A stretch of DNA of 64,000 nucleotides from contig JARVGK010000007.1 of the NCBI GenBank assembly GCA_029762535.1, forward strand, positions 1 through 64,000, written 5' to 3'. Under the pieces are notes generated by a model that worked only from the letters and a program-made list of their open reading frames with translations, did no database searches and was not told where the DNA came from. This DNA is from Thermoplasmatota archaeon (GTDB lineage Archaea > Thermoplasmatota > Penumbrarchaeia > Penumbrarchaeales > Penumbrarchaeaceae). Position 1 is the first letter of the stretch; each line of letters begins with the position of its first letter. Of this stretch, positions 1-64,000 are shown piece by piece. Made by a program: the position numbers and the translations under genes.

Positions 1-1653
1 AAGGGATCCCATCTCCGGGCGATCGATGTCGATCAGCAGGGTTCGATCCTCCGAATTGTGTATCACGTAAGGACCCGCAACATATTCCCTACCTTGCCAT
101 TCTATTTTAATATACATATTCTCAGTGGGAATATCAGGTATCTTGATTTCCGTCCACCATACGTCCTTTTTATCTTTATATAATTGAAATGATCCATTTT
201 TACCTGTAAACGAGAAACTGATATTGAATACTGGATCCGTTCCTAATATATCAGATGCATTTTTCATGGTCCAAGAAAGGCGATGGACCGAACCAGACCT
301 TAAATGTGGTGAATGAGGCAATTGAGTGAATATGAGATCCCTATGATGTACACCTTCATTCGGGACATAGAGAATATAGTGATCGGTGGTATTGAATGCT
401 TCGAATAACAGGTCCATATCCCCATCACGGTCCATATCCTCAAGGGTCATAAAACGACATCTACCGCCATAATGTGTGAATTGATTCACATTTCTCCATG
501 AAAAATCACCGTTACCGTATGAAATGTTAACTATATTGATGAACAAATCCTCTTCATTGTAAATATCGTATTTTAGAGTGACTATATCGATAAAGCCATC
601 GTTGTCTATATCCACGAATTTGAAATAGGTTATATCGGTATGTTTGAAAGGGAATGATCTCTTTCTCCATCCATTACCGTTTAAATTTTCATAGATATAT
701 GCGCCTTTGTCCGTCAACAGTCCGTAATCCAGGTCGCCATCATTGTCGATATCGCCAAGGGAAACAACTCTGCCATTCTCGCCATTAGGAAAACCTTGAG
801 AATAATCCAACCATGAACCTTTGCCGTCCGACACCCAATTATACAATTGGCTACTGCCCGGATAATTTAGAGAGCCTCCGTTCCCCATGGGGCAGCATAG
901 ATCTGGCCAACCGTCATTGTTAATGTCATGTACTGCAAATCCGCCTGGAACGTAAACCCTCTGACCCACAGACCTTGGAATATCTTTATCCCAACCATAA
1001 GAAAAATCACCATTTCCGGGATTGACTGATATGTAAACGTGATCTCGATAGCTGGAGGTCAGAATATCATAATCTCCGTCACAATCAATATCGACAATAC
1101 GAGGTGCTGAATCGTATCTATAATGTTCATGATTGAAGGAAGCCCTGAAAAACTGATCCAAATAGGTCCCATTATTATCAATAAACATATAAAAAACTTG
1201 GCTTTCATTATTACTATCATATTCAAGATAAACCAAATCCATCTCATCGTTTTCATTAATATTAATTAATCCTCTTAAAAGCATGCTGATATTTGAATCT
1301 ATCTTGGATTCAACCCATTCCTTTGAAGAATTTTGTTGAATGAAGTAGAGAGCCGGGTCCTTCTGATTGACATTCCCGTCAATACGCGTTTTGTATAATA
1401 TGTCCGGATAGCCGTTTTTATCGATATCATGAACGATCAGGGAATAGTGTGTATATCTGGACCTTGCAGGAACTTTCTCAGGATTCTTAAAAATCACTCC
1501 ATTCTTGCTGTTAATTTCGTCCTCATTAATTTCCTCTTCAGGTTCATAATCCATTGTTGCTCCATCGAGTGATGAATCGTCATACAAATAGGATAAATTC
1601 ATGATAAGCAAAGGAGAAAAAAATACTAATATCAACTTCATCTTTCCATACAT
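1..1653 (-). CDS. Secreted FG-GAP/VCBS-repeat beta-propeller protein with downstream Ig-like domain(s); 3' end runs off the window
   Basis: Manually translated, absent from the ORF track because no stop lies in the window. N-terminus MYGKMKLILVFFSPLLIM, then repeats DIDKNGYPDI, DIDCDGDYDI, DINNDGWPDL, DIDNDGDLD, DIDNDGFIDI, DMDRDGDMDL. Alternative ATG starts at 1641 and 1659. Confidence 0.85.
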   Translation of the reverse strand, partial: MYGKMKLILVFFSPLLIMNLSYLYDDSSLDGATMDYEPEEEINEDEINSKNGVIFKNPEKVPARSRYTHYSLIVHDIDKNGYPDILYKTRIDGNVNQKDPALYFIQQNSSKEWVESKIDSNISMLLRGLININENDEMDLVYLEYDSNNESQVFYMFIDNNGTYLDQFFRASFNHEHYRYDSAPRIVDIDCDGDYDILTSSYRDHVYISVNPGNGDFSYGWDKDIPRSVGQRVYVPGGFAVHDINNDGWPDLCCPMGNGGSLNYPGSSQLYNWVSDGKGSWLDYSQGFPNGENGRVVSLGDIDNDGDLDYGLLTDKGAYIYENLNGNGWRKRSFPFKHTDITYFKFVDIDNDGFIDIVTLKYDIYNEEDLFINIVNISYGNGDFSWRNVNQFTHYGGRCRFMTLEDMDRDGDMDLLFEAFNTTDHYILYVPNEGVHHRDLIFTQLPHSPHLRSGSVHRLSWTMKNASDILGTDPVFNISFSFTGKNGSFQLYKDKKDVWWTEIKIPDIPTENMYIKIEWQGREYVAGPYVIHNSEDRTLLIDIDRPEMGSL

Positions 1654-1716
1654 ATGCATACCACATACTTCATTGATTAAACTGTACATATACTTATCTG
1701 ATCAGTCTGTTATCAT

Positions 1717-3162
1717 TTAAGGTTCACTATCCTCAATATCACGATCATACCATACTGCTGTCGATGCCTCCTGCCAAACGAAATGTACATAACAAAACAT
1801 GTTCTGAGAGCTCATCTTAACGGCCACATCAACGAAATCCTCCAAAGCCTCCCCTGAACTCAAGGTTTGGGTTGTCTGGAAAGGCAACCATCCTTGTCCA
1901 TCATTACCGAGTCGTATTCTAAAATAAATATCCGAACCATCTGTCCATATGACGACCAATTTTAAGTTAAAATATGTACCCCACGAATACTTGTTGGAAT
2001 CTATAGCAACGGATCTCATGCTCAAATCACCGTTAGATGCTATGGATAAAGGTGTCGAATATGATCCTCCGGAATTCGTGCTTTGTGAATACATTACATT
2101 GCTCGATCGAACCCAGACGCAATCGACGGTAAAACCGGTACCGGTCGTTTGACCTATAACGGATATGTCCGGATAACCGATATTATCTGAGCTGCCCCAA
2201 TCCAAATCTATAGGCCCTACTTGTCTAACATATGGCCCCCTAACGCCAGACAGATCTCCGCCTTCGACTCTTACCCGATAAGGCTGAATCGGAGGTTCTT
2301 CGGGGTCTTGAACAAGAGGTAGCTTTGCTTCATAAATAATATATACAACCTCAAAAATTCCATCATAATCACTCCAGAAAATACAATCGGTTGCCGGATG
2401 CTTGTATTCCTCATTTGAAGAAGTCGGAACCGCAATATCCTGAGGATTGTTAACAAACCCTTCGGTGATAGTGTTTCCTACTTTATAACGTGAAAAAATA
2501 TTCAGTTTTACCCCATAAGTACCGTGGATGAAATAATATCTTTGCCATACCACATTCCAGTAGGTTACCCATTGTTCACCACCAGATCCACTTGTTGTAG
2601 ACACTTTTGGGTAGATATTATCTTGTTGATCACCTGGTTCCGATACAGTATAGGTTGACCCCCATACTCCTGACTGATGTAAATAGAATCTCTCTCTGGC
2701 AAGAATTTTCCATGGCCCACCAACTGCTGGCCTTTCCTGCCAGACAACAACCAATTTCAGAATTAAGTCTGTACTATCATGATAAATATGAACATCCGGA
2801 TAATCCTGATCATTGTTACTATCCAATTTCACCCATTCAAATATAGACCATGTTTCTCCGTGATCATTTGATATTGCCAATCTGATATTCCAAATGAACC
2901 TTCCTTGAAAAAATTGGTTTGTTTGCATAGAATAAACTGAAACAACATATTGTTTCCATGCGTCGTTCTGAGGATGTTTTGCGTTTTTTGGATTGGCCGC
3001 TTGTCCAAAAGGATCTTCACCAACTCCTCCACCGTTGGGAATAGCCCCTGCGATACAAGTTCTATGTGAGGCCCCATATGCGTTTACCCAATCCGTATGG
3101 ATAAGTAACATAGCTACAATCAAAACGGCTCCGAGCAAGTATATCTTGTTTCTGCCAATCAC
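1717..3162 (-). CDS. Secreted BNR/Asp-box (sialidase-like) beta-propeller protein
   Basis: Signal peptide, Asp-box-like SNDHGETWS and STNSGGSYS, repeated 'YP.v ... VVWQ' blades, GAGGTGA RBS upstream. Confidence 0.7.
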   Translation of the reverse strand: MIGRNKIYLLGAVLIVAMLLIHTDWVNAYGASHRTCIAGAIPNGGGVGEDPFGQAANPKNAKHPQNDAWKQYVVSVYSMQTNQFFQGRFIWNIRLAISNDHGETWSIFEWVKLDSNNDQDYPDVHIYHDSTDLILKLVVVWQERPAVGGPWKILARERFYLHQSGVWGSTYTVSEPGDQQDNIYPKVSTTSGSGGEQWVTYWNVVWQRYYFIHGTYGVKLNIFSRYKVGNTITEGFVNNPQDIAVPTSSNEEYKHPATDCIFWSDYDGIFEVVYIIYEAKLPLVQDPEEPPIQPYRVRVEGGDLSGVRGPYVRQVGPIDLDWGSSDNIGYPDISVIGQTTGTGFTVDCVWVRSSNVMYSQSTNSGGSYSTPLSIASNGDLSMRSVAIDSNKYSWGTYFNLKLVVIWTDGSDIYFRIRLGNDGQGWLPFQTTQTLSSGEALEDFVDVAVKMSSQNMFCYVHFVWQEASTAVWYDRDIEDSEP

Positions 3163-3453
3163 ACTTTCACCTCAATCTTTCTTGTTCGACCGGATCTTAG
3201 TTGCCGGGATCGAACACATCCCCCGGGATGCACGCATTTCTTGGTTATCGGCTCCAGTCACGGGCCCATAACTTCCAATATATATATATATCGGTAATAG
3301 TTTGACAATAATGGACTTTTTTTAACCTTCACACGCCGGGGGATCCCCTCCGGGGGGATCTGACCCTTGGGGGACACTGAAGAAGGCGGGGGAGGAGGGG
3401 ATCCCCCTTTTATGGGGACAAGATTATCAAAGGGGGATCGGTTTCTACTAACC

Positions 3454-4317
3454 ATGCCCTCGATCCGAAAGATCCAAAAGGTGATGAAGAGCAGGCCCAC
3501 TCTCGAAGGTGCAGGGGTTCACCTTCGAAGGGCCTTCGGGTTCCACGATGAAAATGCGTTCGATCCGTTCCTTCTTCTGGACGATTTCCGCTCTGACGAT
3601 CCCCGGAAATACCTTCCGGGGTTTCCCTGGCACCCCCACCGCGGGATCGAGACGATAACCTACATGCTATACGGATCCGCAGAGCACGGGGACAGCCTCG
3701 GCAACAAAGGGGTCATCGGTCCCGGCGACGTCCAGTGGATGACCGCGGGATCGGGCATCATCCATCAGGAGATGCCCAAGGGAGATCCCGAAGGAAGGAT
3801 GGGGGGATTCCAGCTCTGGGCGAACCTGCCAGCAAGGATGAAGATGATGGATCCCCGATACAGGGATATCGGTTCCGATTCGATCCCGGAGGTCGAACTC
3901 TACGGAACGAAGATCAAGGTGGTCGCAGGCAGGGTCGGGGATGTCAGGGGTCCGGTCACGGATATAGTGATAGACCCGGAATACCTGGACGTTCGGATGC
4001 CCCCCAATTCCACCTTCGATCACCCTAATCCGCCCGGACATACCGTCCTGGCATACTTATACAAGGGCAAAGCCCTTTTCGAAGAGGACATAACGGTCCC
4101 GTCGGAGAACGTGATCCTCTTCGGCGACGGAGCTTCCGTCCGTTTCAGGACAGGGGATCTCCCTGCCAGTTTCCTTCTGATATCGGGCAAACCCCTCAAA
4201 GAGCCAGTTGCCTGGGGAGGGCCCATCGTCATGAACACACAAGCCGAGCTGGAACAGGCCTTCACAGAACTGCGGTCGGGGAAGTTCATAAGATCGGGCA
4301 ATGACCCGAACCTCTAA
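3454..4317 (+). CDS. Pirin family protein
   Basis: DPFLLLD, GFPWHPHRGIETITY, QWMTAGSGIIHQE, FQLWANLP, GGPIVMNT. Start moved from 3367 to ATG 3454. Confidence 0.95.
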   Translation: MPSIRKIQKVMKSRPTLEGAGVHLRRAFGFHDENAFDPFLLLDDFRSDDPRKYLPGFPWHPHRGIETITYMLYGSAEHGDSLGNKGVIGPGDVQWMTAGSGIIHQEMPKGDPEGRMGGFQLWANLPARMKMMDPRYRDIGSDSIPEVELYGTKIKVVAGRVGDVRGPVTDIVIDPEYLDVRMPPNSTFDHPNPPGHTVLAYLYKGKALFEEDITVPSENVILFGDGASVRFRTGDLPASFLLISGKPLKEPVAWGGPIVMNTQAELEQAFTELRSGKFIRSGNDPNL

Positions 4318-7300
4318 GGGATCACGCCCTGGAGGCTGAACCCGCTCCAACCGACGTTTCCCGCAAGGTCCACTGCATACACCGTCAGAACGAAGGTCGT
4401 CGGAACGGCGAACATGGGCATCTGTATGTTGCCTGTCCACTCATACTGGTCTATGGCCGCGAGGTCCACCCGACCCACCTCCTCTCCCTCGAAGTACTCG
4501 AGGACCGCGTACACCGAGGATATCTCACCTGCTATCTCGCTGAGCATCACCGTGATGTGCACGTCATGGCCCGAGATCACCTCCATGTTCGGATATGGGG
4601 TTATGACCATTATATGGGGGATGATCGTATCGATCGCCACCATGCTCCAAACCGTTCGGCTGTTACCCAGGTCGTCGCGCACGATAGCGCGAACGTTCGC
4701 CCAGCCCTCCGCCAATCCCTGCTCCGCAGGATCGATCTCCAGGACGAACTCGTAGGCGGTCCCGTTGGGTATCCGGTCACTAACCGCATACTGGAACTTG
4801 GTGGCGTTCCCATCGGTGATCTCGAACTCCACCCTGACCGCGTTGGGGTCCGAAGTGGATGCCACTATCCTGAACGGTCCGTTGTAGTAGGCCGGATCCC
4901 TATCCGGATCGATCCTGAGAGAAAGGTCCGGGGCGGTCCTGTCCACCTCGATCCACAGCTCATGAACATCCCCGGTCCGTCCGTAGGCGTCCCTTATGTT
5001 AACGTAGAAGACAATATCGCCCTGGGGCATCTCGGATATGTTCAAGGGAACCTCGAACCTGCCAGGGTCCAGGGTCGGGACGACAGCACCGGTGTAAGGA
5101 TGGGGCGCTCCCGGATCTATGCGGAATTGGATGTCGAAGAAGGAATCCACTATCCATTCGCCTTCCGATCCGCTAAGGTTCGCCCTCAGGGACATATTGG
5201 TATCGAACCTGTGCCTTGACCCGTTCAACGGGGCGATGATCTCCAGATCAGGTAGTGCCGGGTCCCATAGAATATCGTCCCTGAACCAGGGCCAATCGCC
5301 GAATAGCGGGTAGTTGACCCTCCACTCTAAATAGGTGTGTTCCTCCGTGGCGAGATCCCCTATCGGGAAAGCCTCGCCGAAGGACCAGTTGTAGTGGACC
5401 GACCCGTAGGGCCCTCCAAGCCTGAATCCGGCATGGCCGTAACCGGTGTTCAGCCCTTCGGGAACATCGTAGCCGGGAATGGTGACGTTCATACCCGGTA
5501 TGACCACTAAGAAGGAACCCGTATCGTTCTCGAACCTGAGCGGGGCCGGGTACCACATTATCTCAGGCCTATCAAAGCCCCTCCAGATGGTGAAATTGCT
5601 GTAAGGGGTCCAGGGCCCGAAGACGTCGTCCTTCTCCCATCTGAGCCTCCACCACCATGTACCGTTCCCGATATCCTCCGGGAACGGCCACTCCGTTACG
5701 TTCCATCCAAGCTCCTGATCCCAGAACGGATGGTCGAATGTGGAGGTATTGTCTATCTGCAACCTCAGCCTCATCTCCCTGGTGAAGTTCTCGAGGACCC
5801 ACCAGAAATAATCTGGATCCGGATCCCACATTATATGATCGTCGTTAATAGGCCTCGTCGGAGTGATGACCGGATTTGGCCTGATCGTCATGTTGAAGAA
5901 CTCATAAGGATAGTTCACGGTCCCGTCGAGCAGGGTCTTGATCACTATGACCTCCTTCATGCCGGGCGGTATCACAAAGGTGCCGTTCTGCCCCTTGCCG
6001 AGAGTATGGTTCTCATAGGATCGGCTCCCGTCCGGTTTCACCCCGATGATGGTGATCCCCCATCTGGAATTGGGCATCCTGGGATCGAACTCAATGATGC
6101 CGCCCGAACCGTTCATGACGAATCTGTTCACCCTCGACCCATAGCGTTCCACCCACTCGCTCGCGCTCGATGGCGCGCCGGTGAATCCGACCTCTCTATC
6201 GGGTTTGACCGGCCCGAAATCCGTCCCTGTCCGATACTGGGGGAATCGATTCTCCACCCTGTAAAGCATGAACTCTCGTATGAGGTCCTCCAGTTTCTGA
6301 CCCGTCGCCTCTTCAATGGCCCCTACCCCTATCACGTTGGTCCCGGAACCGCCATAGCTGGTATTGTCGTAGATCTTCTTGATCACGTCCTTGCCGAACT
6401 TGTCGAAGAGGAACTTCCAGAACAGGAAGGCTATCTCGTAGTATTCCCATATGTTCGCATAGTAGGTCCTGTTGTTCGCACCGTGCCAGTCGGTGAATAT
6501 GTTGATATGGCTTTTGGAGGTGTAATTGATTATGTTCAGGTTCCCTGAACTCTGCAGCTCCTTTTCGACCTCTACCCAGGTCATATTGTAGTTCTTCATG
6601 GTGGAATACCTTCCCACGAACTCGGCCATTCCCTCCTCGAGGAACCTGTGGGCGAGCGGACCGATGTGCCATGCCCCGTTCTGACGCTGCTTCCACTGGA
6701 AGCTGTGGGTGACCTCGTGCTCCACCAGCTTCTTGTTCGTTACCTTGTTCGTGCCAAGGTCCACCTGTATGGACCCGTCGGGTTGGCACACCCCTGAATA
6801 TGAACCGTTCCCGCTGGCCGTGACCCGTATTATAGGCCTCCCGGAGGGATCCGTCCCCGAGGATGCTGGATCCCCGAAACCCATCTCCTTGAGGAGCTTG
6901 TAGGTGAAGTCGATGTATTCGGTGAGGTTGTCCATCATGTTCTGGCCCACGGGATGGGCGGCAGGGACCTGGAAGGAGACGTTCACGTCCCTAGGGGGGG
7001 TCAATGCTTCGAAGATATCATACTCTTCATCATACCCGGCCGTGAAAGGCTCCGTCCTCCCGTTGACTATGTGGATCACCCAGTCGCCGGGGAGAGGTAC
7101 CTCGACGATGTTGTTCTCCCCCGGGGAGGGAGGACCCGCCGTCCAGTAGGATACGGGTCCGACATTGGGACCTTGTAGCGACAGAGAGCTGCCGATGGGG
7201 GCAAGGGTAAGATAATCTCCTTTCGTCCATCCGAGCCTCGGTGTGTCCCCGTTCCCCTCCCCCCATGCTATGAGATCGACGATGTTATCATCAGCGTCGA

Positions 7301-7973
7301 AAAGCGCAAGCTCGTCGCCTCCCGCATCGAGGAATGCTCCGGCCAAACCGAGATAGACCGTGGCCAGCCCATCGGAACAATCATGATCGCCTGTTCCGCT
7401 CCCGGCGTGGACGACTATATGATCGAAGCCGTCGATCCCTGTGATCTCGGGCAGCTCGATGAGGTCCTCATCGAACGTCGTCACCGTCCATCCGTCGAGG
7501 CTGCCCTGGGCCGGTCCTTCCACGTATATCTCGAACCAGTCCTCATGGGGCATGACTTCGGATATCCTCGCTCTGATCGAATTCTGGGATACCGTATCCT
7601 TCCCGATGTTGTCGAAGGGATCGGTATCGTCCTCGACATCATCATCGCCCCCCCTCGTGACGGTGTAAACGATCGCTGCGCCTATTGCCGCCAGTATCAG
7701 AATGCCTATGATACCGATGACGAGTATTCCCTTGTAGCTCTTCTTTTTTGGCCCCCTGTCGACCCCCTCGTCCTCCCATGACTCCTCTTCCTCATCTTCC
7801 GGTTCATCTTCGTCATCGTAGAGGTCATCTTCGTCCGGCTCCTCCTCTTCGTCATAGAGCTCATCATCATCCAGGACATCGTCCATGTCGGGATCTTCCT
7901 CCTCGGGGAGCATGTCCTCTTCCTCGTCATACAATTCATCATCGATACGGACCTTCCGCTTCTCCTTCACCAT
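4314..7973 (-). CDS. Membrane-anchored metallopeptidase: acidic N-tail, TM, lamin-tail-like domain, HEXXH gluzincin-like domain, Ig-like domains
   Basis: TM GILVIGIIGILILAAIGAAIVY; LTD-like ISEVMP..WFEIY..GDELALFD..PSPGENN; HEVTH followed by FLEEGMAEF; C-terminal D..GN Ig repeats. Confidence 0.75.
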   Translation of the reverse strand: MVKEKRKVRIDDELYDEEEDMLPEEEDPDMDDVLDDDELYDEEEEPDEDDLYDDEDEPEDEEEESWEDEGVDRGPKKKSYKGILVIGIIGILILAAIGAAIVYTVTRGGDDDVEDDTDPFDNIGKDTVSQNSIRARISEVMPHEDWFEIYVEGPAQGSLDGWTVTTFDEDLIELPEITGIDGFDHIVVHAGSGTGDHDCSDGLATVYLGLAGAFLDAGGDELALFDADDNIVDLIAWGEGNGDTPRLGWTKGDYLTLAPIGSSLSLQGPNVGPVSYWTAGPPSPGENNIVEVPLPGDWVIHIVNGRTEPFTAGYDEEYDIFEALTPPRDVNVSFQVPAAHPVGQNMMDNLTEYIDFTYKLLKEMGFGDPASSGTDPSGRPIIRVTASGNGSYSGVCQPDGSIQVDLGTNKVTNKKLVEHEVTHSFQWKQRQNGAWHIGPLAHRFLEEGMAEFVGRYSTMKNYNMTWVEVEKELQSSGNLNIINYTSKSHINIFTDWHGANNRTYYANIWEYYEIAFLFWKFLFDKFGKDVIKKIYDNTSYGGSGTNVIGVGAIEEATGQKLEDLIREFMLYRVENRFPQYRTGTDFGPVKPDREVGFTGAPSSASEWVERYGSRVNRFVMNGSGGIIEFDPRMPNSRWGITIIGVKPDGSRSYENHTLGKGQNGTFVIPPGMKEVIVIKTLLDGTVNYPYEFFNMTIRPNPVITPTRPINDDHIMWDPDPDYFWWVLENFTREMRLRLQIDNTSTFDHPFWDQELGWNVTEWPFPEDIGNGTWWWRLRWEKDDVFGPWTPYSNFTIWRGFDRPEIMWYPAPLRFENDTGSFLVVIPGMNVTIPGYDVPEGLNTGYGHAGFRLGGPYGSVHYNWSFGEAFPIGDLATEEHTYLEWRVNYPLFGDWPWFRDDILWDPALPDLEIIAPLNGSRHRFDTNMSLRANLSGSEGEWIVDSFFDIQFRIDPGAPHPYTGAVVPTLDPGRFEVPLNISEMPQGDIVFYVNIRDAYGRTGDVHELWIEVDRTAPDLSLRIDPDRDPAYYNGPFRIVASTSDPNAVRVEFEITDGNATKFQYAVSDRIPNGTAYEFVLEIDPAEQGLAEGWANVRAIVRDDLGNSRTVWSMVAIDTIIPHIMVITPYPNMEVISGHDVHITVMLSEIAGEISSVYAVLEYFEGEEVGRVDLAAIDQYEWTGNIQMPMFAVPTTFVLTVYAVDLAGNVGWSGFSLQGVIP

Positions 7974-8016
7974 ATAAGGCCTCCTGAGCGAAAACCCGAA
8001 AGAGAAAGGAATTTCG

Positions 8017-8034
8017 TAGTATATAATATCTTTA
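8017..8034 (-). promoter_or_regulatory. Putative BRE/TATA promoter for the metallopeptidase gene
   Basis: Minus strand reads GTAAAGATATTATATAC about 45-60 bp upstream of the start. Confidence 0.4.
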
Positions 8035-8072
8035 CAATGGTGGCCGAACGTTCAAAAGATAGCTCACGGCCA

Positions 8073-8381
8073 TCACGAGATCGACCTGCCCTTCGGGAAT
8101 ATGATCCCGAGGACGAACAGTATCCCCAGCGCGAAGAAGGCGATATATGTCATGGCCTTTCCTCCGGCAGGATAGTCCCAGTACCTCGTTATCCAGTATA
8201 TGAGACCGAGTATCATCAGGAATAGGATCCCCGATATCGCATAGCGGGTCGTGGTCTGGATATCATGCGGCCATGCCTTCCAACCTGAGGGGTACTTGAA
8301 GCCAAGGTAGAGCGAGAGTATTATAACTATAGCAGCGGCAACGAGAGTGGCTTGCAGTAGCCACAAGGTCAGTCCTCCCAT
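8073..8381 (-). CDS. Small 3-TM membrane protein
   Basis: Three hydrophobic segments; start overlaps the AAA gene end by 13 bp. Confidence 0.75.
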   Translation of the reverse strand: MGGLTLWLLQATLVAAAIVIILSLYLGFKYPSGWKAWPHDIQTTTRYAISGILFLMILGLIYWITRYWDYPAGGKAMTYIAFFALGILFVLGIIFPKGRSIS

Positions 8382-11300
8382 TTGACATCGGTCGGCTCGA
8401 GATCCTCCTTCTCACCGGGAGCGGCTCTGGACCTCGCGTTGTTCCCGCCCTTGATCTTCCTCTCGTACTCTCTCCTAAGCTTGTCGTACATCTTCAGGGT
8501 CTTGGTCGTCACGGAGGGCTTTATCTCCCCCAGGACGGCTTCGATATCGCCCATTGTTATCGGATGGGGCTTCTTGTTCTGGAGCGCCTTTTCGAGCCCG
8601 AGGGCGGAGGCCTCGGCCACCAGATTCGCCAGGTCGGCTCCGGAGAAGCCCTCGGTCCTCTTCGCGAGGTCCTCGATGGCTATGTCCTTGGAGACGTACT
8701 TGTTTTGAAGGTGTATCCTCAGGATCTCCTTTCTGGATGCCGCATCAGGAGGCGGGATGTATATGACCTTGTCGAACCTTCCGGGCCTCATAAGGGCCGG
8801 GTCCACAAGATCGGGCATGTTCGTCGTCGCTACGATGATGACACCTTCCGCACCCTCCATTCCGTCCATCTCGGAGAGCATGATGGAGAGGACCCTCGGG
8901 GTCACGTCATCTGTCGAGTAGAAGTCCCTTCTCTTGGCTATGGAATCGATCTCGTCCAGGAAGAGTATGCAGGGCGACCTGGCCTTGGCCTCTTTGAACA
9001 GAGACGCGATCAGGTTCTCCGACTCCCCGTACCATTTGGACATCACATCGGAGCATTTTATCCCGATCATATCCACGTTGAGATCGGATGCCACTGCCCT
9101 GAGCATCAGTGTTTTTCCGCATCCGGGGGGGCCGAAAAGAAGTATGCCTTTTGAGGGCTTGACCCCGTACTTCGTTGCCATGTCGGGCTCCAGGAGAGGC
9201 ACCATTATCGCGTTCTTGACCTCACGCTTTACATCCTCCAGACCGCCGATGTCCTTGAAAGTGGCCTTCCGGAAATTCACCATCTCGGAGATCTTCATGC
9301 CTACATCCGAGCTCTTGATCTCCTCCACCCCGAAATACATCGGAAGGGAGGCCTCTCCAAGGTCCCTGATGACAAAGGCCAGAAGGGATGCGGGGAAGCA
9401 CGTGAGCAGGGCGAAGACGGTGAAAGCGTTGAACTCCACCGTCGAGAGCACATACGACGCTACCGCCACCAGGAACAGCAGCGCGCCAGGGGATGCCCTC
9501 AGGGCCCATCCTTTGACGTCGATCTTGCCCTCCCTGCCTTTGATGTGATGGTTGAACAAATAGTATGAGAGCACCATCGCCCCGGCCCAGCTGAGAAGTC
9601 CCAGGAGGGGTGTCAGATCACCCATGGTCTCCGAAAGTACCCTGGATATCGTGTTCATGTCAGTTGTCGTGATCGATGAGACGGCGTTCGCGAGGTCCAC
9701 CGGGCTCCACATCGAGGGTACGGGCCTCGAAAAAGTGACGAAGCTCAGCTTTCCGCCCTGGGATGAGAGCAGCGATATCATGTCGAAATTCCCCGATGGC
9801 GCGATGACGAGAAGGAATATCCCGGCGGTCACGAGCACAAGGGATCCCATCAGAAGCGATATCGTAAGCGCCACAGCGATGGGCACGGCGAAACCGATCC
9901 CGAAACCCGAGGCGAAAACCGTGAGAAGCGTGAGGTAGCCGTAGCGCCAGTCGAAGAAGCCCCCGACCATGGCCACGAGGGACAGCATCAGGAACACCCA
10001 GCCGAACTCCCTTGACTGATAGGCCGTTGATGCGGTAACGAGGACCGATATGATCAGAAGCGAGAGGTACGGGAACCGGATCGCTAGAGCGGTGAGCACT
10101 GCGCAGAACAGTATCACCGCCCACCAGGGGTAGAAAGGTGCCCATACGAGTCCCAGGAACGAAAGGACCAGGAAAGCCCCCGCTCTGAGGACCATGTCCT
10201 TCTTGCCCTCGTCCTTCAATACCCGGTCGTACCACTTGTGAACTTCATCTTTATCCTCGGCCCTTCGCCTTCTTTTCTTGTCCTCGGCGAGCTTCCTGTA
10301 ATAATCCTTTATACGGCCGGTCCCTACATAGGCCAGGGCCAGTAAGGATAATAGCATAAGCAGTCCCACCGCATCCTTCCATGTGGGGCCGGACCGATGT
10401 TCGAAAGGAACGGAGTAGGTCTTCTCGTTGATCTCCAAGAGGAACGAGAACGAACCGTCAGGACGCGGGACGGAAACGGTCCACGTATAGGTCTCGCCCA
10501 TGTACTCGGCTTCTATGCGGTAGGTCCCTTGATAGACGGAGGTGTTCGTGTAGGCTATACCGGCCTTGGCCTCGGTCTCGTGTATATAGGTCTCGTTGGA
10601 GAAGACGACCTTAAGGGTCTCGGACCCGTCGGGCGGACCGTTGCGGGTCATGTCCTTGAACTGGACGAATATGTATCCGGTATATACCGGTTGAGCGGGC
10701 GGAAGGCGGGGATACTCATAGGTCTGGGTCGCGGATACGACCTTGTTCATGTACGTATCGTACGCCTCCACCCTGAAGCTTATCCTCGATCCGGGCGGAT
10801 AGAATATCAGCTCCGCGGAAAGCGTGCCGTTCTCCTCCCCCTGTCCGAAGAAGGTCACCCCATCGACTGGATCCTGACCCGGGATCGCAACGGTATAGAG
10901 GAGATCGCCTCTGCTTATGGTGACGAGAGGGTCCCTTGATGATATGTTCAGCTGGACGTTCTGATAGTTCCTGGGATCCTTTGGCCCCCAATCCAGTGCC
11001 ACGTTGAGATCGAAATCGGAACCCGAGAACGACCCGTTCTGAAGGACCGTATAAGAATACTGTGGAGATGTCAGAGGTGTGTTCTTCTCGTCGTAGGCGA
11101 CGATCCTGTAGTTTATCGTGGAACCGCCGGGATGTCCCGGGATGGACCCCTCCATCGAGGTCTGGTTGATCCTGGTCAGTGAATATCCACCCTCGGGAGA
11201 TAATCGACCCTGGTAGCTCCATGTGAAGCGGACATCGGCGGCGTTTATGAACTGTCCGTTCTTGGAAGTGATAGTAATGTGGAACGGCTCCATATCGAAA

Positions 11301-11464
11301 GGAGCCCTGTCCGTTACATGGTCTGGCGATCTTACGATCTCTATCTCGGATTCGAAGACGTTGCCCTGCCATTCCGCGTTGAGAACGCTCGGGAACGCTA
11401 TGAGCAATAGAGCGATGGCCAGGACCGTCATGTGGAATTTTTTCGTCGTTCCGATATACATCAA
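8369..11464 (-). CDS. Polytopic membrane AAA+ ATPase (CDC48/VAT-like single AAA module) with exported N-terminal Ig-like domains
   Basis: Signal peptide, ~330-aa beta-rich ectodomain, ~10-12 hydrophobic helices, then FKDIGGL, Walker A GPPGCGKT, pore loop KWYG, Walker B ILFLDEID and SRH TTNMPDLVDPALMRPGRFD. Confidence 0.9.
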   Translation of the reverse strand: MMYIGTTKKFHMTVLAIALLLIAFPSVLNAEWQGNVFESEIEIVRSPDHVTDRAPFDMEPFHITITSKNGQFINAADVRFTWSYQGRLSPEGGYSLTRINQTSMEGSIPGHPGGSTINYRIVAYDEKNTPLTSPQYSYTVLQNGSFSGSDFDLNVALDWGPKDPRNYQNVQLNISSRDPLVTISRGDLLYTVAIPGQDPVDGVTFFGQGEENGTLSAELIFYPPGSRISFRVEAYDTYMNKVVSATQTYEYPRLPPAQPVYTGYIFVQFKDMTRNGPPDGSETLKVVFSNETYIHETEAKAGIAYTNTSVYQGTYRIEAEYMGETYTWTVSVPRPDGSFSFLLEINEKTYSVPFEHRSGPTWKDAVGLLMLLSLLALAYVGTGRIKDYYRKLAEDKKRRRRAEDKDEVHKWYDRVLKDEGKKDMVLRAGAFLVLSFLGLVWAPFYPWWAVILFCAVLTALAIRFPYLSLLIISVLVTASTAYQSREFGWVFLMLSLVAMVGGFFDWRYGYLTLLTVFASGFGIGFAVPIAVALTISLLMGSLVLVTAGIFLLVIAPSGNFDMISLLSSQGGKLSFVTFSRPVPSMWSPVDLANAVSSITTTDMNTISRVLSETMGDLTPLLGLLSWAGAMVLSYYLFNHHIKGREGKIDVKGWALRASPGALLFLVAVASYVLSTVEFNAFTVFALLTCFPASLLAFVIRDLGEASLPMYFGVEEIKSSDVGMKISEMVNFRKATFKDIGGLEDVKREVKNAIMVPLLEPDMATKYGVKPSKGILLFGPPGCGKTLMLRAVASDLNVDMIGIKCSDVMSKWYGESENLIASLFKEAKARSPCILFLDEIDSIAKRRDFYSTDDVTPRVLSIMLSEMDGMEGAEGVIIVATTNMPDLVDPALMRPGRFDKVIYIPPPDAASRKEILRIHLQNKYVSKDIAIEDLAKRTEGFSGADLANLVAEASALGLEKALQNKKPHPITMGDIEAVLGEIKPSVTTKTLKMYDKLRREYERKIKGGNNARSRAAPGEKEDLEPTDVKWED

Positions 11465-11467
11465 CTT

Positions 11468-12829
11468 TCACGCTCCTACGCTTACCCTCTGTTTCTCTAT
11501 CAATTTCTTCTTGATCTTGACCCTCTCAGCGATCCCCAGTGCGGCCAGTCCCGCCAATAGATACTCCACTGGGACCGAGGCCGCCTGGCCTACCGTGACC
11601 GGAGTGATGTTAGGGGCTGCCGTAAGGACAGGGGCGACGTTGATCGATGGGGCCACTACCGGGACCGATGGCGGCGGGGGAACCGGAGCGAGCGGGGCAG
11701 GGGGCGGCGGGGTCGGAGGCGGGGGAAGGGGGGGAGGAAGGCTCCTGATCACCGTGATGTATATGTCCGGAAGGTCCTCGACCTTCCTGTCGCCTCTCCA
11801 ATCGGTATACTCCAGATATGATCCGGACGCGAAAAGCCTTATGCGGCCCTCTCCGACAGCGGATGATATATTGAACGTCGCGGACCAGTTCTCCCCTATC
11901 ATCAGATCCCCAACGTTCCACAGAAGCACCCATCCGTCCTCCCCTTCATCAGAGGTGAAATTCTCGATGAGGTCGGATGATCCTTCGATATAATCGATGT
12001 CCGGGTCCATCCTGGCCCTTAGGGTGCAGTTGGTGCCTGCAGTATGATCATAGAATTGGTCCGAGATCCTGAGATATATATCTATGAGTTCGGACGCCTC
12101 CCTGGCTAGGAAATAATCGCCTCCGGTGTGATTTGCCATCCACCACAGGAGGGATTCGTCCACCATGGGCCCCAGGCCCACGGTGTATACCTTGATCCCG
12201 TTATCGACAAGGGCGTCCATCTGGGACAGGGTGACGTTCTTCTCCGGAGGGTCAGGGGTGCCGTCGGTGAAGAGTATGATCACCTTCTGGTTGCCATCGA
12301 CCCCGTGGGCGATGAGCTCGTCCGTGGCCGATTGGATCCCGGCCTGGAAGTTCGTCTGACCCTGGGGCTCGGTCATGGCCAGGGCATCGAGGTCCGCATG
12401 GACCTGAGCATAAGCGGAGGTCAGATGATTGAATGAAGTGGCTATTGAATCGAACTTTATTACGCATGCTCTGTCGTACGGGGCGATCATATTATCGACG
12501 TATCGATGTGTGGCGAGGATCCTCAGCACCTGGGGATCGTAGGTCCCTAAAGAACCGGAGTGGTCCATAAGGAAGACCACATCCTGGGGAGCAAGCGTGA
12601 TCCCTTTGGTCCCAACTCCGGAGACGACAATGGTCGCCGAGGTTTGATTAGGCTCGTTGCCCGAGTTCGATCTCCATATCGTCTCATGCGTGAAAGAACC
12701 CCGAGATCCCAGCTCGCCCCCCCCGGCGTAGGCCGTGGAGGCGTCCGCCCCTCTACAAAAGAGGATGATCATAATTAGGGCGAACGCTGCAAGGACCGGG
12801 GCCCAACCCCATATAGGTTCCCTCCGCAT
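11468..12829 (-). CDS. Exported vWA-domain protein with Pro-rich linker and C-terminal hydrophobic/basic tail
   Basis: Signal peptide, MIDAS DVVFLMDHSGS, GQTNF, ILFTDG, VYTVGLG, poly-Pro linker. Start moved to MRREPIW behind a GGTGA RBS. Confidence 0.9.
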   Translation of the reverse strand: MRREPIWGWAPVLAAFALIMIILFCRGADASTAYAGGGELGSRGSFTHETIWRSNSGNEPNQTSATIVVSGVGTKGITLAPQDVVFLMDHSGSLGTYDPQVLRILATHRYVDNMIAPYDRACVIKFDSIATSFNHLTSAYAQVHADLDALAMTEPQGQTNFQAGIQSATDELIAHGVDGNQKVIILFTDGTPDPPEKNVTLSQMDALVDNGIKVYTVGLGPMVDESLLWWMANHTGGDYFLAREASELIDIYLRISDQFYDHTAGTNCTLRARMDPDIDYIEGSSDLIENFTSDEGEDGWVLLWNVGDLMIGENWSATFNISSAVGEGRIRLFASGSYLEYTDWRGDRKVEDLPDIYITVIRSLPPPLPPPPTPPPPAPLAPVPPPPSVPVVAPSINVAPVLTAAPNITPVTVGQAASVPVEYLLAGLAALGIAERVKIKKKLIEKQRVSVGA

Positions 12830-12886
12830 CGAACCATCACCCCACATGATACATAATCCATGTTTCGGTCATATTCCCAGAGGCGA

Positions 12887-15800
12887 TCACTTCGTCTCTT
12901 CGGCCGGCTCCCAGTTGTCGGCATCCGTGGCCTTCGCCTTGGAGAATGGATTGCGGAAGGGCGGTCTCTTCTTTTCCGGACCTTCATCGGGTCCCCCTTC
13001 CTTCTTCTTCATGCCCTCTCCCTTCATCCATTTGGTCAGCACTCCCGTATAGGCCAGGACCGCTATGATGATTATCAGGAGGAGGATGAGCAAGAACCAG
13101 ATGACCGGGAGAGCGTCAACGAACCTCTCGACGAAGGTCGGCTTGCTCTCCACTTTCTTAACGTCTATCAGACCGGATACAGAGTTCTCGTTGCCGAGCT
13201 TGTCAACGGATCGGATCTGGAATATGTGGGACCCACCTCCGGAGGTGGGCCAGTACAATATGTAAGTATCCACATTCGATGTGTTGGAATCCGGGGTCAT
13301 CTCCCTCCACCCGAGCGAATCTATGTTTATCATGACGGATCCGACGCCGGATGGATCGAGGACATGGGCCACGAATATGACGGATTCACCCTCTTTTACG
13401 ACCCCCTCCCTAACTTCCATATTCCTTTCGATCCAGTAGTAATCGAGTTCGATCGCCGGTCCCGTATTGTCTATCCGGATCCCGTATGTGGTAGCGGCAT
13501 CGTTCCCCGCCCTATCGGTAGCCGTGAGCTTGAGCTCGTGGTCCCCGTCGGCGAGTATCCTCGTGTTTAATATGTACTCGTAGTACAGGCCGCCCTCCCC
13601 TCTGTAGATCTCGAAACCGCTGGCCTCGTCTATGGCAAGGGTCACCTGTCTTACGCCTATGGAATCATAGACGTAGAACCTCAAAGTGGTGGTGCCAGAG
13701 AGCACCTCACCGGGAGTTATCGTCGCCTGGGATATGATCGGGTCCCCGTTATCGACGGTCACCTCAACGTTGAAGGAGGTGCGGTGTCCGGCCTGGTCCT
13801 CGGTCATGACCGTTACCGTATGGTATCCATCGGTGACCTTGGTGGTGTCCCACTTCGTGGATACATCGTACCACGTCGTTCCATCTATGGCATACCTGAC
13901 CATGCCGGGGAACTTGTCCATGGTCTGGGCCTTGATCACGAACTCTTCTCCGCTGACCAGCTGGTCCTTTACAGGCGATTCGATCGTCAACATCGGATAG
14001 GTGTTGTCCACTTTGAAGTCGACCACAGGCGTCTGAACGGTGTTGAGGGCCACATCCACTATGGTCGCCTGTACTGTGTAGACCCCATCCTCCAGGAGCC
14101 TTGTGTCGAGCAGGAACTCGTAGTATCCCGTCTGGGCGTTGTATGAGAGCGGTTTCTCGCTACCGGCGATGTCGATGGTGAGGGACCTTATGCCGACCTT
14201 GTCGTATGCGGATATCCTGAATATGTAGGTCCCCTCGATGAACTCGTTGTCGAACGGGGTGATCATGCTTATCTCGGGATCGTTGTTGTCCACGAACACG
14301 GTCATGCCCTGCATGGTGACATGGCCGGCAAGGTCGGTCGCCCGTATCTGTACCTGGTGCGCTCCATCCTCGTAGAGAAGCGTGTTCCAGCCGATCGAGA
14401 CTGGCTGCCATGACGCTCCGTCGATGTTGTAATCAGTGCCTTTCTTGAACACATCGGCGTTTATCACATCGAAGTAGAACAGCCCTGATATCACCTGCCC
14501 TTCCTTCGGGGAATTGATGGTGATGGTCGGGGCCCTGTTGTCAACGTTGAAGCTGATCGGGCCGTAAGTGTAGCTCTTGCCCGTGCGGTCGTATGCGATC
14601 GCGGTCACGTTCCTCACACCGTCCTCACCGGAACCCCACGTTATCGTGTTCGATGTGTACTCATAATAGCCGGTCACGGAGTTGTAGGGAACCCTCGCCT
14701 CGAGATTATAGACCTTTATGATGACGTGATCGATCCCCACTATGTCGAACGCCGACACCTTTATCGTTATGGTTCCCTCCACGAACTCCCCGGGGACAGG
14801 GGAGTTGATCGTACAGGTCGGATCGAGATTATCGAAGAACACGTCGAAGGACAGTATCGCCTCCTTACCGGACTTATCGGTCGCCCTCACTCTGATGATG
14901 TGTCTCCCATCGCCGAAAGTAGAGGTATCCAGGTCCTGTGCCGCTGAGATCCAGCCAGTGCTGTCTATCTGATACTGCACCAGGTCAAGGAATCTGTCCT
15001 CGGCGGTGATGTTCAGCTCAATGATCCCTTCGAGGATATCGCCATCAAGGAGGTTCATGACCGAAAGTGTGGGCACATGATTGTCCAGGTTGAAACTGTG
15101 GGGGCCTATGAGCGTTACCTTTCCGGATAGGTCCGTCACTGTGATGTTCATCGCATATGTGCCATCGTCGATCAGTCTGGTGTCGGTCGAATACTCGTAG
15201 TAACCGTTGGCCAGATTGTATTTCATGTCGAGAGTGGAGCCGAACACGTCCACTATCACCGATCCGACCCCTACCGCATCGGACGCTACTACCCTGAAGG
15301 TCATGACCCCCATGATGAACTGATCAGCGACCGGGTCCGATATCGCACCGTAGGGATGGGTGTTGTCTATAATGACATCCGAGACGGTCGTTGTGATATG
15401 GCCGATCCTGTCAACGGCCCTGAAAGTGATCACGTGCTTCCCGTCACCGAAGATCGAGGTGTTCAGTGGGGTCGTGATGGGCACCCAACCTGAACCGTCA
15501 ACGTCGTATTCGACGCGATCCAGGAATTGATCGGTCACACTGACGTTCATATTCTCGATGCCCTGTAGATAAGCGTTGTCCAGGGGGTGGTTGATCCTGA
15601 GCACGGGCGCATTGTTGTCCACCTGGAAGTCTATAATGGGAGACTGGCTTATCTTTCCGCTCCGGTCATATGCTATGGCATAACATGAATAATTGCCGTC
15701 CGGCTGTATCGATGTGTCCGAATTGAACTCATAATATCCCGAGGCGGAGGAGAATATCGCTGAGAAATTGTTGTAAAAGACGTTGATCTCCACCCTCTCG

Positions 15801-18800
15801 ATGCCGACAGCATCCGTCGCTGAAAGTCGGAACCTGTATGCACTTTTGATGAATTCGTTCGGTACGGGACCGTTCACCGCGCATACCGGAGCGTTGTTGT
15901 CAACTATCAGCGTCATCGTCTGTGTCGTGGAATGTCCCGCCTGGTCCCTGGCCTGGAACATGATCACATGGCTCCCGTCAAGGATCGTGGTCGTATCCCA
16001 CGAGGAGTTGATCGGGATCCAACCGCCTCCATCGATGGAATACCTAACGTCCTGGAGGAAGGCATCGCTCACGGAGAGGTTGAAGGTCACGACACCCTCG
16101 ACATAGTTGCCGTTCTGAAGGCCGTGAACGGTCAATTCCGGAGCGTTGTTGTCCACCTTGAAGCTGATGTTCGATGAATTGGTCCATTTCCCCGATAGAT
16201 CGTAGGACGTCGCCATGACCGAGTACACTCCGTCATCGACCGTCAGCGTGTTGAGGGCATACTCGAAATAACCGGTCTGCCTGTTTATGGATGTCTGGAC
16301 CTCGTCAGAGAACACGTGCAGCAGGACCCTGTCCACTCCCACGGTATCGATCGACGAGACCTTGAAGGTATGTACACCCTCGAGGAAAGCTCCCTCGAAG
16401 GGGGAGACCATGGAACAGGTCGGATTCGTGTTGTCCACGATGAAGGTCAGGACCTGCTCCGTCAGATGGGACATGTTGTCTATGGCACTTACCGTTAGAG
16501 TATGCGTTCCGTCCGTCAGCCTGGACGTATTGAGTATGCTGTACCAATTCGGTTCGGAACCTGAGAAGTTCTGCCAACCTGTCGAGTCGATCCGATATTT
16601 TACGGAGTTGAGGAATATATCCGCGGAATTTACGGATATGGTATAGTCCCCGCCGATGATCTCGTTATCGTTCGGTTTCAGTATTCCCAGTGATGGAGCG
16701 TTGTTGTCTATATAGAACGTCACTGTGTCGCTCGTTCGGGAAAGATTGACCTTGTCGTATGCTGTAGCGTAAACCGTATACGTACCGTCGGGTTTGGTGT
16801 TCGTCGTCACAGTATACTCGTACGAGGAGGTGATCGGATTGTAAGGGAGCGTGATCACCGTCCCGAATATGTGAATATCCACGTGGTCCACAGCGACCGT
16901 ATCCGTGGAGACCACCCTGAAGGTGTAAGTGCCCTCGATGTACTGGCCGTCGATAGGCGAGTTGATGTCGCAGGTTGGCATGTTATTGTCCACGAATATG
17001 GTGATCGATGTCTCGCCAGTCATACCTGCAGTGTCCTTGGCGTCCACCGACAGTGTGTGAGAACCGTCGGTTATCTGGGTCGTGTCATAGGTGCCGGTCC
17101 ACGTGTTACCGTTCCGGGTCATGGGCGTCCATGCGTTCGTATCCACCCTGAACCTTACCGCTATGACATAGGAGGTGGTGTTCACCGAGATCTGCATCGT
17201 CTTGCCGGTGACGTAGGACCTATCCAGAGGAGTGTTTATTATGGGGTTGGGGGCGGAGTTCGAAAGAGTGAAGTTCACGGGGCCTAGCGTTGTCAGTCCC
17301 GCTCCGTAATCCTCTGCGGTGATATTGATGGTGCAGGCTCCATCGACGTATGTGAAGGTGTTGACGCTCCTCTCCCAGAACTGATTGGCGCTGTTGTAGA
17401 ACATGTTAAGGGTGCCGGCATTTATCATATTGCCTCCGAAGGTCATCTTGATCGACCTTACGTCCGAGGGTGTACCTGCGCTGACCCTGAAAGTATAGAC
17501 GCCCGAGACCAGCTCGTTGGATGTGGGATTTATTATATCTATCGATATCGGCTCCTTGACCCGAAGCGTTACGTTCGCGTATCTGACCAGTGTTCCGTCG
17601 CTGCCCCTTATACTGAGGTTGTATAGACCTACCGGGGTCGATGTGAGGGCCTTGACAGTCAGCTCAGAACTCTGGCTCGATACCGATATGACGGAGGGGT
17701 TGAACGTGAAGTTGAACATGTTGTTGTTGCTGTCAACGCTGGCCGACAAAGTGACGTTGTTGTTGTAGTTGTTTATGGTATCCATATCCACGCTGTATTT
17801 CACGTTCGAACCGGGGGAGAGTATCCTCAAGGCAGGCTCCGCCGTGAGGAAATAATCGGGGTTCGTCGAGACCCTCAATACGACACCAACGCTCCTTTCG
17901 ACTCCATTGTAACCGGTATCGTTGGCGTAAACCTCAAGAAAATAAGTGCCCGCGGATATCGATGAGGACGTGGTGATGTTCAGGTTCACCTTCTCTGTTC
18001 CTACCCCGCCAGCATTGACCGACAAACGGCTCAGGCTTGCCGATGCTCCGCTCGGGGTGCTGATGTTCGTACCTCCGGAATTCTTCCACCTGTAATGCAG
18101 GTCGATGTCCTTTGTTATCCCCAATGAGTTTACATCTATCTCATATGATGCGTTCATACCGGGGGCTATGAGCCTGGATACGGGGTTGGCCGAAAGCGCC
18201 ATATCGGACGTTATCAGCAGCGTATAGTTGTTCGAGCTCGAATATCCTGAGGTGGGATTGTCATCCACGACGCAAAGACCGTAGTAACCGGATGACTCGG
18301 GCTCGTATGAGAAGGAAAGGTCCCCTCCGTTCGTTGCTGAATCCTTTACCAGTGCATCCCCGGCGTTCCCTGAACCCCTGAAAAGATACATGCTCAGGTC
18401 CTGACCGCTCGCGACCGAATAGATGTCGAACTCGTAATAACCTCCAGCATCCAGGTACACGTCGTACATGTTCACGAGAGGGTAATCCCCCCTGAGCGTC
18501 CCTGAATAAGTGGTCGTTCCATGATACTCGAAAAGTGAGTATCTCCTATCACCTATCTTCAGATGGCCGTCCTGATCGGGGTCGGATCCGTAGAGATCGT
18601 CCGCGACCGTATGATAGTCGGATTCTATCCTGACACCCGAGTCCCAGTTGGAGCCGGTGAACTTAACGACCTTGGCGTAAAGATAGCTGCCAGTGTATGT
18701 GTGGCCGTCCACAACCACAAGGTCTATCTTGTTGCTGCCTTCGGTGGAGGATGCTACTCGATTCTCCATGTCGTAGTCCGAATACATGAACAGATCGAAG

Positions 18801-26600: not shown

Positions 26601-27378
26601 CGGGATAGTAGGCGTTGTCACCGTCCCAATACCAGCCATCGGTATCGTCCTGGTCGTCATAGTACCATTCCGCCCCGCTTCCCCATACTATGCCGTTCAT
26701 TCCATCATAGTATATCACATAAAGCTCCAGCAGATCGGCGTAATCATCGCCAAGGACAGGGGGCGTAACGCTGGTGTCTAACGAGAACTCGTACAGAGGA
26801 TCGCTCGAGGAGTAGGATTCCAATTTGATGGTGATATTATGCACGCCGTTGGGCGAGTTCCCTGCTGAGAGAACATCGTCCATCTGGAGCTTGTACCAAT
26901 CGACCCAATCGCTATTTGCCGGGACCAGGCTGTTGTAATCCAATGTTCCCGAGATCAGCTCGTTCGGGGGTATGATCTTCGACCCGTTAGAGAAATCGCC
27001 GAACGATTGGCTCCTCTCATCATCGGATGCCCTGGTATCCATCATCTGGCCCTCCGTTAACATCGGGGTCTGGAACCTCTTCTCGATGCCCTCTGGGACC
27101 ATATGGTCGGCGTTCAGCAGACCTGTTCTCACCTCATGGTCCTGTGATGCCAGGTTCCATGGGGAATCCTCGATGTCGATGATACGCAGATCTTCTATCA
27201 CATCACGGACATCGGAGGGTTCGATCTTTTCGACCTCCATCTCGCTTTCAACATCCTGCGCGATGATCGCATCATCCCGCTGCGGAGTTCGATCCTCCAT
27301 CCAGGCCCCCGTCGTCCCTGCAGGGACCAACAACAACCCGAAAATGGCGATCGCCAGTAGAATTTTGTTCGCTCTCAT
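23626..27378 (-). CDS. Large surface protein: cadherin-like/Ig repeats, PKD domain, TM and cytoplasmic zinc ribbon
   Basis: Signal peptide MRANKILL; VNDPP/VNSPP repeats; YRWTFSDG PKD; Gly linker; TM; CPSC..CPNC. Start 27378 behind GGAGG. Confidence 0.85.
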   Translation of the reverse strand: MRANKILLAIAIFGLLLVPAGTTGAWMEDRTPQRDDAIIAQDVESEMEVEKIEPSDVRDVIEDLRIIDIEDSPWNLASQDHEVRTGLLNADHMVPEGIEKRFQTPMLTEGQMMDTRASDDERSQSFGDFSNGSKIIPPNELISGTLDYNSLVPANSDWVDWYKLQMDDVLSAGNSPNGVHNITIKLESYSSSDPLYEFSLDTSVTPPVLGDDYADLLELYVIYYDGMNGIVWGSGAEWYYDDQDDTDGWYWDGDNAYYPDENWTMYFRTPIDSYGPEDNDGAANRLTEVGWYYIGISFNFFMSSAQNQRDSFDIDYQFRVDTSKKEDTDPIGNDYGNATVFQPLGQMKSRNRLDSSYNQIDWWSFKGVDEEKLWNMSIEINRTWTVFYANPTATQIWDNWVDILIVWWGDGEDNIWNTPDDGWTGVIVTMSLFISGGGFIDNSFSGWIINNWTGSPNREVYIGLYEQPVHMAVQSGSILGYYFPEHRVWSDYEIKLSISEVAQNIPPKIEGLEVFTKNPANVNMFSDIGGYYGTDFTVEVTYSDEDNDPPKNVWLLIDPFTAYEKKIDIVNSPKNPFATNFAEGVVYKYDVSGDLLKEGNHVILAYAMDKIPTGSIKTAYQSLNFWLNDTLIVWDDDPVMKNQNFVGAPTILEDSEPVGIPLETVNGVFIDPEGVFEGFQIWNETLGDWTDTLDLEEMTLKIEEFSGLGSVVVYPKENRHGSATIKVMGYDLYSFQNHSFKITITEVNDPPMVYYIKIGEEEYEVDNTNPLNPFAVLDSVTVLEDEEFEFQIIAEDTDHEPDRTALRYEYIRSFSGDWDEDPTVGFDSGIVTFTPTNADSQKGLLAMVFNVRDGRDNGEIRLTVSFKVTNVNDPPTITLPPSISPFYLQDQRVQFRVTGSDIDKGDVLAFSVNIESSVGDAEPVLDQLHPDADIKEGRDWGMDANTGDFWFIASDQNIWKNADGTMAKSKEIEFEFAVTDKAGAKATAKRTLIFNDVNSPPEAPKEIYHQIKDEDPDTPGDQGLTVEFWVDAVFDIELDTIQYRWTFSDGGSQTGIRINYTFATEGQKTVQVYAFDGTDESESISKVITVTKPVVDDGNGGGGGGGGSGPIETGGDDNSMLIIIIIVAAVLFILIIAVLLFFVLKKKPAPPAQVYGYDQQQLAAYQMQGLPPAQPGALPPGENMELPPAPADGDQQLGYAEGDVQPEMSAPQAQTDMAQPEEPQGMLCPSCSSPVDPTWFLCPNCKAPLQ

Positions 27379-27457
27379 GTCTTTACCTCCATCTTTGCTC
27401 TTGCAGTTCGGACGATCCTTGCGATCGTCCCTGGACCATAATTCCAGCATCTGCTCG

Positions 27458-27493
27458 TATAAGGTTAGATATAACCCGTATTATAAGGTTAGA
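27458..27493. promoter_or_regulatory. 12-bp direct repeat TATAAGGTTAGA (24-bp period) in a divergent promoter region
   Basis: Exact copies at 27458-27469 and 27482-27493. Confidence 0.55.
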
Positions 27494-27574
27494 CATATCG
27501 GGGTCATCATCTGCGTCAATGCACAATGACCTCTCACAAAGCTTAAGGCTAAAAGGGGCATTGACCGCATCATC

Positions 27575-28360
27575 ATGACCAAGCTGACCTTCCTGGGAAC
27601 AGGAGGCGGCAGGCTGGTGACGCTGACCCAGGAAAGGTCCACCGGAGGAATATACCTTGAGGACGCAAGAAGGATCCACATAGACCCAGGTCCGGGATCC
27701 CTATCCGCACTCAAGAGGAATCATATAGACCCGACGTGGACCGATGCCATAATGATATCGCACTGCCACCCGGACCATTACACCGATGCGGAGATCCTCA
27801 TCGAAGGCATGTCCGTGGGAAGGCGCGGTAGAAGGGGGACGCTCATAGCCCCGCTCTCGGTGATAAGGGGAAAGGGCAGCATAGGCCCTGCCATATCCAG
27901 ATACCACAAGGAGAAGCTCAGATCGGTCAGGACCTTGGGTCCAGGCAACACATTGCGGGTCGGACCTCTCGAGATAACCGGAACCCCATCCACCCACGGC
28001 GACCCCACAGGGATAGGGTTCAAGATCACAACGTCGAACGGTACGATCTCCTACGTATCCGACACCGAGCTCTCGGACGCCGTGATCCAGCCCCATATCG
28101 GATCCAGAATACTCATCCTGCCGGTGACCAGGCCCCTCAGGTCCAGGATCCCGGGGCATCTATCCACGGAGGACGCATCCTTCTTCGCTGAAAAGGTAAG
28201 GCCCGAGATATGCCTGCTCAACCATCTCGGGAGGCGCATGCTCAGGAGCGATCCCGAAATGCAGGCTCGATGGATCGAGGAACACAGCGGTGTGAGAACG
28301 ATAGCCGCCAAGGATGACATGGCCCTGAGGTTCGACCATGAAGGGATCGTATTCCTCTGA
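27575..28360 (+). CDS. MBL-fold metallo-hydrolase (PhnP/RNase Z-like)
   Basis: FLGTGGGR, IDPGPG, SHCHPDH, SDT, GHL. Confidence 0.9.
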   Translation: MTKLTFLGTGGGRLVTLTQERSTGGIYLEDARRIHIDPGPGSLSALKRNHIDPTWTDAIMISHCHPDHYTDAEILIEGMSVGRRGRRGTLIAPLSVIRGKGSIGPAISRYHKEKLRSVRTLGPGNTLRVGPLEITGTPSTHGDPTGIGFKITTSNGTISYVSDTELSDAVIQPHIGSRILILPVTRPLRSRIPGHLSTEDASFFAEKVRPEICLLNHLGRRMLRSDPEMQARWIEEHSGVRTIAAKDDMALRFDHEGIVFL

Positions 28361-28667
28361 AAGGACACAGCGAGTTTTCGCATGGACCGACGCTTCCGTG
28401 GCCCACTTACGAATATGGGCTCACCCCGGTTCGGCGGTCGAGAAACTGGATGGCGTCGACCCATTTCGAAACGCCGTCATCGTCCGCGTAAAGGAGCGGG
28501 CGGCAGATGGCAGAGCGAACGAGGCCATCCTGCGCTTGGTCTCGGAACTGTTCCCCGAAAGCGTAGTTACCCTCGAATCCGGAGGGCGCTCGAGGCTGAA
28601 GGTCCTATCCGTGAGCCCGTGGACAGATGACCTGGGATCGTTCATATCCAGGCTTGGAGCGGGCTGA
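28338..28667 (+). CDS. DUF167/YggU family protein
   Basis: IWAHPGS..VRVKERAADGRANEAI..GGRSRLK. Confidence 0.8.
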   Translation: MKGSYSSERTQRVFAWTDASVAHLRIWAHPGSAVEKLDGVDPFRNAVIVRVKERAADGRANEAILRLVSELFPESVVTLESGGRSRLKVLSVSPWTDDLGSFISRLGAG

Positions 28668-28732
28668 TCTTACAATATTTTTTTCAATTCGACCGAAATC
28701 AATATCATATGGGTTCGATTATCCCGAGCGCT

Positions 28733-29608
28733 ATGAAGCCCGAAAATCTGATAATTGAGGAGGTAAAGAACCACCTTTCTTTCCTGGTAAGGCTCAAGGA
28801 GAGCACGAAGGACCTGGAATCCAGGATCCGTTCCTCGGCATTGTATCTCGCGAGCATTCAGCTCATGGAGAAACACCCGGACATCGATGACTGGAGCGTT
28901 GAGGAGCGCCCGGACGAATCCGTCATACGTGGGATCATGAACGAAAAGCTCAAGGTCCTGGCAAAGGTAAAGACCATGGGGCTTACCGGCAGGGCGGTAA
29001 TGGGCGGCAGACAGGGCGATTCGATCAAAAGAGCGCTGGACCAGATAGTCCATGAGAACGCCCAGGTCAGCTATCTGTTCCTGATAGACTCTTGGACCGC
29101 TCAGATCGTCAGGGAGTCCGTTCAGGAGCCAAAGGTGAGGATACTCTCCCTGATATCGCATATTTCAGCCGTCGAGGAAGGTGATAGAAGGATCGCGGGC
29201 AAGCCTGCCAAACCCGTAAGGACGGAGGCTGATCTGGTAGAGGATGTGATAACCAAGGATGGTTCCATCCCGGAAGATGATGTCATCGTCTCACCCATCT
29301 CGAGGACGTCCTTGAGGCAGGGTTTCATATACATACCCAAGGAGAAGGGGGAGCTCGTATCCGAGGGCCCGATCACGATATGGATCCGCAAGGACGCATC
29401 GCTCGAGTCCCGATGCATGATATCCCAGACGGGAGGCATCAGGATAGGTGGAAATCTTACCAAATGGTTCCGCAGCGCGGGCCTGCAGGAGGGCGACGAG
29501 CTCGTAATGGGCCACAGGTCCGACGGGTCGCTGCTGATGCTCTCCATCAGAAGGAAGTCCCCGATCAGGGGGGATCCCCCGGTCATCGAATCCATGAAGT
29601 GGGATTAA
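28733..29608 (+). CDS. Hypothetical protein; possible degenerate PD-(D/E)XK fold plus B3/AbrB-like C-terminal domain
   Basis: VLAKVKT..YLFLID N-domain; SLRQGFIYIP..GNLTKWFRSAGLQEGDELV C-domain. Fold calls are inference. Confidence 0.55.
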   Translation: MKPENLIIEEVKNHLSFLVRLKESTKDLESRIRSSALYLASIQLMEKHPDIDDWSVEERPDESVIRGIMNEKLKVLAKVKTMGLTGRAVMGGRQGDSIKRALDQIVHENAQVSYLFLIDSWTAQIVRESVQEPKVRILSLISHISAVEEGDRRIAGKPAKPVRTEADLVEDVITKDGSIPEDDVIVSPISRTSLRQGFIYIPKEKGELVSEGPITIWIRKDASLESRCMISQTGGIRIGGNLTKWFRSAGLQEGDELVMGHRSDGSLLMLSIRRKSPIRGDPPVIESMKWD

Positions 29609-29635
29609 ATAGTCACTAGGATAATACCTCCCGGG

Positions 29636-30787
29636 GTGATCTCGATGGAGCAGTTCTCCCGGGACAACAGGGCAAAGCTACGATCGATCGAGACGAAGCT
29701 CAACGAGCTTTCCGCTGATCCCTGGTTCAAGCTCGCGAGCGGTGAGGAACGGGTCTGCGACATCGTCTTTGCAGGGGGCGGGGCCAAAGGCGTCGCCCAT
29801 CTTGGAGCCCTTTGGGCCCTTGACAAACTGGGGGTCAGGTTCAAGCGCCTCGCTGGGAATTCGGTCGGTGCGATCACCGCCGCATTCGTGGCGGCGGGCT
29901 ACGATATAGACGAACTCATAGAGAACCTCTTCAACATGGACTTCATTCAGCTGCGGGATTCCGGATGGAGCGACAGGCTGCCCCGCCTGGCAATGATGGT
30001 CGCAGTCTCCACCTCGTTCGGAATGTACGAAGGGGAGAAGGTCCAGATATGGATCGAGGAGATGATGGCGAAGAAGAGGGCCAACACCTTCGGAAGGCTT
30101 CCCAGGGGGATGGCCGGGATGCTGTCCCCGATCGATGAGGGGGACGGCCACAGGCTGACCGTCATCGCATCGGACATCACCCACGCCCACGAGGTCATAC
30201 TCCCCAGGGACCTCTCGAGCGAGAGGTACGGAAGGCACAACATCAAGTACTTCCCCATCGCCGCAGCGGTCCGCATGTCCATATCGGTTCCCTTCTTCTT
30301 CACGCCTTTCAAGCTGCACAACTCCCTGATCGTCGATGGGGCCTTCGCCTCCAACCTGCCCCTGGAGATCTTCGACCTCGACGACGCATCGAAGGTCAGG
30401 TGGCCCACATTGGGGATCAATCTGACATCGGACCCTTCCCCCCCCCATGAGGTCGATGACCTCCTGAACTTCGGGCTGGCGATATTCGACACCATGCGCC
30501 ACGGCCAGAGCAAGATGTCCGTGATAGATTATCCAACAAGGATGTGCCGATTGATAGATGCAAGGACGGATGAGGTCAAGACACTGGACTTCGGCTTGAA
30601 GAAGGCCCAGAAGGAGAGGCTCTTCATAAACGGAGCAAGGGCGGTCCTCGAGACCCTTCATGGCGACAACGGCAAAGGGATGAGAAGGACCTGGAACTTC
30701 GACAATTACATAAGGCTCAGAAAGCGCTTCAGCTTCCCCTCCGATCCATTCGACCCTTATTTCACAGAGGGGGATTTTGGGGCCTGA
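29636..30787 (+). CDS. Patatin-like phospholipase
   Basis: GGGAKG oxyanion loop, GNSVG nucleophile, AVRMSISVPFFF, DGAFASNLP. Confidence 0.92.
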   Translation: MISMEQFSRDNRAKLRSIETKLNELSADPWFKLASGEERVCDIVFAGGGAKGVAHLGALWALDKLGVRFKRLAGNSVGAITAAFVAAGYDIDELIENLFNMDFIQLRDSGWSDRLPRLAMMVAVSTSFGMYEGEKVQIWIEEMMAKKRANTFGRLPRGMAGMLSPIDEGDGHRLTVIASDITHAHEVILPRDLSSERYGRHNIKYFPIAAAVRMSISVPFFFTPFKLHNSLIVDGAFASNLPLEIFDLDDASKVRWPTLGINLTSDPSPPHEVDDLLNFGLAIFDTMRHGQSKMSVIDYPTRMCRLIDARTDEVKTLDFGLKKAQKERLFINGARAVLETLHGDNGKGMRRTWNFDNYIRLRKRFSFPSDPFDPYFTEGDFGA

Positions 30788-33700
30788 GGAGGCCTCGGCG
30801 GCGGAGGGATGCTGATCGGGGCAGCGGGAGGGTTTCGCACCGGTTCTACTGGCGGAGGCCTGTTGACAACAGGCACCGTGCCGGATCCCCCCACATGGGA
30901 AGGGTGGGGCCTCATATGATTCGGGTGCAATGGCGGCGGTGCGTGGGCACGATGCGATCGATTATGATGGACCAGGGCAACCACCAGCATGGCCAGGGCC
31001 GACAGGACTATCAAGGCGCCTATGACGGCGGCCAGAATGAGGAGAACGGAGGTATCTTCCTCGACGGTGATCGCCATCACGACCTCATCGCTCTCATGGC
31101 CCGCCGAATCCCTGACCATGGCCTTGACCCTGTATGTGCCGGGTCTTCCGTAGACATGCCTGTATATTGGATCGGTGCTCCATTCCGGATCCGTTCCATC
31201 CCCGGGATCTATCCAGTATCCTTTGACGTCTATCCCGTCGGTGGAACCGCTCAGGTCGATGACCACCACCTCACCCGGCCTGGCGCTCTGGGGTGCCTCC
31301 AGGGATGCGGATGGCGGCAGGGAATCGACCGAGAACTCCATCCTCAGTTCCGGACCCTTATTGCCGGCCAGATCGACCGAATAATAGATCAGGGATGCGA
31401 CCCCCTCATCGATGGGGGGTAGTATGCTCCCCGTGTATCTCTGGAATAACGTTTCCCCCTCCCACGAGTAGAAGATCGAGGTGCCTTCACCGCTCCTCAG
31501 CGTTATATGAGGAGGCTCAAGATACCAACCGGTCTGGGCTGGCAGGGTTCGAACGTCAACATCGATCCGGTCGTAGGATGTGTCGACAAGGAACGTCATG
31601 CTGGTCTTAGTCCCGATGTTGCCGGCGGGATCGATGCTGTAGGCCTCGATGAAATGTTTGCCATCGTCCAACCTCAGGGATGCTTGGTATCCCATGAATG
31701 CCGTTCCGTCGAGGCTGTACATGATCGTGGACCCGGGCTCGTCTGCGGAGATCGACACCGTCGGTTTCGTCCGGTAATGACCGTTATCCCCGTCGGGATC
31801 GGAGGGGGATATCGTGAAGGCGGTGGACGGGGGGGTCACATCGTATGCTATCGACAGGACGTTCTCTTCCTCGATGTTGCCGTTCGGATCGAACGAATAA
31901 TAAGAGAACGAGTGCTCGCCCTCCAGAGGGTCCAGTGGGTCCTTGTACTTCGTCCATTCCCCATCGTCCCATCTGTAACGGGTCTCGGCGAACCTGTCAT
32001 CGCACTTTAGCGTGATGGAGAAGGGGCTAGTGTACCAGCCCGCATCGTTAGGGTCCACCCCTCCGGTGAAGAATGATGTTGTAGGGACCACGGTATCGAC
32101 CTTGAGTTCTATTGAGACCTGCTCCCCCCTGTTCCCTGCCTCATCAACGGGGACCAAATACAGGGTATGCTCCCCCTCGATGGCGGTTATGGAACCATCG
32201 CTTATCTCCTTGGCGCCTTTGTCCCACCAGTATTCGACCCACTGAGGGGATCCCGATGACGGGTCCAGGCTTGTCCGTATCACGGGAAGCGTGTTGTAGA
32301 AGCCGTTGAGTCCGTCGGGATCGATCGGGTCTATTGCGTATTCCATGACCGGGGCACTGGGGTCGAACTTGATCCTGAGCGTGCGTATCTGCTCCACGTT
32401 CCCCGAGAGGTCCTCCGACCAGTACTTGAGCAGATTGTCCCCTATCAGAACGGTTATGCCGCCCTTGTAAGAGAGGCGGTTTCCCTCGTTCCACCTGTAG
32501 TATGTGTTCCCCGGCTCGGAACATGTCAGAGAGAGGCCAGGATCGGAGACATACCATCCCGATGACCCATCAGGGACCTGGAGGTCCAGCACCGCGGTGG
32601 TGGTAGGTATGGTATCGTCCATGAGGACGAGGTCCTTGAGGTAGGGCCTGAACCCGAGGGCGGTGACCGTGAGCTTCGCCGCCTGTATCTCATCGATCAC
32701 GAACGGGACCACCGCCCTTCCCTGGGCGTCCGTGAGCAGCGTGGACATCCGGTCCTTGACAGGGGAATAGATGGTCACCGCTGCGTTCTTCACGGGAGCG
32801 CTCGATTGGTCCTTGACCAGAACTGTGAAATTGGTGTAATAGTCCTCGTTGTAGGTGTAGGAAACCGTCAGGGACAGGGGCTTGGCCGTCCATACAGGGG
32901 TCTGGGCCGGACCGAGGAGGTTGTGCTCCATCCAGGCGTTGTATGCCAGCTCCGGCTGGGACGATGAGAAGTACGATCCCCATGCATCGGCGTAGTAGTT
33001 CTTGGCCTCGGCGAAGATCTCCGCCGAGCGGTACTTCCGGTCCGTGGTCTGGGATATCATCCTCAGGACGTCCTCCTGTATTCCCGGGGCTCCGGGATAG
33101 TACGTGTTGTATCCGATACCACCGTAAGTGGTCCTGGAGGCCCCGACATAGGAGATCGCACCTCCCTTTCCGTTCTCGGTGAAGGCCTCCGATATCGATT
33201 CGTGGGATCCGTCGAACCAGTTCGTCTCACAGGACATGGCGGTGATGTACGGCAGACGCGAACCCTGCGAGAGCGCATGGGCCTCGTTCGCGTCGAAAAG
33301 CCATCTGGCCTCGTCCTGGAATCCCTCGGACCAGATCGTCGAGAGCCCATGACCCATATATACGACCACGGAGAACCCGTTGTTGAACCCGGATTTGATG
33401 TTGCTATACGTAAGAGGGGTGGAACCGTAATATCCGTTCGAGTAATAAGGGGACTTATCTGAGTATACCTTGGACATATGCTTGGACCATAGGTAATCGC
33501 ACTGGTCCGCCCCGTCGTAGTAATTATGGGTGTCCGCCCCAAAGAGTCCCGCCCTGCCGCCCCAGAGGTCCTGGGGCGGGTTGGACTCGTAATTGATGAC
33601 CTTCTGCACCCACTGCGTCGTGGCCGATCTCGTCGAGAGGGCGATCCTGCTCACATAGACCTCTGATATGAAATCCTGTATGTCCTGGACCTCGCCCCAG

Positions 33701-34695
33701 TCGGAATTGCCGTTCGCGTTCCATATATCGGGCCCGCTCGACGGGCCACCCAAGCAGGAGAAATATGTGTCCGCCGGCAGGGTCGCAGGCTCTCCAATAT
33801 AGGGATTTAGGTCCTTGACCGTTCGGGTCGGGACCGTGTTCACTTCGCCTACTAGGAGGACGTATTCCAGCCCCGTATCGGAGCCGAAATAGGAATCATG
33901 GACGTACTGCCATAATGACGAGGGGGCATCGAGGGAGGAGTAGGTCGAATCCACAGTGCTGAACGGCAAGAGCGTGGTCATGACGCCTTTTCTCATGTTC
34001 CACTGCCTGTAGGGCTCGAGCTCGTCCATGAGAGATGGATTTGCGACTATGAGCAGACGCGTCCCCTCCTTGAACGAGGGAGGGGCAGAGACCTGCCTGG
34101 AGGGAGGCGATGAAAGGTCCTGCGGCCCCTCCACCACCATGAGCGCCACCCTCTCGTAGTGTATCAACGTATTTGAGGAGGGGTCGTAGTCGAAGGGGCA
34201 TACGGATACGCTCGTGTGATGGTATTGCGTCATATCATCCCAGGAGGACCCCATGTACCTGTAGTTTAGATGGTTGACCGGATATGTCCTGTCCGCGGGA
34301 TAGGACCGCGGTATCAATGATCCCAGCTCGGGGCGGTCCGATGCCCTGAACATGCCGAAACCTCCGATGACGGCGGCGTTCAACTTTATAACCCTGGGAG
34401 ATGAGCGGACCGCCCTTATGTCCTCGACCCTTCCCCTGGTCCTGAGGGGGTGAGAGATGAAGGGCAGGGAAGGCTCCCCCTCGGCAGGGGGATCCAACGC
34501 GACCTCCATGAGTATGACGGAATAACTTGATCCTCCGTGGATCGCCTCGACCACCAGCACGCCGCCCTGTTCGATTTCTATGAAATCGGGTTCTACAGGC
34601 TCCGTATGGGGTTCGGGATCTCCTTCTCCTGAGAATTGTAGGGGTATCGCAAGGAGAAGAAGCGCTAATATCGGGACCATTATCTGAGATCTCAT
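30757..34695 (-). CDS. Peptidase C25 (gingipain-like) surface protein with repeated Ig-like domains, PKD, TM and Pro-rich tail
   Basis: YVLLVG, ADTYFS, EVYVSRI, KVINYE, catalytic YMGHG and MSC, GGAISYVGASR; five 'GWY..P..D..GN' repeats. Start moved to MRSQIMV. Confidence 0.9.
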   Translation of the reverse strand: MRSQIMVPILALLLLAIPLQFSGEGDPEPHTEPVEPDFIEIEQGGVLVVEAIHGGSSYSVILMEVALDPPAEGEPSLPFISHPLRTRGRVEDIRAVRSSPRVIKLNAAVIGGFGMFRASDRPELGSLIPRSYPADRTYPVNHLNYRYMGSSWDDMTQYHHTSVSVCPFDYDPSSNTLIHYERVALMVVEGPQDLSSPPSRQVSAPPSFKEGTRLLIVANPSLMDELEPYRQWNMRKGVMTTLLPFSTVDSTYSSLDAPSSLWQYVHDSYFGSDTGLEYVLLVGEVNTVPTRTVKDLNPYIGEPATLPADTYFSCLGGPSSGPDIWNANGNSDWGEVQDIQDFISEVYVSRIALSTRSATTQWVQKVINYESNPPQDLWGGRAGLFGADTHNYYDGADQCDYLWSKHMSKVYSDKSPYYSNGYYGSTPLTYSNIKSGFNNGFSVVVYMGHGLSTIWSEGFQDEARWLFDANEAHALSQGSRLPYITAMSCETNWFDGSHESISEAFTENGKGGAISYVGASRTTYGGIGYNTYYPGAPGIQEDVLRMISQTTDRKYRSAEIFAEAKNYYADAWGSYFSSSQPELAYNAWMEHNLLGPAQTPVWTAKPLSLTVSYTYNEDYYTNFTVLVKDQSSAPVKNAAVTIYSPVKDRMSTLLTDAQGRAVVPFVIDEIQAAKLTVTALGFRPYLKDLVLMDDTIPTTTAVLDLQVPDGSSGWYVSDPGLSLTCSEPGNTYYRWNEGNRLSYKGGITVLIGDNLLKYWSEDLSGNVEQIRTLRIKFDPSAPVMEYAIDPIDPDGLNGFYNTLPVIRTSLDPSSGSPQWVEYWWDKGAKEISDGSITAIEGEHTLYLVPVDEAGNRGEQVSIELKVDTVVPTTSFFTGGVDPNDAGWYTSPFSITLKCDDRFAETRYRWDDGEWTKYKDPLDPLEGEHSFSYYSFDPNGNIEEENVLSIAYDVTPPSTAFTISPSDPDGDNGHYRTKPTVSISADEPGSTIMYSLDGTAFMGYQASLRLDDGKHFIEAYSIDPAGNIGTKTSMTFLVDTSYDRIDVDVRTLPAQTGWYLEPPHITLRSGEGTSIFYSWEGETLFQRYTGSILPPIDEGVASLIYYSVDLAGNKGPELRMEFSVDSLPPSASLEAPQSARPGEVVVIDLSGSTDGIDVKGYWIDPGDGTDPEWSTDPIYRHVYGRPGTYRVKAMVRDSAGHESDEVVMAITVEEDTSVLLILAAVIGALIVLSALAMLVVALVHHNRSHRAHAPPPLHPNHMRPHPSHVGGSGTVPVVNRPPPVEPVRNPPAAPISIPPPPRPPQAPKSPSVK

Positions 34696-34853
34696 GGCGG
34701 ACCACCGGGAACAGGACGGGGGCATATGATACCGCTTATTAAAAACCGTTGAAGGATATAACGCATTTGGTATGGCTCCCAACACTCGTAGGGGGAAAAG
34801 GGGGAGAAACCCTAAAATCATCATGGACACATCCCCCTAGAGGAAGTCCCCGA

Positions 34854-37595
34854 ATGAGCGATACAGAGAGAGACCTGACGCCCTTGATGAAGCAGTACAT
34901 GAGGATCAAGGAGAAGCACAAGGATGCCATCCTTCTTTACAGGATGGGGGACTTCTACGAGATGTTCTTCGAGGACGCAGAGATCGGATCGAGGGCCCTC
35001 GACATCACCCTGACCGCGAGGGACAAGGGACCTTACGGGGGCAAGATCCCCCTGGCCGGGATCCCCTACCACGCGCTGGACGCATACCTTCCACGCCTGG
35101 TGAGGCAGGGCCACAAGGTCGTGATCGTGGAGCAGACCGAGGACCCGAAAAAGGCAAAGGGGATCGTGAAAAGGGACGTGGTCCAGATCGTGACGCCCGG
35201 GACCATGGTCCTGCCGGAGAAGCAGCAGGAGAAGGGGAACACCTTCCTCTCCGCCCTGATGTGGAGGCCGCATGAAGGCGTGGGATCGGAGGACGTCGTT
35301 GCGGAGGACAGGGGACTGAGCCAGGAGAAGGTCGTCATTCCACCCGCCGATTACGGGCTCGCGCACATCGACGTCTCCACAGGCGATTTCTCAGCAACGG
35401 AGATAACAGGGGACGGGGCCTTCTCGAGGACGGTCTCCGAGCTCCTCAACTACGGCTCCGTGGAGGTCATAATACCCGATTCCATGTCCAAAAGGGAGGG
35501 GGTCGTCAAGGAGTTGAGGACCCAGCTGGGGGAAGGCGCCGTGGTGACGTCCTTCCCCGACCACAACTTCATGAGGAGCTTCTGCGAGGATATGCTGAGA
35601 AGCCAGCTCTCAGTGGTGAGCCTCGAGGGGTTCGGCCTCTGCGAGAGGGAATTGGCCGTCGGGTGCGCAGGGGCCGTCCTTGCCTACGCCCGTGAGAACC
35701 AGATGTGCGATCTGGGCCATATAGGGTCGATCAGGTACAGGGGCGGTTCGGAGGGCATGGTCCTTGACTCGACCACGATCCGCAACCTTGAGGTGCTGAA
35801 GAACTCCAGGGACCACAGCTTAAGGGGAACGCTCCTTGAGCTTTTGGACCAGACCAGGACCGCGATGGGTTCCAGAGCGATGAGGTCATGGATGCAGCAC
35901 CCACTGACCGATGTGGAGAGGATCGAGGAGAGGCTGGACGCCGTTTCCGTCCTTTCAAGGGACCTATTCCTGCGCTCCGATATCAAGGATGCCCTCGGGA
36001 AGGTGTCCGATCTCGATCGGATACTCATGAGGCTCAGCACGGGAAGGGGCTGCGCCAGGGACCTTATATCGCTCAAGGGCAGCCTGGAGGGCATAACCGA
36101 ACTGAAACGACACCTGGACCAGGATGCTGTGAAGGGTTCAGCGCTCCTTGCGGGGCTCGGTGTGGAGCTTGACCCATTGGAGGATATCGTATCCCTCATC
36201 GATATTGCGATAAAGGAGGACCCCCCGCTTTCGATAAAAGACGGGGGAATGATCAAACAGGGTTACTCCCCCGAGCTCGATGAGGTCAGCCGCTCCGCCT
36301 CGGGAGCCAGGGAATGGCTCAAGAGCTTCGAGGATTCCGAGAGGAACAGGACCGGTATAAGGTCCCTCAAGGTCAAGTTCAACAACGTCTTCGGGTACTT
36401 CATAGAGGTGACAAAAGCCAACCTCGAACTCGTTCCGCCGGAGTATACGAGAAAACAGACGATAAGCAACGGCGAGAGGTTCATAACACCCGATCTCAAG
36501 GAGAAGGAGTCGCTCATCCTAAACGCCGACGAGAGGATCGCCGAGATAGAGAGGGGGATCTTCGAGGAGGTGGTCGGGACCGTACTCGAAAGCTCGAGCG
36601 GCATACAGAAGAACGCCAGGGCCGCATCGGCACTGGACGTCATAAACGCCCTCTCGGACATTTCCCAGCGGAAGAACTACGTCAGGCCCGCCATCACCGA
36701 AGGGAAGGGCATCAGGATAGAGGGCGGGCGGCATCCCGTCATAGAGGACCGGGTGCCGTGGGGTTTCGTCCCCAACGATGCGGTTCTCTCCCCCCAGGAC
36801 GGCCATCTGATGATACTGACCGGTCCCAACATGGCCGGCAAGTCCACTTACATGAGGCAGGTGGCCCTCATCGCGATCATGGCCCAGATGGGATGCTACG
36901 TCCCGGCGAGATCGGCCACCATCGGCGTCATCGACCGCATCTTCACAAGGGTCGGGGCATCGGACGACCTGTCCAGGGGGCAGTCCACCTTCATGGTGGA
37001 GATGCTGGAGCTCGCCGGGATCCTCAACGGGGCCACGGAAAGGTCCCTTATACTCCTGGACGAGATAGGGCGGGGCACATCGACCTACGACGGCATGGCT
37101 CTCGCATGGGCCGTTGTGGAGCATCTCGCCAGCCCGGAAGGACAAAAGGCCCTCACCCTCTTCGCCACTCATTACCATCAGCTGACATCGCTAGAGGGCC
37201 AGCTGGAGGGGGTCATCAACTATCAGATGTCCGTGGCGGAGGACGAGAGGGGCATAACCTTCCTCAGGAAGGTGGCCAGGGGTGCGGCTTCCAGATCCTA
37301 CGGGATCGACGTCGCGAAGCTTGCAGGCGTGCCGCCTTCGATAGTCGAGAGGGCGCGAGAGGTCCTCTCCGGATTGGAATCGGAGGATACAGGGGTGACG
37401 CCCATCATGGTTCCAAGTATGACAAGGACCCCGACAAGGTCCGTTCAAATGGTGCTGTTCCCCACTGAGGAGATGGCAGGACCGCCCAGGTCCGATCCCG
37501 TCAAGGATGAGATCGAGAGGCTGGACCCGAACAACATGACGCCGCTTGAGGCTCTCGAGGCCATCTACCGCCTCAGGAAGAAGCTGTCGGAATGA
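34854..37595 (+). CDS. mutS: DNA mismatch repair protein MutS (MutS1)
   Basis: TPLMKQY, GDFYEMF, TGPNMAGKSTY, STFMVEM, DEIGRGT, FATHYH, SYGIDVA. Start moved to ATG 34854. Confidence 0.97.
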   Translation: MSDTERDLTPLMKQYMRIKEKHKDAILLYRMGDFYEMFFEDAEIGSRALDITLTARDKGPYGGKIPLAGIPYHALDAYLPRLVRQGHKVVIVEQTEDPKKAKGIVKRDVVQIVTPGTMVLPEKQQEKGNTFLSALMWRPHEGVGSEDVVAEDRGLSQEKVVIPPADYGLAHIDVSTGDFSATEITGDGAFSRTVSELLNYGSVEVIIPDSMSKREGVVKELRTQLGEGAVVTSFPDHNFMRSFCEDMLRSQLSVVSLEGFGLCERELAVGCAGAVLAYARENQMCDLGHIGSIRYRGGSEGMVLDSTTIRNLEVLKNSRDHSLRGTLLELLDQTRTAMGSRAMRSWMQHPLTDVERIEERLDAVSVLSRDLFLRSDIKDALGKVSDLDRILMRLSTGRGCARDLISLKGSLEGITELKRHLDQDAVKGSALLAGLGVELDPLEDIVSLIDIAIKEDPPLSIKDGGMIKQGYSPELDEVSRSASGAREWLKSFEDSERNRTGIRSLKVKFNNVFGYFIEVTKANLELVPPEYTRKQTISNGERFITPDLKEKESLILNADERIAEIERGIFEEVVGTVLESSSGIQKNARAASALDVINALSDISQRKNYVRPAITEGKGIRIEGGRHPVIEDRVPWGFVPNDAVLSPQDGHLMILTGPNMAGKSTYMRQVALIAIMAQMGCYVPARSATIGVIDRIFTRVGASDDLSRGQSTFMVEMLELAGILNGATERSLILLDEIGRGTSTYDGMALAWAVVEHLASPEGQKALTLFATHYHQLTSLEGQLEGVINYQMSVAEDERGITFLRKVARGAASRSYGIDVAKLAGVPPSIVERAREVLSGLESEDTGVTPIMVPSMTRTPTRSVQMVLFPTEEMAGPPRSDPVKDEIERLDPNNMTPLEALEAIYRLRKKLSE

Positions 37596-37643
37596 GGGAG
37601 TATATTTTTAAGACAGCGGCATTTACCCGATGAAAGGTGAATT

Positions 37644-39068
37644 ATGATGAAGGTGACCCTCGCCGGGGCGACACTTGACCGAAGGTTCTGGAAGGACGAT
37701 CCCGCCGCCACTCCCGAGACCATATCCGCGGCCTATGCCAGGATATCCCACAGCCCGAAGACGATAGATAAGCTCAGGGACGAGGCCGTGGAGCATGTGG
37801 AATCCGCCAGGAGGTCAAACGAGACCATCGTTTACAAAATGGGGCACTCCTCCATCGCGGAGCATGCCGTGTTCAATATCGATCTCGAGGACTGCTCGAG
37901 GCTATTGGTCGAGTTCGTCGAGAGGCATCGCCTGGCCTCCTTCACGGAGAGGTCGCAGCGATACGTGTTCTTCGGAGACAAGGCCCCGATACAGCCTCCG
38001 GAGATGAGGGGGTCCGAGCTTGGAAAGATGCTGTCAGAGCTCGACGCCGATAGGTTCGAGATGTACAATCACCTTATCGGAAGGGAGGGCCTTAGATCCA
38101 AATACGGGGACTCGCTGCTGGAGGAGGCCAGGTATATCCTGGGCCTGACATGCCCCACGGACATCGGCATGACCGTTAACGCGAGGGAGTTGGAGCACAT
38201 CTTGGCCAGGGCCTCGGTCCACCCACTGTCCGAAGTAAGGGAACTGTCCGGTCTCCTCAGGGACGCGGCCGGATCCTTGGCCCCCTCCCTGATCAAATAT
38301 ACCGATGAGAGACCCTTCCGAAAGGAGGCCGCAGAGGGCATGCTCAAGGCCATTGGAAGGTTCATGGGGGAGGGAAAGGGATCCCGGGAGGAGACAGGGT
38401 CCCTTGGTTCGGGGAAGGTCTGCTCCGAGCTGCCCTCGATGTCGGATGACCCGGAATCCGAGGTGATCGCAGCCCTCATCTTCGAGCTGACGGAGTTGGA
38501 CCTACCTACCTGCAGGTCCATCGCCAGGGACCTTGACGACGATGATATGAGGGAGTTCCTCCTGCCGATCTTCGAAGGTTATCCGGTCCATGCCTCCCTG
38601 CCGCGCGCATTCGAGATGATGGACCTCGTCTTCGACCTGGAGATCAGCGCCTCGGCCTTCGCCCAGCTCAAGAGGCACCGGATGGCGACGTTGATAACCC
38701 AGCGCTATTCCCCACGGTCCTGGGAGACCCCGAGGATAATGCTCGAGGATCCAGACATCGCCGCCAGGTACGTGGACCTGATGAAGAGAGGGGCCGAACT
38801 GCACGACAGGGTAAAAGAGAGGTTCGGCCCCGACGTTGCCCAGTACTGCCTTTGCAACGCGGACAGGCGGAGGGCCGTCCTGAAGATGAACATGAGGGAG
38901 CTCTACCATTTCGTTAGGCTCAGGTCCGACGTCCATGCGCAGTCGGAGATCAGGAGGATATCGGATGGGATCTCCAAGGTCATGGTCGAGCGCTACCCCG
39001 TTATATCCTCCATGCTCTGCGGGAAGGACGGGTTCGATGATGCGAGGTTCTGCTTCCTCGGGAAATGA
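37644..39068 (+). CDS. thyX: FAD-dependent thymidylate synthase with tandem ThyX domains
   Basis: GHSSIAEH and RHRLASFTERSQRY in domain 1; second domain RHRMATLITQ..NMRELYHFVRLR..HAQSEIR. Confidence 0.9.
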   Translation: MMKVTLAGATLDRRFWKDDPAATPETISAAYARISHSPKTIDKLRDEAVEHVESARRSNETIVYKMGHSSIAEHAVFNIDLEDCSRLLVEFVERHRLASFTERSQRYVFFGDKAPIQPPEMRGSELGKMLSELDADRFEMYNHLIGREGLRSKYGDSLLEEARYILGLTCPTDIGMTVNARELEHILARASVHPLSEVRELSGLLRDAAGSLAPSLIKYTDERPFRKEAAEGMLKAIGRFMGEGKGSREETGSLGSGKVCSELPSMSDDPESEVIAALIFELTELDLPTCRSIARDLDDDDMREFLLPIFEGYPVHASLPRAFEMMDLVFDLEISASAFAQLKRHRMATLITQRYSPRSWETPRIMLEDPDIAARYVDLMKRGAELHDRVKERFGPDVAQYCLCNADRRRAVLKMNMRELYHFVRLRSDVHAQSEIRRISDGISKVMVERYPVISSMLCGKDGFDDARFCFLGK

Positions 39069-39122
39069 CGGCAAAACGGTATATAATCCGGTTGAGGATA
39101 TACCCCCGGTGATAGCTTGAAG

Positions 39123-39299
39123 ATGGCCTCCAACTGCCACATCTGCCAGAGGCCCGCATTCCAGAACTGCCTGCTTTGCGGTCTGCCAACTTGCAGGGAA
39201 CACCTCGACGAGAGGGGGTTCGCCTGCAGCAAATGCGTCCCCGGGGCGAAGAGATCCAGGGCCTCCAGAGGGCCAGGCGATCCCGGGGGAGTGGTCTGA
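39123..39299 (+). CDS. Small Cys/His-rich zinc-finger protein
   Basis: CHIC..CLLCG..CREH..CSKC; GGTGA and TATA-like sequence upstream. Confidence 0.7.
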   Translation: MASNCHICQRPAFQNCLLCGLPTCREHLDERGFACSKCVPGAKRSRASRGPGDPGGVV

Positions 39300-39325
39300 T
39301 ATCCTTCTCCATATCCCTCGAGGGG

Positions 39326-40468
39326 ATGATGCCGCTTGACATCGATATGATAGCCGAGGCTCTGGATTCGGTCTATAGAAGGGAACCCCCGCCCTTTTCC
39401 ACCTATGTCGCCCCTCTCGTTGATATCGAGGCCGCCGCCTCACTGATGGATGGGATCGATGACCTGCTGGTGATCGGCAACGGGGGCAGCGTCACATCTC
39501 TCAAGGGGTTGAGATGGCTTGCCCCCGAATGGGAGGGGCGGCTTCATATCCTCGACACCGTGGACCCATCGCACCTAAAGAGGGTGAAAGAGCGCATAGA
39601 AGGACGCAGCGCGCACGTTCTGGCCGTATCGAAGTCCGGCAGGAACATGAACGTGCTCGAGAACCTCTCCTTGTTCAAAGGGGTGCCGACCACGGTCGTT
39701 ACGGCCCGTAGGAGGAGCCCTCTTGGAGCGATGGCAAAGGGAAGAGGCTGGGACATCGTCGAGATCCCGGACGATGTGGGAGGGCGGTTCTCGGCGGGGA
39801 CGGCCTCGGCGCTATTGCCCGCCTCCGTGATGGGGATCGACGTGCGGTCGGTGTCCTCGGGGTTGCTGGAAGCATACGAGAAGGGGATGAAGGACAGGGA
39901 TGTCCTGGACCTGTGCGGCGCCATGTACCTCAAAGAGAGGATAGGGATGCGGACCCTTTTCATCCCGGTATATTCCAGGGCGTATTCGGGCTTCAACGAT
40001 CTGGTGACCCAGCTGATGCACGAGACCCTCTGCAAGGACAGGAAGGGGCTGACGGCCCTGTGTTACGAAGGACCGGAGGTCCAGCACCACACGAACCAGA
40101 GGGTTCTCGACGGCCCGGAGGACGTCATGTCCCTTTTCGTGACCGTTAAGGGATCGGAAGGCCCCCTGATAACATGGGACGATGATGTGATGATCGGGGA
40201 TCGGGGGCTGGACGAGATCGGAGGCTATTCCCTGGGATCCGCCATGAGATGTGAATATGAGGGCGTCATGGGACATATGAAGGAATTGCGAATGCCCTTC
40301 GCCCGGATCGAGATGGAGGAGGAGAGCCCAAAAGCCCTCGGTAATTACATCGGTCTTTGGCACTACATCGCATATTACTCGGCACTGCTTCGGAACGTGA
40401 ACCCCTTCGACCAGCCGGCCGTGGAGAAGGCCAAGGAGATCGGGATGGGGTTGCGGCTAGGTGGATGA
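39326..40468 (+). CDS. pgi: Glucose-6-phosphate isomerase (SIS fold)
   Basis: IGNGGS, SKSG, VGGRFS, QLMHETLCK, NPFDQPAVEKAK. Start moved to ATG 39326. Confidence 0.82.
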   Translation: MMPLDIDMIAEALDSVYRREPPPFSTYVAPLVDIEAAASLMDGIDDLLVIGNGGSVTSLKGLRWLAPEWEGRLHILDTVDPSHLKRVKERIEGRSAHVLAVSKSGRNMNVLENLSLFKGVPTTVVTARRRSPLGAMAKGRGWDIVEIPDDVGGRFSAGTASALLPASVMGIDVRSVSSGLLEAYEKGMKDRDVLDLCGAMYLKERIGMRTLFIPVYSRAYSGFNDLVTQLMHETLCKDRKGLTALCYEGPEVQHHTNQRVLDGPEDVMSLFVTVKGSEGPLITWDDDVMIGDRGLDEIGGYSLGSAMRCEYEGVMGHMKELRMPFARIEMEEESPKALGNYIGLWHYIAYYSALLRNVNPFDQPAVEKAKEIGMGLRLGG

Positions 40469-40571
40469 GGGGCATTCCTCTCGAAATATTCCCCCTGTCG
40501 TTAATAATTTCGGTCCCCTCCCCGGGTGGAGGTTTTATCCGCACAGAAGGATGGGTGGACCCGGTGATGAA

Positions 40572-40685
40572 ATGTACATCGGTCCCTCGGTCTGTCCATC
40601 CTGCGGCGAGAGAACGCTCGCCATGATGGGACCCTGCCCGTTCTGCTTCAACCCCCACTGCGATCTCAAGGGATGCTCTTTCTGA
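40572..40685 (+). CDS. 37-aa zinc-ribbon microprotein
   Basis: MYIGPSVCPSCGERTLAMMGPCPFCFNPHCDLKGCSF, preceded by a GGTGA RBS. Confidence 0.6.
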   Translation: MYIGPSVCPSCGERTLAMMGPCPFCFNPHCDLKGCSF

Positions 40686-40759
40686 TGCGTTTGGTCCTCG
40701 TTAAGGAAAATTAAATGAGCCAACAAACCCCTATACCTCCCTGAAAAGGTGATCTCGCA

Positions 40760-41311
40760 ATGACGATGAACAATAGAACAGGGATGGCGGCCGCCCTGTC
40801 AGTGATCATGCTCGTCCTCGTCTGCGGATGCCTCGGAGGGGGTGGGGGGGAGGAGAAGGATGAGATCCCATCCACCTATCCCGGCGAGTTCGAGACCGAG
40901 GGGTCCGTTCCCCTGACAGCGCAGGCACAGCCCGTGACCCGCACCGAGGAGGTCCATTTCGATATCGTGGAAACGGATATCATGGACATCACCATAACGG
41001 TGAGCGTCGAGGACGGAGATGATGGCACCAACCCGGACCTCGTGGATTCGATAAGGGTCTGGAGGGAGACGGGTGGAGATCCGGAAGAGGTTAAGGAAAT
41101 GGCCGGCGGCAGCACGCCTTACGAGAACAGCGTTAGCTTTACCATGACCGGGAACGAGAACATGACCAACTGGTGGATCGTCGAGCTCACTGTTACATGC
41201 CATGCGGGGGAAGACACATGGCCGGGGCCTATCATCTGGAGAGGGGTGCCGGATACAGGTTTCAGCTATCACATTCACGCATCTTTCAACGCATACAACA
41301 AGACCGCCTGA
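40760..41311 (+). CDS. Putative lipoprotein, uncharacterised beta-sandwich
   Basis: Archaeal lipobox LVCGCLGG after a hydrophobic stretch. Confidence 0.75.
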   Translation: MTMNNRTGMAAALSVIMLVLVCGCLGGGGGEEKDEIPSTYPGEFETEGSVPLTAQAQPVTRTEEVHFDIVETDIMDITITVSVEDGDDGTNPDLVDSIRVWRETGGDPEEVKEMAGGSTPYENSVSFTMTGNENMTNWWIVELTVTCHAGEDTWPGPIIWRGVPDTGFSYHIHASFNAYNKTA

Positions 41312-41425
41312 TGAACGGTCCGACACTACGAACCTTCCATCCATGCAGTGAACCGTTCGAGTAAGTTTTAATAAGGGCGGTCATTTAGGGGGGGCATCCG
41401 TTGTGGCTTATTGGACGGTGCATTC

Positions 41426-43240
41426 ATGGCGAAGATAGGAATAACCGAACTTGTTTTGAGAGATGCTCACCAGTCACTTTTCGCGACCAGGATGAGGACC
41501 GAGGACATGCTTCCCATATTGAAGAAGATGGACCAGGTGGGATACTGGGCAGTTGAGATGTGGGGAGGTGCGACCTTTGACGTCCCCATCAGGTATCTCA
41601 ACCAGGATCCCTGGGACAGGCTGAGGGAGATCAAGAAGGCGATGCCCAATACCAACCTCATGATGCTTCTGAGGGCCCAGAACGTGGTGGCCTACAGGAA
41701 CTTCCCCGATGACATCGTCGAGAACTTCGTAAGGCTCGCCCAAAAGAACGGGATCGACGTGTTCAGGATCTTCGATGCCCTCAACGACCTCAGGAACATG
41801 GAGGTCCCCATCAAGTCCGTCAAAGGTACCGGCGCGCACTGCCAGGCATCGGTCTCGTACACTATCTCCCCCATTCACACGGAAGAATACTTCGTCAAGA
41901 AGATGCTCAAGCTCGAGGAGTGGGGCGCCGATTCCATCTGCATAAAGGACATGGCGGGAATGATCTCGCCCAAGAGGGCGTACGACATCATCGGCGGGTA
42001 CATCGAGGCCGGGGGGAAGTGCCCCATCGACCTCCACGCCCACTCCATATCCGGAATGACCGGCATGGCCTATCAGAGAGCTGCGGAGGCGGGGGTCAGC
42101 GTCGTGGACTGCGACATCTCCCCCTTCGCGGAGGGGACCGGGCACCCAGCGACAGAATCCACTGTATATGCCTTCAAGGGCACCGAGTGGGACACAGGGC
42201 TCGACATGGAGCTCCTCATGGAGATCAGGGAATACTTCAGGACAGTGTTCAACAAGTACAGGCATCTGATCCGGATCGAGGCTCTCAGGCCCGATCCGTC
42301 CATTGTATTGCATCAGATCCCGGGAGGGATGATGTCGAACTTGGTCTCCCAGCTCGAGATGCAGGGGGCAAAGGACAAGCTGGACGCCGTTCTCAAGGAG
42401 GTACCAGTGGTCCGGGAGGAGCTCGGGTTCCCACCGCTGGTCACGCCCACGTCTCAGGTGGTCGGTGTCCAGGCGGTCATGAACGTGCTCTTCGGCAGGT
42501 ACAAGAACATCCCCAGGGAGACGAAGGATTACGTGATGGGGATGTACGGGCAGTCCCCGGGCCCAATAAGAGATGAGATAAAGGAGATCGTGCTAGGTCC
42601 CGAATGGAAGAGCATGATCATCACAGGCAGGCCCGCGGACTCCCTCGAGCCCGAGTTCGAGAAGAGGAAGAAGGAGCTCGAGGAGATGGGCCTTTTGAAG
42701 CAGGAGGAGGACATACTCACATACGCGATCTACCCCCAGATCGGGCTCAAGTTCCTCAAGGGGGAGGCCTCTCCCGAGTTCACTTCTGAAAAACTACCCC
42801 TGCCTCTGGACCACCCACAGACCCGCGCCATGGTGAAGTCGTTCTTCCCAGAGGTAAAGGACATATACCTTTACGAAGAGGAGCCAAAGGGCGGCGGTCC
42901 GGTATCGATACCCACGGAGTTCGATGTCGAGGTCGACGGAGAGATGTTCGAGGTCAAGGTCAGCCCCAAGGGAGGGTTCATGGTCGCCGGAGGGGAAGGC
43001 GGTGCCCCGGCCCCCCCGAAGGACGTCGAGGGCGGTTTCAAGAGCCCGATGCAGGGGAACGTTCTATCGATCAAGGTCAAGGAAGGAGATGCGGTCACCG
43101 AAGGACAGGTTATCATGACGGTCGAGGCCATGAAGATGGAGACCGAGGTCAAGATCGACCGCGCCGGGACCGTCAAACAGATCTTCGTCCAGTCCGGGGC
43201 GACCGTGGCGACCGGCGATCTCCTGATTCAGGTGCTTTGA
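41426..43240 (+). CDS. pycB: Pyruvate carboxylase subunit B (carboxyltransferase plus biotin carrier)
   Basis: LRDAHQSLFATRM, EMWGGATFD, CIKDMAG, HQIPGGMMSN, VTPTSQVVG, EAMKME. Confidence 0.92.
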   Translation: MAKIGITELVLRDAHQSLFATRMRTEDMLPILKKMDQVGYWAVEMWGGATFDVPIRYLNQDPWDRLREIKKAMPNTNLMMLLRAQNVVAYRNFPDDIVENFVRLAQKNGIDVFRIFDALNDLRNMEVPIKSVKGTGAHCQASVSYTISPIHTEEYFVKKMLKLEEWGADSICIKDMAGMISPKRAYDIIGGYIEAGGKCPIDLHAHSISGMTGMAYQRAAEAGVSVVDCDISPFAEGTGHPATESTVYAFKGTEWDTGLDMELLMEIREYFRTVFNKYRHLIRIEALRPDPSIVLHQIPGGMMSNLVSQLEMQGAKDKLDAVLKEVPVVREELGFPPLVTPTSQVVGVQAVMNVLFGRYKNIPRETKDYVMGMYGQSPGPIRDEIKEIVLGPEWKSMIITGRPADSLEPEFEKRKKELEEMGLLKQEEDILTYAIYPQIGLKFLKGEASPEFTSEKLPLPLDHPQTRAMVKSFFPEVKDIYLYEEEPKGGGPVSIPTEFDVEVDGEMFEVKVSPKGGFMVAGGEGGAPAPPKDVEGGFKSPMQGNVLSIKVKEGDAVTEGQVIMTVEAMKMETEVKIDRAGTVKQIFVQSGATVATGDLLIQVL

Positions 43241-43241
43241 G

Positions 43242-44726
43242 GTGATGGGAATGGCTAGGGAAGGCCTGATAAACAAGGTAATGGTCGCGAACCGGGGCGA
43301 GATCGCCCTCAGGGTGATGAGGGCCTGCAAGGAGCTTGGCATATCCACCGTCGCCGTTTACAGCGATGCGGACAAGAACGCCCTCTTCGTCAGGTATGCG
43401 GACGAATCCTACAACATCGGCCCGGGACCCGCCAGGATGAGCTATCTCGATCAGGATAAGCTCATAGATGTGGCATTGAAAGCGAACGTCGAGGGCATAC
43501 ACCCCGGTTACGGCTTCCTGGCGGAGAACACACAATTCTGCAGGAAATGTCATAAGAACGGGATAGAGTTCATAGGGCCCCCTCCGGAGGCGATGGAGCT
43601 CATGGGATCGAAGATAGATTCCAAGAGGTCCATGATCGCGGCCGGTGTCAGCGTCGTCCCCGGCGTCACAGAGGCGATCCCGGACCACGAGAGGGCAAAG
43701 GACATCGCCCATGAGATCGGATACCCGATAATGCTCAAGGCCTCCGCCGGCGGCGGAGGGATCGGGATCAGAATGGTCCCTGACGAGATCGAAATGGAGA
43801 AGGCGTTAGATTCGATAAAGGTCCTGGCCAAGAACTCCTTCGGGGACGACTCGGTTTTCATCGAGAAGTACATCTCCGATCCCAGGCACATAGAATACCA
43901 GGTCCTGGGGGACAAGAACGGACACATGATACACCTGTACGAGAGGGAGTGCTCGGTCCAGAGGAGGCATCAGAAGCTCATCGAAGAGACGCCCTCCATG
44001 GCCTTGACCCCTGAGCTGAGGGAGGAGATCGGCGAGCAGGCGGTGCTGGCGGCCAAGACCGCTGGTTATCACAACGCTGGGACCTGCGAGTTCATGTTCA
44101 AGGACGACCAGTACTTCTTCCTCGAGATGAACACGAGGCTGCAGGTGGAGCATCCGATAACCGAGCAGGTCACCAGGACCGACCTCGCCCGTGAGATGCT
44201 ATATGTCGCATCTGGCCTGGACCTTAGCTATGCCCAGGAGGATATTAAGCAGATAGGTCATTGCATCGAGTTCAGGATCAATGCAGAGGACCCCCTCAAC
44301 CAGTTCGCCCCCTGCCCCGGGAAGATCACCAGGTACGCGGAGCCGAGCGGGATCGGGGTCCGGGTGGATTCCGGGGTCTATCAGGGTTTCACGATACCGC
44401 CGTTCTACGACTCGATGGTGGCGAAGCTTATCGTCTGGGGAGAGGATCGGAACTACTGCATCGAGAGGTCAAAGAGGGCACTGTTCGAGATGCAGGTGGG
44501 CGGCGTCAGAACGAACATCCCCTTCCATGAGGTCGTTCTCGAGCACCCTGCCTTCGTATCCGGAGATTACAACACCTCCTTCATCCCCAGGTACAACATC
44601 ATGGAGCAGGTGGTGGAATACTACAAGCTAAAGAAGATGGGGCAGGGCAACGCGCAGAAGGCGGCCGCTATGGCCGCTGTAGAGGCTGTCATTGTCGCGG
44701 CCGCGCAGTCGAACGTATCGAAATGA
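43242..44726 (+). CDS. pycA: Pyruvate carboxylase subunit A (biotin carboxylase)
   Basis: ANRGEIA, HPGYGFLAEN, ERECSVQRRHQK, EMNTRLQVEH, RINAED, YDSMVAKL; directly follows pycB. Confidence 0.9.
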   Translation: MMGMAREGLINKVMVANRGEIALRVMRACKELGISTVAVYSDADKNALFVRYADESYNIGPGPARMSYLDQDKLIDVALKANVEGIHPGYGFLAENTQFCRKCHKNGIEFIGPPPEAMELMGSKIDSKRSMIAAGVSVVPGVTEAIPDHERAKDIAHEIGYPIMLKASAGGGGIGIRMVPDEIEMEKALDSIKVLAKNSFGDDSVFIEKYISDPRHIEYQVLGDKNGHMIHLYERECSVQRRHQKLIEETPSMALTPELREEIGEQAVLAAKTAGYHNAGTCEFMFKDDQYFFLEMNTRLQVEHPITEQVTRTDLAREMLYVASGLDLSYAQEDIKQIGHCIEFRINAEDPLNQFAPCPGKITRYAEPSGIGVRVDSGVYQGFTIPPFYDSMVAKLIVWGEDRNYCIERSKRALFEMQVGGVRTNIPFHEVVLEHPAFVSGDYNTSFIPRYNIMEQVVEYYKLKKMGQGNAQKAAAMAAVEAVIVAAAQSNVSK

Positions 44727-44732
44727 TCGAGC

Positions 44733-45248
44733 TCATCTTCTTAGGATATAGGCCAGCGATGCCAGGGCAGCGAGGACAGCTATAGCCAATATCGTTACGG
44801 AACCGCATACGCTTCCTGCATCGATGTCCTGGTCATCCATGATCGTTTCAAGGAGGTCCATCTCCACTTGGACATTGACCGTTTCCTCTTCATCCTCGTT
44901 CAGGACCAGCACGTATCTCATTTCGGTCGCGTCATCTCCATAATCATACTTCACGGTCTTTGAGGTCACTCCCTCGAACTTCTGTTCGTATGAGGAGAAG
45001 TCCCCGCTCATTCCGGCGGTCATGAACTGGGTCTGTGTCATAATGTATATGGTCACGGGTCCGTCGCTTGAAAAAATCAGGTTATAGCTTCCTTTCGAGG
45101 TCATCGGGATCGGCATCCCATCGTAGTCTCCAGGCCCCAGATCGAAATCGCCGGTGGGATTTACGGCAAGGACCATAAGCGGCCCGGCCGCCAATGCGCA
45201 TATCAGGAACATTGCCGATATTAGAAATAGATATTTTTGCATATTCAC
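44733..45248 (-). CDS. Hypothetical exported protein with C-terminal TM anchor
   Basis: N-terminal hydrophobic signal; C-terminal TM ending in LRR. Confidence 0.7.
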   Translation of the reverse strand: MNMQKYLFLISAMFLICALAAGPLMVLAVNPTGDFDLGPGDYDGMPIPMTSKGSYNLIFSSDGPVTIYIMTQTQFMTAGMSGDFSSYEQKFEGVTSKTVKYDYGDDATEMRYVLVLNEDEEETVNVQVEMDLLETIMDDQDIDAGSVCGSVTILAIAVLAALASLAYILRR

Positions 45249-45401
45249 ACCCCGGGGATAATATGGTCAAGTTATAATATAAATCTTTCTTGATCTCGAG
45301 GGGCAGGGGGATCCCTTCGCCCCCCATTATTATCTTGGTACATTTTTGGATGTAGCTAACCTGCGAAGGGCTTATCTCATATTCCAACGATAAGGGGATC
45401 G

Positions 45402-47012
45402 ATGTCCATATTCCTCAAGCCCGAACATCAAGGGTCGGAAGAGGAGATGATGAAGGACCCCGTCTGGAACGGGGTCCCACCTGTAGGTAAGAATCCGATC
45501 GGGAGCCGATCCCGCCTCCTGATGCTCGTCCTTGCGGTGTTCATGGTCAAGATAACGATCTGGACCGTCTATCGCTGGATGACCGGGAACGTTTACCCGC
45601 TGACCGATCCCAGGGTCGAGGACTGGGTCAGCCTCTTTGCCAAACCCCTTCTACAGCTGGGGCCGGTCTTCATATTATGGTGGGTCCTCTTCAAGGAGAA
45701 GGGATCCCCCTTCAGGCTGACCAAGGTCAATCTGTTCTCATCCCTGATATGGGGGTTGATCGGAGGCGTTCTGTTCTATATGGTCGCCTCCCTCATTTAC
45801 GTAGGGCAGATGAACTTCTTCGGCTTCGGAAGGGACTTCCATGTTGTCGCAGGATGGATGCTCAGGGACGTGGGTTGGTTCGGGGTGATCTCGCTTCTAT
45901 TCACATACATGCTCTCGACCGGCCCCGCCGAGGAGCTGTTCTCGCGGGGTTTCATACAGGACCAGACCGCCAGGGGCTTCTCGCTCTCTACATCGATCAT
46001 CATATCCGCATTCCTGTTCGCCATAGGTCATCTTCCCATATCCATAATGGTCCACAGGCTCTCCGCCACGGAGATCTTCTGGTACATGTGCGCCCTGATG
46101 CTCATGGGGATGTTCTTCTCCATCATCTATCAGATGTCCCGCAACATCGTGCTTGTGATCATCATACACGGGCTCTGGAACTGGTTCCTTACGCTCTTCG
46201 CTGTCAGGGGGGCCTACGACGCATCGTTCCTTGCGAACGCGGGGGCGAACTTCGGAAGGGCGGACCTTATCAACACATTCCTGACCATATCGATCATGCT
46301 GCCTTTCTTCTATGCGTTGTACAGGATCTTCTGGAGAAAGCTGCGCTCCGGGGACAGGCCGGGGATCGAGGAGGCGCTGAGGGACATCCCAATAGTTAGG
46401 ATGATAAGGGAGAGGGACAGGGGCGATTGGCCGAAAAGGCCCTGGATAATGACCGTCACCATCACGACCGTCTTCTGCCTTTCCATGATCCCGATCGCCG
46501 CTGTTGTGGGAACCTACGATCCCTCCCTTGCATATGATAGGGTGACCCCTGAGAGCATGGATCCCATGGAGGTCCATAATGTATCCTCCGTCTTCAGCGA
46601 GAACTTCCTTCAGGAGGGGGATATGTTCTTATTCGATCTGGAGAGGAACATCACGATATACATGGTCAACGTGACCCTCAAGTGGACCGACGAGCCTCCC
46701 GCGGGTCCAAGATATACCAATCTGGCGGATCATTTCAGGGTGGCCATTCTAGGTTCGGCCAGCGGAGAGCTGGATTCGGCCTCGGGATCGAGCGGGTTCA
46801 TAGAGCTTCACTGGTCCACGGACCCTGAGATGGCCCTGGACGATATCACTGTCTCTGTGGAAATGATCGAAGCGGGCGATCAGGAGCCGATGGTCTCCCT
46901 CATCGGCCTGCGTACGGTAAGTGACGACGGCAACTCGTTCCGGTTGGACGTATCATATCACACCGTCACATACCTACCAAGGACCGAAGAGAGCGGTGAC
47001 GTGAGATGGTAA
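45402..47012 (+). CDS. CPBP (Abi/CAAX-type) intramembrane metalloprotease with C-terminal soluble domain
   Basis: GPAEELFSRG, FAIGH and HGLWN motifs in a polytopic region. Confidence 0.88.
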   Translation: MSIFLKPEHQGSEEEMMKDPVWNGVPPVGKNPIGSRSRLLMLVLAVFMVKITIWTVYRWMTGNVYPLTDPRVEDWVSLFAKPLLQLGPVFILWWVLFKEKGSPFRLTKVNLFSSLIWGLIGGVLFYMVASLIYVGQMNFFGFGRDFHVVAGWMLRDVGWFGVISLLFTYMLSTGPAEELFSRGFIQDQTARGFSLSTSIIISAFLFAIGHLPISIMVHRLSATEIFWYMCALMLMGMFFSIIYQMSRNIVLVIIIHGLWNWFLTLFAVRGAYDASFLANAGANFGRADLINTFLTISIMLPFFYALYRIFWRKLRSGDRPGIEEALRDIPIVRMIRERDRGDWPKRPWIMTVTITTVFCLSMIPIAAVVGTYDPSLAYDRVTPESMDPMEVHNVSSVFSENFLQEGDMFLFDLERNITIYMVNVTLKWTDEPPAGPRYTNLADHFRVAILGSASGELDSASGSSGFIELHWSTDPEMALDDITVSVEMIEAGDQEPMVSLIGLRTVSDDGNSFRLDVSYHTVTYLPRTEESGDVRW

Positions 47013-47052
47013 AATAAAAAAGAACGGGGCCCCGGACCAACCGGAGACCCCC
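47011..47052 (-). terminator. Hairpin plus U-tract terminator
   Basis: Minus strand GGGGTCTCCGG-TTGGT-CCGGGGCCCC followed by a T-rich tract. Confidence 0.6.
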
Positions 47053-47088
47053 ATCGCCATGCTGAAGATGTTCCTCTTCTATCGGAAC

Positions 47089-48615
47089 TCAACGATCCTT
47101 GTCTATGTAGTACGTCTCGTAGAAATCGGCGTCGTGTGCATCCTTCTTGCCGATGCTCTCCCTGCGCCTCATCGCCATAAGCCCTCCTATGGACACGACC
47201 GCCACGACGACCACCAGAGCTACAGCGATGAAGAACACAATGCCAAGGACCATGACCCTGACGAAAGGCCTGTCCTGGTCCTGTTCATCAAGGGAGAGAA
47301 CTCCCACTTCATAACCGGGGTCGTGGTATATGCTGGACCCGCCGGGGTAGGAAAACCCACCTACAACGCCGAAACCGGCGTAAAGAGCGCCGTTAGCGTT
47401 GATCCCCGCGAAAGCCCTTGCGAAATAGACCTGGAAGTGCATATCCGTCTCGTTCCCATCCACCGTGACGTTGGAGACCCAGGTCAGACCGCCTATCCTG
47501 TCCCAGTTGTCCCGTATCCCAAGATGGTTCTTCTGGATGATACGGGGCCGCTCGATGCCCTGGTTCAGGACGGGATCATCGCCTGTTATGCGCTTGATGT
47601 TCTTCGGTCCAAGGTTCTCGTATCCTGCGTTGGTGATGTATGAGGCGGACCCGTCCGCCTCCCCGAATCGCTCCCAGTACTGGTTCCTGAGATGCTCGGT
47701 GGCCTTTGGCGATATCGCGGTCAAAAAGAGTATCTCCGTCGAGAGCATCAAAGATCGATTGATATTCCTGCTGTGGAAATCCCATCCCTCGATGTAGTGG
47801 TCGTACTTCACATCGGCCGAGACCCTGCTCCCGCTGTAGGTTCGGTTGCCTTCTTCGGAGACGTCGCCCATGGACCAGTCCCCATTGCTCCTGCTGACCT
47901 CCACGCGATATACCGGTACATCATCGACGGCAACGTTGTTCCTCTGCGCGTATAGATGGAAGGTCAGCTCCACCTTCTCGAGCTTGTTCTGCCTGTCAAC
48001 GGGGAGGCCCATAAGCGGCCCCTTGTAACCAAGGTCCTGCGCGGTGAGGGTCACTTCCCATTCCACGGAACCGTTCCCATTATCGGTCTTCTTCGTGTTC
48101 GAAGGGGTCCATCCAGTCCTCAGGGGCACCTTCTTGAATACCGGTTCAATGGTGTTTATATCGGAATCGTTCCCCTGATGACCCGAGGACCTTCTCGAGT
48201 CCCAGATCCCGTCCCCGTCCCTGTCATCGAACTCGTATATCGTATCGAATCGCTGGGCATAGAGGGTCTTCACCGGGATCGGCTTTCCAGATCGCAGCAG
48301 GTCCCCGTCCTCGTCATATATATCGGCGACCCCCAGGTACCTGGTGAAGATCGATATAACGTACACGTGGTTGGGGTTCTCCTCCGTTCCATAGAGAAGG
48401 CCTATCATGGCGTCGTTGTCCTCGTTGTGTATTCCGATGAAGTCCCCGCCGCCAAGGACGTTCTCGATCCTCTTCTCCGTCACTTTCAGCTCCGGGAACT
48501 CGGTCCCGGCCTCCGCCTCGGGTGCGCCTGATGCGAAGCTCATACCTCCTGTGAGGATTAGGATCGCGAGGGACACCGCGAGCGCCATTGTCGTTCCTGC
48601 TTTCATTTTCTTCAC
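47089..48615 (-). CDS. Hypothetical surface protein (signal peptide, Ca-binding-like DxDGDG loop, C-terminal TM)
   Basis: EFDDRDGDGIWD; HDP motif before the TM; basic residues after the TM. Confidence 0.75.
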   Translation of the reverse strand: MKKMKAGTTMALAVSLAILILTGGMSFASGAPEAEAGTEFPELKVTEKRIENVLGGGDFIGIHNEDNDAMIGLLYGTEENPNHVYVISIFTRYLGVADIYDEDGDLLRSGKPIPVKTLYAQRFDTIYEFDDRDGDGIWDSRRSSGHQGNDSDINTIEPVFKKVPLRTGWTPSNTKKTDNGNGSVEWEVTLTAQDLGYKGPLMGLPVDRQNKLEKVELTFHLYAQRNNVAVDDVPVYRVEVSRSNGDWSMGDVSEEGNRTYSGSRVSADVKYDHYIEGWDFHSRNINRSLMLSTEILFLTAISPKATEHLRNQYWERFGEADGSASYITNAGYENLGPKNIKRITGDDPVLNQGIERPRIIQKNHLGIRDNWDRIGGLTWVSNVTVDGNETDMHFQVYFARAFAGINANGALYAGFGVVGGFSYPGGSSIYHDPGYEVGVLSLDEQDQDRPFVRVMVLGIVFFIAVALVVVVAVVSIGGLMAMRRRESIGKKDAHDADFYETYYIDKDR

Positions 48616-48772
48616 CTCGAGGGCCCCTCTACGGGCCCATGACAGCCATATTCGCTTTTTTTAGGCATATAAGCAGCGCGTAATTGTCCCTACTTGTATC
48701 ATGTAGTGCTCGCGTAAGACCGAATGAAAGTGGGATGACAACTATTGAATAACACCGGATCGATGATGTATC

Positions 48773-51349
48773 ATGGAGGACCTGCCCAAGCTCACGATCG
48801 AGGAGAGGATCCTTCTTGTGCTCGCCGATAACCTTCGATACGACGAGGCCTTCGAGGTGCCTTCCAGCATGACCCAGGAAGGGCTATCGGAACTGATAGG
48901 AGCGAACAGGCCCAACACATCCAGATCGCTGGGATCATTGTTGAAGAAGAGGATGGTCAGAGAGAGGCTGGCCCATGTCAAGGGCCACAGGCGCAGGAAG
49001 AAGGCCTACATGGCCATGGGCGAGGGGATCGATGAGGGGCATAGGGTTAGAGAGAACGTGTCCCGACTGAGTATCGGCGGGACCCCGGTATCTGAGATCG
49101 CTGAACGGACGGGAAGGAACGTTTCCGAAACGTTCCTATACCTCTCGAAAGGCGGGGGCCAGGGGCCTGATCCCGTTGGAACCTTTCCACGAAAGGACAG
49201 GGGATTCTTCGGTCGAAGAGAAGAGGCGATCTCCATCCAGAGATGGGCGAAGGACCCTGATAGCAACGTTCTCGTAATTTGGGGCTTGGCGGGCATCGGC
49301 AAGACCGCCTTGGTCAAAAAGGCGCTGTCCCGGCTAAGATTCGATATCGTATCGGTCCCGGTCGCGTCCACAGCCGAAGGGATACTGCATCAGATAGAGA
49401 TCGCCCTGTCGACCGATCTTCCCAGAAAGAGAGGACCTGCAGAAATTGCCGAAAGGATCTTAAAAGCGATCTCGGGAAAGGAGATACTTGTCCTCGATGA
49501 CCTTCAAAATTCCGATGCCGCTTTCCTGAGAGTGATGTCCCATGTGGCGGTCAGCCCGTATAAGTTCAAGATGGTCATGATCACCAGGACCAAGGGCTCC
49601 TTCTACACCCCGAAACACGTCCTGGAAGGCAGGATCGCTGAGATGGAGATCCAGGGCTTGAAAAAGGATGATGCACTTGATCTGCTCCGCTCCAGGGGCT
49701 TGGACCCCGAGGTCTCGAAGGATATGTTCGAAAGGTTCGGAGGGCATCCTCTCGCTCTGATGCTCGTATCGGAGAATGAGGGACTCAAGGCCTATTCCGA
49801 CATATCAGATATGATAGAAAAGGAGGTGATCTCCTCCCTCTCTGAGGAGGAGCTTTCGCTTTTGAGGGCGATATGCGTTCACCGATCCCCTCTTAACGAC
49901 ATCATGGGGCTCATAAGGGCAGGGGACCTTTCCCCATCCGCTCTCAGGACACTGTTGGAAAATGGCCTGCTGGAGACCCAGGGAGAAACGGTCAGCGTCC
50001 ATTCCCTTATCAAGAACGTCGTGGGCGAGGGAATGGGACCGGACCATTGGAAACGCTTCAACTCGATCGCCTCGGACCTATACCTTCGAAGCATCGATAG
50101 ATACCCCTCTTACATAGAAGCGATGTACCACCTGAGCCAGTCGGATAGAAAATCCGAATTCGTGGAATTGTTGAGGGATCGGGGTTCCAGGGCTCTGGAC
50201 GCGGGTTTCCTGGAGCTCTTATTGGTCCTGGATGATGTCAACCCCGCCTCCTTCGATGATACAGGGAGGGGATACATACACGCTTTGAAGGGAGAGGGTT
50301 TGGGCCTTCTCGGGGACCTCGAAAAGGCCAGGCATGAAATGGAGCTTGCCATATCCGCCGGTTCCAAGGACCCTTCCCTTGAAGCGTTCATACTTGAGAG
50401 GTTGGGAAACACACTCAGGATGTCCGGTGATGAGAGAGGGGCTATCGGTTACCTCGAGCGGGCGGAGAGGGCCCTCTTCCGGATGGCAGAAAAGAGTTCG
50501 ATGGACATATCAAGACATATCTCGGCGCTCAACGGCCTGGGTCTATCATATCGGGCCGTGGGTGAGAAAAGATCGGGCATCGATATTTTTCGCCGCTCGA
50601 TAGAGATCGCCTCGGCATGCGATCCTTTCGGTTCCAAACCCGCACTCTACCTGAACCTCGGCAGGTCCCTGATGGAGGACGGTGAGAGGTCCAAGGCCTT
50701 GATCGAGCTTGAAAAAGGTTTGGGATCCGCCCGGGATCTGGGGGACGAACATACCGCTTCCCTCATACTGGGAACCATGGGAGAGATAGAGGCGGCACAG
50801 GGGAGGCAGCAGGAGGCGATGGAGCTCTTCCAGAAGGCGCTGTCCACAACGCCAGACCCGTTCGAACTCGAGGACATGGCATCATCTTATCTCAGCCGGT
50901 CCGCCAAGGAGAAGGACGGAATGGACATGCTGAAGAGGATCGGTTCTCTCCTGAGCGTTAGGCGTTCCTCAGAGGATGCCGACCTGTCGCGTTTGTATTC
51001 CATGATCTGCAGGGTCGGCGGGGAGAGGGGGATCGCGATCCCCTCGGGCATACATGAAAAGGCCTACGATATGTTCATTGACAGAGGTATGCGTCCAGAG
51101 GCATACAAAGCCCTGAACAATCTTGGGGTCACCCTTTCAAGGTCCGGCGAACATGCCAGGGCCGTGGATACGTTGATGATGACGCTGGAGCTTGCACAGG
51201 AGGCGCGATCGAGGATAATGACCCTTTACAACCTCTCCAGGGCCCTGAAAAGGCTTAACAGGAACGCAGAGGCATCGTCCAGGATGCTCGAAGCCAAGAG
51301 GCTCGCGGAACAGGCCAGGCAGACGGACCTTATGGAATTGTTAGAATGA
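48773..51349 (+). CDS. wHTH - STAND-type NTPase - TPR transcriptional regulator
   Basis: MTQEGLSELIG..SRSL wHTH; FFGRREE; GLAGIGKT; LVLDDLQ; ITR; GGHPLAL; TPR-like ALNNLG helices. Confidence 0.85.
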   Translation: MEDLPKLTIEERILLVLADNLRYDEAFEVPSSMTQEGLSELIGANRPNTSRSLGSLLKKRMVRERLAHVKGHRRRKKAYMAMGEGIDEGHRVRENVSRLSIGGTPVSEIAERTGRNVSETFLYLSKGGGQGPDPVGTFPRKDRGFFGRREEAISIQRWAKDPDSNVLVIWGLAGIGKTALVKKALSRLRFDIVSVPVASTAEGILHQIEIALSTDLPRKRGPAEIAERILKAISGKEILVLDDLQNSDAAFLRVMSHVAVSPYKFKMVMITRTKGSFYTPKHVLEGRIAEMEIQGLKKDDALDLLRSRGLDPEVSKDMFERFGGHPLALMLVSENEGLKAYSDISDMIEKEVISSLSEEELSLLRAICVHRSPLNDIMGLIRAGDLSPSALRTLLENGLLETQGETVSVHSLIKNVVGEGMGPDHWKRFNSIASDLYLRSIDRYPSYIEAMYHLSQSDRKSEFVELLRDRGSRALDAGFLELLLVLDDVNPASFDDTGRGYIHALKGEGLGLLGDLEKARHEMELAISAGSKDPSLEAFILERLGNTLRMSGDERGAIGYLERAERALFRMAEKSSMDISRHISALNGLGLSYRAVGEKRSGIDIFRRSIEIASACDPFGSKPALYLNLGRSLMEDGERSKALIELEKGLGSARDLGDEHTASLILGTMGEIEAAQGRQQEAMELFQKALSTTPDPFELEDMASSYLSRSAKEKDGMDMLKRIGSLLSVRRSSEDADLSRLYSMICRVGGERGIAIPSGIHEKAYDMFIDRGMRPEAYKALNNLGVTLSRSGEHARAVDTLMMTLELAQEARSRIMTLYNLSRALKRLNRNAEASSRMLEAKRLAEQARQTDLMELLE

Positions 51350-51370
51350 TCGGCATAAAAAATATATATT

Positions 51371-51407
51371 CTATATATGAATATATAGCCTATATCCTCT
51401 AATATAG
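51371..51407. promoter_or_regulatory. Tandem 18-bp palindromes CTATAT-N6-ATATAG upstream of pstS (candidate PHO operator)
   Basis: CTATATATGAATATATAG (51371-51388) and CTATATCCTCTAATATAG (51390-51407); TATA-like TATATATA at about 51425. Confidence 0.65.
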
Positions 51408-51463
51408 TTTACGTATGTAAATCATATATATACTATGCACTTTGTCTGCCTCGGTGGTAATTA

Positions 51464-52483
51464 GTGAAAGGTTATAGAAAATACATTACCGGGGGCATTG
51501 CCGTTTTCGCCGTGGCCTTGATGGCCATAGTGGCGGGATGCCTGGAAGGAAGCAGTGGAAAGGAAAACCTGATCCAGACGGGTTCGAGCACGGTATTGCC
51601 TCTGGCCACGAAGTGGGCTGAGGAATACGATGGGGCCAACATAGCGGTCTCGGGCGGCGGTTCAAGCCATGGTTTGAACGCCCTCCTGAACGGCGAGGCC
51701 GATCTCGGCGATGCCAGCCGTCTGATGAAGGGGAGCGATTACGAGAAGGTCGGCGGAAACGCCGGTGACGTCAACTCCGACGGGACCGCCAAGAAGGCCG
51801 CCCCTACCGGCGTATGGCCCTACAAATGGGTAGTCGCCTATGACGTTCTCGCTACCGTTGTGAACAATGACAACACATGGGCGACAGAGCTCACTTTCGA
51901 TCAGCTCTATCACATATTCACCACGGATAACACAGCGATATACTGGGACGATCCGATCCTCAACCTGACCGGAGCCCCGCACGAGAAGATCGAGATATAC
52001 GCTCCAGATGAGGCCTCGGGAACATACGACTACTTCTTCGAGTCCCTCATCTCCGATTGGGGCAAGGACACCAGGACGGTCAAGACCAGGCTCGAGGCTG
52101 GCGATGGGGTCTATCATCCCAGCGCCGATGACAACGTGATCATGAACGCTATAAAGGCGAACAAGAACGCGATCGGTTTCTTCGGGTTCGCATACCTCAT
52201 CGAGAACCCGAACGTCGTGAAGCCCGTCAAGATAGCGGAGACGGATACCTTCGTGGAGCCCTCCTTCGCCACAGTGAGCACCTATCCGATGGCCAGGCCT
52301 CTGTTCATCTACACGAACGGCATCCCCAAACAGGACAACGATAAGGGAAAGGCGATCTATGAGTACCTGGAGTTCATCCTTTCCGAGGAAGGCCAGAGAA
52401 TGGTACCCGAGGTAGGATACGTCAGGCTATCCCTTGTGGACCCCTCTCTCGCAGCGAACCAGCTGGCAGACCTGAAGGCTTGA
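51464..52483 (+). CDS. pstS: Phosphate ABC transporter substrate-binding lipoprotein
   Basis: Lipobox VAGC, GSSTVLP, GGGSSHG, ASR, SGTYDYF, YPMARPLFIY. Confidence 0.95.
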   Translation: MKGYRKYITGGIAVFAVALMAIVAGCLEGSSGKENLIQTGSSTVLPLATKWAEEYDGANIAVSGGGSSHGLNALLNGEADLGDASRLMKGSDYEKVGGNAGDVNSDGTAKKAAPTGVWPYKWVVAYDVLATVVNNDNTWATELTFDQLYHIFTTDNTAIYWDDPILNLTGAPHEKIEIYAPDEASGTYDYFFESLISDWGKDTRTVKTRLEAGDGVYHPSADDNVIMNAIKANKNAIGFFGFAYLIENPNVVKPVKIAETDTFVEPSFATVSTYPMARPLFIYTNGIPKQDNDKGKAIYEYLEFILSEEGQRMVPEVGYVRLSLVDPSLAANQLADLKA

Positions 52484-52484
52484 A

Positions 52485-54368
52485 GTGGTGAATATGGAGC
52501 CGTCGACGGAAAAGGGCGGGAACCCTTACAGAAAGAGGTTCCGCCCGGGGGAGGACCTCATATCATGGTTCCTCCTGGGGATGGCGAGCCTGGCGATCAT
52601 CGTCAGCCTGGCCATAATCTACACCCTCGTCGACGGCTCTTACGGTTTTTTTATAGACGCCCGTGTTGACATCATCGATTTCTTCACGGGAAAGAACTGG
52701 TCCCCGCACGGGGCAACCCCAAGCTTCGGCATGGGGCCGCTGATCCAGGGGACGGTGATGATCGCGGGTGGCGCACTTATCCTGGGAGGGCCTCTCGGCA
52801 TCATGGCGGCTTTATATCTTTCAGAGTTCGCCCATAACAGGATCAGGGCCGTGGCGAAACCGTTCCTGGAGATCCTTGCCGGGATCCCCTCGATCGTTTA
52901 TGGTTTCTTCGCCCTCCTGGTCATAAGCCAGGTGTTCAGGGATTACTTCGAAGCGGATTATTTCAACGCCGCGTCCGCGATAGTCGTGATGGCCGTCATG
53001 ATCCTGCCCATCGTCGTCAGCGTCTCCGATGACTCGATGAAGGCCGTACCCCGTGAGATGAGGGAAGCGAGCCTGGCAATGGGCGCCACGAAATGGGAGA
53101 CCGCCACGAAGGTGGTCATGCCCGCGGCATCATCGGGCATAATGGCCTCGGTACTCCTCGGACTCGCCAGGGCGATAGGCGAGACCATGGTCGTGGTCCT
53201 CGCGGCAGGAAGCATCGCGAAGTTCTCATGGTCAATATTCCACGAGCACATGACCATGACCGCCTACATCGCCCAGGTGGCAACGGGCGACATACCTCCC
53301 GGCATCGGGATCCAGGCGGCCTTCGCCGTCGGTCTTGTGCTCTTCGCCATCACTTTCTTGATCAACTGGCTGGCATCCAAGGTCGTGATCAGCATCAAGA
53401 AAGGCGGGTCCGGGGGCCTGAGGAGAAAAAAACTCGGCCTCCTCAGCAGCGCACTCCATCTACTTCCCAATCTGACCAACGATCTATTGGATAAGGTAAG
53501 ATCGGACAGGATGTCGAAGAACATGACGATGCGTTATGTCAAGGAGCGGGTCGGAAAGGTGGTCCTGGGATCCTCTCTCTTGGTCGCGCTTGTGTTTCTC
53601 GTATTCCTGCTCTATTCGATACTGGAGCAGGGGTTGTCAGGTCTTACCCCGCATTTCTTCACGAATTTCCCGAGCTCCGACCCCGCAAAGGCGGGGATAT
53701 GGCCCGTTATACAGGGATCGGTTTACCTCGTGCTTCTGACCATGCTCTTCGCGATGCCGGTGGGGATCGGGGCCGCGATATACCTAAACGAGTTCGCGAA
53801 GGAGAACTGGTTCAATTTGTTCCTGAGGAGGATCATCCAGAACCTCGCGGGGGTCCCGTCGATCGTCTTCGGGCTAGTGGGCCTCACCATCTTCGTCAGG
53901 TTCTTCAGTTTCGGGCTCAGCCTTCTGTCAGGAGCTCTGACCCTGGCCATAATGGTTCTGCCTATAGTGATCGTGACGTCCGAGGAGGCGCTCAGGTCAG
54001 TTCCCCAGACCTTCAGGGAAGCGGCAAGGGGTTTAGGCGCCACGAAGTGGCAGACTGTCTGGCATCACGTCCTTCCCAATGCGATCCCCGGCGTGCTCAC
54101 CGGGAGCATCCTGTCCCTCTCAAGAGCGCTGGGGGAGACCGCACCCATACTCTTTATCGCAAGTTTCTTCTCCAAGGTGGCGCCGAACTCCATCATGGAC
54201 GGTTTCTTGGCCCTTCCGATCACGATATTCTACTGGACCAAACATCCCAAGCAGGAGTTCCAGGACCTCGCAGCGACCACGATCATCGTCCTGTTGTTGA
54301 TACTCCTTACCATGAACGCGGTCGCCATATTCATCAGACAGAGATCACAATCCAAAAGGAAGTGGTAG
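52485..54368 (+). CDS. pstCA: Fused phosphate ABC permease PstC-PstA
   Basis: Two permease halves: LAGIPSIVYG..EASLAMGATKWE..RAIGET and LAGVPSIVFG..EAARGLGATKWQ..RALGET. Confidence 0.93.
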   Translation: MVNMEPSTEKGGNPYRKRFRPGEDLISWFLLGMASLAIIVSLAIIYTLVDGSYGFFIDARVDIIDFFTGKNWSPHGATPSFGMGPLIQGTVMIAGGALILGGPLGIMAALYLSEFAHNRIRAVAKPFLEILAGIPSIVYGFFALLVISQVFRDYFEADYFNAASAIVVMAVMILPIVVSVSDDSMKAVPREMREASLAMGATKWETATKVVMPAASSGIMASVLLGLARAIGETMVVVLAAGSIAKFSWSIFHEHMTMTAYIAQVATGDIPPGIGIQAAFAVGLVLFAITFLINWLASKVVISIKKGGSGGLRRKKLGLLSSALHLLPNLTNDLLDKVRSDRMSKNMTMRYVKERVGKVVLGSSLLVALVFLVFLLYSILEQGLSGLTPHFFTNFPSSDPAKAGIWPVIQGSVYLVLLTMLFAMPVGIGAAIYLNEFAKENWFNLFLRRIIQNLAGVPSIVFGLVGLTIFVRFFSFGLSLLSGALTLAIMVLPIVIVTSEEALRSVPQTFREAARGLGATKWQTVWHHVLPNAIPGVLTGSILSLSRALGETAPILFIASFFSKVAPNSIMDGFLALPITIFYWTKHPKQEFQDLAATTIIVLLLILLTMNAVAIFIRQRSQSKRKW

Positions 54369-54371
54369 GAC

Positions 54372-55193
54372 TTGTTCGCATTCCTGAATAAGAAAAAGAA
54401 AGAAGAATGTGTTTGCCCCATACCCGGGAAAGAAGCCAAGGAAGCCTACATCGATATGAAGGGCGTCAATATATTCTACGGGTCCAATCGCGCGGTCAAG
54501 GACGTTTCGATGAGGATCAAACACCGCAAGGTCACGGCATTCATCGGACCCTCAGGGTGCGGAAAGAGCACGCTTTTAAGGGCCTTGAACCGCATGAACG
54601 ATGAGATCGACGGATGCAAGATGACCGGTTCCATATTCATGAACGGAGTGGACATACTCGGAAAGAAGGTGGACCCGGTTTCCCTGAGGACCAACGTCGG
54701 CATGGTCTTCCAGAAGCCAAACCCGTTCCCCAAATCCATCTTCGACAACGTCGCCTACGGACCGCGGATCCACGGGATCAGGAAGAAGAGCACTCTCGAC
54801 TGCATAGTCGAGAAGAGCCTGAGGGACGCCGCCCTCTGGGAAGAGGTAGGGGATAGGCTCGCGGAGTCCGCAATAGGACTATCAGGCGGCCAGCAGCAGA
54901 GGCTGTGCATCGCCAGGGCTCTTGCCGTGAACCCCGAAATGATACTGATGGACGAGCCCTGCTCGGCTTTGGACCCCATCGCGACCTCGAAGATCGAGGA
55001 CCTTATTTTCGAGCTGAAGAAGAGCTATACTGTCGTGATAGTGACGCACAACATGCAGCAGGCCGCGAGGGTCAGCGACGACACCGGTTTCATGTACCTG
55101 GGGGAGCTCATAGAGTTCGGACCGACGAAACAGATCTTCCAGAGGCCGAAGCAGAAGCTGACTGAAAATTATATTACGGGAAGGTTCGGTTAG
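54372..55193 (+). CDS. pstB: Phosphate ABC transporter ATPase
   Basis: [42 protein letters not shown]. Confidence 0.97.
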
Positions 55194-55201
55194 GTGATGT
55201 C

Positions 55202-55852
55202 ATGCCAGAAAAACTTGACGATGATATGCAGAAGTTGATGTCGGATATAACCGAGATGGCGAGTCTCTCCAAAGGCATGCTGATCGATTCCGTCCGAGCG
55301 CTCAAGGACCTTGACGGTGATCTCGCCAATGACATCATATCGAGAAAGGACAGGCTCTACGAGTACGATGACCGCATCGAGGAGCGGGCGTTGAAGATGC
55401 TCACGTTATACAGCCCCATGGCCTCGGACCTCAGAAGGATAGCCACCGTTTTCAAGATGATAACGTATCTGACAAGGATAGGCAGATACGGATACGACAT
55501 ATCAAAGATAACCCTGCATCTGGTGGGCAAGCCCCACGTGAAGAAACTCATAGATATCCCGCGCATGGCCGAGATCGTGGCGGGGATGATCGATGATGTC
55601 ATAGGCGCATTCCACACGGGCGACCTTGATAGGATCGCGGACCTGGCAGAGAGGGACAATATCGTGGATGAGACGAGGTATTCGATATTCAGGGAGTGCC
55701 TCACATACATGATGGAGGACCCATCGACCATAACCCGATGCACGGATTACATAATGATCGCGAGATACCTTGAGAGATGCGGCGATCACGCATGCAAGAT
55801 CGGTGAGAAGGTTCATTACATGATAACTGGCGAAAGGGTCGAGATCTCATAA
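55202..55852 (+). CDS. phoU: Phosphate transport regulator PhoU
   Basis: PMASDLR, ERCGDHA; position in the operon. Confidence 0.93.
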   Translation: MPEKLDDDMQKLMSDITEMASLSKGMLIDSVRALKDLDGDLANDIISRKDRLYEYDDRIEERALKMLTLYSPMASDLRRIATVFKMITYLTRIGRYGYDISKITLHLVGKPHVKKLIDIPRMAEIVAGMIDDVIGAFHTGDLDRIADLAERDNIVDETRYSIFRECLTYMMEDPSTITRCTDYIMIARYLERCGDHACKIGEKVHYMITGERVEIS

Positions 55853-55864
55853 GGAGGATCCTCC

Positions 55865-56269
55865 TTGAAGAAGAGCGTTCTGATAATCTGCACTCAGAAC
55901 TCGGCGAGGTCCCAGATGGCCGAGGCCATACTCAGGCATCTGAAAAGCGATGAATATGATGCTTTTAGCGCCGGGACGGATCCAACTTTCGTCCATCCCG
56001 GGGCCATCGATACCTTGAAGGAGGCGGGGATCGACACCACCCGTTTGAGATCGAAATCCGCCCTGGAATATCTCGGACGTGATTTCGATCTGGTGGTGAC
56101 CGTCTGCGACAGGGCCAAGGAGAAATGCCCGTTCTTCCCGGGGGCCAAAGAGACCGAGCACAGCGGCTTCACGGATCCCGCCGATCTTATGGCCCAGGGC
56201 CTGTCCCAGCGCGAGGCCTTTGCAGAGGTCCGGGACAGGATCCGCCGGTGGATAGAGGATAGGTTCTGA
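55865..56269 (+). CDS. arsC: Arsenate reductase (thioredoxin-coupled, LMW-PTP fold)
   Basis: CTQNSARSQMAE, SAGT, VTVCD..CPFFP, DP. Confidence 0.88.
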   Translation: MKKSVLIICTQNSARSQMAEAILRHLKSDEYDAFSAGTDPTFVHPGAIDTLKEAGIDTTRLRSKSALEYLGRDFDLVVTVCDRAKEKCPFFPGAKETEHSGFTDPADLMAQGLSQREAFAEVRDRIRRWIEDRF

Positions 56270-56384
56270 AATATATAAAATATATATCTTTCCGGGCTTT
56301 ATATACAAGATATAGGGAATATTAATATCCTCTTCTTTGATTCCCGCGCTTGTAGAACGCGATAAAGCTTTGAAAGGTTGCGGG

Positions 56385-57458
56385 ATGGGAAATATGCTGT
56401 TCGATGGACCCGTGCGGAGAATGGAGAGGATATACTCCGGTTCACCTGGCAAAAGGATCGATGACTCGGACAGGATAGTGATATTCTCCGACATGCACAT
56501 GGGGAACAAGGGAAGGGCGGACGATTTCAAGGACAATGCCCACATCTTCAAAACGGCCATGACCTCCCTCTATGTACCTGAGGATTTCGATCTGATCATG
56601 AACGGGGACATAGAGGAGCTGCACAAGTTCAGGCCCAGGAGCGTCATGGATAGCTGGAAGGGCATATACGAAATGTTCAACGGCGCACTCGACAGAGGCG
56701 GTCTGGACAAGATATCGGGGAACCACGACCATAGGATCTGGCATACGGGGGTCCCGAACAGGGTCTCGGATATCATGACCGACGGATTGAAGCTCAGGTT
56801 CGGGTCCGACACTATTTTCGTCATGCACGGGCACCAGGCCTCGCTCAGGGCCGAGTCGCTGGAGAGATGGGTCCACTACGGGCTCAGGTACGGGGCCTCC
56901 CCCATAGGATTGAAGAACTATTCCTTCCCCCACGAGAGCGAACTCAAGTTCAGGATAGAGGAGAGGGTATATGATTTCTCGAAGAGGAAGAGGATTATGA
57001 CGATAATAGGGCACACACACCGCCCCCTCTTCGAATCCATGTCCAGGGCGGACTCGTTGAAGTTCAAGCTGGAGAGGCTGCTCAGGGATTACACTGACTC
57101 CACCGGGGATGAAAAGGCCAGGATCGAGAGGAACATACACATATACCATGCCGAGCTCGAGCGTCTCCTGCACAAGAACCCGAGGCCCGCCATGAGGGAG
57201 AGCCTCTACAACAGGGGCGTTCTGGTCCCGAACCTGTTCAACTCGGGATCATGCATAGGCAGGAAAGGGATAACGGCCCTTGAGATAGAGAACGGGAGGA
57301 TCTCGCTCGTGTACTGGTTCGATGCCGATAGGTCCACGAAATATTTCAACTACAACGGATTCAAACCCCAACGGGCGGAAGGATCCTCCATCTACAGGGT
57401 CGTTCTGAAGGAAGAGGACCTCTCCTACATATTCTCCAGGATCAATCTGCTCTCTTGA
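56385..57458 (+). CDS. Calcineurin-like metallophosphoesterase
   Basis: SDMHMG, NGDIEE, GNHD, HGH, GHTH, NSGS. Start uncertain (56337, 56385 or 56394). Confidence 0.88.
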   Translation: MGNMLFDGPVRRMERIYSGSPGKRIDDSDRIVIFSDMHMGNKGRADDFKDNAHIFKTAMTSLYVPEDFDLIMNGDIEELHKFRPRSVMDSWKGIYEMFNGALDRGGLDKISGNHDHRIWHTGVPNRVSDIMTDGLKLRFGSDTIFVMHGHQASLRAESLERWVHYGLRYGASPIGLKNYSFPHESELKFRIEERVYDFSKRKRIMTIIGHTHRPLFESMSRADSLKFKLERLLRDYTDSTGDEKARIERNIHIYHAELERLLHKNPRPAMRESLYNRGVLVPNLFNSGSCIGRKGITALEIENGRISLVYWFDADRSTKYFNYNGFKPQRAEGSSIYRVVLKEEDLSYIFSRINLLS

Positions 57459-57462
57459 GATC

Positions 57463-57885
57463 TCAATGGCAGTAAGGGGTGAGGTCGCAGAGCTTCGAAG
57501 CGTTCACCTGCTTGAGCTTGCTCCTTTTACCCTTCTGGTACGGAAGCTCGTCCTGAACATCGATATGGATGGAGGGGGAGTTCCTTTCCATTGTCACAGG
57601 GTCGATCTTCCGTCCTATCCTCTGAACCTCTCCGTTCTTGCATATGCAGGTGTGGACGTCCCTTAGACGGTCTATCAGATAGCAGAACTCGCTCTCGTCG
57701 AGCTTCGAACCGGTCTTCTTCTGGTCATCCTTGAAGACGTAACCCAGCCCCTCGATGAAGACCGTCCCGTCATCGATGATCTCCTCCTCCCATTCCTCGT
57801 ACTTGCCCAGGGACCTGAAGAAGAGAAATCCCAGACCGGCCAGGAATAGCGTTATGGCGGATAGCGTCAGCCCGGAGATGATCAT
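57463..57885 (-). CDS. Hypothetical protein with N-terminal TM
   Basis: Hydrophobic N-terminus; fills the gap between genes. Confidence 0.55.
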   Translation of the reverse strand: MIISGLTLSAITLFLAGLGFLFFRSLGKYEEWEEEIIDDGTVFIEGLGYVFKDDQKKTGSKLDESEFCYLIDRLRDVHTCICKNGEVQRIGRKIDPVTMERNSPSIHIDVQDELPYQKGKRSKLKQVNASKLCDLTPYCH

Positions 57886-58038
57886 GAGTATGGTCTGCGT
57901 GATATCGCCTCTTATATGCTGTTTATACGAATCTGGATAACGTTTTTTATCCTTGCCTATGTACTAGATAGACACTATTTAGCCGGATATAGTCTATAGA
58001 TAATATGGCGCGGCATTCTCACAAGTGGTACTTCCGGG

Positions 58039-58857
58039 TCACCAATCGTATGTGGAAGAGGTTGTGGACCTCATCCCGAACTGATCGGCCACATCGAGCC
58101 GTATCGAGTAGGTCATCGGTGACATCGGGAACGTGACCCTGGCCATCCTTCCGTTGAGGGGGAATTCCAGGTCGGGAGTTCCCGGGAGACCATCATGGTC
58201 ATATGAGATCGTCCAGTCCCAGCTCAATATCTCTCCGCCCACCCCCGGATGATCGGAAAGCGAACCGTCGAGGACCGGGACCGATATGTACGATGCCGAC
58301 CCCGCATCCCATTCCGTCTGGGTCCTTACAACGAAGACAGGGGACGGAGGGAGGAAGTTCCTGTTGAACGAGTTCCCGTAGCTGGTGGATATCTTGATGT
58401 TCAGATAGGACGTGAGCGCTATGTCCTTGTCCCCGCCGAAGAAGTAAGTGTCCGGATATACGATAATCGTCACCTGCTCAGTCGAATCCAATTTGCCCCA
58501 GGAGGCGTAATCCGTCCCGGTCTCGAGGAGAACTCCGTTCTTCATGATATCGAACTTCTCGACGACGTGTTCGTTTATGCTTATCATCCTGATGTAGGAG
58601 GTGCCCTCATGGAAGCTGGCGATGATCAATCCGATCTCGAACCACTCCGTTCCGGCAAGGTTCTCCTGAAGCGATATGGAGGATATGCCTATCTTCTCAT
58701 TATCGCTGAGGTCCTGTATCCTCTGGTTCCTCTGGTACGCGTCCTGGCGGTCAGCCACGAAAACGGCGAACGATGTGGCGGCGACGACGACGATCAGAAC
58801 GAGTATCAACGCTCCGACCACCTCGGAGACTCCCGAACCGCCCTTGATCTTCTTCAT
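58039..58857 (-). CDS. Archaeal type IV pilin (class III signal peptide) with PKD-like C-terminal domain
   Basis: KKIKGGSG/VSEVVGALILVLIVVVAA; LDGSLSD..ILSWDW..Y.IRL.V.D..G. Confidence 0.85.
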   Translation of the reverse strand: MKKIKGGSGVSEVVGALILVLIVVVAATSFAVFVADRQDAYQRNQRIQDLSDNEKIGISSISLQENLAGTEWFEIGLIIASFHEGTSYIRMISINEHVVEKFDIMKNGVLLETGTDYASWGKLDSTEQVTIIVYPDTYFFGGDKDIALTSYLNIKISTSYGNSFNRNFLPPSPVFVVRTQTEWDAGSASYISVPVLDGSLSDHPGVGGEILSWDWTISYDHDGLPGTPDLEFPLNGRMARVTFPMSPMTYSIRLDVADQFGMRSTTSSTYDW

Positions 58858-59033
58858 CCTCGATGCTATGAGGGACTATCTAGATAAAATGCATCAATGT
58901 ATAGCCGATATTATATGGAGTGGAATATAGGACTATGAAGATACATTACTTCTATATGGGTCAGGTTTAAACGAGACGGGGTTCTACAGCGTTACCCGGG
59001 TAAAAGAGAACCTGGCAGTATGGATGTTTCGAG

Positions 59034-59648
59034 ATGGCATTGAAGATACCCGTTCCCGGAATGGACCAGTTCCTATGCGACATACCGGACGGTTCGATGC
59101 TCGTGATGTCCGGGGGCTTCGAGGGCACACAGTCATTCCTCGCACAGTCCATCGGGTACGGGGCCTACAAATCCGGAAGGGAGGTGACCTACGTCACCTC
59201 GAGGGCGATCCCGGACATCATGGGCGAGGTAATGAGATTCGAACCGGGAGTGGTCCCTTTCTACCTTATAGAGAACGTGCCTCTAAATGATTGGAGAACG
59301 TTCATATCCTCAAAATGCGTCCTGATAGTGGACTCATACTCCCTGCTCGTTATGAACGTGGAACTCCCTCAACTGAGGGACGGGCTGATGGAGATCAAGA
59401 CGATTGCGAAGGAGCGCGGGGCCACGTTGGTCCTTGTGGCCCACCCTCCTCTCATCGATGAAAGGAGAACGTCCGTCACGGAATACTTCGCCGACTCTCT
59501 TGTCGAGTTCAGGTCCCAGGAGGAGGACGAGTTCGTACGAAGATACCTGAGGGTCCACAAATGGTACGGTACGATACTGGAGCAGCTTATCTACTACAGG
59601 ATCGATGAAGGGCGAATGGAGATAGACCTCAGGGCCAGGATAGTGTGA
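59034..59648 (+). CDS. KaiC/ArlH-like RecA-fold protein with degenerate Walker A
   Basis: IPVPGMDQFL..IPDGS, GGFEGTQSFLA, YVTS, LIVDS, EYFADSLVEF, RRYLRVHK. Confidence 0.8.
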   Translation: MALKIPVPGMDQFLCDIPDGSMLVMSGGFEGTQSFLAQSIGYGAYKSGREVTYVTSRAIPDIMGEVMRFEPGVVPFYLIENVPLNDWRTFISSKCVLIVDSYSLLVMNVELPQLRDGLMEIKTIAKERGATLVLVAHPPLIDERRTSVTEYFADSLVEFRSQEEDEFVRRYLRVHKWYGTILEQLIYYRIDEGRMEIDLRARIV

Positions 59649-59658
59649 GGACGTTCTT

Positions 59659-61173
59659 ATGATACAATCCAAGGGATACGAGAGATTCGGCCTAACGGGC
59701 AACCCTTTCCGGGACCTTGCCTCCGAGACGCTCGAGACCATCGACATCTTCCACGTCAGACAGGAGATGGACGATCATCTGCGAATGATAATCGACGAGA
59801 TCTTCGAGAAGCAGTCCAAGGCGGTCGTGGCCATACTCGGAGCCCTGGGCATGGGCAAGACCCAGAGGCTTCTCCTGATCCAGAGCTGGGCCAGGGATAA
59901 GAAGGCCTACTGCGTGTTCAGGTCCATCAATCCCCAGGCAAAGCTCGTCATAAGCGATGTCATAAAGACCTTGATCGATACGGTCCCCCTGACATTCTTC
60001 GAGAGGAACATCTCCGCGCCCAGATTCTATTCGGACCTGAAGAAGGCATACAGGTCCTCCCGGAAGAAGTTCGACCCGGAACTGATCGGCAGGGCCATCG
60101 CCGGAGCCCTCAACGCCCGTTCCCCTTCGATACTTATACTTAACGACCTTCACAACGTCGATCCAACGGCCGAGCTGCCGGATTTCCTTCAGGTGCTGTA
60201 TTCCATAGTCAACAACCTGGACGAGGGCGTCATGATAGCGATAGGGTCCAACTCCGCATATTTCGACGGGATAATGAAGAGGCATCAGTCCCTCGAGGAG
60301 AGGATAAACTACAAGCTGGAGGTGCAGCCCCTCATAGACACGGAGGCCCAGGAGATGGTGGCGAAGAGGCTGACGGCGAAGAGGCTCGTCGAGGACCTAA
60401 ACCCCATATACCCCTTCAACAACGATTCCATATCGATATTGAACTCGGAATCACATGGAAATCCCCGGCAGGTCCTCAAGCTCTCGGACAGGATCATCGA
60501 CCAGGCCGCGACCGAGAGGGTCATACAGATAGACGCCCAGTATGCGATGGATATACTCGAGGGATCGAGACAGAAGAGGTCCCTTCCTCCGGCCCCCCAT
60601 GAGATCCTCAAGAAGCTGAGGGAGGAGGCCAGGGTCAAGAGGCCGGCCATCCCGTCTCGGACCCCCCCGGGCATCTCAACAGAGTTCGAGAAGAAGGTCA
60701 AGGAATACGAGCATGCCCTGGAGAAGATGGAGAAGGCCCTGGAGAGGAAAGAACCCCTGCCTGAAAAAGAGAAGAGGATGCCCGGGGCAGCGGTCAAGGT
60801 CGATCTCCCGGTCGATGCTCCTCTGGAGGTCGCTCCATCGATGCCCGATCCGATCGGGACGGTGCCCCCGGTCAAGGTCGATCTCCCCGTCGATACTCCT
60901 CTGGAGGTCGCTCCCCCGATGACCGGTCCTACCACGATCGTGCCCAAGCCCTCCCTGGACGAGGAGCTGCCGCTCATCATCAAGAAGAAGGTGACGATGA
61001 GAAAATTGGAGACCGTCACCGAGGACGGCATTCCGGCGCCTCCGAAGAGCATCTTCATAATTGAGGAGAGGGAAATGCCCGGTCCTCCCAGGAAAGAGAA
61101 GGGTTCCAAGGGCGAACCGTCCGAGGATGCCGTTCTCTCCAGGTACAGGTCGGTTCCTCCGACGCGGAGTTAA
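59659..61173 (+). CDS. ExeA/Cdc6-like AAA+ ATPase with Pro/charged low-complexity tail
   Basis: YERFGLTGNPF, GALGMGKT, ILILNDLH, SLEERI, GNPRQVL. Confidence 0.8.
   Translation: MIQSKGYERFGLTGNPFRDLASETLETIDIFHVRQEMDDHLRMIIDEIFEKQSKAVVAILGALGMGKTQRLLLIQSWARDKKAYCVFRSINPQAKLVISDVIKTLIDTVPLTFFERNISAPRFYSDLKKAYRSSRKKFDPELIGRAIAGALNARSPSILILNDLHNVDPTAELPDFLQVLYSIVNNLDEGVMIAIGSNSAYFDGIMKRHQSLEERINYKLEVQPLIDTEAQEMVAKRLTAKRLVEDLNPIYPFNNDSISILNSESHGNPRQVLKLSDRIIDQAATERVIQIDAQYAMDILEGSRQKRSLPPAPHEILKKLREEARVKRPAIPSRTPPGISTEFEKKVKEYEHALEKMEKALERKEPLPEKEKRMPGAAVKVDLPVDAPLEVAPSMPDPIGTVPPVKVDLPVDTPLEVAPPMTGPTTIVPKPSLDEELPLIIKKKVTMRKLETVTEDGIPAPPKSIFIIEEREMPGPPRKEKGSKGEPSEDAVLSRYRSVPPTRS
60791..60914 (+). 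repeat. Imperfect direct repeat (about 46 bp, 78-bp period) encoding VKVDLPVD(A/T)PLEVAP twice
   Basis: CGGTCAAGGTCGATCTCCC.GTCGAT.CTCCTCTGGAGGTCGCTCC at 60791 and 60869. Confidence 0.9.
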
Positions 61174-61307
61174 TGCAGTAAGTATCCTACTTTTATCTAT
61201 GTAAACCACTGTCCCTAACGCCTGGTATATCATATTATTTAGAGTAAATTATTGCCGTAGGCAGGGCTTAAGGCATGTATCGGTCCTCGGTGTCCTCGGT
61301 GTAGGAC

Positions 61308-61565
61308 ATGATACGGGAACTAAGGCATCAAACGGTGGTCGAGGCCATCTGGAACAGAGGGGGCTGCGCCTCCATGAAGGACATCGAGAACTTGATGTAC
61401 CAGCATCTCAAGGGGCCTTACCACTCCGATCTGGGCTTCATGTATCTGGAGGACCGAACGGCGATCATGAGGCTCAAGATCGACGAGATCCTCGACGACC
61501 TGCGCAGGAACGGGCTCGTTGAGATGATCGATGAGGACCTGTTCGCACTCACCGACGCCTCGTAG
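61308..61565 (+). CDS. Small winged-helix protein (Mrr N-terminal-like)
   Basis: AIWNRGGCASMKDI..LDDLRRNGLVE..FALT. Confidence 0.6.
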   Translation: MIRELRHQTVVEAIWNRGGCASMKDIENLMYQHLKGPYHSDLGFMYLEDRTAIMRLKIDEILDDLRRNGLVEMIDEDLFALTDAS

Positions 61566-61625
61566 ATGTAGATGCATCTTCCATGGTCCGAACGAAGCGT
61601 GGGCGCAAGACCCGATCCGCTCAGG

Positions 61626-63029
61626 CTAGAACACGGCTATGGAGAATAGAAGGACCACGACCAGGGCGAGAACGAGCGAGTGTACCAGTCCGTAGCGGAT
61701 CTTGCCCTCGGTTATCTTCCCTATTATCGTTCCAGATCCGATCCCCATTATGATCGCCAGATGGAAGAAGCGCCTCTTCAGCGTCAGAAGCCCCATCTTG
61801 ACGACAGATGCGCCCCCTTCCGACCCTTCGAGTCCCTGGAAGCCGAAGACCATGGACATGTCCAGATTCTCGAACTTGGGATAGACGTCCATAAGCATGT
61901 ATATGACCGTGAGGAGAACGCCCAAGGCCATGTATATTATAGTTATCTGAATGGTCATCTGCCTCCTTCTCTCGGCCTTGACCTTCACGAAATCGTCCAG
62001 ATCCCTCGCAGCCCTGTGCACGACGACGGCTATGTTGCCCCCTATCTTCGTTGATTCGGCGATGAGCGTCGTGTACCTCTTCACCACCCTGCTGTTCGAG
62101 GGAGCGGCCACGATGTCCAGGGCCTCTTCGAACGCCCGCCCCGCCATGATGTTCTTCGAGGCGATCCTGAGGTATTTTGACATGACGCTCGAGTCGGTCT
62201 TCGCTATCTCGACTATCGCCCTGGCCGGGTCTATGCCGCCTCTCATTCCGTCCGCGATCCCGAACAGGAGCTGGGCGAACGCCGCCTCGTACCTGTTTAT
62301 CCTCTTGAGCTCCCTCTGCGAGTCGATCGCGTACGGGGTCGTTCCGATGAAGAAACCGATTATCAGAACGATCTCGATCCCGAACCTTCCCAGGTCCGGA
62401 TGGTCGTGGACGTAGAATAGTCCCAGTATGGTGAAGGTGATGGCGGTGAGGATCGGTACGTAGAGTATTAGATACTTCTGCTGCACCGGATGCGTTATGA
62501 GGAACTTCTTGAGCCTGAATCTCCTCTTGGCCCTCAGATAGATATAACCGGATATGGCCAGTACCGCGAGGATGGCGAATATCACGCTGATGAAAACGAG
62601 GACCTGCATCGAGGAGGGGAGGGTGAGTTCGAACCCGGGCTCCGGTTCGTCGCTGACGATGAAGACCGAATCGACCATCGCCTCGTTCCCCGCGTTGTCC
62701 CTGATGATGAAGGTGAGATTGTGCGGGCCGCTCGATAGGGTGTATATAGTGTCTATCTTGACCGTCATGTCGGTCTCGTTCACTATGAGGTCGAAGTAGG
62801 CGGAGACGTCGAAATCGTCGATGTAAAGAACCGCGCTTCCCGTGTCAATGCCCGAATAATCGGTGTACTTTATCTGTATCACCGGGTTGGGATCGTATAT
62901 GGTCTGGTTCGCCGCGGGATAGACCAGGGTGACGATCGGCGGATCCGTGTCCTCTGCTGATGCATAGGACATGATGAGGACCAGGGGCAACAGGAGAAGG
63001 ACCGCTGCGGGGAACGTGAACGATCTCAT
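61626..63029 (-). CDS. Type IV pilus platform protein (TadC/T2SS-F) with N-terminal exported Ig-like domain
   Basis: Signal peptide, DTDPP..GPHNLTFIIRDNAGN Ig domain, TMs, then T2SF (IADGMRGG..AFEEAL..GGNIA..ERRRQM..GLVH). Confidence 0.85.
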   Translation of the reverse strand: MRSFTFPAAVLLLLPLVLIMSYASAEDTDPPIVTLVYPAANQTIYDPNPVIQIKYTDYSGIDTGSAVLYIDDFDVSAYFDLIVNETDMTVKIDTIYTLSSGPHNLTFIIRDNAGNEAMVDSVFIVSDEPEPGFELTLPSSMQVLVFISVIFAILAVLAISGYIYLRAKRRFRLKKFLITHPVQQKYLILYVPILTAITFTILGLFYVHDHPDLGRFGIEIVLIIGFFIGTTPYAIDSQRELKRINRYEAAFAQLLFGIADGMRGGIDPARAIVEIAKTDSSVMSKYLRIASKNIMAGRAFEEALDIVAAPSNSRVVKRYTTLIAESTKIGGNIAVVVHRAARDLDDFVKVKAERRRQMTIQITIIYMALGVLLTVIYMLMDVYPKFENLDMSMVFGFQGLEGSEGGASVVKMGLLTLKRRFFHLAIIMGIGSGTIIGKITEGKIRYGLVHSLVLALVVVLLFSIAVF

Positions 63030-63938
63030 TCAATCCACCTTTGCATAGGATGCCGATATGAACAGGTTCATGGCGATCACGGAGAAGGGGATCAGGAAAT
63101 ATGTCATGATTATGAGAAGGGTGCTCGCGTCTATCCCGTTGAACGTCGATGCCAGCGTCTCCATGAGGAACGCCGCCACCCCGGCGAACAATATTCCCAT
63201 CAGCACCAGGCTGGTATAGATCTCCATCAGGGTGCCGAGGCCCTCTATGAACTCCTTCTGTATGTCCCTCTTGAGTTTGAGGCTCGCATCGGCCTTGTTC
63301 CTGAGATACGTGTCCATGTCGCCGCCCTCGTGTATCATGTTCGAGAAGTCCCAGAGCATCTCCCTGAGATGCTGGGAGGGAGTCTCCTTGGCCGTCTCGC
63401 TTATGGCGGTGATTATGTCCTTCCCCTCCACGTCCAGGTGGTATATTATCTTCCTGAACTCCCTGGACATGTACTTCGAGTCCTTTCTCTGGGAGATCTT
63501 CCTCATTATCTGAACCGGGGAGAGGCCGGTGGATGCCAGGATGGAGAGCTCGCTCATGGTGAAGGGCAGCTCCTTGTCTATCTCCGACTTCTTCTTGGAT
63601 ATCCTCGAGGAGATGATAAGGGGATAGGAGAATATCGTGACGAGAAGGGAGACGGCAAAGAGCGAGGCCGTGAACAAGGGCCAGCCTTCCACGTTGAACA
63701 TCACCCTGAAGACGAGTATGGATATGATAAGGACCGCCGCGGCCGAGAACAGCGTGGCGTATAACATCATGGAGAGGTACATCCCCGGGGACATGTTCAC
63801 GTCCCCCTTGGACAGCCTGAGCTTGAGCCGGTTCATGTCGTATTTTAGATCCAATGTGCGACCAAGGGACTGATAGGAGAAACGCTTGTACCTCTCCAGG
63901 AACCCCTCCCAGGCGGAGGGGTCATCCTTTCTTGACAT
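63030..63938 (-). CDS. Type IV pilus platform protein (TadB/T2SS-F)
   Basis: IDKELPF..LASTGLS..GKDIITAI..TPS..GGD. Confidence 0.88.
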   Translation of the reverse strand: MSRKDDPSAWEGFLERYKRFSYQSLGRTLDLKYDMNRLKLRLSKGDVNMSPGMYLSMMLYATLFSAAAVLIISILVFRVMFNVEGWPLFTASLFAVSLLVTIFSYPLIISSRISKKKSEIDKELPFTMSELSILASTGLSPVQIMRKISQRKDSKYMSREFRKIIYHLDVEGKDIITAISETAKETPSQHLREMLWDFSNMIHEGGDMDTYLRNKADASLKLKRDIQKEFIEGLGTLMEIYTSLVLMGILFAGVAAFLMETLASTFNGIDASTLLIIMTYFLIPFSVIAMNLFISASYAKVD

Positions 63939-64000
63939 CGATGGCCCCCATCGATTCGAGGTTGACCATGGCCTTCGTGGGGTCCATGTAGAATTCGTTT
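63922..64000 (-). CDS. C-terminal end of a probable pilus assembly ATPase (partial)
   Basis: NEFYMDPTKAMVNLESMGAIDVKKG*; the Y.DP ending and position upstream of the two T2SF genes fit archaeal VirB11/ArlI-like ATPases. Confidence 0.55.
   Translation of the reverse strand, partial: NEFYMDPTKAMVNLESMGAIDVKKG

What the first reader, a model, noticed from the sequence alone, without database searches (positions are those of the whole stretch)
8369..11464. Unusual architecture: signal peptide - Ig-like ectodomains - ~10-12 TM helices - intact single CDC48-like AAA module, with no protease domain
Seen: Walker A, Walker B, the aromatic pore loop (KWYG) and the arginine-finger SRH are all intact. 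The ectodomain has two similar repeats (IPGHPGGSTINYRIVAYD and IFYPPGSRISFRVEAYD). The C-terminus DVKWED lacks the HbYX motif that archaeal CDC48/PAN use to dock on the 20S proteasome. Known: FtsH has 1-2 TMs plus an M41 protease, and Msp1/Bcs1 have one TM. Inference: a hexamer would carry about 60 or more TM helices, enough to form a channel or a receptor-gated unfoldase. I do not recognise this architecture as a named family.
Basis: partly seen in the sequence, partly recalled or inferred. Interest (0 to 1): 0.82.

Follow-up and report, generated by a model that had tools for sequence, protein, structure and literature searches.

The report
Single-ring membrane AAA surface machine
This uncultured sediment archaeon encodes a real, class-wide conserved ATP-driven protein-pulling motor built into the membrane by 11 helices and carrying its own surface domain. 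It is almost always encoded with three surface or membrane partners, and it most likely pulls on a surface protein from inside the cell; I found no study of it.

Summary
Observation confirmed and not a chimera: the membrane block is in 30 of 37 genomes of the class (EX4484-6/Ca. Penumbrarchaeia), and in all 12 that are at least 90% complete. Layout: signal peptide, three beta-sandwich domains, 11 TM helices, cytoplasmic AAA.

(1) The AAA is not a CDC48 ring. It is D1 of a membrane-bound tandem-AAA clade that includes Sulfolobales MBA-type and Micrarchaeota proteins (99/95 support; grouping with CDC48-D2 rejected, p=0.0003). D2 lacks pore aromatics in Thermoplasmatota and is intact, decayed, split off or lost among relatives.
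(2) The ectodomain is a fused neighbouring gene.
(4) The gene sits in a four-gene operon: giant Ig protein, VWA protein, this AAA, 3-TM protein. The VWA protein has a polyproline stalk, a weak anchor and a fixed-length conserved tail.

Best model (about 50%, inferred): D1 threads that tail and extracts or retracts the VWA protein. The scan found double-ring relatives earlier on other DNA. I found no paper on this architecture.

The parts
8369..11464 (-). Membrane AAA gene, 1031 aa
11375..11464 (-). Signal peptide (aa 1-30): basic n-region, hydrophobic core, L-N-A before a conserved Trp32
   Evidence: sequence; (no SignalP available)
11039..11374 (-). Ectodomain repeat 1 (aa 31-142), Ig-like beta-sandwich
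10706..11038 (-). Ectodomain repeat 2 (aa 143-253), homologous to repeat 1
10391..10705 (-). Ectodomain 3 (aa 254-358), CnaB/transthyretin-like sandwich
10211..10375 (-). TM0 plus basic cytoplasmic linker (aa 364-418); probably the anchor and tail of the once separate ectodomain gene
9347..10210 (-). Ten-helix membrane block (aa 419-706), N-in and C-in; long outside loop about aa 557-616
9344..9952 (-). Last six helices (aa 505-707): S-component/MreD-like arrangement, no AxxxA motif in helix 1
8453..9268 (-). AAA module = D1 ring (aa 733-1004); Walker A 9110-9133, pore loop 9026-9037, Walker B 8951-8968, SRH 8771-8797
8369..8452 (-). Short variable tail where D2 follows in relatives; no HbYX; the final W-E-D codons carry the Shine-Dalgarno GGGAGG of the next gene
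11468..12847 (-). VWA partner, 459 aa: N-terminal signal, VWA with intact MIDAS, beta-rich domain, 55-aa proline-rich stalk, weak TM anchor, conserved tail
11471..11572 (-). Anchor and tail of the VWA protein: 34 residues from PxEY to the end in 15 of 16 homologues measured, ending Q-K/R-V-x-V-G-x; candidate AAA grip
8073..8381 (-). Small 3-TM protein (about 97-102 aa, probable start TTG at 8366), conserved KYP...WP motif
12887..19168 (-). Giant Ig-repeat surface protein (about 2090 aa; Big_7/Big_13 repeats, strong C-terminal TM), first gene of the operon

Best explanation
The protein is the motor subunit of a four-part cell-envelope machine. Shown here: the topology (ectodomain out, AAA in), intact D1 motifs, conserved operon, ectodomain fusion and D2 loss. 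Inferred: six copies form a D1 ring under the membrane with its entry face towards the membrane, as in FtsH and Msp1. The membrane blocks surround that entry and, with the 3-TM protein and the fused Ig ectodomain as fixed subunits, dock a single-pass client (the S-component fold does this in MreD-MreC). The aromatic pore loops grip the fixed-length cytoplasmic tail of the co-encoded VWA protein and pull it inward. Its weak anchor slips, so the VWA head on its proline stalk is retracted or the whole protein is extracted. The likely purpose is to remodel, release or turn over a surface adhesion structure that includes the giant Ig protein. Any degradation would be done by a separate protease.
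For: D1 pore loop 1 is aromatic (KWYG, once RWYG) in every Thermoplasmatota member, while D2 lacks pore aromatics, so D1 is the threading ring and D2 can be lost. All four operon products are membrane or surface proteins and no cytoplasmic target is co-encoded. The VWA tail is conserved at protein level with free third codon positions, has a fixed length, and follows an anchor much weaker than TM0 or the giant protein's anchor (best 19-residue hydropathy 1.1-1.9 against 1.9-2.9 and 2.8-3.6). Only this one protein of the genome ends in V-x-V-G-small. Lutacidiplasmatales loci, where no VWA gene lies next to the motor, have two Ig glycoproteins that both end in R-I/V-T-L, and three of their small proteins end in V-G-A. 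The ectodomain is a separate gene in L068 (hhalign 99.3%, E 2e-20), so it is a subunit, not a client. MreD uses the S-component pocket to bind a single-pass protein (10.1101/2024.10.08.617240).
Confidence: 0.5

Rival explanations
1. General membrane-protein quality-control extractor (Msp1, Cdc48-ERAD or FtsH-like dislocase without protease). It pulls any damaged membrane protein for LonB or the proteasome; the operon partners are sensors or subunits, and the tail is a docking or activating peptide.
For: The clade persists without obvious partner genes in Micrarchaeota and Sulfolobales. The genome has no M41 domain but has a Lon protease domain. Single copy and present in all 12 near-complete class genomes, as expected of a housekeeping gene.
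Against: Patchy in the phylum (37 real hits in 401 genomes). Tight coupling to specific adhesin-like genes. No HbYX in any member inspected.
Confidence: 0.2
2. Receptor-gated unfoldase: the S-component-like pocket or the ectodomain binds an outside ligand and switches the AAA, which remodels a cytoplasmic target, as in 5TMR sensor kinases.
For: The S-component fold is used by receptors whose helix 6 runs into the output domain (PMC11109136). The atlas rows include 7TM-7TMR_HD, LytTR-linked and MreD clusters at TM 0.32-0.46 by query. There is a large ectodomain.
Against: No cytoplasmic or regulatory gene is conserved in the operon. The link from helix 6 to the AAA is poorly ordered in the model (pLDDT <50 at model 304-314 and 320-325). 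Few conserved polar residues lie in the S-like half.
Confidence: 0.12
3. Polypeptide importer or channel: the VWA and Ig proteins capture outside polypeptides and the ring winches them through a pore formed by about 66 helices.
For: The threading direction of such a ring is membrane to cytoplasm (established for FtsH and Msp1; my knowledge). The class was enriched on protein and is predicted to degrade organic matter (PMC12220078). Six 11-helix bundles would enclose a lumen of roughly 3-4 nm (my geometric estimate).
Against: There is no conserved polar stripe or pore-like motif. The Sulfolobales relatives work with a single helix. The S-component fold is a compact six-helix binding fold, not a known pore former (my knowledge).
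Confidence: 0.1
4. Assembly chimera or gene-calling artefact.
Against: 13 other full-length homologues at 49-66% identity from independent assemblies; same domain order in about 30 further loci; conserved linker between the TM block and the AAA (70% identity).
Confidence: 0.01

Closest known systems
MBA (membrane-bound AAA) group of Sulfolobales (Serek-Heuberger et al. 2009, pmid 19143614, not held; listed as a separate archaeal AAA cluster in PMC3493965)
   Same: Same AAA clade for D1 (99/95) and, in two-ring relatives, for D2 (97/95). Same D1 pore loop, and a TM helix about 40 residues before the AAA. No HbYX in the four loci.
   Different: MBA-type loci (L075, L077, L078, L081) have one TM, no ectodomain, two rings and no such operon. 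Here there are 11 TMs, an ectodomain and one ring. Calling those loci MBA rests on their architecture and my memory of the paper, not on accessions.
Cdc48 / VAT / p97
   Same: Best sequence hits of the AAA module (VAT D2, E 1e-77); same classical AAA motifs.
   Different: No N-domain, one ring, no HbYX; TIGR01243 score 272 against cut-off 803; grouping with CDC48-D2 rejected (p-AU 0.00026). The genome has its own CDC48 ending in Y-Y-G and two PANs.
Msp1/ATAD1, Bcs1 and FtsH
   Same: Membrane-anchored single-ring AAA facing the membrane; probable functional analogy (pulling proteins at a membrane).
   Different: They have one or two TMs; FtsH carries an M41 protease (absent here). FtsH model 236 against cut-off 600. 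These families were not in the tree.
S-component fold: ECF S-components, MreD, 5TMR receptors
   Different: Four extra helices and TM0 in front, no AxxxA motif, no EcfT (CbiQ) found in the genome. An AAA fusion is not mentioned in PMC11109136 (0 hits for 'AAA').
MoxR-DUF58-VWA (Bat-type) envelope operons; apicomplexan TRAP adhesins (analogy from memory)
   Same: An AAA+ ATPase encoded with VWA and Ig membrane proteins. TRAP shares the layout VWA, proline-rich stalk, TM, motor-engaging tail.
   Different: The ATPase here is a classical pore-loop AAA, not MoxR, and the VWA is outside the cell (8 sequons). No homology to TRAP was tested.

Membership tests
MBA group | AAA domains form one clade with the Sulfolobales membrane-bound AAA proteins, apart from Cdc48 | tested here: met
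   D1 clade 99/95; reference loci identified by architecture, not by accession
MBA group | Two nucleotide-binding domains | tested here: not met
   one AAA in this protein and its family; two in relatives
MBA group | Only a ~50-residue N-terminal extension with one TM helix | tested here: not met
   730-residue N-terminal part with 11 TMs
MBA group | Membrane-bound ring with ATPase activity | not testable with these tools
   needs expression and EM
Cdc48/VAT/p97 | Double-psi-barrel N-domain | tested here: not met
   no CDC48_N Pfam hit; ectodomain and TM block in its place
Cdc48/VAT/p97 | Tandem D1-D2 and TIGR01243 cut-off | tested here: not met
   272 against 802.65 bits
Cdc48/VAT/p97 | AAA nests in CDC48 D1 or D2 | tested here: not met
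   (AU test run for D2 only)
Proteasome regulators (PAN, CDC48, AMA) | C-terminal HbYX | tested here: not met
   ends W-E-D; definition in PMC3493965
FtsH | M41 protease domain | tested here: not met
Classical AAA unfoldase | Walker A and B, sensor 1, SRH arginine fingers, aromatic pore loop | tested here: met
S-component fold | Six-helix core with S-component arrangement | tested here: inconclusive
ECF S-component (transporter) | AxxxA in helix 1 and an EcfT/EcfA module | tested here: not met
   helix 1 consensus has bulky residues; no CbiQ hit in a 93% complete genome
Intramembrane protease | Invariant catalytic Ser/His, Asp or Glu/His set in the TM block | tested here: not met
   the only near-invariant polar residue across 65 sequences is Gln482
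Msp1/Bcs1 | Phylogenetic placement with Msp1 or Bcs1 | not tested
   no reference sequences were available by id

The most novel reading that the evidence does not exclude
A new kind of archaeal mechanical surface machine: a membrane-embedded AAA winch that uses an S-component-like dock to grip the tail of a stalked VWA adhesin and so retracts, tensions or releases surface adhesion, or pulls captured polypeptides into the cell.
Probability: 0.3. Interest if true: 0.9.

Novelty: new variant of a known kind. Interest (0 to 1): 0.7.

Why it matters
Archaea lack FtsH (my knowledge; none found in this genome), and how they pull on or remove membrane and surface proteins is largely open. The Sulfolobales MBA proteins have had no known function since 2009, as far as I know and could find. 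This family extends that clade to Thermoplasmatota and Micrarchaeota, and in this lineage supplies named partners and a short candidate recognition peptide, so the question can be tested directly. It also records a natural series from two rings to one (intact, decayed, split, lost D2) and would be an unreported pairing of the S-component fold with a AAA motor. The single-ring, ectodomain-fused form is the simplest version for structure work.

Tried and rejected
1. Complex prediction of TM+AAA, small protein and VWA anchor-tail gave no verdict (score 0.00); it is not used as evidence either way.
3. The whole-protein AlphaFold model was poor in the TM and AAA parts (pLDDT 57) and was used only for the ectodomain.
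5. A search for shorter homologues gave only two fragments on short contigs.
6. I tested whether the VWA tail is only a ribosome-binding-site imprint and rejected it: third positions vary and the SD mostly lies after the stop. The same test shows that the AAA's own W-E ending is probably such an imprint.
7. Archaeosortase sorting signal for the VWA anchor: no NCBIfam CTERM hit.
8. The 1219-aa gene at 4314-7973 is not syntenic (0 of 36 loci) and is excluded from the system.
9. Four combined literature searches for this architecture returned nothing; the library lacks most subscription papers, including the MBA paper.

Full report
1. Observation. The stretch 8369-11464 is one minus-strand ORF of 1031 aa. 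Pfam finds only the AAA core (774-904) and lid (927-975), and no NCBIfam model reaches its cut-off. The N-terminal 690 residues alone retrieve 13 other proteins of 1030-1080 aa at 49-66% identity, all with the AAA domain, so the fusion is not an assembly chimera.

2. Organism and range. A same-family locus is titled EX4484-6, the class named Ca. Penumbrarchaeia in PMC12220078. A profile of the membrane block hits 30 of 37 class genomes and 12 of 12 that are at least 90% complete, essentially once per genome. In a phylum sample it also hits one other family in 6 of 9 genomes and one further genome. That family is probably Lutacidiplasmatales, because L072 carries that name and has the same architecture. 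More distant members lie in Micrarchaeota. I found none in bacteria in these searches.

4. The AAA is a D1 ring. VAT D2 is the best sequence hit. In a maximum-likelihood tree, however, the domain groups with D1 of Thermoplasmatota relatives (100/99), and these group with D1 of Micrarchaeota proteins and of ~605-aa single-TM Sulfolobales-type proteins (99/95). The D2 domains of the same proteins form their own clade (97/95). Forcing the group together with CDC48 D2 is rejected (p-AU 0.00026). The Sulfolobales proteins fit my memory of the MBA proteins (pmid 19143614; the group is listed in PMC3493965), and their one helix sits where helix 10 sits here. D2 is intact in L042, L043 and L045-L048, decayed in L031 and L039, split into the next gene in L033 and L034, and absent in this family. 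The window protein ends just after the helix that leads to D2 in relatives. D1 keeps the aromatic pore loop in all Thermoplasmatota members, and their D2 has none. No stray D2 gene was found in the genome; its other classical AAAs are one CDC48 and two PANs.

5. The operon. The gene abuts a VWA gene upstream (3 bp gap) and a 3-TM gene downstream, in nearly all class loci. A ~2100-aa Ig-repeat gene precedes the VWA gene in most loci long enough to show it. In L068 the ectodomain is a separate 371-aa gene directly in front of a two-ring motor, and Lutacidiplasmatales-type loci have two Ig glycoprotein genes there. So the ectodomain is a fused subunit. The VWA protein has an intact MIDAS, a 50-56-residue stalk of 38-52% proline, a marginal anchor and exactly 34 residues from PxEY to the end in 15 of 16 cases. 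Its terminal motif is conserved at protein level and unique in this genome. In contrast, the AAA's own W-E ending is always coded so as to give GGAGG about 8-10 nt before the small gene's start, so it is probably a ribosome-binding-site imprint and not a protein motif.

6. Mechanism. Established for the class of enzyme (my knowledge): classical AAA rings thread polypeptide from the N-terminal face, which here faces the membrane. Inferred: the client is a membrane protein with a cytoplasmic tail, since the operon offers no soluble target. The VWA protein has the features expected of such a client (free tail of fixed length, weak anchor, extended stalk). MreD shows that an S-component pocket can bind a single-pass protein (10.1101/2024.10.08.617240). 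I put tail-threading with retraction or extraction of the VWA protein at 50%, a general extractor at 20%, a ligand-gated unfoldase at 12% and an importer or channel at 10%. Exceptions (L039 without the tail motif; Micrarchaeota and Sulfolobales without obvious partners) limit confidence.

7. Comparison and verdict. It works like Msp1, FtsH or Cdc48 at membranes but fails the membership tests for Cdc48, FtsH, PAN and ECF transporters. It belongs to the MBA-type clade by phylogeny but not by architecture. I found no paper on it. Earlier notes of this scan describe two-ring relatives in other genomes with a similar reading. The MBA link, the S-component resemblance, the D2-loss series and the fixed-length tail were worked out here. 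Class: new variant of a known kind; interest 0.7.

Noticed in passing
L042:3483-3923, L043:6363-6797, L066:11720-12160: In three Lutacidiplasmatales-type loci without an adjacent VWA gene, the small membrane protein has an extra N-terminal helix and a Gly-rich tail ending in V-G-A, like the VWA tail; the motif seems to have moved between operon members.
   Followed up: partly
L043, L045-L047, L066, L073, L074, genes upstream of the AAA gene: Both Ig glycoprotein paralogues end in a TM plus R-I/V-T-L tail.
   Followed up: partly
L033:3680-4786, L034:6432-7523: D2 is split off as a separate overlapping gene with decayed motifs.
   Followed up: partly
P0029, P0030, P0032, P0038: D1 Walker B has Asp in place of the catalytic Glu in several ectodomain-less relatives.
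   Followed up: no
L068:5584-6885: The upstream partner keeps the polyproline stalk, anchor and a similar tail but has no MIDAS motif and aligns poorly to the VWA domain, so the head domain seems exchangeable.
   Followed up: partly
L140:4292-8506: The Micrarchaeota member has a ~500-aa insertion inside D1, possibly an intein.
   Followed up: no
window 4314-7973 (-): 1219-aa membrane-anchored protein with an acidic N-terminus, a lamin-tail domain and an HExxH-type peptidase motif; it follows the operon but is not syntenic in relatives.
   Followed up: partly
window 1-3300: GC falls to 39% in the first 2 kb, against about 56% elsewhere; a 481-aa secreted protein (1717-3162) has no Pfam family. 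Possibly an acquired segment.
   Followed up: no
genome C91:84281-86113 and C16:20510-21787: Two PAN-like ATPases whose C-termini end in M-F-A and M-F-G; the genome also has a CDC48 ending in Y-Y-G.
   Followed up: partly
window 23626-27450, 30757-34830, 48773-51349: A PKD/cadherin surface protein ending in a zinc-ribbon-like tail, a C25 gingipain-type peptidase with Ig and PKD domains, and a wHTH-NB-ARC-TPR STAND protein.
   Followed up: no
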